Shown piece after piece: positions 1 to 64,000 of a stretch of 64,000 nt of DNA. The position numbers and the translations under genes are program-made. Source of the stretch: Botryllus schlosseri (lineage: Eukaryota); the NCBI GenBank assembly GCA_051294905.1, contig CM119372.1, positions 21,082,001-21,146,000 on the forward strand, in the 5' to 3' direction. A model generated the notes under the pieces. The model had not been told where the DNA came from and ran no database searches. It saw nothing but the letters and a program-made list of their open reading frames with translations. The first letter of the stretch is position 1; each line of letters opens with the position of its first letter.

Positions 1-48
1 GGATTAGGCTAGTCGATGCAACCGTTATTTTGTATTTCAGTTTGCTCA

Positions 49-54
49 TTTATT
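49..54 (-). promoter_or_regulatory. Candidate AATAAA polyadenylation signal for the kringle gene
   Basis: AATAAA on the minus strand ~275 nt after the in-frame TAG at 329. Confidence 0.3.
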
Positions 55-328
55 ACGGTATTTAACCTATGAATAAATGCCAAGTTGCACAGGGCTATAC
101 AAATACAGTTCCTACGTAGATTAGCACTTTAGCAGTCTTACATATGAGTGAGTGATGGATCGCCGTTTTATATAGGCCGACATAATGAACTCTGAATTCG
201 TTACTCGATTCATAATAACTGCAGCGCCTGATGCTGTACTTCTATCATCTTTCAAAATGCAGTGACTTCGATCATGCCTCATACTTTGAAAATTCGACTG
301 TACTTGACCTGAATCGTGTCAAAATGTG

Positions 329-470
329 CTAGTAACCTGGACATGGTGATATCTTGCAGTACGCCCACCGCACGTTTGGATTCGTCGTGTAACACCACGG
401 CTTATCTTCAAAGTCGGGATTTCTGCAGTAGTTGTTCATCAATCCCGCTGCAGGAAATTTACCGGGAGTC
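329..470 (-). CDS. Kringle protein exon 3 (C-terminal half: TPGKFPAAGLMNNYCRNPDFEDKPWCYTTNPNVRWAYCKISPC-PGY*)
   Basis: Kringle signature NYCRNPD..PWCYTT..RW.YC. Acceptor TTTCACAG at 471, phase-compatible with exon 2. The exon ends either at TAG 329-331 or at a possible donor CAG|GTTACT at 337. Confidence 0.93.
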
Positions 471-1023
471 CTGTGAAAGATATAAAATGAAAGCATAATA
501 ATTAGGGATCCATGTCTGCAATTTCTGATTCGAATGCACGACATATTCGTTTTTACAGTATGTTAGGCCTAATATTATGCATTTGTGTTAATAATTTCAT
601 CATTAGTGATGTGCAGAATATGTTTATTAATAGTTTTTTCTAATATTCATACTATTCTAATGTCCATACCATTCTCGTGTCCGTGTTCACGTAATCGCCG
701 ACACTTCCAGTAACGTGAACAGCCCAAATCAATCTGGGGCTTACTTGAATTTGATCAGCGAGCAGTGCCATCCGGATGTTGTGCTAGTCACGATGATACA
801 TTTCGTAATGTCGGAAATAATAGTCACCTCAATAATGGCTGAAATTACGCGACCCGGCGACACAATATACCTTTTAAACTATACTTAAGCACCCTTCAGA
901 GCTTTCATTTCTACTTCCACTTGAGCTAGGCTTGCCACGTGTAAGAAATTGCTATAGTTCTACTGGTGATTGAGCAGATATTTACGATTACGTATACTTC
1001 TGCCAGCAACTGACTACTTTAAC

Positions 1024-1095
1024 CATAGCTGGTTTAGTGGTATCATCTCTGCTAACAGCGAGGTAGACCCCGCCTCGATTTCCTGTTGGTTAAAT
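1024..1095 (+). mobile_element. Degenerate tRNA-derived (SINE-head-like) sequence
   Basis: A-box-like TGGTTTAGTGGTA and degenerate B-box-like CCTCGATTTCC at tRNA spacing. No intact cloverleaf. Confidence 0.35.
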
Positions 1096-2275
1096 GAACT
1101 CAGTTTTGTCATCTGATTGGGGCAGCTTCAACATTGTCTTTGAGACTGCGTGACCATGGGCAAACATGCGCCAATGAGCATTTTTTCATTTGCACCTTCA
1201 TGGTTATGTGAACGTGGCTTTTCTGTATATTGACTGGAAATGAATGCTGTAAAGCTTGCAATTGACGACAAAATGCGGGCTGTCATGAATGCAAAGTCGT
1301 TTCAGTCGTATATGATACCTTAAACAAGTAGCGAGGGAGCGATCCTTTTTGAAAGGTTCTATGTGAACGCGAGCGTGAACACGAACACGAACCTATGGCA
1401 TCACGTGAAGTCATATTGCTAGTTCTAGCCCTAAATTTCCGCGAAGTAATATACTAATGTAGCCTACACGATACCTAGCCACGACTCGGGTCACATGATG
1501 CCACTACGGTGCAAGTAAAGCGGACTATTCAAGCATCATGTATCAACTGGAACAATCAAATGCTATAAAAATTCCAAAAAATCGATGTTTTCGTCGGTTT
1601 GCGAACAATTTTGACGAGGAATTGCAAGGGAATATAAGCTTACGTCTTAACGGTCGAGTCTACTAGGCTAGACCGGATAATGTGTTCCTAAGGCATCATA
1701 TAGCTATTGCTACATAATAGGGCAGATTTGGCTTTTATGATAGGCCTTCAGAATATCATATCGAATCAAGATAGTTCCCATACGCCTGCTTTATTTTTTA
1801 CATTACACAACGATGCGTTCTTTATATCAACTTTGTTGATGTAGATCGTTGAGAATTATCAATTATTATTATGATAATTGTTATTGCGGGCCATGCTCAC
1901 AGCAGAGAGTCACTAAATATGAACAAAAGGAAAGCTGAATATTTCGAGCAAACTTTTCTAACAAAGCAAATAAAACTTTTGGAAAGGGCAAGCTGCATGC
2001 TCGTAGAGTGCTAAATTTCTTTTCATGCTGCCAGGGCCATGCAGAATCTTAACTAAAAATATTTTGTTGAATTATAAAATTTGAATATATTAAAAAGGTT
2101 CACACTGCAGAACCTCCCAAAGTTCGTTTGAGAACGCGAACCGCACGTTCACATCACCACCTCTATGAGCAAGCACACCCGTCGCATTCTGTTGTAAGTG
2201 CGACGCGAACGTTATAAAAAAATTTGTGAAGCACTGCATATGCGATGATGCATTGCCAACAGAAATGATACTTAC

Positions 2276-2435
2276 CGGGAGTGTCGATGTGGCGCTTGCG
2301 CGCTCCAATTTTGACAAGGATACCCATCTTCGGTGGTAGATATAAAACCCCTGTAACTCTCTCCGTCGTCTGAGCCGTTGTAACATTCAATCGCGGAAAT
2401 TGCCGTAGCTTCTGTTCTCGACAACGTTGTTTCAG
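2276..2435 (-). CDS. Kringle protein exon 2 (N-terminal half of kringle: CYNGSDDGESYRGFISTTEDGYPCQNWSAQAPHRHSR)
   Basis: Hand translation in a frame missing from the ORF track. Acceptor TTTTATATGTCAG, donor CG|GTAAGT. Canonical kringle motifs CY..G.SYRG..STT..G..CQ.W...PH.H. Confidence 0.93.
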
Positions 2436-3426
2436 CTGACATATAAAATGATACAATGTCTAAAAAAGTGGCACGGTCGCAACTGACTAATCCCCGTCAC
2501 TGACGGATCGTCGTAAACTGAAATTCTGATTGGGGTGTGCCATGTAAGCCATGCAGTGCGAGTCACAACTCTGGTTAGTTTCTTCGTGTTGGAGGTTATT
2601 CTGGCGTTTCATTCTCTGACTTAACTATGAAAGCAGTATTTACAATAAAGCCCAGCTGGATGAATGCGAGCCTAGAAGCCGGCAATGTCATGTGTGTGCG
2701 GCATGTGCGCACTGCGCAGATATCAACTTGTAACTCGAAGTGGAAACGGATGAAGTCGAAATGTTCCAGAATAAAGTTCCGGTATAGAGGCAAATTGACA
2801 TTCACCCCACTAACGCCCTTGATCAAGTTAGAGAAAACAAACAATCATTAGCAGAACTAGAGAACCAGAAGGAACGCCTCTACACTCTTGGAATATTTCA
2901 TTAATGTTCTGTGTTGTTGTTTTCGGTCAGCGGGTCTATATCGATTAGATTAGACGTTTTGCATGACAGCAAATGGTATCCGGGCAAAATAGTGAGTTCT
3001 CGAAATTATTATGATTATTGATGAAAAGGAGACCGTCACTTTTCACCTGTAAGGCCGGCTGCGTCACGGACTAGAATGTGCGGGCGGTATACCAAATTTT
3101 ACAAGAAGTAGTTTCGAGCATTTATCACCCGGGAAGCGCAATTATTGGGATATTTGGTGGGCAAGAACCGATTTACAATTGTGTACCACACGACATAACG
3201 CGAACTCTGCAACATGGGATAACATTTAGTCATTTCTCGAAATCTCGAAATCCATGCTCATGTTCCACTTTGCATATTCGTAGTATCGAGTTTTAAACAT
3301 TTTTACTATAGTCGCGTAGCAACGGCCCCCTTTCAGCTACCTAATTTCAGGAGGATTTCACAGACGTAATTACCATAACAAGTAAAATATTTAGCTAGAT
3401 AAGGTAATATGTATTGAGAACCAAAC

Positions 3427-3505
3427 CTGATGACGTAGATGTCCACAATGACAGGAACACGAATACCACCCGTAGTGATGACAATACCTTATTTCCGTAT
3501 AACAT
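3427..3505 (-). CDS. Kringle protein, first coding exon (signal peptide MLYGNKVLSSLRVVFVFLSLWTSTSS-A)
   Basis: Hand translation. ATG at 3505, hydrophobic core, phase-1 donor CAG|GTTTGG at 3427/3426, upstream acceptor CTGCAG at 3523. Splices in frame to the 2276-2435 exon. Confidence 0.75.
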
Positions 3506-6500
3506 ATTCAATTCGCTTATATCTGCAGGTGGAAAGTCTGATCTCAACACCATTCGAGTTCCAACATCTGTCTAAACGAGAATACCATCTCGAAAATTTT
3601 GAAGCGAAGATGCAGGTCCTATATAGTGCCTCGAGGGCGAAAATTTACCTTCTGAATATTTTGTTTCGAATGACGATTTGTTTTCCAATTCAAGTTGAAT
3701 AGACCGACTGCCCGTGAACATAAGGTATCGAGACAGTAGGCCTACGATACAATTTACAATACTCCCTATGTTCATATTTTAATATATTTTGGACCAGCGA
3801 GGTATGATGTTATATCATAATTTAATGCGTAATACTCTCAAATGTGACTATCCAACTTCCGTTTTTCATTGTTATGTCGCGCTTGACTGCTTCTAACTGT
3901 TTTGTTCAATCGAACAATCGCAACGAATTGTGAAATGTTATGCGGTAGGCAGTGACGTGCGATCAGTGGAGGCAAGTGAGGCAGTGCCTCACCTCTCACC
4001 AGGACGAGTAGAAGAATATTGTGAAAACCTTCAATGAATGCAATCAAAAATTATTGATATTTACCGTCGATGTTCATGAATAACTAAATTTGAACATTTG
4101 TTCACCCAGCAATAGCAATTTTCATGTTTATTGTTTAAAAGTGTACAGCGCGAAAGGAGAGCTGGGACACAGGTGAGGCACGGACGAGTTGTGCCTCACC
4201 TGCGATAATGCAATTCATCATAAACAGCTCTGAATTTATAATAACTAGTATCGATCAAATGCTATTGTCGCACTGACAATAGTCAGGTGAGGCAGAGACG
4301 AATCTACATCCCTTACTATTCGCAAAGAATTGAATATAATCGCAGCACAGGGAAACGGTTACATACAAATACCAAAAATGGTATTACCGAGATCGAACAT
4401 TTTTTTACCTAAAAAACTGACGATTTTGACCTAAAAATTCAAACTTTTGACATTTTTTCTTGATAACTTAATTTTGACAAAATTTTGACCTCTCATATGC
4501 AAATTAGGTGTTTTCGCACAGTATGTTAGAATTGTACTACTTCATTTCTGGTTGAACCTGTCTGTACTTTTGGCCTGAAAAAAACTTTCTTGACATAAAA
4601 ACTTTATTTTGACGTAATCTGGCCCTATGAAGAATTCCAGTAGTTACATCACGTATTATGGTAGAAGTGATTAAAAAATTTTGTAGTACAACGAAGGATA
4701 CTTTACTACATTCTCCGGTCTACAGTCTTGCTTCAGTTAGGATGTTGCGGTACGTTGACCATAACACCATGTCAACCTATTCGTTTCATTTGACCGTTAT
4801 TGATTCACAATGAGCAGAAAATGGGACGTCTACAACGGTAGGCCTATAAAGTAGGTCATAGGCTGTAAAATATCAAATTAAAGTTCACCGACAGTGCAAA
4901 CATCTACGATACAAACGAAATGCAGGTTGCAAAAAATTGGCTTTGTAAACAATGTTGACACATTTTTGACCTGACGCTGTATTTATGACGAAATTTTGAC
5001 ATGTCGAAAAATCATCCTAGTTATGACACGTAATGTTATGAAAATACCGATAATGGACATTACCGAGAATCATAAGCGTAGCTAGGGTTGCATTTAAAAC
5101 ATATGGTTGTTTAAAACACTTTGTCCTTTTTAAAAAAAAATGTGTTCTTTTAAGTAGTATTATTATGCCATAATTGTGTAAATACTTTCCAAAAACATGA
5201 GGTATGAGTATACGGACGACGATTTTCAACCGATATAGCCGACGTATGTACGATATAGGATTGTTGGACCACTCGAAACAGTCGGTTCAACAGCTATAGT
5301 ACGTAGATATAGATCACTGGTACGGAATGAATGTTCTGATGATGATGATGAACACCGACCGTAAAAAATGCTGCAAGACGATGTAGTCCTGGTTAAAGAT
5401 ATTTTGGTACGTATATGACCGAGGGTGGAAGCCTATTTCGTCAAAGGAGCTATATTTACCCTATATCAATCTACTATGACGTCACAAATGAACATGCATG
5501 ACCTCGTGGCTTAGAAAATAAAAATAAAAACACATGTTTTAAACGAAGGACTTGTTTTAATCATGTTTGTTTTAATTTGATTTTTGTTTGAAACACAACT
5601 CTGGGCGTAGCCAAACGGGGGCCATGCCCGCTCCCTTAAACAAAACAAAAATAGGAGTGTTGTTGGGCAGATTAATAATATTATAAGTAAAATTCGCGAT
5701 AGTGGCGCTTATCACAGCACAGGTTTTGTGCGCCACTTCTATACTGGTTATTACAATGAATTTGCATTATCCAAATATATACAGCATCGCTCAGTACTAT
5801 ATTGGCATACCAACATGCACATTCAATATACGGAGCTAGCCGACACTATACAATATACAAACATTTGGTTATACAAATAATGAATGTACATGTACTAGCT
5901 AAACTATATAAATCGTCCCGAAGATATCACGAATCGTTGTACGCGCCTCCCGATAAATTAACACGAAAACGTGGCCCGAATAAAAATACGCATGATGTAC
6001 AGAATTGAATATAACTGTATTGTTGTGTGCTGTCTGCGGTTGCAGGAGAATTAGGCACCAGCTAATCAGTTCCAAAAACACACACCAAGGCAGAAAAAGT
6101 TTCAGCCATCACGAAGTGCGATCCTAGATCCTAGCCTTGGCCAAAGAACACGTCGGATGTCCCTGTCCTTGCAATCTGAGTCGCGCGGTACAAATGCGAC
6201 CAGCAGAGGGAAATGTTAGTCCCAGTGAATAAATACAGTTGAGAATCGTGCTCGTCGCACCAAAGGATTTTCACTTTTAATTTGTATTGGAGCATGTGAC
6301 CTTTCTTTTGAATGTATGTTTCTGTAAGATTACAAAATAACAGCATGTTCAACAAAGTAATTAATGACGCTGACGCCTTACGCTCGCCCTCGAGAAACTC
6401 ATGATTAGCCTTATCGTGCGGCAGGATCATATGCTGTAAGATGTATGATTTGGTGCCCTCTAAATCTTTGATGACACCGCTTCTATCAACTCTAACGGTA

Positions 6501-6539
6501 AATGTGATAATGATAATGCATATGCAATATGCAAGTAAC

Positions 6540-6715
6540 CAGAGGTGGTCAAAGTAGTCAAGAAAGCTACTCAAGTAGATGTAGAAGTAGCGACGAAAAA
6601 ATCTACTCAAGTACGAGTAGAAGTACTTCTTCCATAAGCAACCTAAAACTACTTGAAGTAGAAGTAGAATTGACTGACATTAAATCTACTCAAGTAAGTA
6701 AGTAAGTAAGTAGTT
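6540..6715. repeat. TACTCAAGTA/AAGTAG-rich transposon end starting CAGAGGTGG
   Basis: Iterated TACTCAAGTAG motifs and (AAGT)n. A related CAGAGGTGG...AAGTAG segment lies at ~23109-23250. Confidence 0.5.
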
Positions 6716-9700
6716 GTGAAAACGATCGTAATTCGTTCGCATGGATTGTCAAAAGGTACTAATTGAGCTATGCGGAAGGTGCCGAGCTTGATTCATATTA
6801 ATGCATACCAGGAGGTATCCAATTTTCGACAGCATAAGCAGTCGTCCGCATCATGGGATGAAAATGATAGTATAGATATGGAAATACGATACTAATCCTC
6901 TGTTCACTTGAACAGCACGTTTTAGAAAATATCATGGTATGGCGCACTCCCCCATATTATAAGACCGGTAGTTTAGTCGAAGAGCAATACCGAGAAGTTG
7001 TATAGGATACGGTGTAAACACTATGCGCGATTAGTGAACGTAAGAAATATGGTGGATATTGTGTAGCTTTATTTCCGGAAATTAAAGGCATTATACACTT
7101 TCTTTTATACTTCAACATGTAGCCTATGTTTTCCATACAAAAGAACTGATATTAATTAGAACTCCAAGTACATGATACTGGGAATTGAAAGTGAAATATA
7201 AATACTACTTCTAAAAGCGGAAAATGTATTTTTTGTCTTTAGTCCAGAAATTTTTAAAGGTGGTATGCTAAAAGAGCTCTAAAACTAAAAAAATAGTAGG
7301 AGTCTACTTTTCCAGATTAGGACACGCCACGAACTGCTAGATTACGATACGATAAGTAAATGCTAGATTGGTAAACGTCAGTTTCAAACGTCATGATGAA
7401 GTACTTCGTTACCAATTTTAGTCAAACGTAAGACCTTGGTAGCTTCCACACCCCCACAATTTCATTCAATTGCTTCTAAAAGAATTCGCGTGAAAGTTAT
7501 ACCGCGGCTATTTTCAATTACATTAGTATTATAACATAACATTGTGTGTGTATAGTAGTGTATTAAATGTCTGTGTATTCATAGGCGCCGACTTACGAGA
7601 TTACGAGGTGGCGGCCACCTCGTACGAAATGCTCAAACGCCTAAGTGATTTGTGACCAGTAATTAGTAATCAGACGAATCGATGCGACCTCGTTAGAAAC
7701 GTCTTCGATTTTGATGCGCGCGTGTGCCAGGCCCGTAGCCACGGGGGATTCGGGGGTCGAACTTCCCTATTTGAATCGCGAAACCCCGTAATTTTGAAAT
7801 GATCATTTTAACTCTAATATTCAGTGGCCATTCAATAATTGTGTTATCAGTGTTCCGTGCGGCTGATTTGCGAGAAACGTGTTGTCAATTAGCGAGAAGA
7901 GTATGTGATGATCTCCCGCTGAGATTGTCGCGGAATCAGCTGGTTATTCATTCCTTGCGCGTGGCAATCGTCGCTAGTCTGATTTATCGCGTCTCAAACA
8001 AGCCTGGTTCCACAGGCTTGAACAATCGCATCTGCAAAGGCCCAGCTCACACTATATCATCGCTTGCCTGCGCAATCGTATCTGCCTTGACGGCTTTGGC
8101 CTGGTGCGCATATGCACGATACGATATCATCGCTGGCCTACACAATAGCATCTGCCATAGGCCTGGTGTGAAAGGTATCATTGCTGGCCTAACTATCGGG
8201 TCTCGGGCCTAGCATGTTTCGGCTCCTATCTCTCGCTGGTTTGGAGACAATGCGGTCGAGTTTACTCTAATTAGTGATTGTTTTATGTCATATTGATTAA
8301 AAGGCGTCATCGCGAAACTGAATAACATCGAATCGCTGCAAACAGACTTTAACGTGCGTAATTGATTCCCGCTCATTCTTGAACGTAACGATCAGAAGAT
8401 GTGTATAATAGCTCGAGTTTTGAAAGACGACAAAGGTTTGAAATCGGTGCCATAAAGTTCGGACATTTTGATTTGCGAAAACTGTCGCCGAGACTGCGTA
8501 ATACGCGCGCATTTTTAATTGTTCACCAGAGATCAGGGACTCGCTAATTGACAGCACCCCCGGACTCTTTGGCAAGCTTATCACACGCCTAAAATCGTCA
8601 ATACGAAGATATTATATTGCCGCCATTTACACATGTACTTGACCCGTATTGAATTGATGCTATATTGGTGAATTTGAAAACAAAAATCCAAATCCCCCTA
8701 ATTTTACGACTGGCAACGCGCCTAGCGTGTGCTGAGAAGCACCATCCTACATCTCTCCCGACCAGGCGCCCAAATATACGTTCTGCTTTTCTGAAATCTA
8801 GATTATGTGCGCCCATATTCGTTTTCAAAACCAATAATGAGGTAGCTAGCTTCGTGATAGTCTTGGTAATCGGAACGCGAAATGGGAGGTGTGTGCCTGC
8901 AAATTGGAATTCATTTCTGCGCAGATTCGTTTCTCTAAGAAGGCTTTGCCAGTGACATTAATCAGGAAATGCAGCAATGCAGCTTAAACACCGATATAAT
9001 AAGAAAACAATTGTAGCAACAAAAGCTACTCAATACGGTGTCAGACTCAAAACCCATTCGTGGCGACACTGATCAGAATGCACGCTTTCTCATTTGCCAT
9101 CATCCATATTTATTGTTATCTACTTGATACATTCGTACTCCGAAATTGTCGCACAAAGTCATTTTTCAGTGTTCCTTTCCTCAATAACGTGCAGTAGGTC
9201 ATTTCATATGCCATTGTCAAATATTGATGCATCACAAGATTCTGGGTGGCACAAATTCTGATTTTATTCGAGTCGTTTAAACAGGGAACCTTCTACATTC
9301 CAATATACTTGATTGCTGGGTGTACTCGTATCCAGGACAACAATATCGAATATTAAACTATTAGGCATTAGATAGACATTGGATTTCTATTGATAAGATC
9401 GCGTCATGCGCCCGGCAGTGGAATTAATTCTAGCTCAGGAGTGGCCAACCTGCAGCCGTAGAAGGAAATTTGTGCGGCCGTCAACACGTACTACCGAAAT
9501 ACGTAAATCGGGAAATGCACCAATGCGGCGCAAATCGCCGTCTTTATCAGCAAACAATATCCTCGATGCGAGTTGGTCAACGCGAAGAAAGAAACTGCAA
9601 GAGACAATGACTGATTGGCTGCGCGATTTCGCGTTTGTAATCATCATTATTGTCCGCTTGAAGTTTTCAAGAGTTGTCATGTGTTACTTGGAAGGCCAGT

Positions 9701-10187
9701 GCGTTGTGTATTTTGTTACTCGCATGGCGCATTGCGCGTGAATAACGTTGATGCAACTGCAGATTCTCAGTGACATAAATTCTGATTTTTGGTCCATGCA
9801 TTCCGTCGGACGGACTGGTAGCGCAGGCCGCAGTTACACTTTCGAATGATCGTACCGTTTTAAGATTCCATTTAATAACTCGACTGCATGGTTTGATATT
9901 AATGAGTGCGGGGCCGATATTGAAACGTCCCGCGAATGGTTTAACCATAGTGTCCTATATAGTGTCGACACAAGCAAATCTCACGGCTCAGTGAAATTGT
10001 TCACGTCACAATTTCCATTTGGCTACAGGCAATTTGACGGTCATATTTGACCAGCTTGCCGAGCATTAAATTTGGTAAAACGGGTATCAATCGAAAGCTG
10101 ACTCTGCACTGATGACGAAAATATAAATTTTATTCCGCTCGTGGCCCTGGAACTCCCACAATCAGCCTCGAATTTTTCATTGTTATG

Positions 10188-10284
10188 GAGATTGGCATTG
10201 GGACGCAACAATGCTGTCTGGCGAAACGAGAGAGTAACTCTCTCGTTTCGCCAGACAGCATTGTTGCGTCCCAATGCCAATCTC
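10188..10284. repeat. Perfect 97-bp palindrome (48-bp arms, 1-nt centre)
   Basis: 10188-10235 is the exact reverse complement of 10237-10284. Confidence 0.97.
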
Positions 10285-10374
10285 TCTCTCCCAGCGGGGA
10301 GTCGCCATAGCCCATGGAAGACAAATACTCATATTGGCTACTGGAAACTCTGCTCCGCGGAGATCCCTTGCGGT

Positions 10375-12316
10375 CAGGGCATGGTATGGTATGGAATGGA
10401 ATGAGAATCTTCCATACTCCATACCCGCCCAATCGTTCCATACCATACTTGACAATTTTCCATACCATAGCAACATTCTTCCATACCATATTTGATACTT
10501 TTTCCATACTTTCGCAACTTGACCAACCTCTCAAGGGATATTCTATTTTTGATGTGTGGAAATGTTCCGATGTATATATGCTAATTACTTTGGATGAGAT
10601 TACCAATTTAAACAGCCCCGTTGCACCAATGATATCCCCGGTTTCTTTAGATCATATGTCGTCAGCGATGTAGGAAAGTATATAGTCCTATACACACACG
10701 GGATTATTTGGAAATCACAACAGAATCTCACGACATGTAAATCTAGCGCGGTACCGTACCGCCAGCAGTAACCTCATCTACAGAATTACATAAAACAAAG
10801 GTGTTGTCAAATTATAGTATAGGTTCCGAAACTTCGCCTCTCCAATAAAATTTGGTAAGACTTTCCTTTGTAGAGACTTGCTATTGGCGAAAGTTAGGAC
10901 CCTCAGAATGGAACAGCACGCAATAAAATAATGAGTAGTGAACTGGTAACCCTACACGCAATGCTGCATGTTGCATATTGCATGGGTCAGATAAACTTCC
11001 TGGTGTTGACGAACTTTTATGCGTGGGCTATGGTAGATATAAGCCAATATAACCTACACTGTCACGCGCTACTATAACTTGAGCAGTAAGAGATATGTCA
11101 TTTCATCATTAACGAGTCCGACTATGCTATCAATTAGCGATTCCACGATCTCCCGTGAGTACATATTCATATACATATGAACTTTTATTTTAACGAATCA
11201 GATGATTTCAGTCACACCATTTCGCATACGAATGAATAACAACCTATATATGAGAGAGTTAGCGTGCCACTGTCCAATCGATTCTCGCTAATTGAAGGCA
11301 GTGATAATACGAATTGCTGAATTGCAAATGAGCGAAGAAATATTTGAGATATATACGATCAGCATTTCATACGGACGTTTAATAAACGAAGTTAATAATG
11401 TAAAGAATATGTTTTCCAAGTGAGTCTATTCCCAACCAGAGGGTCCTAAATTCCCCACAATTGGGGTATCCCTACCGGTTGGAAACACCTGCATTAGAAT
11501 ATATCTTTAAGTATGATTTTACATCACTACAATCATTTTGCGACAGCTAATCAAAGGTACATTTTCCCGCCAATCAGTGGGTCATCCTCGTTAGTTTTAT
11601 TAGCCAACATCAAGGTGTCCGCTGTCCATTATCAGACATAACAAGGTTTCATGAAGTTACAATGCGTGTTATAGGCCGGCATATCGTAACATCGCTCCAA
11701 GACAAGCTACATATATATTTGAATTACAATGATGGTAATGTCAAATATATATTGCGTGATGGTCATCCTACCCAAGCGCAGAAGATTATTTCCAAGTTCA
11801 ACAAATTGATAAAAATATTCATGTAATTTCTAAATTCTCAGAGTCTACAATTTAAAAACTACATTGGTTATTTACGTAGTGGAAGTTACGATTAGCGAAA
11901 TGCAATGGTAACGCGATAGCGGTCGAATATCATTCATTTTTATGATAGTGAAATCGGAATAATTATCAATAATATTATTTTCATTCATATGTGGATGTGC
12001 GTCGCGAAACTTAGTTGTCTTCAAATAGATGTTGACCGGAATGGGTGAGTCATGAATCACAATTTGAGATATGAACATAACATAGACAGTGAGCGATTTT
12101 GTGTGATATGCAAATCAATTTGACAAAACGAAAGTAGGATTATTGTCATGGTTCTGGCAAAACTGTTAAAGTATGGAAAAAGTATGGAAGTATGGAAAAC
12201 ACATTCCATACCGTACCTGGGAAATTTCCATACCATACCATACTTGCACTCTTCCATATTCCATACCGAAATTTCGTTCCATACCATACTTCCATACCAT
12301 ACCATACCGTGCCCTG
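10375..12316. mobile_element. Non-autonomous hAT element with CCATA-rich subterminal repeats
   Basis: TIR CAGGGCA(T/C)GGTATGGTATGG at both ends. Perfect 8-bp TSD CTTGCGGT (10367-10374 and 12317-12324). Confidence 0.92.
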
Positions 12317-13658
12317 CTTGCGGTGTTCTGTGCCTTCACTAATTTCTTGAGATATGTCTTGCGAAAATTTTCTACTTGTAGGAGCAAAACATCCCAGCAC
12401 GCTTAAAATATCTGATATATGTACTAAAATCGCGAGCATAAATATCAGAAAAAGATACTAGAATTACGTGTGCATAATCGTGCGGAGCGCGGAAATTATG
12501 TCCTTTGAATGGATTTGGAGGATAATGTTGGTAGTTTCACATATGACTGTAAAAAATATATTAATTTTCCAGGCACGTGATTAAATGAACCCGTACAGCT
12601 GATGGAGGTGTGTCTTCGAAAATTTTGGGCACAAAATTAATGTTGATGCATGTTCCGATTTTCATTAATCACTTTGTTGCATGTTATTATTTCTTGACCC
12701 CCCCCCCATCAGGATTGCTTGTATTGTTATTATTATTACACATCAATGACAATGGTGCTAATCGCCTGTTTAGGATTTGTGCTCCACGACAGTGCATATC
12801 CTAAAGTTCCTTATCTTTTCTTTATGTAATGAAGACGACTTTTGCTTGCTTGCGCACTCCCACTCTTCATTCTCTCTCGCTTACGTGCGTCCACTTTCAG
12901 GACGGTGCTGCCGACTTCGGAGCTCAGATCACTCTTCTTCTAGTCTTTCCAAGACGCGCTTTCAAGACGCTGCGTTAACAGCGGGGTCGACGATGAGGAG
13001 CCAGATAAACCTCCGACACATAGAACATGGCGAACTCGAGACTCGAACCAGTAACAATTGGTTAATGACGTCCGCCAACACGCACTAATTTGAATATCTG
13101 TAGACGGTCGCATAATAGTGGTTTTATGGCTGAATGTGGCCGTGGCCGTACATTCGCAGGTTGAGCCCCCCTGGCCTAATCGTAATAAGGATGAACATTT
13201 GAGCAAGGCTGCAACGTATAGCAAATGCAATATACGAATCAGGGCTCGAGGTTACCGGACCACCATCGAACACAGTGGTTCGCGAACTGGACCCCTGGCT
13301 GCGCGTGCGCGATCATGTATTCTGCGCTATTTGTAGGCTTGATGCAGGAAGTACCATTTCAAAATGTCTGAGCTATAGCGGTGGTCTTCGAGAAAATCAT
13401 TATAGACATATATCGCAAGCTGAACACATGCTAACTCTACCCCGTTCTACTCTTAAACGAACTAATAAGTTCATTACCAAAGGTTAAATAATGAGAAACA
13501 TTTGTCTATGGCATTACAGAAGGAATATAATTTACAAGCTGCATACAGTTGGAATCAACATTAACATATTGCACATCCAGTCAACCTGTTCTGAACACTG
13601 AGCTATATAAACACTGGAGGGCGCTACTCGCGATATTTACGTTGTCACTAGAAACAGT

Positions 13659-13868
13659 TGCATTGTGGGTAGTAGGCTGGACGATTTAGTACAGGAGCTT
13701 ATGGAAAAACGTCCAGTTTTAAAATATATTTGATTCGTATTGGGTTTGTAGTATTTTATACGAATGGAGCTTTGAATGAATAATCATCGTAACATTCAGG
13801 ATTTGTTTCAGCCCAATATCTCGTGTTTATATCTGTGTTATCTGTGTATTTCGAAATGTCGAAGATAT
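13659..13868. repeat. ~210-bp interspersed repeat, inverted partner of 19478-19663 + 24054-24100
   Basis: Near-identical reverse-complement match. The partner copy is split by the P element. Confidence 0.85.
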
Positions 13869-14878
13869 AAGTGGTTTCGATTGTTCGTGGTAAAATAAGG
13901 TTGTGTATATGTCATCGTATGTATTTATTTATGGTTATATTCCTGATGTAGATTGCTTTACTCGTTGTATCCAGCTAAATAAACGTACTTATGTTTAGAA
14001 ATTTCTATGGTCACAATGACTTGGATAAGGCGATTGTCATGTCATTAACAATTTGACTTGGGTATGATACCGTTTATCCTGAGGGAGTTTTCTGATGCTG
14101 TCTTCTTACTCCGTACCTTCAGTTTCAGGTCACCGTATATGCAATGATACAAATACACATTGCAGTTTGCTTTTATTACTAATGTTGGATAGCAACAAAC
14201 TGGCATATTTTACGTGTACAGAAATAACCACGCTGTCAAAAGATGTATAATGCCAGTTCAGTTATATGTATCTATAGGAAGTAAGGGCATCTACGATTGC
14301 CAGCTTGAAGTTATTATCGGAGCGTGCCTCAGAATTACCTATCCTGGATTCAAAATCTTCATACTGCAATGGAGCTGATGTGAATGCTGTAACTGCCAGC
14401 TACGTTGCTGATGGAGAAAATTCAGCATCATGGGACATATCAAAAGGCACTGCTGAAATCAATTGAATGCCATTGTGGTTATTCTACGTATTTATTGTTT
14501 CAGCGCATTTAAATAAATCCAAAAAAGAGAAAGTAAAGATATGTCTGATATGTGTAGCGATGGGGTAGTGATTTCTGAAGAAGTGACTGAATGAGTTCAT
14601 TGAATGAGAGGAACAAGAAATGCATGGGTCCTTATTCGGATGTAGCTAGAATTGCCTAATTCACAGTGAAATTGAGGCTATGTTGGTTACAGCAATCCCT
14701 GCACAGTGGGAGTTCATAATAAATATTAATTTCATCGAATCAATACGGCACAAGATACAATCTAGATGGCGTAGATGTATTTGATCATAATTACACCTAT
14801 AGCCAGTGGTGGCTTTTGGGGTGGGCGAGGTGGGCGGTCGCCCAGGGCCCCCCCTGTTTGAGGAGGGCCCCCCCTCCT

Positions 14879-15029
14879 CGGTTTACGCGCTTTTTTCCAA
14901 CTATTTCTCCGGTTTACGCGCTTTTTACCAACTATTTCTCCGGTTTACGCGCTTTTTACCAACTATTTCTCCGGTTTACGCGCTTTTTACCAACTATTTC
15001 TCCGGTTTATGCGCTTTTTTCCAACTATT
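14879..15029. repeat. 31-bp minisatellite, ~5 copies (CGGTTTACGCGCTTTTTACCAACTATTTCTC)
   Basis: Unit starts at 14879, 14910, 14941, 14972 and 15003. Confidence 0.97.
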
Positions 15030-16105
15030 ACCATTTTCTAAATAACCGTGGAAATCCTTGTATCCATGAAGAATACGGTAGGAGTACCGTAAAAAGGCAT
15101 GAATCATAATTCTCATTTTTTAAGTTATCATTTTTTGAATAACCATGAAAATCCATGCACCCATGTAGAATATGGTCTCGTGAACAGTTGTCGATCATCA
15201 AATTTCTGCGCGCGTTAAAAGAGCTTACTTTGATTTTGTGAGGGAAGCCCCCCCTACATTTATGCGATTTTTGGTTATCATTTTGCGAATAACCGTGAAA
15301 ATACATGCAGGCCTACCCATGTAGAATATGGTAGGTCAGCCGTAAACAGTGGTCGATCATTGAATTTCTGCACTGGTTAGAAGAGCTTACTTTTTTATGG
15401 GAGACCCCTCATTTACTCAATTTATAGTTATCGTTTTACGAATAACCGTGGCAACACATGTAGGCCTACCCATGTAGTACCGTAAACAGTTTTCGATCAT
15501 CAAATTTCTGTGCGCGGTAGAAGAGCTTACTTTGATTTTATAAGGGGGGCTTCTACATTTACGCGATTTCTGGTTATCATTTTGAAAATAACTGAAAATA
15601 CGCGCAGGCCAACTCATGTGGAATACGGTACTGTAAACAGTTGTCGATCATTAAAATTCGGCACGCGTTCAGCGTGCGAGCTCACTTCGATTTATGAGGG
15701 GCCCCTCCTAGATTTACGCAATTTTTGGTTATCATTCTGCGAATGACCGTGAAATATATGTACACATGTAGAATATGGTACCGTAAACAGTTGTTGATCA
15801 TTAAATCCTGCACGCGTTGTAGGAGATTACTTCGATTTATGAGGGGGCCCCCTACATTTACGCAATTTTTGGTTATCATTTTGTGAATAACTGAAAATAC
15901 ATGCAGGCCTACCCATGTAGAATATGGTACTGTAAACAGTTGTCGATAATTAAATTTCTGCACGCGTTATAAGAGCTTACATATATTTTAGGAGGGGGGC
16001 CCCTGCTACATTTATGAAATTTATAGTTATCGTTTTGCGAATAACCGTGAAAATATATGTACCCATGTAAAATATGGTACCGTAAACGGTTGTCGATCAT
16101 CAAAT
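15030..16105. repeat. ~150-bp diverged tandem satellite, ~7 copies
   Basis: AATAACCGTGAAAATAC...CCCATGTAGAATATGGTACCGTAAACAGTTGTCGATCAT motif recurring at ~15041, 15138, 15288, 15441, 15587, 15742, 15886 and 16040. Confidence 0.92.
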
Positions 16106-19100
16106 TGGTGATTTGTGTGAGAGACGCGATCGCATCCGCTAACATAAAATTTTGTCGTGAATGATTATCACTTCCAGTATATTTTTGAATAATATTCAAC
16201 ACCTTTTTCTCATTGCTACAAAATTACAATAACATTCACAAGAAACTACTACAGTGTATACAGGAAGTATACATTTTCAGTGACTGGTGCATCTCATTCA
16301 TTTTCAGTAATAGGCTAACTCCATGTCAGTAGCCCTAAAACAATTAAATGGTTTATTTCAATTTTTAGATTTGACAGAAATTTGGATTAGGTGATTTTGA
16401 AATATATCCGAGTAGCCTACATCACAATTTCAAGTTTTTAAATTCAATATCCAGCTTTTCAAGCCAGCGCCGGCTCATTCAATCGTACAATTTATAGAAT
16501 TTTTGGTAGGTCTGTACATGAGCTATCTTGTATATAAGTTGATCTAATATATCATTCAAGTTACAATTTAGCTTTTTTGTGTACTGCACTCAAGTTTAAA
16601 GTTATTTCTAGTGAAAATCATTGCAGTATCCATCTCATTTCTGTCAACTCGAAAATTTTCATGACTAGTCATCATATGGAGGCTATTATAAGAATGTTGA
16701 AAAATGAGTTTTTATTGACTATATAATTTTTAAGTTGTGACAGCAATGTATGTTGTAGGCAGAAGTAGGCGATTTGGATAATGTTTAGTTCCTCTTGAAA
16801 CTAGCCTTCGAAATTTTCGTGTGGACAGTGTTGCGCCAACAATATTTGAATTTGACGCTGTGTATGACTTGATTTTGAAAATTATTATGAGCCTAGTTTT
16901 GACCCCTTACCTCATTTTATTGTCAGGTTCAAGAGCTTCTTCTATTCTATCTTTAGGCGTTTAGACGAGGTTGTCTGGTTAAGCTGTTTTATGACCGGCA
17001 CCATTGCAAGGATTCATTGTAAAATTTACCATAAACATGCAGCTGTCTTGGTTGGGTAACTTCTGGGACAAGTGGTGATTTGTAATATACCGGTATTTGT
17101 TCTTTTCTGCAGGTACTTTTGCTGTGTTAGCTGTTAGGAATAAATCATTTTTCTTTCACTGTACAAATATAGTCCTTGTTGAATGATCCAGTAATAATTC
17201 TTGATGACCATAAACTCCTCTTGGTTGAGTCATCTTGTCAAAGAAGGGAAGTCATTGTTGTTTGTTGTTGTTTTGAGTATTCATGAATCATGATGTCTCG
17301 ACTGCTTCGGTAAGTTTACACCAAGCCAATATCATTTTGTACCCGTATGATAGTTTCCATTTAGTTGTTCTTTTTTACTTTTGGTGTCATATTTGCTATC
17401 ATCATTTTGATTTCTACTTATTTGAAGAACTAAATGCATCAATTCAATTGTCCGGTCATAGTAGTTCATTCATTGGAAGTTTCAATTCTATGGATGTGTT
17501 CTATAAACTTCATTCTTTGGTCACCTTCATAATCGATTAGCTCTTGGTCCGCATTCTGCTTATATATTTTGAGCTGAGTCAAGTCAAGTCACCAAAATGT
17601 CACGATTCGAGTCATTGGAATCCTGCCATCGTTTCCTTGAAAAAGTATGAACTTTTTCTTTTTTAGTTTCTATTGCCACTGTATTTGTGATTACTTTCAC
17701 GCATGAAAATCTCATCTTGAACTTGAATGACACAGTTGCCTTTTATAGTAAATAGTTACACACAGCATCGACATTCCGTATAGTATTACAGAAACTGTAG
17801 ACATGCAATATATAATACTTGCATGGAGAGGCGAGGGGGGTCTGGGGGGCGGAGCCCCCCAGAAGCTGCGTTTATGGATATATGGGGCCCCCCCTGGAAG
17901 TTTCGCCCAGGGCCCCCCCAATCCTAGGGCCACCACTGCCTATAGCTACCCATATTCGTGTGTACATGAAGCTTGGCTCGTTTTGCACTTTCATGAAACC
18001 AGAAATTAGATTAGATTCAAAACTAACTGGACATGTGAACATTTCAACACAGTTTTTCTGCCCATGATACTTGCCTTCCCTACTAGATGAAGCACTCGAA
18101 CCTGGCTTTAGATCAACCATTTCTGTGGTCACACGCAATAACGCGCTGTACTGCCTCATCACACGAAATACCGCGCTGTACTGTCTCGTACCAAAATGCT
18201 GAACTTTCGTTTTCAGAAACACCAGCTTCAGTTATGAGAAACGAATTTTTCTATCAAAATAACAACATAAAAAAATAAAAACAGAAATAAATTAATTAAT
18301 CGTGATCGACTTTAGGTCGCCTTCGGCGTAATTAACGGTGATCTGAAAGTAAAATGTGGGATAAGTTAGGGCTTAATATCTGCGAACGAGGTATAATAAA
18401 CGAACCGATTCTGATCTTAGTTCGAATTTAATGGAATTTCTTCTCTTACGCAGCACAGGCACAGTCACATTGAAGGCCACCCCACTGCGGGGCCTGTCGT
18501 TTTGGGGCACTGTTCAAGATAAATGAACTAAAATATGAGAAATTGTTCACTTGAAGACACATTGATCGACATACCTTGATGTCACGACAACGTTTTTCTC
18601 TACAGTGGGGGGTAAGTCCCATATGATTCGAGCTCTGAAAAATAGTATTAAATGTAAATGCAAGTAATAATGACATATTCATTGGGATACCTTTAAGCCG
18701 TTGTATCTTCCGGTTTCGGTCTATTTTCTTCCTTTTTTCTCCATTTTTTTCTTCAGTTTTTTTCTTCATACACAAATGATAATTTATCAATATCCACATC
18801 CATAATTAATAATCTTCTGTGAAGATACGAAAAACGGTTAGTACAGAATTACAATAATGAAAATTCTGCGGCATATGAAGAAAGTGGCCTCAACATTGAG
18901 GGAAGCGAAAAGGATACCAAAATGCTCAACTATGCTGGACAAAACCGTGCGGCCCTGAATTATACCTTTCCTTCTTGTCCTACCTCCAACCTTCACGACA
19001 ATTTTAAGCAAGGATTGAGTACTAAGCTAGTTATTGGCTGAACTTCCCATACAGAATACAAACAGTGACCTGGCTGGTCATGCTATTACAGGTATACTGA

Positions 19101-20465
19101 TGAACTGACATGGTGCTGGGACTGCTGATATAGTCTGCTCTGATCATACCAACATCCATATACTTGTGACAAAATGTTCTGGTATAATGACACTTTAACA
19201 TGGCCTATTCATTAATGCTGTGGCTTATCTGGACATTGATTGACTGTGATGTTCAGGAGATATTAAAAATAGAAACTGATTCTTCGAAGATAGTCTTGCT
19301 GCCCTGCATATTCTGCCATTCACTCACCGGTGAAATGTTCTTGGATGCCGGCGCTTTACCAAAGACTCTTCATCGCTACTACCATCGCTATTACTTCTCA
19401 TATATGACTCCGTGGATATCTTTTTCTGTCTTTTACTGCACCCATAGGCGCAACAAACACTACCACCAAAACGAGATGTCTTCGAGATGTCGAAATACAC
19501 AGATAACACAAATATAAACACGAGATATTGGGCTGAAACAAATCCTGTTGTCCAAATCCTGTTGTCCAAATGTTGCGATGATTATTCATTCAAAGCTCCA
19601 TTCGTATAAAATACTACAAACCCAATACGAATCAAATATATTTTAAAACTGGACGTTTTTCCACAATGATATATATACAATGATTGGAAACTGCCACGCC
19701 CCCTAACGCTGTAAGGTTTACTCCCGCCGAAATCAGCGTGTGCGCGGATAAGGTTGACTGCATACACTTCATTGAGTAATGTTGACCGTGGTGGAGTACT
19801 GCTATCACCTTTGCTGGCAGTTATTCCACTGTTTTTTCGTTTGTTGGTTGATTGTTAACAGGTTTTGCGAGCATAGTGAGACAGTACTGCATACTAAGGT
19901 CTAATCAAACTTCCGTCAATGCGCAATATTCAGGTACTGACTAGCTGCTTAGGTTTTTGCACCTGTGGATGAGCGTAAAAAATCTTGGGAAATTAGGACA
20001 GATTGAGATTCGAACATTTGTAAGCATCAATTACGCCATCTGATATCTTGAAAGCGAAACTGATTAAGATGCTTTTGTGATTAATCTTATTGCTGGAGGG
20101 GGGCCAACCTGAAAATTCGATGAGACCCATTTAACAGAAAGCAATTTTATAGAAGGCTACTATAATATTTATAACTCTTTTTTCTCACTAATAGTTGATT
20201 GATGAATACTTAGTTGCGTCAGATGTGAGATAGTGTTGCATACCAGGGTGTGCTATAACCTCTGCCAATGCGCATTTGTTTAAAGTTCCAGCAAAGCGTT
20301 TTTGCACTGGCGCCAAATATGAATGGGCGGAAAACCTTGAGAAATTTATAAGGAGCATGCGTCAAGATCGTGGCTGGCTCTATTGTACACAAAAAGACGA
20401 TTTAAAGATCGAACTTCATTCGCGTCATCTGATTTGTTGAAAGGTGAGGAAATGATTCCATACTG

Positions 20466-21397
20466 CAGTGTTGGGATCAAGTCACTACCTTCGAGTCACG
20501 AGTCATTTCGAGTCATTGCACATTTTGACTCGAGTCAAGTCAAGTCAATCGATTTTCGAAGGTGACTCGAGTCAAGTCAAGTCACTTGATTTTTGGAGGT
20601 GACTCGAGTCAAGTCGAGTCAAGTCAAGTCAAGTCACGAGTCAAGTCACAATTCAAGTCAAATTGCCTTTTCAAAGAATGAGGCATGATTACGTCATTGA
20701 ATTATGCTAGCTCTGGGAAATAGAGATTGAGTGCTCATTAATTTTGAATCGATGAACGAATATATAGTTCAATACACTCAAGAAGGCGCTTTATAGCTAA
20801 ACGACGTAAGTAATTGCATATTCTCAGTTTATAGTTACCAGCCAAAATAGTCAATAAAGAAACGAATTTGATAAGATGCAGTACATTACCCATTTACAAA
20901 TTGATATAATACAAATCGAGCCTGTGACAATGGCTGAGGACTATATAAACTATATTCGAATTCAATTTCAATAAAATAAGAGGCTTCGTCAAGGTAAGAA
21001 CAGAGAACAGAAATATATATTTTGCTATTAAATGACTTTACTATACTAGTTTACGACAACGTAAGCTATAAGCTTCGATCCCTTCGTTTGCGGTCAATTT
21101 ATTTGTGTGAGAACAATGGAGGCTCAGTAAAACTCACGATCATTGAATGATTGGTCGCTCTCGCGGGTTACACTAGCGTTTCGCGAACAATCCGAACATA
21201 TGCAAGTTATAGTGATTTTATCGACACCGATTACTTGATGACTTGAAATTGACTCGTGAATTTTTGTCCGAGTCACGAGTCAATCCACATTTTGGATACG
21301 CCAAGTCAAGTCATTTTAGCAAAGTGACTTGAGTCAAGTCAAGTCATACGAAAGAGGTGACTCGAGTCAATTCATGACTCGAGTCATCCCAACACTG
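20466..21397. mobile_element. hAT-type MITE with GACTCGAGTC/GTCAA subterminal repeats, nested in the P element
   Basis: TIR CAGTGTTGGGAT...ATCCCAACACTG. TSD CCATACTG / CTATACTG (7/8 match). Confidence 0.88.
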
Positions 21398-21726
21398 CTA
21401 TACTGTAGCCTACTCTTCATCATTGCATAAGCACTACAGAGTGGTGGGCTACCTTGACTATATATTTTGATTCCCATGGTAGTTGACTGGTAAGCTGATG
21501 TAACGAGTTTCGTTTTAATGTCTAATGCATTTGCTCTTGCGTATAGGACACAAATCGATCAATTTGCAAATTGGAGCAATTCCAACCTTAAATTTGCCTG
21601 TAAATTGGCTAGATTGTGTTCTCATGACTTTATAGCTGTGTCGAAAACTTCATCGCGAATATTTCAGCAATGCTGTTCACGGTGATGTTTCATGTGTCTA
21701 ACTACTTCTGATTTTTTGCATTTTCA

Positions 21727-22490
21727 GTGAAAGAGAATATTGCATTCCGTACAACGAAAGACGGAATGGTAGGATTCGTTGATCTTGGGGAGTCGAGGCC
21801 TGTAAATGATGATGAACCAGCTACACACGCTCTTCAAGTTTATGCCAGTGGCCTGGTAACGTCTGTTTCCAAACCCTTGGCATACTGCGCAACAAAGTCG
21901 GTGGCTTCATTTCGACTTTCGAGTAGGCCTATATTCAGGAAATGTGTCGGCATCTTGGAGGATTGTGGATTTCGGGTAGCTGCGTTTGTTGCTGATGGAC
22001 TCAGTGCAAATCGCAAGATGTTACAAGAGCGTACGCAACAACCTCTACGCCAGCCGCACTGGTGGTACGAAACTTCTCAACAAGGATGGTAAATTTATTC
22101 GATGGCGGCATTTTACGGCTGTTTGAACTGACGGAATTGAGATGCGGCAAATTGACGGATGCACATTTTCGTATGCAAAGCTTGGCAAAGATGCGGGAGA
22201 TTTTTGCAGCTCAGCTCAGCTTCTGCGAGCAGGAGAGGTGACGCTAAAGAAGCTTCTGCATGGTTTGCAGGTATTTACAAGTGGTTCGACATTATGAATA
22301 CATCAACCAAGTTCAGCTACAACGCCGACTTGAAGCCATATTGCAGTCCAGACGATTCACGCCTGGACTGGCTGGAAAATGATTTCTTGCCTAAAATGCG
22401 AAAATGGAGAGATTCTTGTGCTGAAGGAACAGCAACTTAGAAAACCAAAAAATTCTTGAGTCTCGATAACCATTTATGCATTTAATAACC
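21727..22490 (+). pseudogene. P-element/THAP9-like transposase remnant
   Basis: Motifs VKENI..GFVDLG..ATHALQVYASGL...KPLAY...ILEDCGFRVAAFVADGLSANRKM and KWFDIMN...KPY.SPDDSRLDWLENDFL..W. Interrupted by frameshifts and stops. Confidence 0.88.
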
Positions 22491-24461
22491 ATGGACTGGA
22501 CAGGTACGGTCAAATAGCCGAATCCTTATTCTGCACTACAGATATTAATGAATTTGGTGACACCTTGATATCATATAAAATTACGGAAAAAGAATGTTCC
22601 CCATCCTACCAATGATTCGGGCAAGAGCAAGCAAAGATGGACAAACAGCTAAACAAGGCAGATTTCATCAAGAGTAGATACGGCATCGTTCGGGTCGTAT
22701 TTGGCCATTCTTGAGCCAACGAAAGCGAGTGTACTGCTGCATTATTAAGGACATCATCCAAATACTTTTCCCAAGTTGAAGATGACAAAAATTGATATCT
22801 AGCACTGTTATTGTTTAACAAATCACGCATAAGCTGTTTTTGTTGTCCACATGGTTATTTTTGCATTGGTCTAGTTCTGTACAGTTGCATATTAATGTTA
22901 CTTTTTTCAAATGCCTGCATCATTATTTCGGTCATATACACATGAATTAGGGATTTGAGGATTTAATTATGTATTCGTAAATGTTCTATCTGTGAAGTGT
23001 ATGTATCTTCCTCATTTCTTTACATGACATGATGAAATCCTGAAAATTAAATTCTGTATTGTAAGGCATCGAGATTTTGTGGAATGATCATGGATAGGTG
23101 ACTTTTTTCAGAGGTGGGTAATGTATGCAGCATTGCTACTGAAGTAGTGGAAGTATTGCTACAATGATTTACTCAGGTTCATATAGAAGTAGCGAAAATA
23201 TAAATGTGTATAGTACTTTTAAAAAGTTGTAAAAGTAGATTTGGTTGTTCGCTCGGAGTCAGTTGGAAATAGTCACTTTTGAAATTGCAGGGTTAAGCTT
23301 AGTGACTGCCGCAAAATGGCCATTGAATATGTGCGTGCTATTTTCAAAAACCTTCAAAACTCAAGAGATCTAGATATCCCCGGAAAAAAAAAAGTTGTGA
23401 TGTTTTTGTTTGGTGAGTAGTATGAAAACACAATCACCCGCGGAAGTAGGCAAACCTACTCGAGTACTCAAAATAACTAGAATTACTCCTTTAAAAACTA
23501 CGTCTGCTTGATATTTAATTATATATGATGTTATTGATGTAGGAATATGATGGAAAAGCGACACCTCAAGTTGGAATGAAGGTTGTGTCACTTGCAACAA
23601 AGGTTGAACGTCCGCGACTGTGTGAACATAAGCCTCGTTGGTCGTCGCAAGGCTGCATCACGGGGATTGCGTATAATTGCGAGTCGTCAATGTGTGAATT
23701 GGATTTACGATACGCGCATGACGCGCGAAATTTATCTTGTGAACTAGGTGTACGACTGTACGTGTACGTGAATCAACGTTTATATGGCAGCGGTCCGCTA
23801 GCATAATCAGAAGAAAAATGCCAGACGCGAGAAAGAAATGCGCTTTTAAAGCTATTCAACACGTTAACGCTAATTGCCACTGATAAATATACCCAATGAA
23901 TTATATATCATCGCTAGTTCCTCAAAGAAGTATTGCTGAGGAAACCTTTGTTTACAGCACAACTGTGTATGCGATGAAGCGTGACCAGGAACACGCTGAA
24001 ACGCAGAGCTTACGGTAGTTTCCAATCATTGTATATATATCATTGTTTTTCCATAAGCGCCTGTACTAAGTCGTCCAGCCTACTACCCACAATGCATCTG
24101 CGACATGGTGACCACGCAAATTTGCTTAGCCGGAGATGGCAGTAGTTCGGGGCTTGGTTCTGAAGCATAAAATGGCGTATTTATTGTGATAGCTATATAG
24201 TCATCGTCTCATCGGTTCATTAAATTGCGAAGCTGGTACACCCCTGTACTCCCCATCCGAGTGGTACACCCTTTCAAAATTATGGTACACCCTGGGGTGT
24301 ACAAATCACCCGGTTGAAGAGCACTGGTTTAACGTACACCAGCGGCATGTATTAAAGTGCGCTTTCGTGCGACGATGACGACATCGATATGGAGCAATTA
24401 TGACGTCACAAGACTTCACCACCTCGCAAAAAAGTAAAAGTCGGCGCATATGTGTATAATG

Positions 24462-24752
24462 CAGTGGTTCTCAACCTTTTTTTAGACACGCCCCCCTTTA
24501 TGATAGTGAAAAATTTCGCGCCCCCCTTATCGTCATATCACAAAATCCAACCGGGATGCTAGCAACCCCAACAGACTGTTTGATGGCATGGAAGGTTATG
24601 ACTGTTGATGAGAGAATTCAAAAATATGAAATTCAGTCTCTATATAGAGAAACACTCGTGAACTGGAGGTAAATCGCGCAGAGCGCGAAAAAAAATTTCA
24701 GTTGACCGCTTCTTCGCGCCCCCCTTCAGATGCTTTCACGCCCCCCAGGTTG
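24462..24752. mobile_element. hAT-type MITE (CAGTGGTTCTCAACC family), right end eroded
   Basis: Same family as 53938-54213, which matches in inverted orientation over most of its length. Confidence 0.7.
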
Positions 24753-25516
24753 TATGTGTATGTGTATGTATATTCATCCCAGAAGTTATGTTATCATCCA
24801 TTAAGGGTCCAAGACCATCTTCTTATTGCTATATATTCCCATATATTTAATGGGGGTGTTTTACCTCATCAAATTTTGCCCCCTTTTTTCTCACTATTCC
24901 CGTGCCGAGGATCGCAAAGTCTGAACCCGAATGGAGAAGATGTCTTTGCCAATCCGGGAGACGTAACTTGATTTGGTATATATTATTCGGATTATGTGTT
25001 CTAAGTCTGTGCGAAGTTTCAAGGCTGTCACTACACAGCTGGGTTAGAAATTTCGTTATCGGGAGCTGGGCCGGAAAGTTGACCTTTTTTTAGTAAACCA
25101 CCTGCAATGATATATCATTGACCAAATGACCACCTGATAACGTGAAAGAAAACACTGTATTTTTGGCACTGAGCCAGAAATGTGATCTTTTTTAGTCAAC
25201 CTACCACGGTGTGGTAACAATTTACCATTTTTTCAGGATTTTCCTCCGGTTTTGCAAGCCTGAAAACTTTGCAAAAGTGTCCTCTTTTCAGATTTCCAAA
25301 ATATGGTAACCCTAAATGGAATGGCAGTGACCACTGAGCTGGCAGCTACCTATTTTGCAGCTTCGTTCCGCTTCGCTGAGGCTTTATTCAGAATTATTTA
25401 GCGGCTGTGACAAGAGGATTTCTGGCAATCAAAAATTTATCTTCCAGAGCGCATAATTTACTGAATCTGCTCTTCATCGAAAGCTGAACACTGAACAGTG
25501 AACTCTGAACCAAAGT

Positions 25517-28500
25517 CACTCAACTATGACAAGTCGTCCGCCGACTAATAAGCGCAATGTTATGAGAGTACTGGAGAGCAAAATGTTGCACTAAAGTCCG
25601 TCGGCGCTAACCTGCGGGAATGGAAATCCGTGCTTGCCGACCTTATATTTCGACTTTTAACGGTTATTGCTCGAGAATTATTTGGTTGTGTGAGATTTCA
25701 AGGATTGCAGTATGTATTTTAACGACATTGAAACGAAATATTTATAAATGGTTGACCTTCAAACGAAATATACCTTATATATGCTGCAATATCAATCTTG
25801 GCGTAGACCGAAAATATTACTAGTCGGGATGCAGGATTATTGCTGGTCATGACCGCCCAGTTTTACAGTCCACTATAGCCGCACGAATTCGATGACCTGG
25901 TATCATTGCCCAAGGGAACTGGAGTACCCACTGACTGGACAACCAACCTGCAAGCAGACAACTACCACCCTTCGCACTGTGATTTCTGACTAGCCTCCGC
26001 GTCTAAACACATGTCTGCAGCAACTTTTATGCAATAGATGAGAACTTAACATGTAAAAACCTTATCTTCAAAGTCCTCAGATGTAGAAATAAGTATTTTA
26101 TTATTTTTCGTCTTATACCTGACCTTGCAGCACATTTCCAAGCATACTGCTTTCTCCCTCGTACGATTCTCCGTTTCTTTTCAGCAATTCTAAATCTGAC
26201 ATCAAATTTACGGGTGCTTTCTGTGATAGATCCATGTATTTGGATGACACGAAATATAGGTAGTCCAAGCCATTTTATTGAAATTTCCACCAGATCAAAA
26301 CACCACAAGATAGCAATATATGGAAAACAATCGAACAGTGTCTGAATGATTTGGATCGGTCATTTTAATCAGTCCGCCACCTTGACCAAGAGCATGTAAA
26401 TAAGAGGCATATACACTCCAGGAAAAGATAACAAAAGGACTAGCAATAAAAATGTCGACATATCATATTGCAGTCCTGCAGGCTGAATTGTATTCATTCA
26501 GTAGAAACAGCTTGCATGTAGACCTAGACATGCTTGACGACTGCCGGTAATGTCCATTCTCGGTAATGGTTTTATCGGTATTGGTATAGGACCGGTTCAT
26601 AGTGGGCTGGTTGCACGAACATCGACCAGTGCACCACGAAAAAATGAACGATTGGTGAATTGTTCAACCCGCCGGGACCAGATAGTATAAGACACTTCTG
26701 AGAGCGATTCATTCTCGGTAATGTCCATTCTCGGTAATGGTTTTATCGGTATTGGTATAGGACCGGTTCATAGTGGGCTGGTTGCACGAACATCGACCAG
26801 TGCACCACGAAAAAATGAACGATTGGTGAATTGTTCAACCCGCCGGGACCAGATAGTATAAGACACTTCTGAGAGCGATTCATTCTCGGTAATGGTTTTA
26901 TCGGTATTGGTATAGGACCGGTTCATAGTGGGCTGGTTGCACGAACATCGACCAGTGCACCATGAAAAAATGAACGATCGGTGAATCGTTCAACCCGTCG
27001 GGGCCAGTTAGTATAAGACACTTCTGAGAGCGATTCCATGCATTCATATGCCGAGTCGTCAATTTGGGGCTCGCATGGAATATGGAATTGAGCTACCGTC
27101 GTCAGTTTCACAAGAAGCGATGAATAATGTTGATGCTGCATGATAATTCCCCGCATGCAGACCTGAATAAAAAATATAAAATACTAAATTAATAAATACA
27201 CTAAAATTAATCTTGTACCAAACTAAATAAATTTGCGAGTGCACCCTTTGTGGACTGCCCAAACAAGAGAAAATCAAGGATGCGTTTTGCAGGCAACAGC
27301 AACTGCTTATGGCTACAATACAAAGTATGCTCGATAGTCTAATGCCGGCTTCAACTGATTTCCATGAAGGCTATGATTGGAATTTTCATTTATTGGCAGA
27401 TGTAATAATTTGAAAAATGCTCAAGGTCACTGATAATGACAAAGCACAACAATGCGATGAAAATAATATTGCCACTTTAAGAAATTCAGGCTTTGTGAGA
27501 ACCCCCGACACTGTTCCATGACCGAGGAGAAAAGACTAATAAGCTTTCCAATGAGTAAAAGGTTGCGCAGCAACAAACAATGTCTTACCTGTGCAGTGTG
27601 CAGCTGTCCTCGCAACATCATATGGTATTGTAATTAGTGACGGATGGTTGAACATGCTTGACGGGTAACTCAAGGCTGATCTTAGGTTATCAGCAGATGG
27701 TATTTCATTCCTATATGCAAACCGAATTATACAATGCTAAGCAATGGTACTCTTCAGCAGTATAGAATTGAATCTTACCAGCCAGCCGCTTTCCACATCC
27801 GCACGAAGACTCATCCGAAACAACAGTTACCTCATTGATCGGTTTGTTAGCAAGCGAATATTAATTTCAAGAGTGATATTCCAGATTCTTCTCCATTCGT
27901 GAAATTCTCCAAGAGAAGTCATATGCTGTATAAAATATAACCCATGATTAGGATATTATAAAGACATGAAGGATGAACCATGAATGTATCATATCACTGG
28001 GCAATGATCAAAGCTGATGGTCACTTGAGACACTTCAAATTTGTATTTCAGTATTTGTATTACTCAATTGGTATACTCATAACAATATTGGAATGTATCA
28101 AGTTAACTTCACACCATATTATTTTCGAGAAATTAATAGTCCACATTTCATTGTGTATGTGAAAGCTAAAGATCTCTATATTTGATGTTTTCCGAACGCT
28201 ACATGTACTACAGTAGACTTACTACTAATACTACGGTACTGTACCTTTGATTCCACTTCTGAAGTGACGACGTTGAGGATTGGATTTCTTGGGAAGCGAA
28301 ATAGAACAGTACAGTCTATATCAGACACTATTTTGCTTCTTTCTTGAGCTATCCTTCCTTGATGCTTCATTTTCTTGACCTTTCACAGTAGATCCAGTCA
28401 TATTTGCGCCGCAAACTCCAATTAATCCAACCTAAAACGGCGTTCGTAGCTACGCGCCCAACTACATAACATCAAGTTGTGCAACATATCTCGCTCCATG

Positions 28501-28534
28501 AAAATACGTTCGGACGACTTGTCATAGTTGAGTG
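25517..28534. mobile_element. ~3.0-kb DNA transposon with CAC...GTG termini (CMC/Chapaev-like, tentative)
   Basis: 25516-25540 TCACTCAACTATGACAAGTCGTCCG is the exact reverse complement of 28511-28535. Flanks are AAGT / AATT. Decayed, spliced-looking coding remnants lie inside on the minus strand. Confidence 0.6.
26545..27036. repeat. Three near-identical tandem copies of a 155-bp unit (plus a 16-bp sub-duplication)
   Basis: CGGTAATGGTTTTATCGGTATTGG begins at 26561, 26732 and 26887. Confidence 0.95.
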
Positions 28535-31500
28535 AATTTGCTCTGAACATGGCTCCAAACTTCCGGGTTAAATTTTTCGGATCACTGGTCGAGGCTTCTT
28601 TTTCAATTAACAATTTGCAAATATCAATGGTTACTTGTGGGCCTATTGCCTATGGCGTGACAAATGGCGCAACCGGATTAGTCTTCGATTTTGGGACGAA
28701 TCTCGAATGTTGATGTTGCATCTTGTTGATGGGCGTTATCATGTTATTGCACACCCCACAATGATATTCAGATCTGCAGATCTGCAATCGCTTTTGATTC
28801 ACGGATTTATTTGCCTTTCCGCCGAGAACTTCGTCCCAAGGGCCACGGCTTTAGATCGTTATCCCAACTCCTGGCGTCAATACATCCTCACGCCTCACGG
28901 TTAACGTCTATATATAAGACTGAGCAATCAGATACCTGTTTGAAGCATCACTTGATATGCTGATCAAACCTGAAACATTTCTCTGCATTACAACATCAGA
29001 GTGATGTTCTTCAGAACTAGGTGCATGGCTATATAGCAGTCTAGCACAAGCAAATGTAATGCAGGCCTATTGCAAGTAAATAGGAGAATAGCCAAATTGC
29101 GTTCACATGTGGCATGATATGTTGGTTTGTAGTGCAGGTGCAAAATGAGGTTGATTGTCAGCGATTACAGAAAGACTGTCACTGGATACTGTCGTGCTGA
29201 TATGAGGGCTGACTTAATTATTCACACTTCACAGAAGCAAATTAGCGAAATTAACCTGATTGCTTGAGTTCTACTCGACAATAACATGCACATGACCTAG
29301 GCACCAATTAAACTCAGGCTCGTTTCAGAGCTCCTTCATTTGAATAACTTGATTAGGCTATTTCCTTTTCAGTGATTTGATATGAATTTGTTACTGTCCT
29401 GAGTAGCAGTTGTGAACTGAATCTGTTTCTGAGGAGGTGAACGGGTAGGAGCCCATTCCATGTTTAATATAATTTCTACACTAGCCTGTGCTCTGGAATA
29501 TTCGCACTGTTAGCTAACTTTTTGTTCAGAAGATCAGCAAAATTTGAATTGTTGCTGCAGTGCCAAGTGGATATTACGGTATTGAGTGATGACGTCACCT
29601 ATTTTTACCTGTAAAGGCAGTGGTAATTTTTAAATATTTTGAGAATGAGAAAAACGAATCAGCTTTTCGGCAGTAGGTTGCTTGATACCCGACTTTGTGT
29701 AAAATAAATTTGAGAAACACTTGTTTAGATAGTGCATGCATAGTGAAGCTTCATCAATTTGTATGTGTGGTAAAGTGTTGTCATCAGTCATGGTTAGCTG
29801 TAGTTATTTTCCATTCAATAATAGCCCTATTTCTCCTGTGAAAAGTAGGTCTCTGTGCTCCGTTAACTCGTTGCAGGCATCTAATAAAATCAATTTTTAT
29901 TCTTCTACTTCTACAGAGAGGACATCATACAGATGAGTGGGAGTCCCTACGTTAATCTAATACTTGAACCACCGTAGCGCATATCGTCGCTGTAGGATCA
30001 AATTTAGCTTATGTCCATTTTACATACAGATTTTGAGAAAATTATCTTTACCGTATGTAGTTTCCATTTTCTTTCGGCCATATCATGGTCGACTTTGAAA
30101 CAATGTGACAAACATGAACATGACAAAGACATGGCCAAAAAATAGGAAAATTTTTCCAAAACGTGATTTTCTATCGGTTTGAAAAATGGATCTCAAAATT
30201 TGAATAAACGGAGATGAGCTACTTTCATTCCACCGCAACGATATAACTGTGTTATAATTGCAAATCATCATGTTTTAAAATAATGTGTGTAATGTTTTAA
30301 AATTGCCATATATGGACTTTGCATCAAGTTTGTGGCTAGAATTTCTGAAGAATTTCCGTGGTTTCTAGTTTTCTCGGTAATCTTTTATTCTGAAGACATG
30401 GAATTTGATTTTATTATGATGCAGGAAGCAGGAGCGTCTAGGACTGAAAGAAGTTTGTGGAGCTCTTGATGCGTAATAAGGCTACTCATAGAATGTACTT
30501 CATGACTATCGTGTAGAATGTAGAATGTACTTCATGACTATCGTGGTAGGCCTTGGAATTTAGTATATGTAAAATATTATTAAATATTCACTCTAGTGCA
30601 ATATTTCCAAAGTAGGTTCTATTTTGTTTGCAGATGAAATCAGTCATCTACAACATTGACTCATTATAATTTCAACAACCATAATCTCCACCCAAATGCT
30701 GCGTAGTGCTACTGCATGAACGACATTGAACGTATCTACAACACTATCCTGTTTCCTGGGTATAAGTTAAGTCATTTGTTGATATTGTTCGAGGCATTTT
30801 TGTCCATTCCGATTACCAGCTTTTTCTTCAAAAAGCATGGCTACATTTGAAGTTGTCCACACAGTAATTTTGTTGAATATTGAATCATTTATATATAGTG
30901 CCCAGAAACTAAAAATTGAGAGGGGAATGAACTGTGTTACTGGTGCAAAGTTTGATGAAACATTTCAGTCAGATCTTGCTTGTACACAAAGGATTTTATA
31001 TCTATGTGATGTTAAGTATTTGAAATTGGCTTTGAGTGAAATCTGAGAAATGTGACTTATTTTGCTGGACATAGAATGGTGGTGCGATTTGAAGCAACTT
31101 GCTAGCCAATGTCTCGATGTGTTATGTTGAATGAATAAGTAGTAGAATAAGGTAGGCCTATATGAAGTGGAATATACCGTACGGCATGCATTCACGCAAA
31201 ACGCATTGGTCGTATGCAGGAGTATAATTTACTCCCAGAATCCAATTCTGATGTTTAATAATGATGTCATTGACTCAATGTAACCTAAATTACTACTTGT
31301 TACACTATTGTAGGAAACATGGCATGAATAGGCTGTATGAATAACTCAATTTCATTTAGAAGTTATTTTGGTAACACAATTTGCAATGAGCTTCGCTTAT
31401 TACTATTACTATTAAGCTTATAACATTGCAAGGACACATACCAAACACTTTGAATCATATCATTATTCAGCAACCAGTTTAGCCAGTCATAGCTGTTATT

Positions 31501-33481
31501 TGGTACGTAATCGCATTGCTCACAACTGCAATGTTCTGAGAGGATGACAGCGATACTGTTTGATCATGACTATTGGACAGCGCAGTGTTGATGCTGAGTG
31601 GTCACTGGTAGGTTATATTATTTTAGTTAGGTGTGATAGTTTCTGTTTACCAGCAATAATATATGATTAGTTTCACTTACATGCCCAATCACCTGCTTCC
31701 CTACATTATTTTACCAGTGTGTTGTGTGTGCAGAGTTTAGGGTATATAGCTATTCAATTGTATACTTTGCAACTTCAATCTGTATGATATGGCTGTAGAG
31801 CTATTTTACAACAGTATTTTATATGGTACATGTGTACAGACACAATCAAGGTTGAAAGTTCTTATAGTTACTCATTCTCTACAGGCCTCCGTCTCTCTCC
31901 ATTAGAACTGTACCCTAATTTCGTGATCATTCAATAACCTTACTCACTTGCAATAACTCTAATCTTGAATGGTGGCTATAGAATGGTTTTTCAGCATCTC
32001 GGGGCTTATGATACATTTTTATGCTATGTACATTTTTTTCAATACAATACTTAATTTGGGGACAAAATATCATGGTAAAATCTTGAAGTCACTTCATGCA
32101 AAATGATGTGTTTCAGAATATATATCTACATAGTTATTTATGTGGTTTCTAAGGGAGGCCAAGGTGCTAAACAGTTAGTATTGAAGTAACCAAGGCATTC
32201 ATGTTGCTCATACTGCCATATTTATTCTCTCACGGATAAAAAGGGAGAATGAATATATTAGTCCATGCAATATACGACTTTCCAAGAAGCTCAACTGTTG
32301 TCACATAGTTATATTGTAGTTTGGTTATTTGCTACTTTGAACAGTTTGGTTATTGTACGCTCGCTTCGGTGCAACTGAAATTTTTATTAGTAATTAATGG
32401 ATGTCTCATATTTCAGTAGAGACCAAAGTGTCAAAGGATCACCGGTTGCAGCTTTAACGCTTGAAGTAAGCGTATGTGGTAGACAGTTTGTCAACTATGC
32501 TCAGGAATTAGATTCCCTTTTTCTCTCACTCATCCAGAAATGTTCTTTAGCAATTTTTTTATTTGAACTATTGCAGGAAATGGTGTGCTGACACAGTTTT
32601 GACCTGTGTCGAACCCATGTAGTTAATTGTGATTTATTGTGCAGAAAATGAATCACCATTTTAAAATTGTAGTACCCGCATTGTACTTTTCTGTTTGAAA
32701 CTCCATACAAAGTAGCTTGGCAAGAATGGAGAAGAAGCATTCAACAGCATAAATTAATTGCCTGGACATAGTTTGCCATGTCAGGGATCTATTGTGAGAC
32801 ATGAATATTATCATAGTAGGCTAATTCCATTATAATTTAGCAAATTTTTTGAGATTTGTAATGCATACTCTCAGAATTGTCCAATATTTATATATGTTGT
32901 TCTTTTTTGAATTCCAAGTTTATTAAAAAAAAAAAATTGAAAAATGTTCAGCGGTTCAAAAGATATTGCGATTCAAAATCCTCTCGTCACTAGTTGGCGC
33001 TACTTTCAAAAATCTTTGAAATCGATATTTTTCGCTTAAATGATGGTAGAGAACCAATTAAAATGTCCAATTAACCAATTCTGGGGCCAAGGAATTCAAT
33101 AAAACCAACTGTTTCGCCCTAAACTCAATGAAAAAAAAGTTACGGATGAAAAAAAAAATGGGGGGGACGGGCTTAAAAATGTCTGTGGGATACGGCCTAC
33201 ACAAAAAACAATTATTGTGAAATGTGCTTCTAAGGAGTATGGTTGATAAAAAGCTTGATTTTAAATTTAATATTTATTCCACCATGAAATATGCATTACA
33301 TAAAAATTTCATGGTCCCAACCCATATCCCTGCTCACCGTAAATACTATTATCACCAGTCAAATATATCAATAAATTTATTTTTTTAGGTTTTGAAATTT
33401 TTCAAGTAGAATCCGTGCTGAACCACCGCATCAATAATAGAAGCAAGTAACAAAAGACATATTTACAATTGATCTTGAAAT

Positions 33482-33632
33482 GTGGCAAGTCGACGATCCA
33501 AAATGCATGCCAAACACGAAACAATAAATATGTTGAAAATGCATTTTGTCTCTTAGCATTGTCAAAAGTCAAAAATCCGAACATATTTATTGTTTCGTGT
33601 TTGGCATGCATTTTGGATCGTCGACTTGCCAC
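33482..33632. repeat. Perfect 53-bp inverted repeat with 45-nt spacer
   Basis: 33482-33534 is the exact reverse complement of 33580-33632. Confidence 0.95.
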
Positions 33633-36600
33633 GAACCAAAGCATTGAAATATTGGTATCCGCAGCTAGTCGCACTCAGGGATAGCATGGAGAGGAAAAAT
33701 GGCGGAGCTGACTCTATAAACCTATTGCTTCTCTATTGTCCAAGCAGCTGGTTGGAGCAGACGAAAATCAACTGCCGTCCTTCTCCTTTATTGCAGCTAG
33801 AGATCCGTTTTTTTATTCATGAGGATCACATATTGAAATCCAAACCATAACTTCTAATTTCAGTGACTGTCCTACTACTGTTGGAGGATGGCTGTTGTCT
33901 TAGCAGTACCGCACAGTGCATGGGAAAGGGTAATAACTACAGACTACAGAGTTGTGTAGTCGGTCCATTACTCATAACATGTGCATTGTGCAGTGCCCCA
34001 ATTTATTGATTGATTTCCATGTTGGCAAACTCATACTAGCTTGCTTTATTTATGAAGATACTTTGACAGCTACCCAGTACAACAAAACCGCACAATGGGA
34101 AAGAAATGGTGTTTTGATATATGATGTAGTCTCATGTCAGGTCAGGTAACGGTTACATACCTACATGGCGAGGTGACATAATGTTACATTTTAACGATTC
34201 AGTTAGTACAGAATTTTCGTGGACCTTGCGTCACTCGGCATCAGCACTGAGTCACTGCTTTAGTGTATACCTGAGAGGAAGTGCTGAATGTTTTTAGAGT
34301 GCTCTATGGAGGATTTCCTATAAGGCCATTGAATATGTTAGTGCCACGCTGGGTGAATATAGTAGCGGCTGCTGTTCTTGATGGTATTTGAGTAAACAGA
34401 AGCTTGACATGCATTGAGCGAAAGTGGGAGAACTGGTGATTTCAATATCCGGACATGTGCATTGAACTCATTAGGTCTTCAGATGGGAGAAAATGATTTG
34501 CCTACTATACTGATTATGAGGTCACTAATTGAGTTATGCATTACTACAAATAGAACTAGATATTTGAGTTACCTGTATGTAAGAGAATGGTGATGTGGGC
34601 AAAAAGGCATAACATCCAATGGTGTGCTGTTTCCTAGGATATGTGGCAGTCTACTTCGGTTTTGTGAGTCTTAATTATGGTTACATATCCTGGCACTGTC
34701 AAGAATTGTAGCATTCCTGTTCAACTTATATGATTTGGTTGGGGTATCCCTCTTGCAGCCTGATCAGAATTTATTTGTGGTTATTTAGGCTCCGGCTAAT
34801 TCACTTATTGGCCTTAGCGATGTCATTTGAGATCTGGCTTGTTATGCATATAAATTAATTAATTCCCACTAGAATGCTGTTACTCAAAAGGTATAATATG
34901 CCAAAGGCATAGCAGATGGGCCGTAGAGGTGTAAATTTGATGTATTTATGTTAGCTTAATCTACATAAATGCGCGTTTTGGTTGAACTAAATATCACCAG
35001 TTTTCGCTACAATATTTAAAGCTTTCCTTGCATTGTGCTGATAACCATCACCACAAAGCACAAGTCACTATTACACATACCACTATATAACTAGTATATC
35101 ACCACTGCTGTGTCTGGAAGGTGTAAACCTGAGGTCACCAACACGTGACCCGCGATCTCATTTGAGATTTTGGAAGAACGCCAAAATTGATATCAGTTTC
35201 AAAATGTTGTTGTTGTTGACTTTTCAACATGAGCTATTCTCATGTTCCCAACATCTCTATTCTTCACTAGATGAAACGGCTTAGCCGATAGCAACACCAT
35301 TCCATTGAGGTACAATCAGCTGTTATGAATGGGCATGGGCATCGGTATATCACAATGGCCCAAACACTGGCAAGACCGAGACGCTTGAAAAACGGCTTAG
35401 GTCTTCCCCACAAGATCAAGCTTTACGACGAGATAGTTTTACAGCTAGTACTGTGTCTCGCTAGCCCCAATGTCTATCCCTCAGTTGCTGAAAAGAGTCG
35501 TAGGTAGGTATCGTGCGCAGCTGATAGCCTAAACTAAAATGAAAATAGTGATCATGATATTTTTGTTGTATTGGTATTTCTTTGATATAATATTACTTAT
35601 TTTGTACTATAGCAATGTTAGAGAGCAGTAGAGCACAGTGAAAAGTTTTAAAAACGTGGTTTCTAAAATGTGTGGCAATATTTTCTCATTATTGTTTTCT
35701 AGCGACCCACAGCCTCAAGAAAATCTGAAAAGTCACCAGCGACCCGTTTTGAGTCGGCGGCCGCTGGTGTCAATGGAATGATTATACGCAATTTACAACC
35801 TCACATGAATATGCATACATCAAGAAACCATCCTAATCCAAATATTGTTTCTCATTGTTTTTGGTGATCCAATGACATTTCGGTTGGCATCTGAAGCCAT
35901 CTGACCTTGGAAATAATGTAAGCTAGTTGCATTGAAAGCTCAGTCTGTTAATGATACGACTGCAAAGTAATACACATTGACTACCCATTACAATACACGG
36001 AATGATGACTAGAGCTGGGCATAATAAAGTATCTGAGTCTGAGTTATTTGATTCTGAATCGACTATGAGGCTTCGATCGATTTTATCACTCGTTGTGACG
36101 TCAAACCAGTATGAAATGCGTGGAAAGTTCAAATACTGGTACCGGTATGTCATTGTGTGCGACCACAAAGAATAGAACATGCCAGTTATGCATTACAGTA
36201 TAGATTCTTGATGGGTAGGCTTATTTTTTCGACCATGCCGAATTCATCGCACTTAGTGACAATGCTTTGTGTTGAATGTCATTTCCACGATTGTCCGTCG
36301 CTTTGTACTACATGTTGAGTATGCTGTGATAAGACCAATCGAGGTTTCAAGGCTTCCATAGTGGAAAATTGATCGAAAGTCGAAACTAAAATTCTCGTTG
36401 ATAAATTTAGTGGCAATGAGTGTACCAGAATTAATCTTGATCCTGATATTGTGCCGGGCCTGACTTAAACAACTTGAAAATTTTCAGCTTTTCTAAATTA
36501 AATTGGAATTAGAATTGCAGCTACGAAGTTTTCCTTCAAATTAGCGTAGAATTGATATTATTACTACACAGTTATTGCCAAATTAGATTCAAATTAGAAT

Positions 36601-37185
36601 TACAGCTACACTGTTATTTTCCAAATTAGATTATAATTACTGAATTCACGATAACTTGGACATTGATTTATTTTCTGTTAATATCTGTTTCTTATGAGAA
36701 TGAGAATAGCAATATCTGTACAGCAAGCTTGGCTCATTTTGCACTTACAGGAACACGAGAAATTAGATAAGAAGTGAAAAGTCGTGCATTGAAAGCAAAT
36801 TATAGCTAACAAAGATTTCACAAATTAGACTAGAGTTAGATTACCGGCATTTCGCTCTGGTTAGCCTATAGACAACTAGAATTATCTCGTTGTCCAAGTT
36901 TAGACCCAGCTCTCATGATTACATTAGGATATCCAACATAATTGCATGACCTCAACAATTCATAGTAAGCGTAACACTAAGTACACTTGGCACTACATTA
37001 TTAGAATCCAGCAGACGTCACTGATTGCTTATGATTGGGGCTGGGAGCAATGATTAGAGTACTCAAATCTGAATCTAGTATTAATTTGAAGGATTCACGT
37101 CGAGTAGTAAGAATGATTTTTTCAAGTTCTGAAATTATATCTTCCATGCCGCTGCTAAGAGTCAATTTATCAACAAAAACTACAG

Positions 37186-37815
37186 CAGGGGCGGCCAACC
37201 CGTGGCCCGCGGGGTAATTCTTGAAATTAGTTATAATATCAACAAATAAATAACCCCGGTATATTATTATGAACCTGAAAGGCCAACCAAAAATTTTATT
37301 AGCCTGACCGCGAAATTTGTGATGTTGACGACTAAAATTCAGTTCTGACTCATTGGCGTAGCCAGGGGCCAGCCACATATTTTCGTAGATCTTCATCTAT
37401 GACCAAAAAGGAAAATATTTTGCATATTTGCCGAAATCTTCGAGATTTATATGTCCAAGCGCCGAATAATCCTGTCCTAGCCAAATGAGCCCAGCGGTAT
37501 GTATGTACAGGAGACCCGCAAGATATGCAAGTTAACATTATTATCGGCCGAGTTAATTCATTAACTTCGAAAACTTTCCGCTACATTCTGTGTGCACTTC
37601 GAGTCTTCATGTCGTAATTGTTATCGAATGTGTTAAATAATAAATGTTGTCGATTTTGATGCGTGTTAATATAAGTCTTGTTTTTTGCCATTAAACCTAA
37701 TGCGATTCGCTCCTATTATCAGAAGACTAGATAAATGTCATCAACATTCAAGTGGCCCACGTAATGGTTCGTATATCTCATGTGGCCCTTTGGCTGAAAA
37801 GGTTGGCCACCTCTG
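37186..37815. mobile_element. hAT-type MITE (CAGGGGCGGCCAACC family)
   Basis: TIR CAGGGGCGGCCAACC / GGTTGGCCACCTCTG. TSD AACTACAG / AACTATAG (7/8 match). Confidence 0.85.
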
Positions 37816-39177
37816 AACTATAGTTTCGATAGGTTTCAAAGCTACCACAGTGGAAAATACTAATTGGTCGTATCGTAGGGTTGCCATAAGCCCGGACATG
37901 TCTGGAATTTCACTGTTCAAACTGTGTCCTGGATTTGAAGGTTTGAAATAGGATCAAAATGTTTTCGTAAATCAACAAAAAAGTTACTATTTTTGGGGAG
38001 TTTTATGCCACTAGCGTCACATTCATTGGTTTTAATATGTGAACCACCACCCTAAAAAAACATGCATTCAAAAATTATTAAAAACTATCATCTGAGATAA
38101 GTCTAATTATAATCACAATTATGGGAGAACGGTATATATTACTGGACTCGGTTAAGGCAATTTGGATGCTTTAGTCAAAGATATTGGCTCTAAACCTGGG
38201 GGTCGTTTGTCTTATTCTGGGGTTCGCGAAAATGTTGAACGTATTCAGCTTCCAAAATAGGCCGTGAGTAAGTCTGGCAACTTTAGGTGCTGACCGTTTT
38301 TCAGTAACCAACTTATCAAATTCTGAGCTGGGCCACGAACATTTTCAAATTTGAAATGGAGTCATGACCATGAGAGGTTGAAAACCACCGGATGTGGGAT
38401 GCCTAAATGCGGATCTACATTTAGGCTCATAAATAGTCTTAAATGTGTGACATGACATGACTTTACGATGTATAATTCCGTTTCCTGTATTATCGAAGTC
38501 ATCGTCCTCCACCAGCTCCACTGCTAATTATTATCATGTGGGCTGAGAAAGGATCAAAATTTTATAGTAATACATGGAAGAAGCAATGTTATAGACTGAC
38601 TTCACTCACAAAATTTAACGACCAGATCCATATAAACACTAGATGTATATTGTATATAGTAAGTCCCCAGAAGTTGCATCGATTACCCTATGGTGGGCTC
38701 AAGATCAGTGTTCATTTGGACGGGAGGGGCTGAAAAATGTTGTTTCCATAACACACAACCACATGAATGCACCGACCTAACATTATAACGGCTCTTGATC
38801 CGGATCGTGACCACCAATGGTCGATAGGCAAAACTTTGCTAGTGTGACGTCATATTGAAAGACAATGTGTCATGCCTCATTTTAAAATCCGCTAGTTGGC
38901 GCTAAAGAATGTTCGGAATTTGCTCCTCAAAATTATGGTAACCCGTATGGTAGCATTGAAAACATGTATTGCAAAGCTACGAATCACATTTCTTGTGTAC
39001 AACAGGCATTATATTCTTTGAGGTAGCCAAAAAGGTACATATTTGAACTTTCCCTTTATTACGTACTCTTATGACATCATAATGAAAGATACTCGACTCA
39101 TGCAGCGTACTCGATTCAGAATCGAATCTCTCAGGTACTCGATTTTGACCAGCCTTAGTTATGATATCACACAGACA

Positions 39178-39238
39178 ATCACTACCTCTATTGCTACCTC
39201 TATCACTACCTCTATCACTACCTCTATTGCTACGTCTG
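39178..39238. repeat. 12-bp tandem repeat (ATCACTACCTCT), ~5 copies
   Basis: Direct reading. Confidence 0.9.
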
Positions 39239-42097
39239 CAGACTGCGTAGGTCGAATTTCGCAGTTGCGGTTATATGCGATTGTGAATTGATAATGTGGT
39301 ATTGATCAAGGCTCGATTGCTCACCCGTACGTCGAGCACATATATTCTACCTCTCAATGCTGCTCGCTACGTTTGCAGATAATGGGAGTAAATCTAGCAA
39401 GCAAGCCGTTGCAAGCTATGGCGACGTAACCATGTGCTTTCGATCGAAGTTCGATTGATCGCTCGACGCAATACACCTCGAGGTCGGCGCACGTGGGTGT
39501 CAACTGACCAGCAATCTTTCGTTGATGATGACGCTGTAGCTACCCACAAATATCATGTTAAATGACGTCCCACGGTGTGCGTCGGCCGTTATTTAAAAGT
39601 CTAGTATTATTAGGACTTGGCGACGTTGGACAGCGTTGGCGCAAATTCCAGCCACCGCGAAATGTAGAACAGGTTCCTAGTGCACACCACTTGAATGCGA
39701 AACATCCATATTAAATGGGTAAAGCAAGGAAGTAGAGCGTACTGAAAAACATACCAATTTTGGTATCCGACTGTGCCAGCGTAATTGTCAGAGCGATGAT
39801 ATCACTTCTCTAGTACATTCCGAGATTCCCGCGCTGTAAGACGAGTACTTAGCGCTGAGTACACTTCCGGACCGGTATGATATTGCATGGCTTGATGAAT
39901 CGTTGGGTGCATTGCACAACAGCTGCGTTGTCGAATATTCCTTACCGATCTTGACCAGTCTAATTACAAGTCTATGTGCTACTAACCATTATCCTTATGC
40001 TGGATATCGCAGTATAAAAATGTGTCTCGTGATGGAATCCCGGGTGTATGGAGATTGGTAGCGCGTTATGTATCTTGCCGGAATATTTGAGCTGCGCTGG
40101 CATATTTGCTCACCTTATCAGTATGTAACAAAAGTAGGTATTCGTGTTGCGGAAAGACCAACAGCCAGCTTCGTAACGTGTATAGTATGCAATGTGTGTA
40201 TACGTTCGATGCAGTGATGAGATTATCGGCTTTGCCAACAATCTAGATAAATTCTGGTAGGTTTGCTCTTGGGAGATATCAAATCTTCAGTGTGTAATAA
40301 TGGCGTCTTGTGGTAAGCCTTAGCCCTGGTTTAGATTTCTGTAGTTCAGCGTCTCGCCGGTGCGGCTTACATCGGCTTTTGTGCTTTGTTATGCCTATAC
40401 TATACGCTGGCTTGGTCCTGCATTGCGATGTAGGCTAATTGTAAAGTATCTTGGCCCGTTTTACGGCGGGTGCACGAGCCGTTATAATCTCGGTTGAGAG
40501 CATGACCGCTAATATCGATGGAATATCCAATGCGCAGCGCTCCGGTTCAGAGAATGAATATGAATAATCTCAACTCTTCACTGTCGAGTATTGAATAGGA
40601 ACTGAAGCACATTTAAAACCGGTAGGCTTAGCTAAATTGCAACGTCCGTGGCATTTCGAATGAACTAGTTCTAAGTATAGGGACAACAATGCGTAATACG
40701 TATCTGCATTATCACCGTGCGTCCGACCGTAGAATATATGAGAATGTAACAGCCAAAGCGTTCGTTGCGTGGAATGTCGTTGCAGCGCGGTTTTTCGTTG
40801 GGAATTGTCTCGTCGTAGCTGGGAAATCATGTCATTACGCTTTTAGTGTATAATTAGTTGATTACCATACTTTTTACCGTATATATATTCCGTACTGATG
40901 TTTTACACTTAGGTTAAGCTCGTTATAATTCGTGTCGAGTCCTTATGGTATGTATGAATCGGGTGCTACTTGATGAAATTGAGGGGCGTCGCAGGGGGCG
41001 TGACTTTAAAGCTCTCGATGGCGTTTCGAAAATTCTCTTTCGTTAATTGCGAGCATTACGACTATGCATACCATAAACTTATGGATACAACCGTTACCTT
41101 CACCACACCGACCTAAGATCTTTTGAATTCCGTCTCTGAAAATGGTGCCGCTCACGGTAATGCGCGTGCCGCGTTGTTCGTGTCGAAGGGCGTTGTCAGG
41201 GGGTGTGGCCTACGGGAGTTCACGTATATCGCAGCGAAGTTACTCCCCTTCTAATTACGAGATGTATAGTATTCCGATGTGTGAACTACATCCAGTTCAA
41301 TTGTCACGTGTTTCGCCGATTGGCGAGTGTGTAATAGTTGAGTGTACCGAGAGTTTGCAGCAGCGCTTGAGCGAGCATGATGACAGTAATTTCGTCACTA
41401 AGTGAAATGAATGAACTGAGATTGAGGGTTACTCCCTGAGTTGTGAATAAAGCGGTAGTTTACATATTAGTGTAGGTGGCGCTTTCAACATGTCACACAC
41501 TTTCAGTTTAGGAATATCGTATGGCATATTACAGATTCCTGTAGGCCCATATTGAGATAATTCTGACTAATGTTGGCGTGAAGTATTGCTGAGAAGAAAA
41601 GATACAATTACAAAGGGTAGAATTGAGCCTCTGCCTCAGTATTGAAATTTTCTATAAATAGAATTCTATGTCACATGTTATTCTATTACTATCTGAAATA
41701 TTCGGTAGCCCTTTATTCTTTTTTATGTAGTCATTTGTGGTCAAGGATAGATCTTGCATCAAGAGTGTGATTAATCAAAAGATTTTTGAACAGTAGCATC
41801 CTGTTTTCCTGTTGCTATCGTAAAGATAGGCATAGGCCTGCTTTTTATTGTTGTTGCTCGTTATATGCAAGTTATTGCTGTTGTAAAACTTCATCAACTG
41901 GTTAACATGCGGTAATCTTAGAAGAACACATAGGCCTATAGCTTTCACTTTCTGTGTTTCCTCAAACTGTGATACATTCCTACTTTGATATATGAAACTA
42001 CATAAGATAGAGGGAGGGGATGAAAGATGAAAAAATTGGTCGTTCTGCTGTGCTAGTTCTGTAATCGTTACCATCCTGGTTTCTGAATAATTCAGTC

Positions 42098-42117
42098 TAC
42101 TAACTACTTGTTTTCAG
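42098..42117 (+). promoter_or_regulatory. Branch point TACTAAC and 3' splice acceptor TTGTTTTCAG upstream of the PTEN coding exon
   Basis: Consensus branch point 42098-42104 and AG at 42116-42117, 70 nt before the ATG. Confidence 0.75.
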
Positions 42118-42186
42118 ATCCATAGCCAAATTGTCAGTTATACATATTTTTCTTGTAACAATTGGAAATTGGGCCAAGGATCCCTG

Positions 42187-43416
42187 ATGTCAAGTACCAT
42201 AAAGTCTATGGTCAGTAAACAGAAAAGGCGGTACAAAGAAGATGGTTTTGATCTCGATTTAACATACATATGCCCAAACATCTTGGCCATGGGATTTCCC
42301 GCTGAGAAAGTGGAGGGACTATACAGAAACAACATTGACGATGTCGTAGAGTTTCTGGATTCGAAGCACGGAGAACATTACAAAGTGTACAATCTCTGCT
42401 CAGAGAGAACGTACGATCCAGATAAGTTCCAACAACGTGTCGCCGTGTTTCCGTTTGATGACCACAACCCTCCAAAGTTTGAATTAATCAAGCCGTTTTG
42501 TGTCGACATGGACAGCTGGCTGGGGAAGGATAAAAAGAACATAGCTGCTGTACACTGCAAAGCTGGCAAAGGCCGCACTGGAGTGATGATTTGTTGCTAC
42601 TTGCTGCATAGGAAAAAATTCACGAAAGCCAGCGAGGCTCTGAAATTTTACGGACAGGCCCGTACGATGAACGAAAAAGGTGTCACCATACCTTCCCAGA
42701 GACGATATGTAGAGTATTATTCCGAAATGATTTCGAAAAATCTTGTGTACAGACCAGAGACGCTACTACTACACAGCATACGTTTCGAAACGTTACCCTA
42801 TTTAGGTACCTTGAACCCGTTTTTTGTTATTAGTCAACTCAAGGTGAAGGTTTACACTTCACGCGCCAACATCGTTAACAAATCGATGGAAGGCTCGTTA
42901 ACCTTTGACCTTGTGAATCCCTTCCCGCTTTGCGGCGACATGAAAGTGGAGTTTTTTAACCGCAAACAGGTGGTCGGGAAGGACAAATTGTTCCATTTCT
43001 GGTTCAACACGTTTTTTGTAGCTGCCATGCGAAGCACGCCCGGAGCGTACGCAATAAGAGACGCCAGCTCTTATTATTCTTGCGGGCACTTGCCGACAGC
43101 GAAAAACATGCTCACTCTGACCATTCCCAAAAGCGAGCTCGACAAGGCGAACAAAGACCGGTCAAATAAAATTTTTTCTCCCAATTTCAAAGTCAGCCTG
43201 ATCTTCAGCCGGACGGATTCCAACGGCAAAGGCTCTAAAAGGGGGTCGAACCCAGCGCGGGCATCGCGAATCCCTCACAGTCAATCGACGCTTAGCGTCG
43301 ATGGTATATCCACGCACTCAGCGTCTGACCACGAGGAACTGACCGATGACGCGTCATTAAGTGATACTGACCCAGAGGACGAATGGGATCACGAAAGCGA
43401 CAGCACTGACCTGTAG
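42187..43416 (+). CDS. PTEN: Phosphatidylinositol 3,4,5-trisphosphate 3-phosphatase PTEN (409 aa, single coding exon)
   Basis: N-terminal [33 protein letters not shown] loop, catalytic [20 protein letters not shown]2 domain ([35 protein letters not shown]), acidic Ser/Thr tail ending in -TDL. The ATG at 42187 is preferred over the TTG at 42169. Confidence 0.98.
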
Positions 43417-43918
43417 TCACGGACGCGCTGCTTTCATCCTGACTTGAAGTTCTGTCAAAGACGCTGTCTATCCGGTACAGACGGTGCTGGCCGACATTGA
43501 AACGGCAAACCTGCCTTTGCTGGGATCCGGATATACTGCTACTGTATAATACTATTTGTAGGTCGCCTGCCGACCGTGACCTCCGAAGTCGGATTTTACA
43601 AGCTGTCTTTGTACAGACTGCGAACGTGGCATCAGGTGGTCGCGTAGCGCGCTGCGGGTTGTTCCGTGTGAAAGCGCGCCGGCGGTCCGATCCATCGTCT
43701 TTCAATTCTTACTATTTACACGGATAAATCTAAATTGAGTTGTTTTATTTATAAATGGTAACCTCGGCTGTTGCTATCAAGGGGGTTTTATTAACGTATC
43801 TTCGTGCCGATGACATTGGTTGATGCACAGATATTTTCAACGCGACTATTCTGTATTGAATGTATTCGGCTGCTGATGTGTGCTCAGGGCCACTGTATGC
43901 TAGTGTGTCTTGTTAAAG

Positions 43919-44141
43919 CAGTGGTTTTCAACCTGAGCGCCGTGACCCCCGAGAAGGGTACTTTGCCTTTTTTTCTGGGGATCGTGAAAGAGCTGACTCT
44001 TAGTAATCTGCTTACCAAACGGACCATTAGTAGGTCAAAGTGAAAGTGCTGACAAATCAGCTAACCAAATTTAGAAGTTGGTCACGGATCATTTTCAAAT
44101 CGTAAATGGGGGGGGGGGCATGAAAAGGTTGGGAATCACTG
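43919..44141. mobile_element. Short hAT-type MITE downstream of PTEN
   Basis: Imperfect TIR CAGTGGTTTTCAACCT / AGGTTGGGAATCACTG. Flanks TGTTAAAG / TGTTATCC (partial match). Confidence 0.65.
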
Positions 44142-45689
44142 TGTTATCCAATCACTCCGACAAGCGTCTATGGTCTAGGACAGAATCCTATTGTTTGACG
44201 TAGTCGGTCATGTGCAATTTTAGGGCATTTGTTTTCGATGTAGGACTCTGGTGATTAATCGTGTACTGTCGTCAGGTTCAATGTGAGTTCCGAGTGTGAA
44301 TGAGCTGAAGCATCGTTAAAAGTTGGAGCAATTATGAAATTCAATTGCTCAAGCACTGGTGCTGTATTGAGTTTTCAGATCAAAAATAGTGGAGTCAACG
44401 ATAATCGACAGATGCCGCATTCTTTTCTATCATGTTATTCGGTGGTACTCAATGACCTATTCTGTCTGTCTCCGTAGAAATGTTTGTGCATCTTACCTTG
44501 CGTTGGAATTAACGGTATTACTTGCCAGTTCTCATCGATGTTATACCGATATTTACATAGAATAATTTTTGTTCAAAAGCTGCAATGGTATGTATGTTGA
44601 CTCGGGTGGTTGAACTATGCAAGGACACTGATTCGGTTTTTAGAGGTGGCAGAAAGTGCGGCACTCGAATTGGAAGGCATGTGTTTTTTAGTCTGATTCG
44701 TTGTTCGTGAAACGCAATTGCCCGGCAATAACGCATGCTGTATCGTCCTCTTGATGTTGCACTTCCAGTATGTAATGAGTAAACCAAGTTGTCAGATTCA
44801 TCCTTTTCACGTCAGCTCTGTTGAACCGTTTCGTTTCACGAAGTTTTACGACATCAGCGATCCGGTTAGCGTTACTTGTTACTGTGAATGACCTTTTATA
44901 ACGGAACCGGAATACCGTATATGACATTAGTGATAGAATCGGCTGACAAATGTGAATCCGAGCACTGTGTATACCACCAAGACTTCATGCCTACATGTCC
45001 TGCACTAACGTCCAGTTAATCAGAATTAAAATTACTTTATTACTCGCATCTTATCTTAGACATCTCCGAATTGGTCGCCGGTTCACCTTGCGTAAGCATT
45101 TCTGTGATTCAAATGGCGATGACCGCTGCACTGTCCAAATACAACGATTCCGCTTCTGTAGCCACTGGGGATGGTGCGAATGCGAACGTGTGAGGTTCAC
45201 GATCGCGTTCTGTGTATGAACCTCGGAAATTTGGAAGTTCGCGTTCGCAAACGAACCTTGGTAGGTTCTACACTACACCAGGAGTCGCCAACTCAAAGCG
45301 GGCTGCGGGCCACTTTTCGAATTTCATAGAGGCCACAACATCGCAATATCGAGACAAAATAGGTCACAATTATACGTCAATACGACGCTGTGCTCTCTGA
45401 CATGGGTGACGGGTATAGTTACCACAGAAGAAGTAATATTTGATTTAAGAAAGACAACAAAACCATCATGATCATCAATTTTGTTTTGAACTGCCCACGA
45501 TACCTGACAACGCTTTTCGGCGACTAAGAAATCGATATTATGGCCAGCGAGACACGGTACTAGCTGAATTACTATCTTGTGGAGAAGCCCTATGCCGATT
45601 TTTAAGCGTCTCGGTCGCGGCAGCGTCTGGGATATTGCACGTCAAGGCATTATGCCCAGCGAATTCATATCGGTTGCCTTCGGAGTTGT

Positions 45690-46210
45690 AATGATTCGAG
45701 TCATTTTCTCAAAATACGTCAAGACATTATGCCCATCCCATTCATATCAGTAGCTTTCGGAGTTGTAATGAGTCGAGTCGCGATTTTCTGGTGACTCGAG
45801 TCAATCTGTGTGCTGACTCGACTTGGACTCGAGTCATTAAGCATGACGCTAGCCAAGTCATATGACTCGAGGCTAAAACGGCCAAGACCGACATTTCATT
45901 GTAATTTGGGAGAATAGTAAAGTAGCCACATCATTAGGATTCGTCTATTGGTACTGGTACTTGAAAATAAGACCAGAAACTGCTGAAAGTGAGTAAAATC
46001 GGTATAATATAATTGCGACCGTTCGATATCAACAAACAGAGTTATGAAAGTGGCTACGCTACAACAGGACTTCAATTGGAATCTGAGCAGTCAACACAAT
46101 GACTTTTAGACTCTGATTCGGCCCTCTGCACGCTGACTTGGACTCGGACTTGACTTGTGATGAAATGAAAATGAGTCAAAACTATAAAAGTGAGATTGAC
46201 ATGTGACTCG
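45690..46210. repeat. Eroded GACTCGAGTC-family MITE
   Basis: Clusters of GACTCGAGTC/GACTTGGACTC motifs like those in 20466-21397. No intact TIR or TSD found. Confidence 0.55.
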
Positions 46211-46354
46211 GAACCTTGAAACTTGGTTACAACCCCGGCATATTTGGTTGTATTAAGGCAGTGGTTCCCAACCGGGAGGGGGGAATTTTGAAATTTTTAG
46301 GGAGGAATCTGGCTTGGGCGTCGAATCGGAAGATACACTGGGTTCGAAATGTGT

Positions 46355-46379
46355 GATGAGATAGCGTAGTGGTAAACTC
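46355..46379 (+). mobile_element. tRNA-derived SINE, 5' piece (A box)
   Basis: TAGCGTAGTGG A box at 46362-46372. Continues at 63702 once the hAT insertion is removed. Confidence 0.7.
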
Positions 46380-46679
46380 TAGCGTTGGGATCCCGGGTTT
46401 TAAAGCAATCCCGATCCCGGGATTAATCACAATGTAATCCCGGGATTCGTAAACAGCATCTATCAAGGCTTACGTCGCGCCATATCTCATATTTTGGTAA
46501 TAAAGCAGTGTCACAAACTCGTCTGATTGTCTAAAACAATTCACAATTATGTGATAATAACAGTACGGCATAATAAGGAACTACACAATCCCTTCCGTCG
46601 TAATCTACGGATCGTAGCAGTGTAACTGCGTATCGGAGCGTTACAAATACGGTCCTGTGGAGAACTACTGGTCGGGATA

Positions 46680-46966
46680 GATGCGAATTTCGAAGATGTC
46701 AGTGCGAAGAGAAAATCCCATGTGTGGCAAAACTTTTTGTTTTGTAAATCTACAGAACAAGCCGAATGCAACTTGTGTCAAGACGTTTTGAAAGCTTCAG
46801 GGTCTATTACAAAGGGACTGAGTCCGTACGCATGAAAGTAATCATATCATGCATTACTCAATCTGACACGTCAAAGAAAGATCAGCCAAAAATGAAGACT
46901 AGGAAGATCGATTCCTTTCATAAATCGCATAAACCTCGCCTCGATGAAGTTCTTAACCAGTTAACT
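46680..46966 (+). pseudogene. hAT transposase remnant, N-terminal BED zinc finger
   Basis: KSHVWQNF..CKSTEQAECNLCQDVLKASGSITKGL (BED pattern S.VW..F...A.C..C...L...GS.T..L), then ...KPRLDEVLNQLT after a frameshift. Confidence 0.8.
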
Positions 46967-47019
46967 CAATGGTAGTAGTGTAGTATATCGCACAACCGGT
47001 GGCAGAGGTTCTTATGGGC

Positions 47020-47595
47020 GGGGTGGTGACTCGTATTGAAACCCGGGGTGGTGACTCGTACTTTCAGACCCCCCTTGTGGTGGTGAGTCGTAATGGGTTC
47101 TTATGGACGCGGTCGTGATTCGTACTTTCGGGTATAGGCTGCGGCGGTGACTCGTATTGAAAACCGTCGTGGTCGTGATTCGTACTTTTGGGTATAGGCT
47201 GTGGCGGTAACTCGTATTGAAAACTCGGGGTCGTGATTCGTACTTTTTGCTATAGGTGGTGGCGGTGATTCGCCTGTCATGTATTCTTACAGGGTCTCTA
47301 CTGATTCACCATGTGTTCTTACGGGCGTGTGTTCGTGAGTCGTATTTTCAGGTATAGGCTGCGTTGGTGATTCGTACTTTTGGGTATAGGCGGCAGCGGC
47401 ATACTAACGTGAAACTCGTGGTGGCATGCTAATGTTTTTAGGTATACGCGCGGCGACATGCTAACGACGATAATGTGTCTGTCATGTATTCTTACAGGGT
47501 CTCTGCTGATTCACCATGTGTTCTTATGGGTGCGGTCGTGAATCGTACTTTTAGGTATAGACATCTCTCGCATATCATACTTTCGGGTATAGGCA
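47020..47595. repeat. Subterminal motif array (GTGA(C/T)TCGTA(C/T)TT, GGGTATAGGC), mirrored at ~61365-61945
   Basis: More than ten iterations of GTGAYTCGTA, plus a ~50-bp duplication (47274-47322 / 47478-47527). Confidence 0.85.
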
Positions 47596-50500
47596 TCACT
47601 AAACAGGAAATTCACTAATCCGCAGTGCATTGTGCGATTTTGAAAACCAGATGTTGACGGTTGTATTTTGGATCTGTGTGACCCACTAAATACGTCCGTT
47701 TTGGAAATTCGGAGCGCGCACTATCGTATCGATTATTCCACTAATCCAGTCGGTGCTATTACATTCAGCAGTATTCAGTATTCAGCAGCGACACGAAAAG
47801 CAAGCAACAAATAACCGCGCTCGTAAATTAACACTTCAAAAAGTGTAAAATAGATTGCAAATCCCGCGATCGCTAACAAGATAATGTCTCGGACATAACC
47901 ATTTTTAGTGACTTGGTGTTAAAGACATACCGATCACTCACAAGGTAATATTTCGGTAATTAGTCTACCACAGAGCCGGCGTAGACGGTGATTCGAAAAC
48001 CAACAATTTGACACTTTCTGGTGGTCGCTATATGTTTTGACACTTCGAACAGTGGCTGACTTTAGTTGCGTGATAAGAATTATGAGAATATTCAATCAAT
48101 GTATCAATTTGCCAACTCGAAATGAAACTTACTACACAAACCAAGTTGATTCGTATCTGAATGTGTTAATTCGGTACAATTCTAATAGTTTTGAGAAATC
48201 TTTTCGTGATCTTTTGACTCGACCATAACCCGAATATTACTGACGCCGACTTTCAGCCACATCGAATTATTCGCACATTCCGCGCCGCTGTTTTCACACT
48301 TATAGAATCAATACCAACTATAATTCTACAAGAATCAAGAATCACAAGTATGTGCATTATACAGTTATTGTCTTTATCAACATGAAATCGAACTCTTAAT
48401 AAAAACACGCATGTTATCACTCGTCAACTCTATCATGAAAATCCTCGAGTCCTTATCATCAAAAATGTTATAGCGCGGCGTCGGAATCCATTCGTGGGAT
48501 GTACTAAAGGTAAATCCAGATAATCCAAAATGAAATATTTGGACTTTGACATAGTCTGAATTGAAATATATTGACAAACATGACTACCAACTTTGATCCA
48601 GTCACATTTCAAGATCATACTTTGAAACAATCCTTGAAACTTACAACTCTATTCGCGACTGAGTTTTCCTTTTATCAGTTTCAGTAAATACTATCGCGAT
48701 ATTTTAATGTGTTACTACACACAATAGAATCAATCAATGAAATAACACCTGTTGTAAATATTTCTAACTTGACAACCACTTGTGCATACCGCGATCGACT
48801 TGTGATGCGATGAGTTAAATCGGAATATTTCAATCTATTTGTCGAAACCTTGAACAAACTATCAGGTTATTTTTTGTTGCAATCGAGTGAACGGAAATAG
48901 TATTACGTCTCAACATTTCAACATCTTCCCATACACAAAAGAGTAAAATACAAAAAACCTTGTCAAGTCAATCCGTTTGTAACTTACCAAACCAAAACAA
49001 AAAGTATCCTTACGAAAAGTAGACAAGACTACGCAAGTAATCACTACAACCAACAAACATATCAAGTTCGGTTTTAGGTATATACCACCAATTCGTCTTA
49101 TTCGAATGTCAGCAACTCTTTACGGTCATAGTTACAACCACATAAACTAATTTACCCTGCCCACACGTCATGATCATTCCTGAAATCAACACAAACTCGA
49201 CCACTGACTTGAGTTAACCACAAAACTGCATCAAGTTTTTAATCCACTTGTAGCTGACAGATTATTCGAATACATCGATGGAGAATATTATTGAACTCGT
49301 CGGTATTGTTACTTCAACAAATTACACCGACTGCGAAAGTTAATATCGAATGGTAAGACTTGATCACATATTTGTTGAACACAGACATGACAAAGAACAT
49401 GATCGGGATTTTATAAACTATTACTTTTCCCATCTATCAATATCAGAATACAAGTCATCAAACTTTTTGTTAAATGTAACATAGCACTTTTGGAATCGGA
49501 TTCGTTATAGTCGTACAAATTGTATTAAACCCAACATCAAAACAAAAGGACTTTTTTAGTTCATTGAAATCAAATCATTCGTCTTCGACTTGTGCTTTTT
49601 TTAAATTGCCCGCGACAATTCGTTTCGAGTGAGTTGTAACCAAAGTCAAGATATCTTTGTGTCCACAGATATGGAAGATGAATATAGCTAACACAATCAC
49701 GAATCGACGTTTCAGAGTATTTCACAGATGTAATAAACTTGTTAGTGTCACCTATCTAAAAGTACGCACGCGTTCGATTTCCATACCGACTGTTGCGATG
49801 TTTAGGATTCACTTACAATAACCACGGGTGAGGATTTAACATCAACGTCGTTACTGGTGGTATTCACAACAGAGAATCGAAACATTACACAGTGTGAAAA
49901 TATATCTTTGATATCAAAGCATTATCCCAAGTACACGATTAATAGTCAACTCCGTTCACACTTTCTATAGAACGTGCTAAATGTAAAATATCACGAGGTT
50001 GCACTCTAAGACTTTGATCATTACAAAAGTAAATTGGAATATGTTTGCTGGATGCATTCAATTCAGCTAGAAATGTCTAGTGCACAACAATCGTAATATC
50101 AAGGAAGTACTTGCTATCACTAAACGTGTTTTGTATCGTTGTTCATTTGTAGTATTGATTGTTTTTGAACCCTAAAATAATAATTCCCGACATGAAACCA
50201 AGCCGCTGAAAGTCGTTACCATAACAAAGAAACAATTTGTACGATGTTTGGCAAATGTGTCCTATAGTTAGGTGTACTAGAATTATTTGTGTAACACATA
50301 CACCGACAATGCAATCGAATTTTTTTCCGTTGTCATTCGCTAAAGTAAATGTCATCACAATACTCTGTCACTAAAAGACGTTACTCGGACGTGCTTGAAT
50401 TCTAGGCATAGTTCTGATTTACCCAACACAAGACCCAAGGACAACCCTAGTTTCAGTCGAACACAGATATCCAAAATATCGCACACTTCGCGCAAACACC

Positions 50501-52077
50501 CGATACAAAATATTACTTGTGTTGTTGCGGTATCATCTTCACAATATCACACAATACGAATGATGGTTATATGTAACATGCGACCGACTTGAATCACACC
50601 CACCTGAAGGAAGAGGATTTACTCAATCTTTACAAAATGGATATTGACCAACATCACATCGCCGGATTGTATCTGTTTTGCTGGATACGAGTTATGTTAG
50701 TTTAACAGTAAACAAATTTCACCCTCTTGGATTATGAACTCAATGCGTTAGCAGTCATTCAATATTTTGTTTGTGTCAACTAGTTACTTGGTATGTTACT
50801 CCACAACTCTTACAAAAGTACGAAGGATATTAACATCACACTAAGTAATTAACTTTACTCGATATTCTCGCATTACGAAACTAAAGAATGGTTGGTTAGA
50901 CTCTATAAACTGTTTCGATATCACAAGACCTTTATTGTCTGAATGGGTGTTCACGTATCTTAATAATCAAATAGTTCAACACAGAACTAGTACTAACAGA
51001 AACATCAGAGTTGTTTACACAAAAGTTTGTATGTGTACAGTATGCGAATACCATGTGTAAGTCTAGCACAATTGCGGTATCCATCCGAGTTTAGTTAGTT
51101 AACACAAATTTATTACAACGGACCCACGTAAACTTTCGTGAAAGAAAAGCATACTCACTTCCGGATGGTTCTATCAATGCCATAACAATAAATCAGCTAC
51201 TCCAACAAAAGAGTACATATGTTTTCTAGTCGCGGTCCCTAAATCATACACACGAAACAATCTACTTTTGCTAACGAAAAGTGCTGAGTTATCACATAAT
51301 CACCCTCACAACAAAACAGCTAGTAGATATTATCATTCAAAATATTCCTAACCCTTTACACACCAGTGACAAATCATACAACGAATACACACCAGTGACA
51401 AATCATACAACGAATATGTTTTGTGGGTCGAATTGTTGTTCAGTGTCAAGTCTACCTGTTGAAACTTACATTAAAACAAGTCTACCTGTTGAAACTTACA
51501 TTAAAACAACACAGTCACAATTCAATTAAAACAACGAATCTATTTTCATTTCCTCACAAACAGAAAAATAAATTTTCTTTCCCCAACACATACTTGTAAC
51601 CAATCGCTTTCATTAAACACACAACTTCATAAAAGTATTTACTTTCTCCAACATAGACATTCCGATGTAGTCAAGAAATATTTTCATTAATCAAAATCTT
51701 CGACTTCTGTTTACGGTGTTAGTGTGTGCATGTCATACACGTGGGGCCCGTATTAAAATGGACACGACACAACTGAATGTAAGGAGATAGAAGTCTATCG
51801 CACAGATTTACATGCGGTCTTCGCTACGGTTTCAAAAAAAAAACGAATCATCTCTTTTGCATTGATCTAGACCGAGCAAGTTAGTTAATGGCCATGATTG
51901 TGTTTGTCATATGCGAATGATAGGGTTACTGTCAAATCTACATACAACAACCTTCTGGCACTCATAATAGCAATTTCATTCTCTCCCTTTGTAATTGTAG
52001 ACTCACGACAAGTATATTGTACAACTCGACAGCTACGTTTAACAACACCAACGACACTAAACATACGATACCTACCC

Positions 52078-52640
52078 AAGTAAAATTACCATTTTCACCT
52101 GGAGGTCAGTCGTTACCTGAGTAAAAACACCATTATTCTTTGGAGATTTAATCAGAGTAACAAAACATTTTCACTTGGGGGTCTATCGTTTCCAAGAGTA
52201 ACAAACCCCCTTTCCTTTGGAAATCTATTTTTCCCTGGGTAACAAACCTTTTTCACTTGCAAATATATTTCCCCCCCCGGGTAACAAACCTTTTTTCGCT
52301 TGGAAATATATTTTTTCCTTGAGCAACAGATCATTTTTACTTGGAAATATATTTTTTCCTTGAGCAACAGACCATTTTTACTTGGAAATATATTTTTCCC
52401 AGAGCAACAAACCATTTCACTCGGCGGGTCGTCGTTTACCCATTGTAACAAACCATTTTCACTTGGAAAAATACTTTTACCTAGAGTAACTAATCATTTT
52501 CTTTTGGAAATATATTTTCTCCCTGGGTAACAAATCCTTTTCGCTTGGAAAACTGTCATTTACCTGAGTACCAATACCGTTTTCACTTGGAAATCTATCT
52601 TTTCCCTAGGTAATAATACCATTTTCGTTTTGAAAACTGA
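52078..52640. repeat. ~41-bp degenerate tandem array, ~14 units (left arm)
   Basis: Consensus AACAAACCATTTTCACTTGGAAATATATTTTTCCCTGGGT recurring every 40-42 nt. Confidence 0.9.
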
Positions 52641-53399
52641 CAACCACACCGGACAATTTGATATTTTTGTATATTGTTTCAAGAGACGGTGACAAAATAT
52701 GCACCAACAACGACTCCATTCATTTGTGTAATCAAATATTCAGTCGCTCTGATGCATCCCATCAAAATCATTGGTTACTCGCATGCAATAACAATGTGCT
52801 GTTGTACATCGATATGTATGTTTTGGAAATTTGACAATAGGTTTCGATATGTAAGTGATGTTCGGGTTCGTGCTTTGGATTTTCCAGAGTCAAAATGTCT
52901 GAATAAAACACCTCCTCGACTTTGGTACACGGATAATGGCGTTCGGAAAGCGGATGAATTTATGTTCTCCATCGCCCTAACAACTCCGGGTTATTTGCGA
53001 GTTTCCTCGGGTCTGTTTACTATATTGTGTCTTTACTGGTCAATACATGTCGCTCCAGTCAGCTGAAACCGGATCACTAATCTGAGAAAGTGTGTTGACC
53101 GGATCCGGATATTCACTCATGAACCAACGACCAATATTCAAGTAAACATGTTACAGCCCGTGTTTTGTCTCCATGGAAAATACCAATGCATACACCATCA
53201 CACCAAGTACGTCACGATTGTTCACAAGTATTCGCGTAAACGAGGTGTACATACAATGTGTCGGTGTACAAACATCATGGAAAACAAATTCATGTTCTCA
53301 AGTATCATCATGCGACGACTCTGCACATTCAATGTGGGCATAGATGACACACGACATGATACAATGGACAGTGCATTATGCATACCGATATATTCTCAG

Positions 53400-53750
53400 T
53401 CAAATATGCGAACCATGTACTATCATGCATCCCGATTTTCGCTGAATATCCACAACACCAACAAATCTGTACATTTCTTTTCCCTCAACCTTGACGATAG
53501 AGTTGTCCTCCCAATGTACCAATCGAGTGTATGGTTCATCAGGTGTAAAATCCAAATCAAACGTCACCAAGGTATCGTTTTTCATTTTCAATATTTCCAC
53601 CACTGCGTCTTGTCTGTGTCGTAAAACCACGGTGTGAGGCCAGAGGAATCTATGGACAGTTACGCGTAGTCCATCCATGTCCGTGTCAGGTAGCGACAAC
53701 GTTTTCTCAATGGGCTGTGTGGGTACAACGTTTCAATAGGTAGCTGGATC
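53400..53750 (-). pseudogene. Decayed coding sequence of unknown family in the fold-back spacer
   Basis: The ~100-codon open stretch (SLPDTDMDGLRVTVHRFLWPH...) has protein-like composition. Upstream it is broken by a stop codon and the hAT insertion. Confidence 0.35.
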
Positions 53751-53758
53751 AACTAGAC

Positions 53759-54853
53759 CAGGGGTGGGCAAACTACGGCCCGCGGGCCGCATGCGGCCCG
53801 CCACACCGTTCTGTGCGGCCCGCGAGAGTCTAAAGAAACTTATTTTAAATATTGATAAAATTCGCACTAAAAATCGAATTAATGAAGGGACTTCATTAAA
53901 CTTTTTCTTAGTATATTTCACCATGATAATTCGAAGACAGTGGTTCTAAAACTGGGGTACGCCCTCCCTCCACTGAAAATTTTTTTCGCGCTTCGCGCGA
54001 TTCTCATTCACGTCATGATTATTGCTCTGTATTTAGTCTCAATTTCATATTTAAAAATTCCTCATCCACATTCGTAACCATCCGTGCCATCAAACTATTT
54101 GTTAGGTTGCTAGCACCCTATAGTTGCGTTTTGTTATATGACGATAAGGTTGGCCCAAAATTTTTCACCATCACAAGGGGGGGAGCGTGTCTCAAAAAAT
54201 TTGAAAGCCACTGTTATGAGGTAAATACTTCCTTACTTTAGGAATAATTTCTGGCGCGACAGCCCGATCTCAAGGCGCACGCAGTTTGAAAGGTTTCAAC
54301 TATATCACAGAAATCCTAAACGAGATTGACATTATTCGGATGACGAGTGGGATTTCATATTGGCCACTTCATTGCAGTTTTAATTATTTCAGTGATGTGC
54401 TTATAGAAACGATTTGCGCGTGTCTTAGGTAGATTCGTTCTCTGTATGCGTAGAATTGGGGTGTTAATATTTTATCTACACATCGCAGATGCGTGTTTGA
54501 AGCTAACATGGTTATGATGTGTCCTGGAACTGAGCCAAAAGTGGAATTAGTAATTCTATGAACGGATCACTGCTCATAGATTTAAATTGCAATCCTGTTC
54601 TAAGAATCGGGACAAACGGCTTTCATCTCTATAATTTTGACAAATTGGTTATTGAGGTCGACCAGCCTCTGAAATCTCGCCACTATGTTTCTGACGTGTG
54701 TACGATATCATCAAAGCAATGTGTTTTTTTTTAAATAGGAACATATAGAATCTCCATGTCCTCGCCATATAATCTCAGTTTTATACAATGCGGCCCGCGA
54801 ATGGATTTAGATGTTGAATGCGGCCCGCGAGCTCAAAAGTTTGCCCACCCCTG
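53759..54853. mobile_element. hAT-type MITE (CAGGGGTGGGCAAACT family) in the fold-back spacer
   Basis: Perfect TIR CAGGGGTGGGCAAACT, GCGGCCCGC subterminal motifs, perfect 8-bp TSD AACTAGAC (53751-53758 and 54854-54861). Confidence 0.95.
53938..54213. mobile_element. Small MITE nested in the 53759-54853 element
   Basis: Ends CAGTGGTTCT...AAAGCCACTG. Homologous to 24462-24752. TSD not recognisable. Confidence 0.65.
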
Positions 54854-55416
54854 AACTAGACCAAAAGTTTCCAACCGCGATTTATGTTGACCTGTCGAGT
54901 TACGAGATAGCACCCTCTTGCGGTGTGATTAACACGAAATCAGCCTTCAGCTCGCAGAGACACACCCTGGATTACATTATCTAATCGTAATCGAACTCTA
55001 GATTCACACACACACAGAGTCCCTGTTTACGATTTCAATCCGGAATCACTGCTCACGATGTTTAGCTGGAGTCGTTATGTGGGAGTAGCGACATCCGACA
55101 TATTCATCGCGTGAAAGATTGATAACGATGGTAATCGCCAAATACATGAAACCAGGTGAAGTACTGCGGTCTCAGCGAAAAAGTTAGCAGGTTATGACCA
55201 ACGATACGCAGGGGTTGAGTGAGTTACGCAACCCGATTATGTCGAGGTCTGGATCACGATGCAAGTCTACATGAGAATCCGAACAATCTTGCAAAATCAA
55301 GGTGTGAACCCGTGAAAGGATTGTACTCGTGTGAGATTAATTTTTCACAAGTTGGGTGGAGGCGGTTCATACTAAGATCGTGTTACGTCCAATTACGGCT
55401 GCTTGTCTGTCCCCAA

Positions 55417-58400
55417 GTCATCTATGCCCACATTGAATGTACAGAGTCGTCGCATGATGATACTTGAGAACATGAATTTGTTTTCCATGATGTTTGTACA
55501 CCGACACATTGTATGTACACCTCGTTTACGCGAATACTTGTGAACAATCGTGACGTACTTGGTGTGATGGTGTATGCATTGGTATTTTCCATGGAGACAA
55601 AACACGGGCTGTAACATGTTTACTTGAATATTGGTCGTTGGTTCATGAGTGAATATCCGGATCCGGTCAACACACTTTCTCAGATTAGTGATCCGGTTTC
55701 AGCTGACTGGAGCGACATGTATTGACCAGTAAAGACACAATATAGTAAACAGACCCGAGGAAACTCGCAAATAACCCGGAGTTGTTAGGGCGATGGAGAA
55801 CATAAATTCATCCGCTTTCCGAACGCCATTATCCGTGTACCAAAGTCGAGGAGGTGTTTTATTCAGACATTTTGACTCTGGAAAATCCAAAGCACGAACC
55901 CGAACATCACTTACATATCGAAACCTATTGTCAAATTTCCAAAACATACATATCGATGTACAACAGCACATTGTTATTGCATGCGAGTAACCAATGATTT
56001 TGATGGGATGCATCAGAGCGACTGAATATTTGATTACACAAATGAATGGAGTCGTTGTTGGTGCATATTTTGTCACCGTCTCTTGTAACAATATACAAAA
56101 ATATCAAATTGTCCGGTGTGGTTGTCAGTTTTCAAAACGAAAATGGTATTATTACCTAGGGAAAAGATAGATTTCCAAGTGAAAACGGTATTGGTACTCA
56201 GGTAAATGACAGTTTTCCAAGCGAAAAGGATTTGTTACCCAGGGAGAAAATATATTTCCAAAAGAAAATGATTAGTTACTCTAGGTAAAAGTATTTTTCC
56301 AAGTGAAAATGGTTTGTTAGTATGGGTAAACGCCAGATCTCCAAAGGAAAATGATATTTTTACTCAGGTAAACGGTGGATCGTAAAGTGAAAATGGTTTG
56401 TTGCTCAGGGAAAAAGGTTTGTTACCCGGGGAAAAAATATCTTTCCAAGTGAAAAAGGTTTGTTACCCAGGGAAAAGATAGATTTCCAAGTGAAAACGGT
56501 ATTGGTACTCAGGTAAACGACAGATTTCCAAGTGAAAATGTATTGTTACAATGGGTAAACGCCGGATCTCTAAAGGAAAATGATATTTTTACTCAGGTAA
56601 ACGACGACCCGCCGCGTGAAATGGTTTGTTCCTCTGGGAAAAAATATATTTCCAAGTAAAAATGGTCTGTTGCTCAAGGAAAAAATATATTTCCAAGTAA
56701 AAATGATCTGTTGCTCAAGGAAAAAATATATTTCCAAGCGAAAAAAGGTTTGTTACCCAGGGAAAAATAGATTTCCAAAGGAAAGGGGGTTTGTTACTCT
56801 TGGAAACGATAGACCCCCAAGTGAAAATGTTTTGTTACTCTGATTAAACGATAAATCTCCAAAGAATAATGGTGTTTTTACTCAGGTAACGACTGACCTC
56901 CAGGTGAAAATGGTAATTTTACTTGGGTAGGTATCGTATGTTTAGTGTCGTTGGTGTTGTTAAACGTAGCTGTCGAGTTGTACAATATACTTGTCGTGAG
57001 TCTACAATTACAAAGGGAGAGAATGAAATTGCTATTATGAGTGCCAGAAGGTTGTTGTATGTAGATTTGACAGTAACCCTATCATTCGCATATGACAAAC
57101 ACAATCATGGCCATTAACTAACTTGCTCGGTCTAGATCAATGCAAAAGAGATGATTCGTTTTTTTTTGAAACCGTAGCGAAGACCGCATGTAAATCTGTG
57201 CGATAGACTTCTATCTCCTTACATTCAGTTGTGTCGTGTCCATTTTAATACGGGCCCCACGTGTATGACATGCACACACTAACACCGTAAACAGAAGTCG
57301 AAGATTTTGATTAATAAAAATATTTCTTGACTACATCGGAATGTCTATGTTGGAGAAAGTAAATACTTTTATGAAGTTGTGTGTTTAATGAAAGCGATTG
57401 GTTACAAGTATGTGTTGGGGAAAGAAAATTTATTTTTCTGTTTGTGAGGAAATGAAAATAGATTCGTGGTTTTAATTGAATTGTGACTGTGTTGTTTTAA
57501 TGTAAGTTTCAACAGGTAGACTTGACACTGAACAACAATTCGACCCACAAAACATATTCGTTGTATGATTTGTCACTGGTGTGTAAAGGGTTAGGAATAT
57601 TTTGAATGATAATATCTACTAGCTGTTTTGTTGTGAGGGTGATTATGTGATAACTCAGCACTTTTCGTTAGCAAAAGTAGATTGTTTCGTGTGTATGATT
57701 TAGGGACCGCGACTAGAAAACATATATACTCTTTTGTTGGAGTAGCTGATTTATTGTTATGGCATTGATAGAACCATCCGGAAGTGAGTATGCTTTTCTT
57801 TCACGAAAGTTTACGTGGGTCCGTTGTAATAAATTTGTGTTAACTAACTAAACTCGGATGGATACCGCAATTGTGCTAGACTTACACATGGTATTCGCAT
57901 ACTGTACACATACAAACTTTTGTGTAAACAACTCTGATGTTTCTGTTAGTACTAGTTCTGTGTTGAACTATTTGATTATTAAGATACATGAACACCCATT
58001 CAGACAATAAAGGTCTTGTGATATCGAAACAGTTTATAGAGTCTAACCAACCATTCTTTAGTTTCGTAATGCGAGAATATCGAGTAAAGTTAATTACTTA
58101 GTGTGATGTTAATATCCTTCGTACTTTTGTAAGAGTTGTGGAGTAACATACCAAGTAACTAGTTGACACAAACAAAATATTGAATGACTGCTAACGCATT
58201 GAGTTCATAATCCATGAGGGTGAAATTTGTTTACTGTTAAACTAACATAACTCGTATCCAGCAAAACAGATACAATCCGGCGATGTGATGTTGGTCAATA
58301 TCCATTTTGTAAAGATTGAGTAAATCCTCTTCCGTCAGGTGGGTGTGATTCAAGTCGGTCGCATGTTACACATAACCATCATTCGTATTGTGTGATATTG

Positions 58401-61400
58401 TGAAGATGATACCGCAACAACACAACAAGTAATATTTTGTATCGGGTGTTTGCGCGAAGGGTGCGATATTTTGGATATCTGTGTTCGACTGAAACTAGGG
58501 TTGTCCTTGGGTCTTGTGTTGGGTAAATCAGAACTATGCCTAGAATTCAAGCACGTCCGAGTAACGTCTTTTAGTGACAGAGTATTGTGATGACATTTAC
58601 TTTAGCGAATGACAACGGAAAAAAATTCGATTGCATTGTCGGTGTATGTTTTACACAAATAATTCTAGTACACCTAACTATAGGACACATTTGCCAAACA
58701 TCGTACAAATTGTTTCTTTGTTATGGTAACGACTTTCAGCGGCTTGGTTTCATGTCGGGAATTATTATTTTAGGGTTCAAAAACAATCAATACTACAAAT
58801 GAACAACGATACAAAACACGTTTAGTGATAGCAAGTACTTCCTTGATATTACGATTGTTGTGCACTAGACATTTCTAGCTGAATTGAATGCATCCAGCAA
58901 ACATATTCCAATTTACTTTTGTAATGATCAAAGTCTTAGAGTGCAACCTCGTGATATTTTACATTTAGCACGTTCTATAGAAAGTGTGAACGGAGTTGAC
59001 TATTAATCGTGTACTTGGGATAATGCTTTGATATCAAAGATATATTTTCACAAAGATATATTTTCACACTGTGTAATGTTTCGATTCTCTGTTGTGAATA
59101 CCACCAGTAACGACGTTGATGTTAAATCCTCACCCGTGGTTATTGTAAGTGAATCCTAAACATCGCAACAGTCGGTATGGAAATCGAACGCGTGCGATCT
59201 TTTAGATAGGTGACACTAACAAGTTTATTACATCTGTGAAATACTCTGAAACGTCGATTCGTGATTGTGTTAGCTATATTCATCTTCCATATCTGTGGAC
59301 ACAAAGATATCTTGACTTTGGTTACAACTCACTCGAAACGAATTGTCGCGGGCAATCTAAAAAAGCACAAGTCGAAGACGAATGATTTGATTTCAATGAA
59401 CTAAAAAAGTCCTTTTGTTTTGATGTTGGGTTTAATACAATTTGTACGACTATAACGAATCCGATTCCAAAAGTGCTATGTTACATTTAACAAAAAGTTT
59501 GATGACTTGTATTCTGATATTGATAGATGGGAAAAGTAATAGTTTATAAAATCCCGATCATGTTCTTTGTCATGTCTGTGTTCAACAAATATGTGATCAA
59601 GTCTTACCATTCGATATTAACTTTCGCAGTCGGTGTAATTTGTTGAAGTAACAATACCGACGAGTTCAATAATATTCTCCATCGATGTATTCGAATAATC
59701 TGTCAGCTACAAGTGGATTAAAAACTTGATGCAGTTTTGTGGTTAACTCAAGTCAGTGGTCGAGTTTGTGTTGATTTCAGGAATGATCATGACGTGTGGG
59801 CAGGGTAAATTAGTTTATGTGGTTGTAACTATGACCGTAAAGAGTTGCTGACATTCGAATAAGACGAATTGGTGGTATATACCTAAAACCGAACTTGATA
59901 TGTTTGTTGGTTGTAGTGATTACTTGCGTAGTCTTGTCTACTTTTCGTAAGGATACTTTTTGTTTTGGTTTGGTAAGTTACAAACGGATTGACTTGACAA
60001 GGTTTTTTGTATTTTACTCTTTTGTGTATGGGAAGATGTTGAAATGTTGAGACGTAATACTATTTCCGTTCACTCGATTGCAACAAAAAATAACCTGATA
60101 GTTTGTTCAAGGTTTCGACAAATAGATTGAAATATTCCGATTTAACTCATCGCGTCACAAGTCGATCGCGGTATGCACAAGTAGTGGTTGTCAAGTTAGA
60201 AATATTTACAACAGGTGTTATTTCATTGATTGATTCTATTGTGTGTAGTAACACATTAAAATATCGCGATAGTATTTACTGAAACTGATAAACGGAAAAC
60301 TCAGTCGCGAATAGAGTTGTAAGTTTCAAGGATTGTTTCAAAGTATGATCTTGAAATGTGACTGGATCAAAGTTGGTAGTCATGTTTGTCAATATATTTC
60401 AATTCAGACTATGTCAAAGTCCAAATATTTCATTTTAGATTATCTGGATTTACCTTTAGTACATCCCACGAATGGATTCCGACGCCGCGCTATAACATTT
60501 TTGATGATAAGGACTCGAGGATTTTCATGATAGAATTGACGAGTGATAACATGCGTGTTTTTGTTAAGAGTTCGATTTCATGTTGATAAAGACAATAACT
60601 GTATAATGCACATACTTGTGATTCTTGATTCTTGTAGAATTATAGTTGGTATTGATTCTATAAGTGTGAAAACAGCGGCGCGGAATGTGCGAATAATTCG
60701 ATGTGGCTGAAAGTCGGCGTCAGTAATATTCGGGTTATGGTCGAGTCAAAAGATCACGAAAAGATTTCTCAAAATTATTAGAATTGTACCGAATTAACAC
60801 ATTCAGATACGAATCAACTTGGTTTGTGTAGTAAGTTTCATTTCGAGTTGGCAAATTGATACATTGATTGAATATTCTCATAATTCTTATCACGCAACTA
60901 AAGTCAGCCACTGTTCGAAGTGTCAAAACATATAGCGACCACCAGAAAGTGTCAAATTGTTGGTTTTCGAATCACCGTCTACGCCGGCTCTGTGGTAAAC
61001 TAATTACCGAAATATTACCTTGTGAGTGATCGGTATGTCTTTAACACCTAGTCACTAAAAATGGTTATGTCCGAGACATTATCTTGTTAGCGATCGCGGG
61101 ATTTGCAATCTATTTTACACTTTTTGAAGTGTTAATTTACGAGCGCGGTTATTTGTTGCTTGCTTTTCGTGTCGCTGCTGAATACTGAATACTGCTGAAT
61201 GTAATAGCACCGACTGGATTAGTGGAATAATCGATACGATAGTGCGCGCTCCGAATTTCCAAAACGGACGTATTTAGTGGGTCACACAGATCCAAAATAC
61301 AACCGTCAACATCTGGTTTTCAAAATCGCACAATGCACTGCGGATTAGTGAATTTCCTGTTTAGTGATGCCTATACCCGAAAGTATGATATGCGAGAGAT

Positions 61401-61987
61401 GTCTATACCTAAAAGTACGATTCACGACCGCACCCATAAGAACACATGGTGAATCAGCAGAGACCCTGTAAGAATACATGACAGACACATTATCGTCGTT
61501 AGCATGTCGCTGCGCGTATACCTAAAAACATTAGCATGCCACCACGAGTTTCACGTTAGTATGCCGCTGCCGCCTATACCCAAAAGTACGAATCACCAAC
61601 GCAGCCTATACCTGAAAATACGACTCACGAACACACGCCCGTAAGAACACATGGTGAATCAGTAGAGACCCTGTAAGAATACATGACAGGCGAATCACCG
61701 CCACCACCTATAGCAAAAAGTACGAATCACGACCCCGAGTTTTCAATACGAGTTACCGCCACAGCCTATACCCAAAAGTACGAATCACGACCACGAGTTT
61801 TCAATACGAGTCACCGCCGCAGCCTATACCCGAAAGTACGAATCACGACCGCGTCCATAAGAACCCATTACGACTCACCACCACAAGGGGGGTCTGAAAG
61901 TACGAGTCACCACCCCGGGTTTCAATACGAGTCACCACCCCGCCCATAAGAACCCCTGCCACCGGTTGTGCGATCTACTACACTACT
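55417..61987 (-). repeat. Right arm of giant inverted repeat (6571 bp)
   Basis: Begins GTCATCTATGCCCACATTG at 55417, matching ...GGGCATAGATGAC ending at 53348. Confidence 0.98.
56125..56925. repeat. ~41-bp degenerate tandem array, ~19-20 units (right arm)
   Basis: Inverted copy of 52078-52640 with extra units at ~56320-56600. Confidence 0.9.
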
Positions 61988-63251
61988 AGTGGTTCCCAAC
62001 CTTTTTCGACTCATTGCCCCCTTTTCAAACTCCACACCGATCATCGCCCCCCAAATATTGGGAACACAAACATGGGCATGCAGAATGAAATCATCGGCGA
62101 GTTGACTAAGAAAAAGGGTCAACTTTTCGGCTCGACCTCGAAGTTACACTTTTCCAGCTAAATTTTGGTGAGTTGACTAACAAAAAGGTGTTGACTAACA
62201 AAAAGGTGATTTCTCCGACTTTATTCCCAAAGGACCGTAACTTCACTTCGTCAGCCCCCCCCCCCAATACGTTGGTCTTGACCCCCTCTAGAGAACGATA
62301 AAGCAAACTTCTGTACCCCTCAGACCCAACTCCCCGGATACCTCGTTACCGCTACTTCTCAGCACAAATTGTTGGACTCTTTAGTTAGCCGGCTTAATTC
62401 GCGCGAAGCGCGAAAAATTTCTATTATTCATGACTGAATCGGTCAATATGATCGGAAATTGCATAAATATTGCTGTCAATTTTTTATCCTCTCTGCTCAT
62501 GTATTCAGATTTACCGGTAAAGCTGAGTGAGGTGTCTTGGATAATGTAGGGCCCGTAAATAATAATTGAACATATTCGGGCGGACCCGTGGGTATAATGA
62601 CTTCGTTACGTTATGACTTTTCGTGGCCTGTCTGCTATGTCAAAAGATATTCAAATCGCCCATACGTACTAAACTAAAAGACGCACACGATTTCAAATTG
62701 GTATTTCTGCACTGGCAACTACTTTTTCTCGGCGAGATGGCATTTTTTGTGGGGTTCTGATTGGACAGAACAGGAAGATTTGGCGCCAGCCATTTAGGCG
62801 CCTTTGGACAATTAAATATATATGTATATCGTATATATATCGAAGTCGGTCAGCATAAAGGCAGTCCTTTTCCGCCAAGGATTTCTCGTTCTGGCACACT
62901 TCTCGGAGTCGCATGTTACATGGCCTGAAACTTCATATGTCTTGGTGCGTCATGGTGTGATAATGGCTGACGCCGAGATGCCCATTTCTGCACCTCATGC
63001 GTATTATTTCTTGGAGGAAGGGTATCCTATAAGCAAGAAAAATGTGACCACGAAATGGCGTGCAGCGCGAAAAGTTTTTGAAAAAGTGGCAATTGGGGGA
63101 TTGGGTGTGGCAGTTACGGTCATGGACGCCAATATAGCCATTTCAACGCGCCATCGCCCCCCTATCGCCCCCTTCGTCCGTTTTCGACCCCTTGGCTATT
63201 TTCGACCCCTGGACCGACAAATCGCCCACGTTGGGAACCACTGAGTTAACT

Positions 63252-63555
63252 GTTGCGAACGGGCTAACATTTAATCAAATTGACCAAAGTGAATGAATTC
63301 GCCTGGCTTTCGAGGCTGACGGCTATGATCGGCCAAGATATGTCACAAACGTGTTTGGGACTTGGTCATCGAGCACAGTAAAAAATCCACAAGTGTGTAG
63401 AAAAAGAGCTTATGGCAGTGAAACGGAATAATGGACGTTTTTCGATCACATTGGACGAATCAACTTCTACACGCAACAGGCGGTGAATGAATTTAAACGC
63501 TCATTATCCGGGTGGCTTTCGATCGCTGGGTTTCATTCGTATTCACGGGAGCATG
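63252..63555 (+). pseudogene. hAT transposase remnant, continuation to the first catalytic Asp region
   Basis: VANGLTFNQIDQSE*IRLAFEADGY..., then GRFSITLDESTSTRNRR*MNLNAH...LGFIRIHGSM after a frameshift. Confidence 0.8.
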
Positions 63556-63701
63556 TTTTTGCGTCAATATTACAACGAATTAATGTTGTTTGTGTAGCTT
63601 GTTTCTGTATTTTACTACTTTGCTAATCCCGGGATTGAGAAGCGAAAATCCCGATCCCGGGATTTCAAATTTGATCCCGAAGTCCCAACCCTAGTAAACT
63701 C

Positions 63702-63872
63702 CACAACTGCAACACCAATGGGTTCGAGTCCGACCGATGTCGACTCAAGAATTCCTACCCAAGTGTCAGGGGTTTATCTAGGCTCCTCCTGGCCATCTCA
63801 TCCGTGTTAGCGGTGTCTTATGAATGCCTAGAAGTGGTCCGTGCTATAATTCGGCCGCTACGGAATAAAAAA
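63702..63872 (+). mobile_element. tRNA-derived SINE, 3' piece (B box, body, A-rich tail)
   Basis: GGTTCGAGTCC B box at 63721-63731 and AATAAAAAA tail at 63864-63872. Confidence 0.7.
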
Positions 63873-64000
63873 TGGAGGAAATTGGCATGGTGTAAATGAC
63901 CATAGTATTCAACACACAACATAAACACCTCAAAACAAACAAATTGGGTTCACAAGGTTTTTAGATTTATGGTAGAACTGTTATGTAGAGACTAATTCTT

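Follow-up and report, generated by a model that had tools for sequence, protein, structure and literature searches.

The window, a 64,000-nucleotide stretch of the Botryllus schlosseri genome, contains between positions 46355 and 63872 a series of transposable elements inserted into one another. An earlier note on this DNA had described six nested levels, numbered here from the outside in. The coordinates and target site duplications (TSDs) that it gave for these levels were all present, with three exact 8-bp TSDs and one 6-bp TSD with one mismatch. At a fixed place, the probability of an exact 8-mer pair by chance is 2e-5, compared with 0.006 for a match of at least 5/6 and 0.13 for a match of at least 4/8. 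Removal of the layers reduced the 17.5 kb to a level 1 repeat of 196 bp, in agreement with the proposed ~200-bp SINE. The peeled sizes of levels 2, 3, and 4 are 1,029, 1,257, and 13,911 bp, respectively, and level 5 without level 6 is 819 bp. The locus is an ordinary insertion stack in an animal genome rich in repeats. The nesting as such is routine, and the notable layer is level 4.

Level 1 is a SINE-like repeat. Its 5′ part (46355-46379, plus strand) contains the A box TAGCGTAGTGG (46362-46372) and closes with the 8 bases that form the left TSD of level 2. In the 3′ part (63694-63872, plus strand), the right TSD of level 2 is followed by the B box GGTTCGAGTCC (63721-63731) and a 6-base A run. 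Once level 2 is removed, the boxes lie at promoter spacing, 26 nt apart, and both fit the box consensus. Relaxed ARAGORN found no tRNA-like head in the rejoined repeat, and no tRNA or Rfam matches were found in the window. The 3′ part matches a diverged relative at 12880-13130 on the minus strand (score of 71, shuffle maximum of 44 in 500 shuffles), and the match of the 5′ part to this relative was not above chance (417 of 1,000 shuffles). Within the window, BLAST detected no second copy of the rejoined SINE, and no independent support for its rejoined junction was found.

A deleted hAT element, level 2 (46380-63693), lies inside the SINE-like repeat, with the 8-bp TSD GTAAACTC on both sides (8/8) and terminal inverted repeats (TIRs) that agree at 10 of 11 positions. 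Its 5′ part (46380-46966, plus strand) encodes a BED finger (zf-BED, Pfam E value of 0.0011, below the cut-off) and transposase residues 2-100 and terminates with the left TSD of level 3. The right copy of that TSD opens the 3′ part (63244-63693, plus strand), which encodes residues 101-201. We aligned these pieces to P0007, an intact 624-aa transposase with BED and hAT-dimerisation domains (PF02892 and PF05699), to which the main pieces are 67-86% identical. Residues 202-615 are deleted, whereas the last residues are kept and are followed by the right TIR. Three of 61 candidates were longer relatives of the 3′ piece, and none was found for the BED-finger piece among 9 candidates. The 8-bp TSD, the short TIRs, and the transposase sequence of level 2 are all as in the hAT superfamily.

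Level 3 (46967-63243) is a non-autonomous hAT-type element inside the dead transposase gene of level 2, with the 8-bp TSD AGTTAACT on both sides. Level 4 split its left TIR. The first 7 bases of this TIR (46967-46973, plus strand) hold the left 6-bp TSD of level 4 (46968-46973), and the right copy of that TSD opens the body (61988-63243, plus strand; whole element 1,257 bp); after removal of level 4, the TIRs match at 14/14 positions. The earlier note had proposed rejoining the junctions as a check, and both junctions around level 3 held up. Across the level 2/3 site, P0007 residues 53-129 form a single gapless alignment. At the level 3/4 site, 64 contigs of run X17 link 61988 to varied flanks, and the flank consensus of these other copies ends in a hAT target and the first base of the element.

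The loop of level 4 carries another hAT-type element, level 5 (53759-54853), which is also non-autonomous, with TIRs matching at 16/16 positions and the TSD AACTAGAC on both sides. Its end at 54853 is found loose with varied flanks in 165 contigs of X1 and 54 of X17. In contigs of the public runs, levels 3 and 5 have intact ends at many other sites, and their copies elsewhere occupy a TCTAGA-centred target. Both resemble non-autonomous hAT derivatives in their 8-bp TSDs and TIRs, although they are long for MITEs at 1.1-1.3 kb. Level 6 (53938-54213) is a decayed hAT-type, MITE-like relic with a TIR match of 11/15 and 78% identity to 24462-24705 over 248 columns. Unlike such hAT derivatives, it lacks a TSD; its flanks, TTCGAAGA and TTATGAGG, agree at only 4/8 positions (chance of 0.13), as expected from the earlier description. 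None of the 15 joints listed, from 667 in the public-run contigs, bypasses level 5 or level 6. The hAT layers show nothing unusual.

The nesting order of the six levels is as first described, but because level 6 has no TSD and its TIRs are decayed, six distinct insertion events are not shown. The chronology claimed for levels 1 to 4 reduces to a partial order: the SINE is older than the arrival of level 2, and level 3 was in level 2 before level 4 was inserted. Since the TIRs of level 2 are near-intact, level 2 could have brought the inner layers along. The caveat that levels 5 and 6 could predate the arrival of level 4 is fair.

Level 4 (46974-61987) consists of a left arm of 6,375 bp (46974-53348, plus strand) with an AGTAGT terminus, a unique loop of 2,068 bp (53349-55416; 965 bp without level 5), and a right arm of 6,571 bp (55417-61987, minus strand) that is the reverse complement of the left arm and ends in ACTACT. 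Without level 5, the element is 13.9 kb long, and the two arms make up 93% of this length. The arms are 99.6% identical, with 27 substitutions in 6,269 columns and 13 indels; these differences are spread along the arms and include repeat-unit numbers. Tandem arrays are present in the left arm, with 32/60-bp subrepeats at 47111-47391 and a 41-bp array at 52157-52626. Seawater metagenomes and organisms B and D contained a fraction of 0.26-0.33 of the arm words, and we left them out of the depth and variant analysis. The left arm has no Pfam match, and when we searched 12 translations of the left arm and loop in six frames, no Polinton core gene was detected by Pfam (best E value of 0.072, to a DUF). 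Because matches to the polymerase, integrase, ATPase, protease, and capsid are absent, level 4 is not an autonomous Maverick/Polinton.

An intact ORF of 92 codons, to which no function is assigned, lies in the loop (53400-53678, minus strand), with its start 72 bp from the left TSD of level 5, which lies upstream. It has four homologues of 90-91 aa that are 68-91% identical. Each of the four sits on a contig about as long as the 965-bp loop (922-1,075 bp), a weak correspondence given that such contigs are often ~1 kb. Conservative changes account for 28 of 62, compared with 32-36% expected (P = 0.06 at 35%), a weak signal that may reflect selection on the ORF. The predicted protein has no Pfam match, the best PHROG and PDB sequence matches had E values of 0.076 and 0.69, and the ESM Atlas returned a best value of 0.86 or no match. 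A pattern search for the protein gave 74 matches in viral contigs and 223 in metagenome contigs, and alignment confirmed no locus among them. The AlphaFold model had a pLDDT of 43, and we set its Foldseek matches aside for this reason (best E value of 0.015). We also rejected P0003 as a homologue: despite an E value of 1e-5, the match covers 22 residues of a repeat protein and was taken as chance.

Level 4 belongs to a family. The region 53300-64000, on the right-arm and loop side, was covered in all 30 depth bins in four of four public runs, and 228,439 contigs of run X1 were placed on it. Many variant contigs cover the right arm and loop in each of the four runs. We rejected summed contig depth as a measure of copy number. 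From the right-arm and loop contigs, level 4 is high-copy; the whole palindrome is known here from one copy. Among the 40 variant sites listed of 688, which were chosen by the tool, the right arm holds 19, of which 16 can be paired with a left-arm site. In 13 of the 16 testable pairs, both arms carry the family-minority letter. At 7 of the 13 shared sites, the other letter accounts for at least 98.9% of the depth in X1, X16, and X17 in the sites listed. The depth with the letter of this copy was 78-1,054 at these 7 sites, which is of the same order as the 24-215 seen at 3 single-arm sites. Because both arms carry family-rare letters, the two arms of level 4 appear to have been copied from one another.

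The earlier note had labeled level 4 a fold-back element. The inverted arms with subrepeats fit this label, but the element is not a classic Foldback, and its ends are of the type found in the virus-like Maverick/Polinton transposons. A vertebrate survey (PMC8097293) gives Maverick ends as 5′-(AGT)2//(ACT)2-3′ or (AG)3//(CT)3 with a 6-bp TSD. Level 4 has this motif, with AGTAGT at 46974 and ACTACT ending at 61987, and it is flanked by the 6-bp TSD AATGGT/AGTGGT (5/6 identical). The motif, the inverted termini, and a length of 13.9 kb, within the 12.7-24.6 kb given for Mavericks, are shared with Maverick/Polinton elements (PMC8097293, PMC6431247), as is the TSD when read as 6 bp, although a 4-bp reading with the ends one base wider fits this copy equally well; the lack of core-gene matches and the 93% palindrome are not shared. 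The putative link to Maverick depends on the 6-base motif and a single TSD that is imperfect.

We consider level 4 to be probably a helper-dependent, non-autonomous Polinton/Maverick derivative in which replication or conversion re-templates the arms. The palindrome would have arisen from one end being copied back onto itself, and both ends would retain the terminal origin and the integrase sites. The protein-primed polymerase and integrase of a helper Polinton could then copy and insert the element in trans. The arms would stay alike if one were re-templated on the other during strand-displacement replication, in which a long panhandle would allow self-templated fold-back, and arm-to-arm gene conversion in the chromosome may act with or without such re-templating. 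A panhandle intermediate in Polinton replication is itself a proposed model (PMC4046053). No helper Polinton turned up when viral and metagenome contigs were scanned: the terminal motif matched 0 loci in either set, and the loop protein gave no confirmed locus. We put forward more tentatively, as somewhat less probable than its opposite, that level 4 represents a distinct class of Polinton satellites: helper-sized, near-wholly palindromic replicons that would be amplified by the protein-primed polymerase of a helper, with one arm regenerated from the other each round, integrated by the integrase of the helper, and perhaps packaged, with a small functional gene in the loop.

Alternatively, level 4 could be a Polinton-ended non-autonomous element whose arms were kept alike only by gene conversion after insertion, in which case the palindrome would be uninformative on Polinton replication. 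We consider this unlikely. Family-rare letters on both arms would be expected here as well, and mismatches cluster at the outer end, beside the unpaired flanks: the outer 39 columns, TSD included, contain 3 mismatches (2 in the first 33 columns and 1 in the TSD), compared with 0.17 expected (P = 0.0007). This excess favors chromosomal conversion over re-templating at replication, but it consists of three events and was noticed post hoc. Moreover, 27 substitutions and 13 indels are still scattered over the arms, and the TSDs of levels 2 and 3, identical at 16/16 positions, show no sign of great age.

We regard as similarly improbable an assignment of level 4 to another superfamily, as a giant non-autonomous element that moves by cut-and-paste, such as an AcademX-like or a Foldback/Mutator-like element. 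AcademX elements end in TAG..CTA. When the ends of this copy are moved one base out (46973-61988), they read TAG..CTA with the 4-bp TSD ATGG/GTGG, an equally good fit and within the 3 or 4 bp given for AcademX TSDs in PMC10045372. The arms also contain tandem subrepeats, as in Foldback TIRs. However, the Maverick motif is exact at both ends (PMC8097293). TSD lengths from 3 to 9 bp were tried with the ends in three positions; those of 3, 4, and 6 bp alone fit when no more than one mismatch is allowed, and none of 7-9 bp does. Cut-and-paste alone would also not place rare letters on both arms.

It is very unlikely that the palindrome formed once, at this site, after an end fragment of a Polinton had inserted and been duplicated locally by fold-back. 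A single copying event would also give both arms the rare letters, but on either side level 3 continues in register and the TSD is short, the pattern left by a single integration. In addition, in run X7, from another study, one contig starts exactly at 55417, the arm/loop border, and diverged loop ORFs occur on loop-sized contigs. Fold-back chimeras are a known long-read artefact, and no listed contig spans the whole stretch, but an assembly or chimeric-read origin is highly improbable given that 27 sites and 13 indels, repeat-unit numbers among them, distinguish the arms and that the flanks are not mirrored and the three outer layers continue in register.

If the satellite reading is true, level 4 would correspond, in integrated and heritable form, to snap-back defective genomes and would record in the genome the way Polintons are replicated. 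A high-copy family with 6-kb arms evolving in concert would provide a sequence-only test of the panhandle replication model, in which trees of the arms, the lengths of TSDs, and a comparison across copies of mismatch rates at the ends and in the interior could separate re-templating at replication from later conversion. Because level 4 landed in the TIR of level 3, which itself already interrupted the hAT gene, its arrival is bracketed in time. High-copy, long, near-perfect palindromes may also affect genome stability and assembly.

Our literature search found no description of this palindromic element family, and several known systems resemble it in part. Palindromic or snap-back derivatives are known from the protein-primed linear replicons of adenovirus, yeast killer plasmids, and phi29. 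In these, one terminus is doubled around a small unique center, and the products are helper-dependent and either extrachromosomal or of laboratory origin; level 4, in contrast, is integrated with a TSD and is high-copy. Foldback (FB) elements have long TIRs with tandem subrepeats and a TSD of ~9 bp. Level 4 is similar in its long arms and its 32/60-bp and 41-bp arrays, but it lacks a 9-bp TSD, has Maverick-type ends, and has arms that are mostly non-repetitive. Among Mavericks, the vertebrate survey gives TIRs of 46-1,447 bp, and the arms of level 4 are more than four times the longest of these (PMC8097293). Mobile polinton-related derivatives without a polymerase or with transposable-element cargo, among them polB-less insertions, are described in bioRxiv 10.1101/2025.02.07.637071, as are butterfly polintons, which have enlarged inverted repeats, as does level 4. 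The butterfly polinton TIRs of ~2 kb carry hexon and protease genes, whereas the arms of level 4 are three times longer and have no recognizable gene, with a small ORF in the loop. In Caenorhabditis elegans, as in level 4, Polinton terminal sequence has outlasted the full gene set; the remnants described in bioRxiv 10.1101/2024.01.15.575659 are 744-bp TIRs and rearranged fragments, whereas level 4 is a 14-kb palindrome inserted whole.

The stretch from 46355 to 63872 holds a nest of six layers, and every boundary proposed in the earlier note was found in the sequence. From outside in, these are a SINE-like repeat (level 1, 46355-63872), a hAT element (level 2, 46380-63693), a non-autonomous hAT-type element (level 3, 46967-63243), a palindromic element with Maverick/Polinton ends (level 4, 46974-61987), a second non-autonomous hAT-type element in the loop of level 4 (level 5, 53759-54853) and a MITE-like relic inside level 5 (level 6, 53938-54213). 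The target site duplications (TSDs) of levels 2, 3 and 5 are exact 8-bp repeats, each with a probability of 2e-5 of occurring by chance at a given position. That of level 4, AATGGT/AGTGGT, is present but not perfect, with 5 of 6 bases identical (chance 0.006). Level 6 has no TSD, as previously stated; its flanks agree at 4 of 8 bases (chance 0.13). Once peeled, levels 2, 3 and 4 measure 1,029, 1,257 and 13,911 bp, level 5 without level 6 measures 819 bp, and 196 bp remain as level 1, consistent with the claimed collapse to a SINE of about 200 bp. The nest is real and ordinary, and its time order is partial.

Level 4 had been called a fold-back element; it is not a classic one, and its ends are of the Maverick type (AGTAGT / ACTACT). 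The available text of PMC8097293 names 5'-(AGT)2//(ACT)2-3' as the most frequent motif at Maverick ends, with 6-bp TSDs, lengths of 12.7-24.6 kb and terminal inverted repeats (TIRs) of 46-1,447 bp. Within the window, the 18-base terminal motif of level 4 occurs only at its two ends. Placing both ends one base further out, with a 4-bp TSD, suits this single copy equally well, so one copy does not fix the TSD length; AcademX TSDs are 3-4 bp in the accessible part of PMC10045372. The arms (46974-53348 and 55417-61987) make up 93% of level 4 and enclose a loop of 2,068 bp, of which 965 bp remain once level 5 is removed. Between the arms there are 27 substitutions in 6,269 columns (0.43%) and 13 indels, several of which are repeat-unit changes. 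The largest difference lies at 56320-56548, where a 41-bp array is about 270 bp longer in the right arm than in the left (insertions of 229 and 42 bp). The palindrome is unlikely to be an artefact, because its flanks are not mirrored and the three outer layers continue in register beyond it.

We compared 53300-64000 (10.7 kb, with the left arm and left junctions outside it) with contigs from 4 of 24 listed public sequencing runs: X1, possibly the source sample of the window, X7, X16 and X17. At 58178-58392, 213 bp are missing from contigs of X16, X7 and X1, so arm length variants exist in the level-4 family. The tool selected 40 of 688 variant rows, with depth summed over contigs; 19 of the 40 fell within the right arm, of which 3 were dropped for want of a left-arm partner. 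At 13 of the 16 sites compared, the window's letter is present in both arms whereas the bulk of family depth has a different one; among these 13, one sits in the 41-bp array, where the other letter reaches only 58% in X1. At the remaining 3 sites, the majority letter is found in the left arm. The other letter accounts for at least 98.9% of depth in X1, X16 and X17 at 7 of the 13 shared sites. The chance that the same mutation arose independently in both arms at seven sites is negligible, so rare letters common to both arms require arm-to-arm copying. As a caveat, depth with this copy's letter was 78-1,054 at shared sites versus 24-215 at single-arm sites, the same order of magnitude. The window contributes read-based evidence that the arms of level 4 co-evolve.

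Level 4 inserted as a unit with a TSD, has Maverick-type ends, is present in high copy and has co-evolving arms, and six-frame Pfam scans of its left arm and loop found no Polinton core genes. It probably behaves as a non-autonomous Polinton and is not an autonomous member. A helper Polinton would provide the protein-primed polymerase and integrase. The displaced strand would then snap into a 6-kb panhandle, or the nascent strand would fold back, either of which could regenerate one arm from the other. Conversion between the arms of the inserted element may contribute as well. The outermost 39 arm columns, including the TSD, hold 3 mismatches versus 0.17 expected, an excess noticed post hoc that hints at chromosomal conversion sparing the extreme ends. 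Adenovirus and plasmids offer analogues. The panhandle model is taken from the available portion of PMC4046053.

The 3' remnant of level 2 matched three intact hAT transposases among 61 candidates. One of them, P0007 (624 aa, with a BED finger and a hAT dimerisation domain), matches 46823-46966 with residues 53-100 and continues from residue 101 at 63252 onward. With level 3 removed, residues 53-129 form a single gapless alignment across the rejoined junction (68.8%, E 3e-30), so the 2/3 junction is confirmed by outside sequence. Level 2 lacks transposase residues 202-615 (P0007 numbering) and is therefore an internal-deletion derivative; it also carries stops and frameshifts. One X16 contig aligns from exactly 63244, preceded by 92 differing letters, which by position alone would be the pattern expected of level 2 lacking level 3.

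Public-run contigs support junctions 3/4 and 4/5. At the former, 64 X17 contigs lead from 61988 into a variety of flanks (agreement 0.43). The flank consensus closes with GTCTAGAC and then C, which is a hAT target followed by an undamaged start of level 3; level 4 thus interrupted the left TIR of level 3 after its seventh base. At 54853, the right end of level 5, 165 X1 and 54 X17 contigs continue into differing flanks that share a TCTAGA consensus, which marks the end of level 5 and shows its wide dispersal. A contig of X7 spans the loop as far as 53760 and continues for 13 more letters. By position alone, a loop lacking level 5 would look like this, as the same two bases follow either level 5 TSD.

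The chronology claimed for levels 1-4 stands in part, with two orders firm by logic. The SINE preceded level 2, because no SINE can be retrotransposed with its boxes 17 kb apart, and the entry of level 3 into level 2 predates that of level 4 into level 3, because level 4 destroys the left TIR of level 3. The TIRs of level 2 match at 10 of 11 positions, so nesting alone is compatible with level 2 having brought them along, but such a 17-kb jump is unlikely. The nest dates neither level 5 nor level 6, as the earlier note had cautioned.

Evidence for levels 1 and 6 is weaker than for the other layers. The A and B boxes of level 1 match the consensus and, after peeling, stand 26 nt apart. The 3' part of level 1 matches a diverged relative with the same B box at 12880-13130(-) (score 71; shuffle maximum 44, n = 500). 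The 5' part gave no match to this relative above chance (417 of 1,000 shuffles as good), and relaxed ARAGORN found no tRNA. The TIRs of level 6 match at 11 of 15 positions, and the element shares 78% identity with a copy at 24462-24705(-), which has a single clean TIR, at 24462, and no partner end close by. Level 6 looks like an old relic and probably arrived aboard level 5. A further hAT-type terminus at 46259-46272, 96 bp left of the SINE, has the same 14 bases as the level 3 TIR and may mark a seventh, outer layer; no matching right end was found in the window.

Elsewhere in the window, an apparently intronless, uninterrupted frame of 441 codons at 42091-43416(+) encodes a PTEN-like phosphatase (PTEN_C2, E 5e-29; HCKAGKGRT motif), and a hAT-type terminus of the level-3/level-6 kind lies just downstream at 43919. 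A P-element/THAP-type transposase fragment occupies 21712-22089(+) (TNP-like RNase H N, E 4e-16). Tandem arrays lie at 15119-16106 (unit of ~150 bp, 6.6 copies) and 26544-27037 (unit of 155-171 bp, 2-3 copies), and short self-complementary stretches at 10188-10284 (97 bp, 99%) and 33482-33632 (~150 bp, 84%).

The loop of level 4 contains an intact ORF of 92 codons at 53678-53400(-). All 4 of 4 candidates proved homologous (90-91 aa, 68-91% identical), drawn from a database of called genes and thus biased toward open frames; 48 of 92 columns are invariant across the set. Substitutions are weakly conservative (28 of 62 vs 32-36% expected, P 0.06). Domain, sequence and structure searches assigned the ORF neither a function nor a fold. 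The homologues sit on contigs of 922-1,075 bp, near loop length, which lends weak support to the idea that arm collapse elsewhere cut these loops off. Level 5 sits upstream of the ORF, with its left TSD 72 bp from the start codon, and may separate the ORF from its promoter.

Searches of full-text literature, with most subscription papers, Repbase reports and supplements outside their reach, returned no description of a gene-poor, almost wholly palindromic Polinton family; the supplements of PMC8097293 may list long-TIR elements. PMC6431247 and PMC2836005, in their accessible sections, provide background only. Among the nearest systems to level 4, judging from the available parts of both preprints, are the Polinton TIR remnants of C. 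elegans (bioRxiv 10.1101/2024.01.15.575659) and the butterfly polintons, which have gene-bearing TIRs of ~2 kb and polB-less derivatives (bioRxiv 10.1101/2025.02.07.637071).

Follow-up and report, generated by a model that had tools for sequence, protein, structure and literature searches.

Mavericks, or Polintons, are thought to be integrated viruses; to our knowledge, observations of their replication or of their particles are scarce. Long complex inverted repeats are found in Tlr1 of Tetrahymena, and in defective adenovirus particles the DNA contains long inverted duplications. Fold-back transposons such as Drosophila FB and Galileo (P superfamily) typically combine long inverted arms with subterminal tandem repeats; their target-site duplications (TSDs) are of 9 bp and 7 bp, respectively, and complete copies of this type encode a P-type or other DDE transposase. 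All Polintons encode 'by definition' a protein-primed family-B polymerase and a retrovirus-like integrase (PMC5499653), and their TSD is 6 bp (PMC10045372). Intact vertebrate Mavericks are described as 12.7-24.6 kb long, with terminal inverted repeats (TIRs) of 46-1,447 bp and a mean of 22 elements per genome; their conserved end motifs are 5'-(AGT)2//(ACT)2-3' or (AG)3, the former together with a 6-bp TSD being the commonest end type, and the end repeats have been related to jumping-back (PMC8097293). A 6-bp TSD is also given for IS3EU/GingerRoot, with termini TA..TA or occasionally TG..CA (PMC10045372). Panhandle or strand-switch products have been discussed for protein-primed replicons (adenovirus, PRD1), with direct evidence lacking according to that discussion, and intramolecular pairing of inverted repeats has been proposed there as a homology-restoring mechanism (PMC11886824). 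Tlr1 has sometimes been viewed as a non-autonomous polinton and now belongs to a family of polinton-like viruses with many genes (PMC5499653); beyond this remark, no palindromic or gene-poor non-autonomous Polintons were found described in the literature that was searched, and curated Repbase or Dfam entries may exist.

The window analysed here, a stretch of 64,000 nucleotides from Botryllus schlosseri (GCA_051294905.1 CM119372.1:21082001-21146000), contains a long fold-back element, which the initial annotation had read as a candidate copy-back defective Polinton in which none of the Polinton genes could be recognised.

Architecture of the element and of its family

The insertion is built of two inverted arms and a central loop (Table 1). 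The arms form a chain of 99-100% complementary blocks (46973/4-53348 and 55417-61987/8), and their global alignment led to an identity of 99.54% (29 substitutions over 6,270 aligned pairs) and contains 12 indels, whose summed length lies mostly in tandem-repeat tracts; the largest of them (271 nt) is in a 41-bp array. Together they make up 12,946 of 15,014 nt, in agreement with the 86% of near-identical inverted arms estimated at the outset. Both ends of the element read AGTAGTGTAGTA[T/G]ATCGCACAACCGGTGGCAG, a pattern with two matches within the window and none in 100 shuffles, and the subterminal core GTGA(C/T)TCGTA starts at 47026, 47051, 47115, 47147, 47175, 47233 and 47367. The matching ends and the proposed 6-bp TSD (AATGGT/AGTGGT) could both be read in the window. 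Because the host repeat, where uninterrupted (L033, one comparator copy only), begins ...CTATAT / CAGTGGTTCCCAGCC, CAGTGGT is part of the host-repeat terminus; left of the window element this terminus is present as CAATGGT, and AGTGGT recurs on the right. The earlier argument that the host repeat should contain the motif once thus holds with this one comparator. The secondary insertion of another repeat, which accounts for 1,093 bp of the loop and had been overlooked, sits 83 bp upstream of the ATG of the loop gene and is missing in the closest relative (L035/L036).

Table 1. Features of the window element and its flanks (positions counted from the first nucleotide of the window).
Feature	Position	Strand	Description
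Whole insertion	46974-61987		15,014 bp; two inverted arms and central loop
Left TSD copy AATGGT	46968-46973		6 bp, one mismatch to right copy
Left arm	46974-53348	+	6,375 nt, non-coding
Left terminus	46974-47005	+	(AGT)2 tip, variable heptamer, conserved ATCG; 32-nt end common to right end
Subterminal array	47020-47400	+	~30-nt units, core GTGA(C/T)TCGTA
41-bp tandem array in arm	52157-52626	+	copy number unequal between arms (271-nt indel)
Central loop	53349-55416		2,068 bp: ~975 bp native and 1,093-bp secondary insertion
Loop gene, 92-aa orphan ORF	53403-53678	-	stop codon 53400-53402; start and stop conserved; predicted all-beta
Secondary insertion in loop	53761-54853		unrelated abundant ~1.1-kb repeat
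Second conserved loop block	55043-55123		~83-84% to other copies, across clades
Right arm	55417-61987	-	6,571 nt
Right TSD copy AGTGGT	61988-61993		flank comparison
Host repeat, terminus CAGTGGTTCCCAAC...	61988-62787	+	element inserted into terminus; first 7 nt at 46967-46973

Genome-wide, the strict terminus pattern was found 926 times in forward and 909 times in reverse orientation (reversed control 0/0), and by these counts the window element is one of ~900 or more copies of a diversified family, which we estimate to occupy ~2.5% of the genome. Instead of the single defective product assumed earlier, there is a family in which all elements examined share the fold-back build. A genome search with the terminal 600 bp gave 88 matches scored from 2,234 first-look candidates, and all 10 other +/- terminus pairs that were fetched proved to be fold-backs with a 6-bp TSD, spread over eight chromosome-scale contigs, with separate flanks and a separate TSD at each locus. 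The copies read number 11, plus one partial, of ~900. The 10 other copies span 11.3-16.4 kb (window copy 15.0 kb; modal family length ~13-14.5 kb), and their main arm blocks are 98.9-99.97% identical; inverted repeats across copies measure 5-7 kb, and ends compared between copies are 76-87% identical. AGTAGT starts both ends in 11 of 11 copies, with termini AG...CT, and a TSD of 6 bp, perfect in seven and with one mismatch in four, was present in every one, TSDs of other lengths being absent from these copies. The heptamer of the tip varies by AGT/TA-type slippage, yet both ends of a pair agree; by our reading of the pattern listing, ~24 of 35 terminus pairs on contig C1 have identical 45-46-nt ends. 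Many terminus subfamilies were seen with the strict and relaxed tip patterns, the arms are mosaic, their segments having different relatives, and three copies without the loop ORF resemble centre deletions. In a 32-kb terminus pair (L051), the centre had no gene and consisted of arm-like DNA and other repeats only.

None of the 66 ORFs of at least 50 aa in arm plus loop reached a Pfam cut-off, tblastn with eight ORF translations of a Maverick of the same genome gave no match in the window or in any fold-back locus, and the 10 further copies contained no ORF of at least 150 aa outside the terminal repeat tracts. As had been noted initially, the element is free of Maverick genes by ORF Pfam scan and tblastn, with none for pPolB, integrase, ATPase, protease or capsid recognised. 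Because it is without polymerase and integrase, it is a derivative and not a strict Polinton. The family is like vertebrate Mavericks in its 6-bp TSD, (AGT)2 tip, terminal inverted repeats and overall length, but differs in arms of 5-7 kb against TIRs of 46-1,447 bp and in a copy number of ~900 or more, the vertebrate mean being 22 per genome (PMC8097293); in place of Maverick genes, one orphan 92-aa gene is present. Tlr1 is alike in being Polinton-related and without the standard polymerase/integrase pair (PMC5499653), whereas the fold-back family is almost wholly palindromic and has the single 92-aa gene.

Comparison of the ends with coding Mavericks

Starting from a Pox_A32 ATPase match, a Maverick was located whose polymerase ORFs are split and in which the ATPase (38.6 bits) and the integrase (rve 48.1 and Chromo 39.9 bits) all scored over the cut-off. 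With a polymerase ORF as query, 78 matches among 261 candidates were obtained in four identity classes, most of the 78 in open frames >1,200 aa. An empty genome search with PF03175 was a false negative, the genome's Maverick polymerase ORFs missing this profile at E up to 0.01, and a genome search with PF00770 (adenovirus protease), run without positive control, gave nothing.

The relaxed tip pattern detected a +/- pair 18,263 bp apart on contig C1 (5923771/5942033), enclosing a polymerase match, and this Maverick of 18.3 kb is flanked by a perfect 6-bp TSD, GCCGAG (ends L055/L056). Its tip AGTAGT...GATCG has 17 nt identical to the right end of the window element, and its terminal ~350 nt are colinear with fold-back ends over tip, spacer and ~seven subterminal repeat units. 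Positions 1-355 of the C1 Maverick end aligned with 1-334 of fold-back copy L045 at 67.5% and positions 11-232 with copy L049 at 73.9% (E 7e-35), blocks at 87-89% were obtained with L041 and L035, and alignment of seven termini led to a mean column identity of 82%. Judged from these alignments, the terminal ~350 nt of the fold-backs are homologous to a coding Maverick TIR, the comparison on the coding side being made with one element (C1) only. The Polinton/Maverick-type ends recognised initially are therefore borne out by the (AGT)2 tip, the 6-bp TSD and the ~350-nt homology to one coding Maverick. The proposed search for an autonomous partner led to this C1 element, with polymerase match, TSD and terminal homology; a link of the ends to a DDE transposase had been named as evidence against the annotation, and in this one element they are linked instead to a polymerase-bearing Maverick.

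The C1 Maverick shares its homology with other fold-back subfamilies and with the repeat array, not with the 32-nt terminus of the window element, which gave no match to the C1 Maverick ends at up to 3 mismatches. Every subterminal unit of the C1 Maverick has the core GCACATCGTA or a close variant, against GTGA(C/T)TCGTA in the fold-backs; because the repeat cores differ, the C1 Maverick may not be the helper if the units are protein-binding sites. With up to 3 mismatches allowed, the Maverick-type 45-mer terminus was matched at nine sites and also bounds elements of ~13.9 and ~15.1 kb. Among the matches listed, other lineage-D polymerase loci were without the exact 17-mer tip, no strict fold-back terminus lay within 50 kb of five C1 polymerase loci and, by our reading, no polymerase match lay within 15 kb of a loop-gene match. 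Arm interiors had no similarity to 16 kb of a lineage-A Maverick. For lineage-A Mavericks, a tip had been read as GTGACTACT; because other copies have constant sequence before it, this site is internal and the C11 copy truncated, and a non-AG tip for this lineage was withdrawn along with that reading. Another candidate tip, at L053:2509, is also internal. The GTGACTACT motif resembles the fold-back repeat (13/17), a level that 8 of 300 shuffles also attained, and this likeness is a lead only.

The 92-aa gene of the loop

The initial annotation recognised no Polinton gene in the element and overlooked a conserved 92-aa ORF in the loop, which is under selection. This gene was found in 8 of 11 elements and is open in six. 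A genome search gave 1,197 candidates; all 150 that were scored cover residues 1-89 or more, and among these 150 matches the longest open frame holding the gene is 153 aa. The peptide motif had 461 + 393 = 854 matches genome-wide (control 0). Between deep clades dN/dS was 0.16-0.41, and in a shallow clade it was 0.4-2.2, scattered about 1. The frame control led to a pN/pS of 0.44 in frame compared with 0.70 and 1.37 in the other frames, and differences at the three codon positions numbered 27/15/42. As measured by these ratios, the loop gene is under purifying selection; since it has been kept in this way over a synonymous distance of 0.8-1.7, the palindrome would be old and inherited.

The loop protein had no match in Pfam. 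Searches against 5.8 billion proteins led to only two ~90-aa orphans, and the profile against 1.84 billion representatives added one further orphan and a WD40 protein (E 2e-5), the latter regarded as a repeat artefact. The AlphaFold model (pLDDT 73.7) gave nothing at E up to 0.001 with Foldseek against PDB and viral structures; a wide VIA search led to a best Z of 5.1 for alpha-crystallin/CS sandwiches, under the tool's background, and the best value in Atlas, 0.87, was to unnamed clusters. Against Maverick ORFs the best E of the profile was 0.51, a short match in viral contigs, inside a 335-aa phage-like ORF, was judged spurious, and none was found in metagenome contigs. No RNA data set was listed as containing the loop; in two raw RNA runs, depth was <1 over the loop ORF and modest over parts of the arm and the secondary insertion, which speaks neither for nor against expression. 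Our guess is that the protein favours the parasite by acting either on helper proteins or on the subterminal repeats specific to the family.

Origin and upkeep of the palindrome

We consider it probable that the elements form a large non-autonomous fold-back family derived from Mavericks/Polintons and mobilised by a helper, in which the palindrome is ancestral and the arms are kept alike. Of the initial reading as a Maverick-derived non-autonomous element, the ends, the absence of polymerase and integrase and the presence of coding Mavericks stand, whereas a one-off origin and an element without any gene are not supported. Joining of the ends to new sites would be carried out by an integrase (rve plus chromodomain) that a Maverick provides in trans. 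Jumping-back initiation by the protein-primed polymerase of the helper may use the repeated AGT tip, and we propose that the element would therefore be copyable in linear form; that its length is close to that of Mavericks may be a consequence of packaging into helper capsids. Most likely, the palindrome would have arisen once, in the family ancestor, when a copy-back (strand switch) duplicated one end as an inverted repeat on the other side of a unique centre, and such a copy-back origin is plausible. Since then the arms may have been kept near-identical by intramolecular correction, either by snap-back pairing of displaced single strands in replication, by chromosomal arm-arm gene conversion, or by both. 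More tentatively, the family could possibly be a satellite of Maverick viruses and not just transposon debris. It would then be a stable palindromic mini-genome, kept close to the helper genome in length, replicated by the protein-primed polymerase of the helper and packaged in its capsids, whose 92-aa protein and family-specific repeats would act as a private recognition system and divert the machinery of the helper.

The TSDs have 4 mismatches in 66 positions, compared with ~0.33 predicted from summed arm divergence (Poisson estimate, P ~4e-4). This excess, with mismatches in 4 of 11 copies against ~0.5% arm divergence, suggests that the arms were also homogenised after insertion, although the mismatches could alternatively arise at integration instead of through age. 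The same excess would be expected if ordinary gene conversion between chromosomal inverted repeats, together with cut-and-paste by an integrase, explained the family with no replicative or viral stage, and the three copies without loop ORF, looking like centre deletions, would fit the in-situ instability typical of palindromes. We nevertheless regard this explanation as rather unlikely, as ~900 or more copies compared with 78 scored polymerase matches (261 candidates) are hard to reach without copying, the tip heptamer slips between copies while the ends match within a pair (~24 of 35 on C1), and the arm mosaics fit recombination among co-replicating molecules, without proving it.

Descent from Mavericks also has to be weighed against an independent cut-and-paste fold-back transposon of FB, Galileo or IS3EU/GingerRoot type, with rare autonomous DDE copies and with Maverick-like ends by coincidence or convergence. 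FB and Galileo are alike in their very long arms, internal tandem repeats and small or absent centre, and rare copies with a transposase could be missed when 11 copies and one partial of ~900 were read. However, the family differs from them in its 6-bp TSD, its Maverick-homologous ends and the absence of a transposase ORF from the 11 copies and the partially read one; the colinear homology of the ends to the TIR of a Maverick that carries a polymerase extends over ~350 nt, beyond the tip alone. ORFs above a Pfam cut-off (0 of 66) or, in the 10 further copies, of at least 150 aa outside the terminal repeats are absent, and the frame of the loop gene does not exceed 153 aa among the 150 scored matches. 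IS3EU/GingerRoot share the TSD length, but the AG...CT termini of 11 of 11 copies are unlike their TA..TA (PMC10045372). Taken together, this makes an independent transposon improbable.

Still less credit is due to a recent one-off copy-back defective genome from a single round of Maverick replication, in which arm identity would reflect youth. The 99.54% identity of the arms would agree with it, as would the panhandle and strand-switch products discussed for protein-primed replicons (PMC11886824), but the same build and central gene recur in copies with ends only 76-87% alike, ~900 or more copies fall into many terminus subfamilies, purifying selection on the loop gene spans a synonymous distance of 0.8-1.7, and there are more TSD mismatches than arm divergence predicts. 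Because these mismatches suggest homogenisation after insertion, near-identical arms alone are no evidence of a recent copy-back. Copy-back defective genomes are alike in having one end inverted and duplicated around a unique centre and, as expected, would share the reliance on a helper polymerase; they are transient products of infection, whereas the fold-backs form a heritable, integrated and diversified lineage with a gene under selection. Finally, duplication of one arm by a mis-join can be set aside almost entirely, even though long palindromes are a known assembly hazard, as the same build stands at 10 of 10 independent loci on eight contigs with their own flanks and TSDs, 29 substitutions and 12 indels separate the arms, and the loop holds an independent repeat insertion.

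What is new, by sequence comparison, is a selected loop gene in a fold-back family with ends homologous to the TIR of a coding Maverick. With Maverick ends, a 6-bp TSD, a Maverick-like length and a selected gene of its own, the probable Maverick-derived family therefore offers a handle on how Maverick DNA is copied and moved. It outnumbers the presumed helpers roughly tenfold, and diversified palindromic derivatives are a by-product expected from replicating linear protein-primed genomes. The family is a natural experiment on the upkeep of identity in long inverted repeats, and its subterminal motif, related to yet distinct from that of the C1 Maverick (GTGA(C/T)TCGTA versus GCACATCGTA), is a route to the protein that reads them. 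If the satellite reading were true, the abundance of the family would be indirect evidence that a chordate relative harbours Mavericks with viral replication and spread, and hairpins of the arms may also be a source of small RNAs directed against the helper.

Architecture, copies and ends of the fold-back family

The element at 46974-61987 of the window, which the initial annotation had described as a 15-kb fold-back with near-identical inverted arms and matching ends, was confirmed in both respects. It measures 15,014 bp and consists of two inverted arms around a 2,068-bp loop. A repeat search resolved the arms into a chain of blocks, 99-100% complementary, and global alignment of the 6,375-nt and 6,571-nt arms gave 99.54% identity (29 substitutions over 6,270 aligned pairs). 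The arms also differ by 12 indels; tandem-repeat tracts hold the greater part of the indel length, with 271 nt coming from a 41-bp array alone. The sequence common to the two ends is AGTAGTGTAGTA[T/G]ATCGCACAACCGGTGGCAG, a pattern found twice in the window and in none of 100 shuffles. The flanks are AATGGT and AGTGGT, and the flanking host repeat starts with CAGTGGTTCCCAGCC in an uninterrupted copy elsewhere in the genome (L033). As the first heptamer of this repeat lies left of the element and AGTGGT occurs again on its right, the comparison with this one copy supports a 6-bp target-site duplication (TSD) with one later mismatch, in agreement with the independent argument previously made from the host repeat. 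In the same window, an intron-free 441-aa open frame was seen at 42091-43416 (+); to judge by eye from its sequence, it resembles phosphatases of the PTEN/TPTE type that include a C2 domain.

When the terminal 600 bp were used as query, the 2,234 first-look candidates yielded 88 matches, of which many form +/- pairs with a spacing of 11-16 kb. The ten further pairs that were read all proved to be fold-backs. Identity between the arms is 98.9-99.97% in the main blocks and falls to 93-98% in short blocks near the ends, although from copy to copy the ends are no more than 76-87% alike. All 11 elements start with AGTAGT at both ends and carry a 6-bp TSD, perfect in seven (GGTCAT, GACACT, AGCATG, TACGAC, TCCGTA, GACGTA, TAGTTT) and with one mismatch in four; no other TSD length occurred among these 11. 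The strict terminus pattern AGTAGT-N7-ATCG-N12-22-CTTATGGG matched 926 times forward and 909 times in reverse (reversed-pattern control 0/0), indicating a family of about 900 members; with a length of about 13.5 kb per element, it is estimated to make up roughly 2.5% of the 495.5-Mb assembly. With this number, and with all ten further copies being fold-backs too, the proposal of a single defective product was not upheld. The arms are mosaics, with interior segments 90-94% identical to some copies and tips and loop-proximal parts at 72-76%. Among the termini listed for contig C1, elements vary widely in the heptamer that follows AGTAGT and in the 20 nt that follow ATCG, yet within an element the left and right ends are mostly identical there (in our own reading, about 24 of 35 pairs); the family comprises many terminus subfamilies, each matched internally.

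Vertebrate Mavericks are described with 6-bp end motifs, most commonly 5'-(AGT)2//(ACT)2-3', 6-bp TSDs and, when intact, sizes of 12.7-24.6 kb and terminal inverted repeats (TIRs) of 46-1,447 bp (PMC8097293). A 6-bp TSD is likewise given for Polintons, the other group named there with this length being IS3EU/GingerRoot, with TA..TA termini (PMC10045372). The fold-backs share both end motif type and TSD length with Mavericks, whereas they agree with IS3EU/GingerRoot in TSD length and differ in their termini. AGTAGT tips and 6-bp TSDs in 11 of 11 elements are therefore exactly Maverick-type ends, as the initial annotation had suspected, and not IS3EU ends.

Coding capacity and the loop gene

Outside the terminal repeat tracts, the ten other copies hold no ORF of at least 150 aa, and none of 66 ORFs of at least 50 aa from one window arm and the loop exceeded the Pfam cut-off (best E 0.007, chance level for 66 queries). 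The earlier statement that no Polinton genes are recognisable thus stands as regards Pfam, but the loop holds a 92-aa gene (see table).

Features of the fold-backs and coding Mavericks
Feature	Location	Strand	Description
Loop gene	window 53403-53678	minus	92 aa, start and stop conserved
Secondary insertion in loop	window 53761-54853		abundant ~1.1-kb non-coding repeat
Centre-less copies (3 of 10 further copies)	C12:17195890-17207146; C14:22444499-22456723; C12:6536607-6550184		loop gene lost
Polymerase	10 kb around Pox_A32 match		three ORFs of 431, 556 and 347 aa; one in-frame stop, one frameshift
ATPase	same Maverick		38.6 bits, over cut-off
Integrase	same Maverick		rve 48.1 bits and chromodomain 39.9 bits, both over cut-off
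Capsid-sized ORFs	same 10 kb
Death-domain ORF	L053:2016-2414 (within C11:4507015-4509223)	+	lineage-A Maverick
BIR/IAP-domain ORF	L053:3784-4224 (within C11:4507015-4509223)	-	lineage-A Maverick

The gene is present in eight of the 11 elements and uninterrupted in six; the other three are centre-deletion derivatives, two of which have leftover inner-arm sequence as their 'loop', so that the centre of the palindrome was deleted asymmetrically. Between deep clades (window and L035 elements against the rest) dN/dS is 0.16-0.41 at dS 0.8-1.7; inside the shallow clade it scatters about 1 (0.4-2.2), as expected of copies decaying after insertion. A frame control gave pN/pS of 0.44 in frame versus 0.70 and 1.37 when shifted, and differences at codon positions 1, 2 and 3 number 27, 15 and 42. 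To judge from its sequence, the loop ORF is a real gene under selection. A genome-wide search returned 1,197 candidates, and each of the 150 scored matches spans at least residues 1-89. By our count, 99 of these lack a stop and 51 contain a single TGA, which may be the natural stop moved up by two codons, as it is in the window and L051 copies; the longest open frame among the 150 is 153 aa. The back-translated, most conserved decapeptide gave 461+393 matches (control 0), the exact ones located inside terminus pairs and mostly near the centre, in 18 of 35 C1 pairs plus a 19th by the genome-wide search above. Inverted loop-gene pairs only 0.7-2.3 kb apart were also seen (C1:12460609(+)/12461306(-), C10:12100851(-)/12103119(+)), so part of the family may have the gene inside the repeated arms and not in a unique loop.

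The protein matched no Pfam family, and relatives were limited to two of about 90 aa among 5.8 billion proteins and a single further one when 1.84 billion representatives were searched with a profile; it is an orphan. Its predicted model is all-beta with nine strands (pLDDT 73.7), and fold searches gave only a weak resemblance to alpha-crystallin/CS-type sandwiches (no Foldseek E better than 0.02; a VIA Z of 5.1, which is under the background level).

In the window copy, the 1,093-bp repeat is inserted 83 bp upstream of the loop-gene ATG; it has 4,708 first-look candidates genome-wide, with full-length copies at 87-100%, and a related fragment lies at window 24462-24705. A single-cell RNA run showed a modest read pile-up (depth 6-16) at window 48320-48887 and 52580-53147 on opposite mate strands, and a nearly silent loop gene. 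Most reads over the arms fit only in part and may stem from other copies or chimeric transcripts.

Coding Mavericks and the ends shared with one of them

A Pfam search of the genome for protein-primed polymerases was empty, a false negative explained by the polymerase ORFs of this genome escaping PF03175. A search for the Pox_A32 ATPase gave one match, and the surrounding 10 kb encodes Maverick genes; the three polymerase ORFs, without a database match, appear from conserved motifs in our own reading to be family B. One of them, used as query, brought up 261 candidates, of which 78 were matches; by identity these form four classes (92-100%, 66-68%, 62-64% and 37-38%), and most lie in open frames above 1,200 aa, so helper functions are plentiful. 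The initial annotation had proposed a search for an autonomous partner encoding polymerase and integrase, and a Maverick coding for both is present in the genome as a candidate. In the lineage-A Maverick on contig C11, two further ORFs lie between TIR and polymerase gene, one with a Death domain (41.4 bits) and the other with a BIR/IAP domain (41.9 bits). As the match to sister copies extends across this region, both ORFs are element-borne and candidate apoptosis modulators. Its truncated left end adjoins a ~1.35-kb repeat (L053:66-1440; C11:4505065-4506439), which is abundant (3,431 candidates) and includes tandem clusters on C12 and C16. A tip first read for this Maverick was rejected, as constant sequence precedes it in other copies and the site is internal.

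The relaxed tip pattern AGTAGT-N7-ATCG gave 1,708/1,701 matches against a high control of 551/553. At C1:5923771 and 5942033 an identical 17-mer forms a +/- pair 18,263 bp apart, enclosing a lineage-D polymerase match; this exact 17-mer occurs 36+37 times genome-wide (control 0) and equals the right end of the window element over 17 nt. The 400-bp ends of this C1 Maverick have a perfect 6-bp TSD, GCCGAG. Its positions 1-355 are colinear with 1-334 of the fold-back end L045 (67.5%), and 11-232, 153-318 and 216-344 match L049 (73.9%, E 7e-35), L041 (87.3%) and L035 (89.2%), respectively. Both C1 Maverick ends and five fold-back ends align with a mean column identity of 82% over 255 columns, in the common order of tip, spacer and about seven subterminal repeat units. 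The proposed Maverick link was therefore substantiated through shared ends for the one coding Maverick compared, whose repeat cores differ from those of the fold-backs: every unit read has GCACATCGTA or a close variant versus GTGA(C/T)TCGTA, which looks like a coordinated change of a putative binding site. With up to 3 mismatches allowed, just nine sites carry the 45-mer terminus of the Maverick type, which bounds the 18.3-kb coding element as well as elements of about 13.9, 15.1, 7.8 and 19.5 kb. The C1 Maverick holds no exact loop-gene motif, the other lineage-D loci listed lack the exact 17-mer, and arm interiors showed no similarity to 16 kb of lineage-A Maverick sequence.

Proposed origin and propagation of the palindrome

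Near-identical arms alone do not point to a recent copy-back event. The 11 TSD pairs carry four mismatches in 66 positions, where about 0.33 are predicted from the summed arm divergence (Poisson estimate, P about 4e-4). This excess suggests that the arms were probably corrected against each other after insertion, their identity reflecting more than youth; alternatively, the mismatches could stem from imprecise integration and not from age. The palindrome would most plausibly have a single origin by strand switching (copy-back) in the family ancestor. In the literature searched, no description of palindromic or gene-poor Polinton derivatives came up, apart from the remark that Tlr1 was at times viewed as a non-autonomous polinton (PMC5499653).

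Integration would be carried out in trans by a Maverick integrase and copying by the helper's protein-primed polymerase, the latter being suggested by the AGT repeats at the tips, which vary in a slippage-like manner. Maverick end repeats are expected to permit jumping-back during such replication (PMC8097293), and a panhandle model for protein-primed replicons, for which direct evidence is lacking, has inverted repeats restoring homology (PMC11886824). The loop protein might, as a guess, bind the family-specific subterminal repeats. Given lengths of 11-16 kb, packaging would be possible; a less likely reading takes the family for satellite viruses.

At the sequence level, the family was shown to have Maverick-type ends and TSDs, TIR homology to a coding Maverick, no enzyme genes, a palindrome passed on by descent and a loop gene under selection. 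The fold-backs are probably Maverick-derived, non-autonomous and almost wholly palindromic elements with a small gene of their own.
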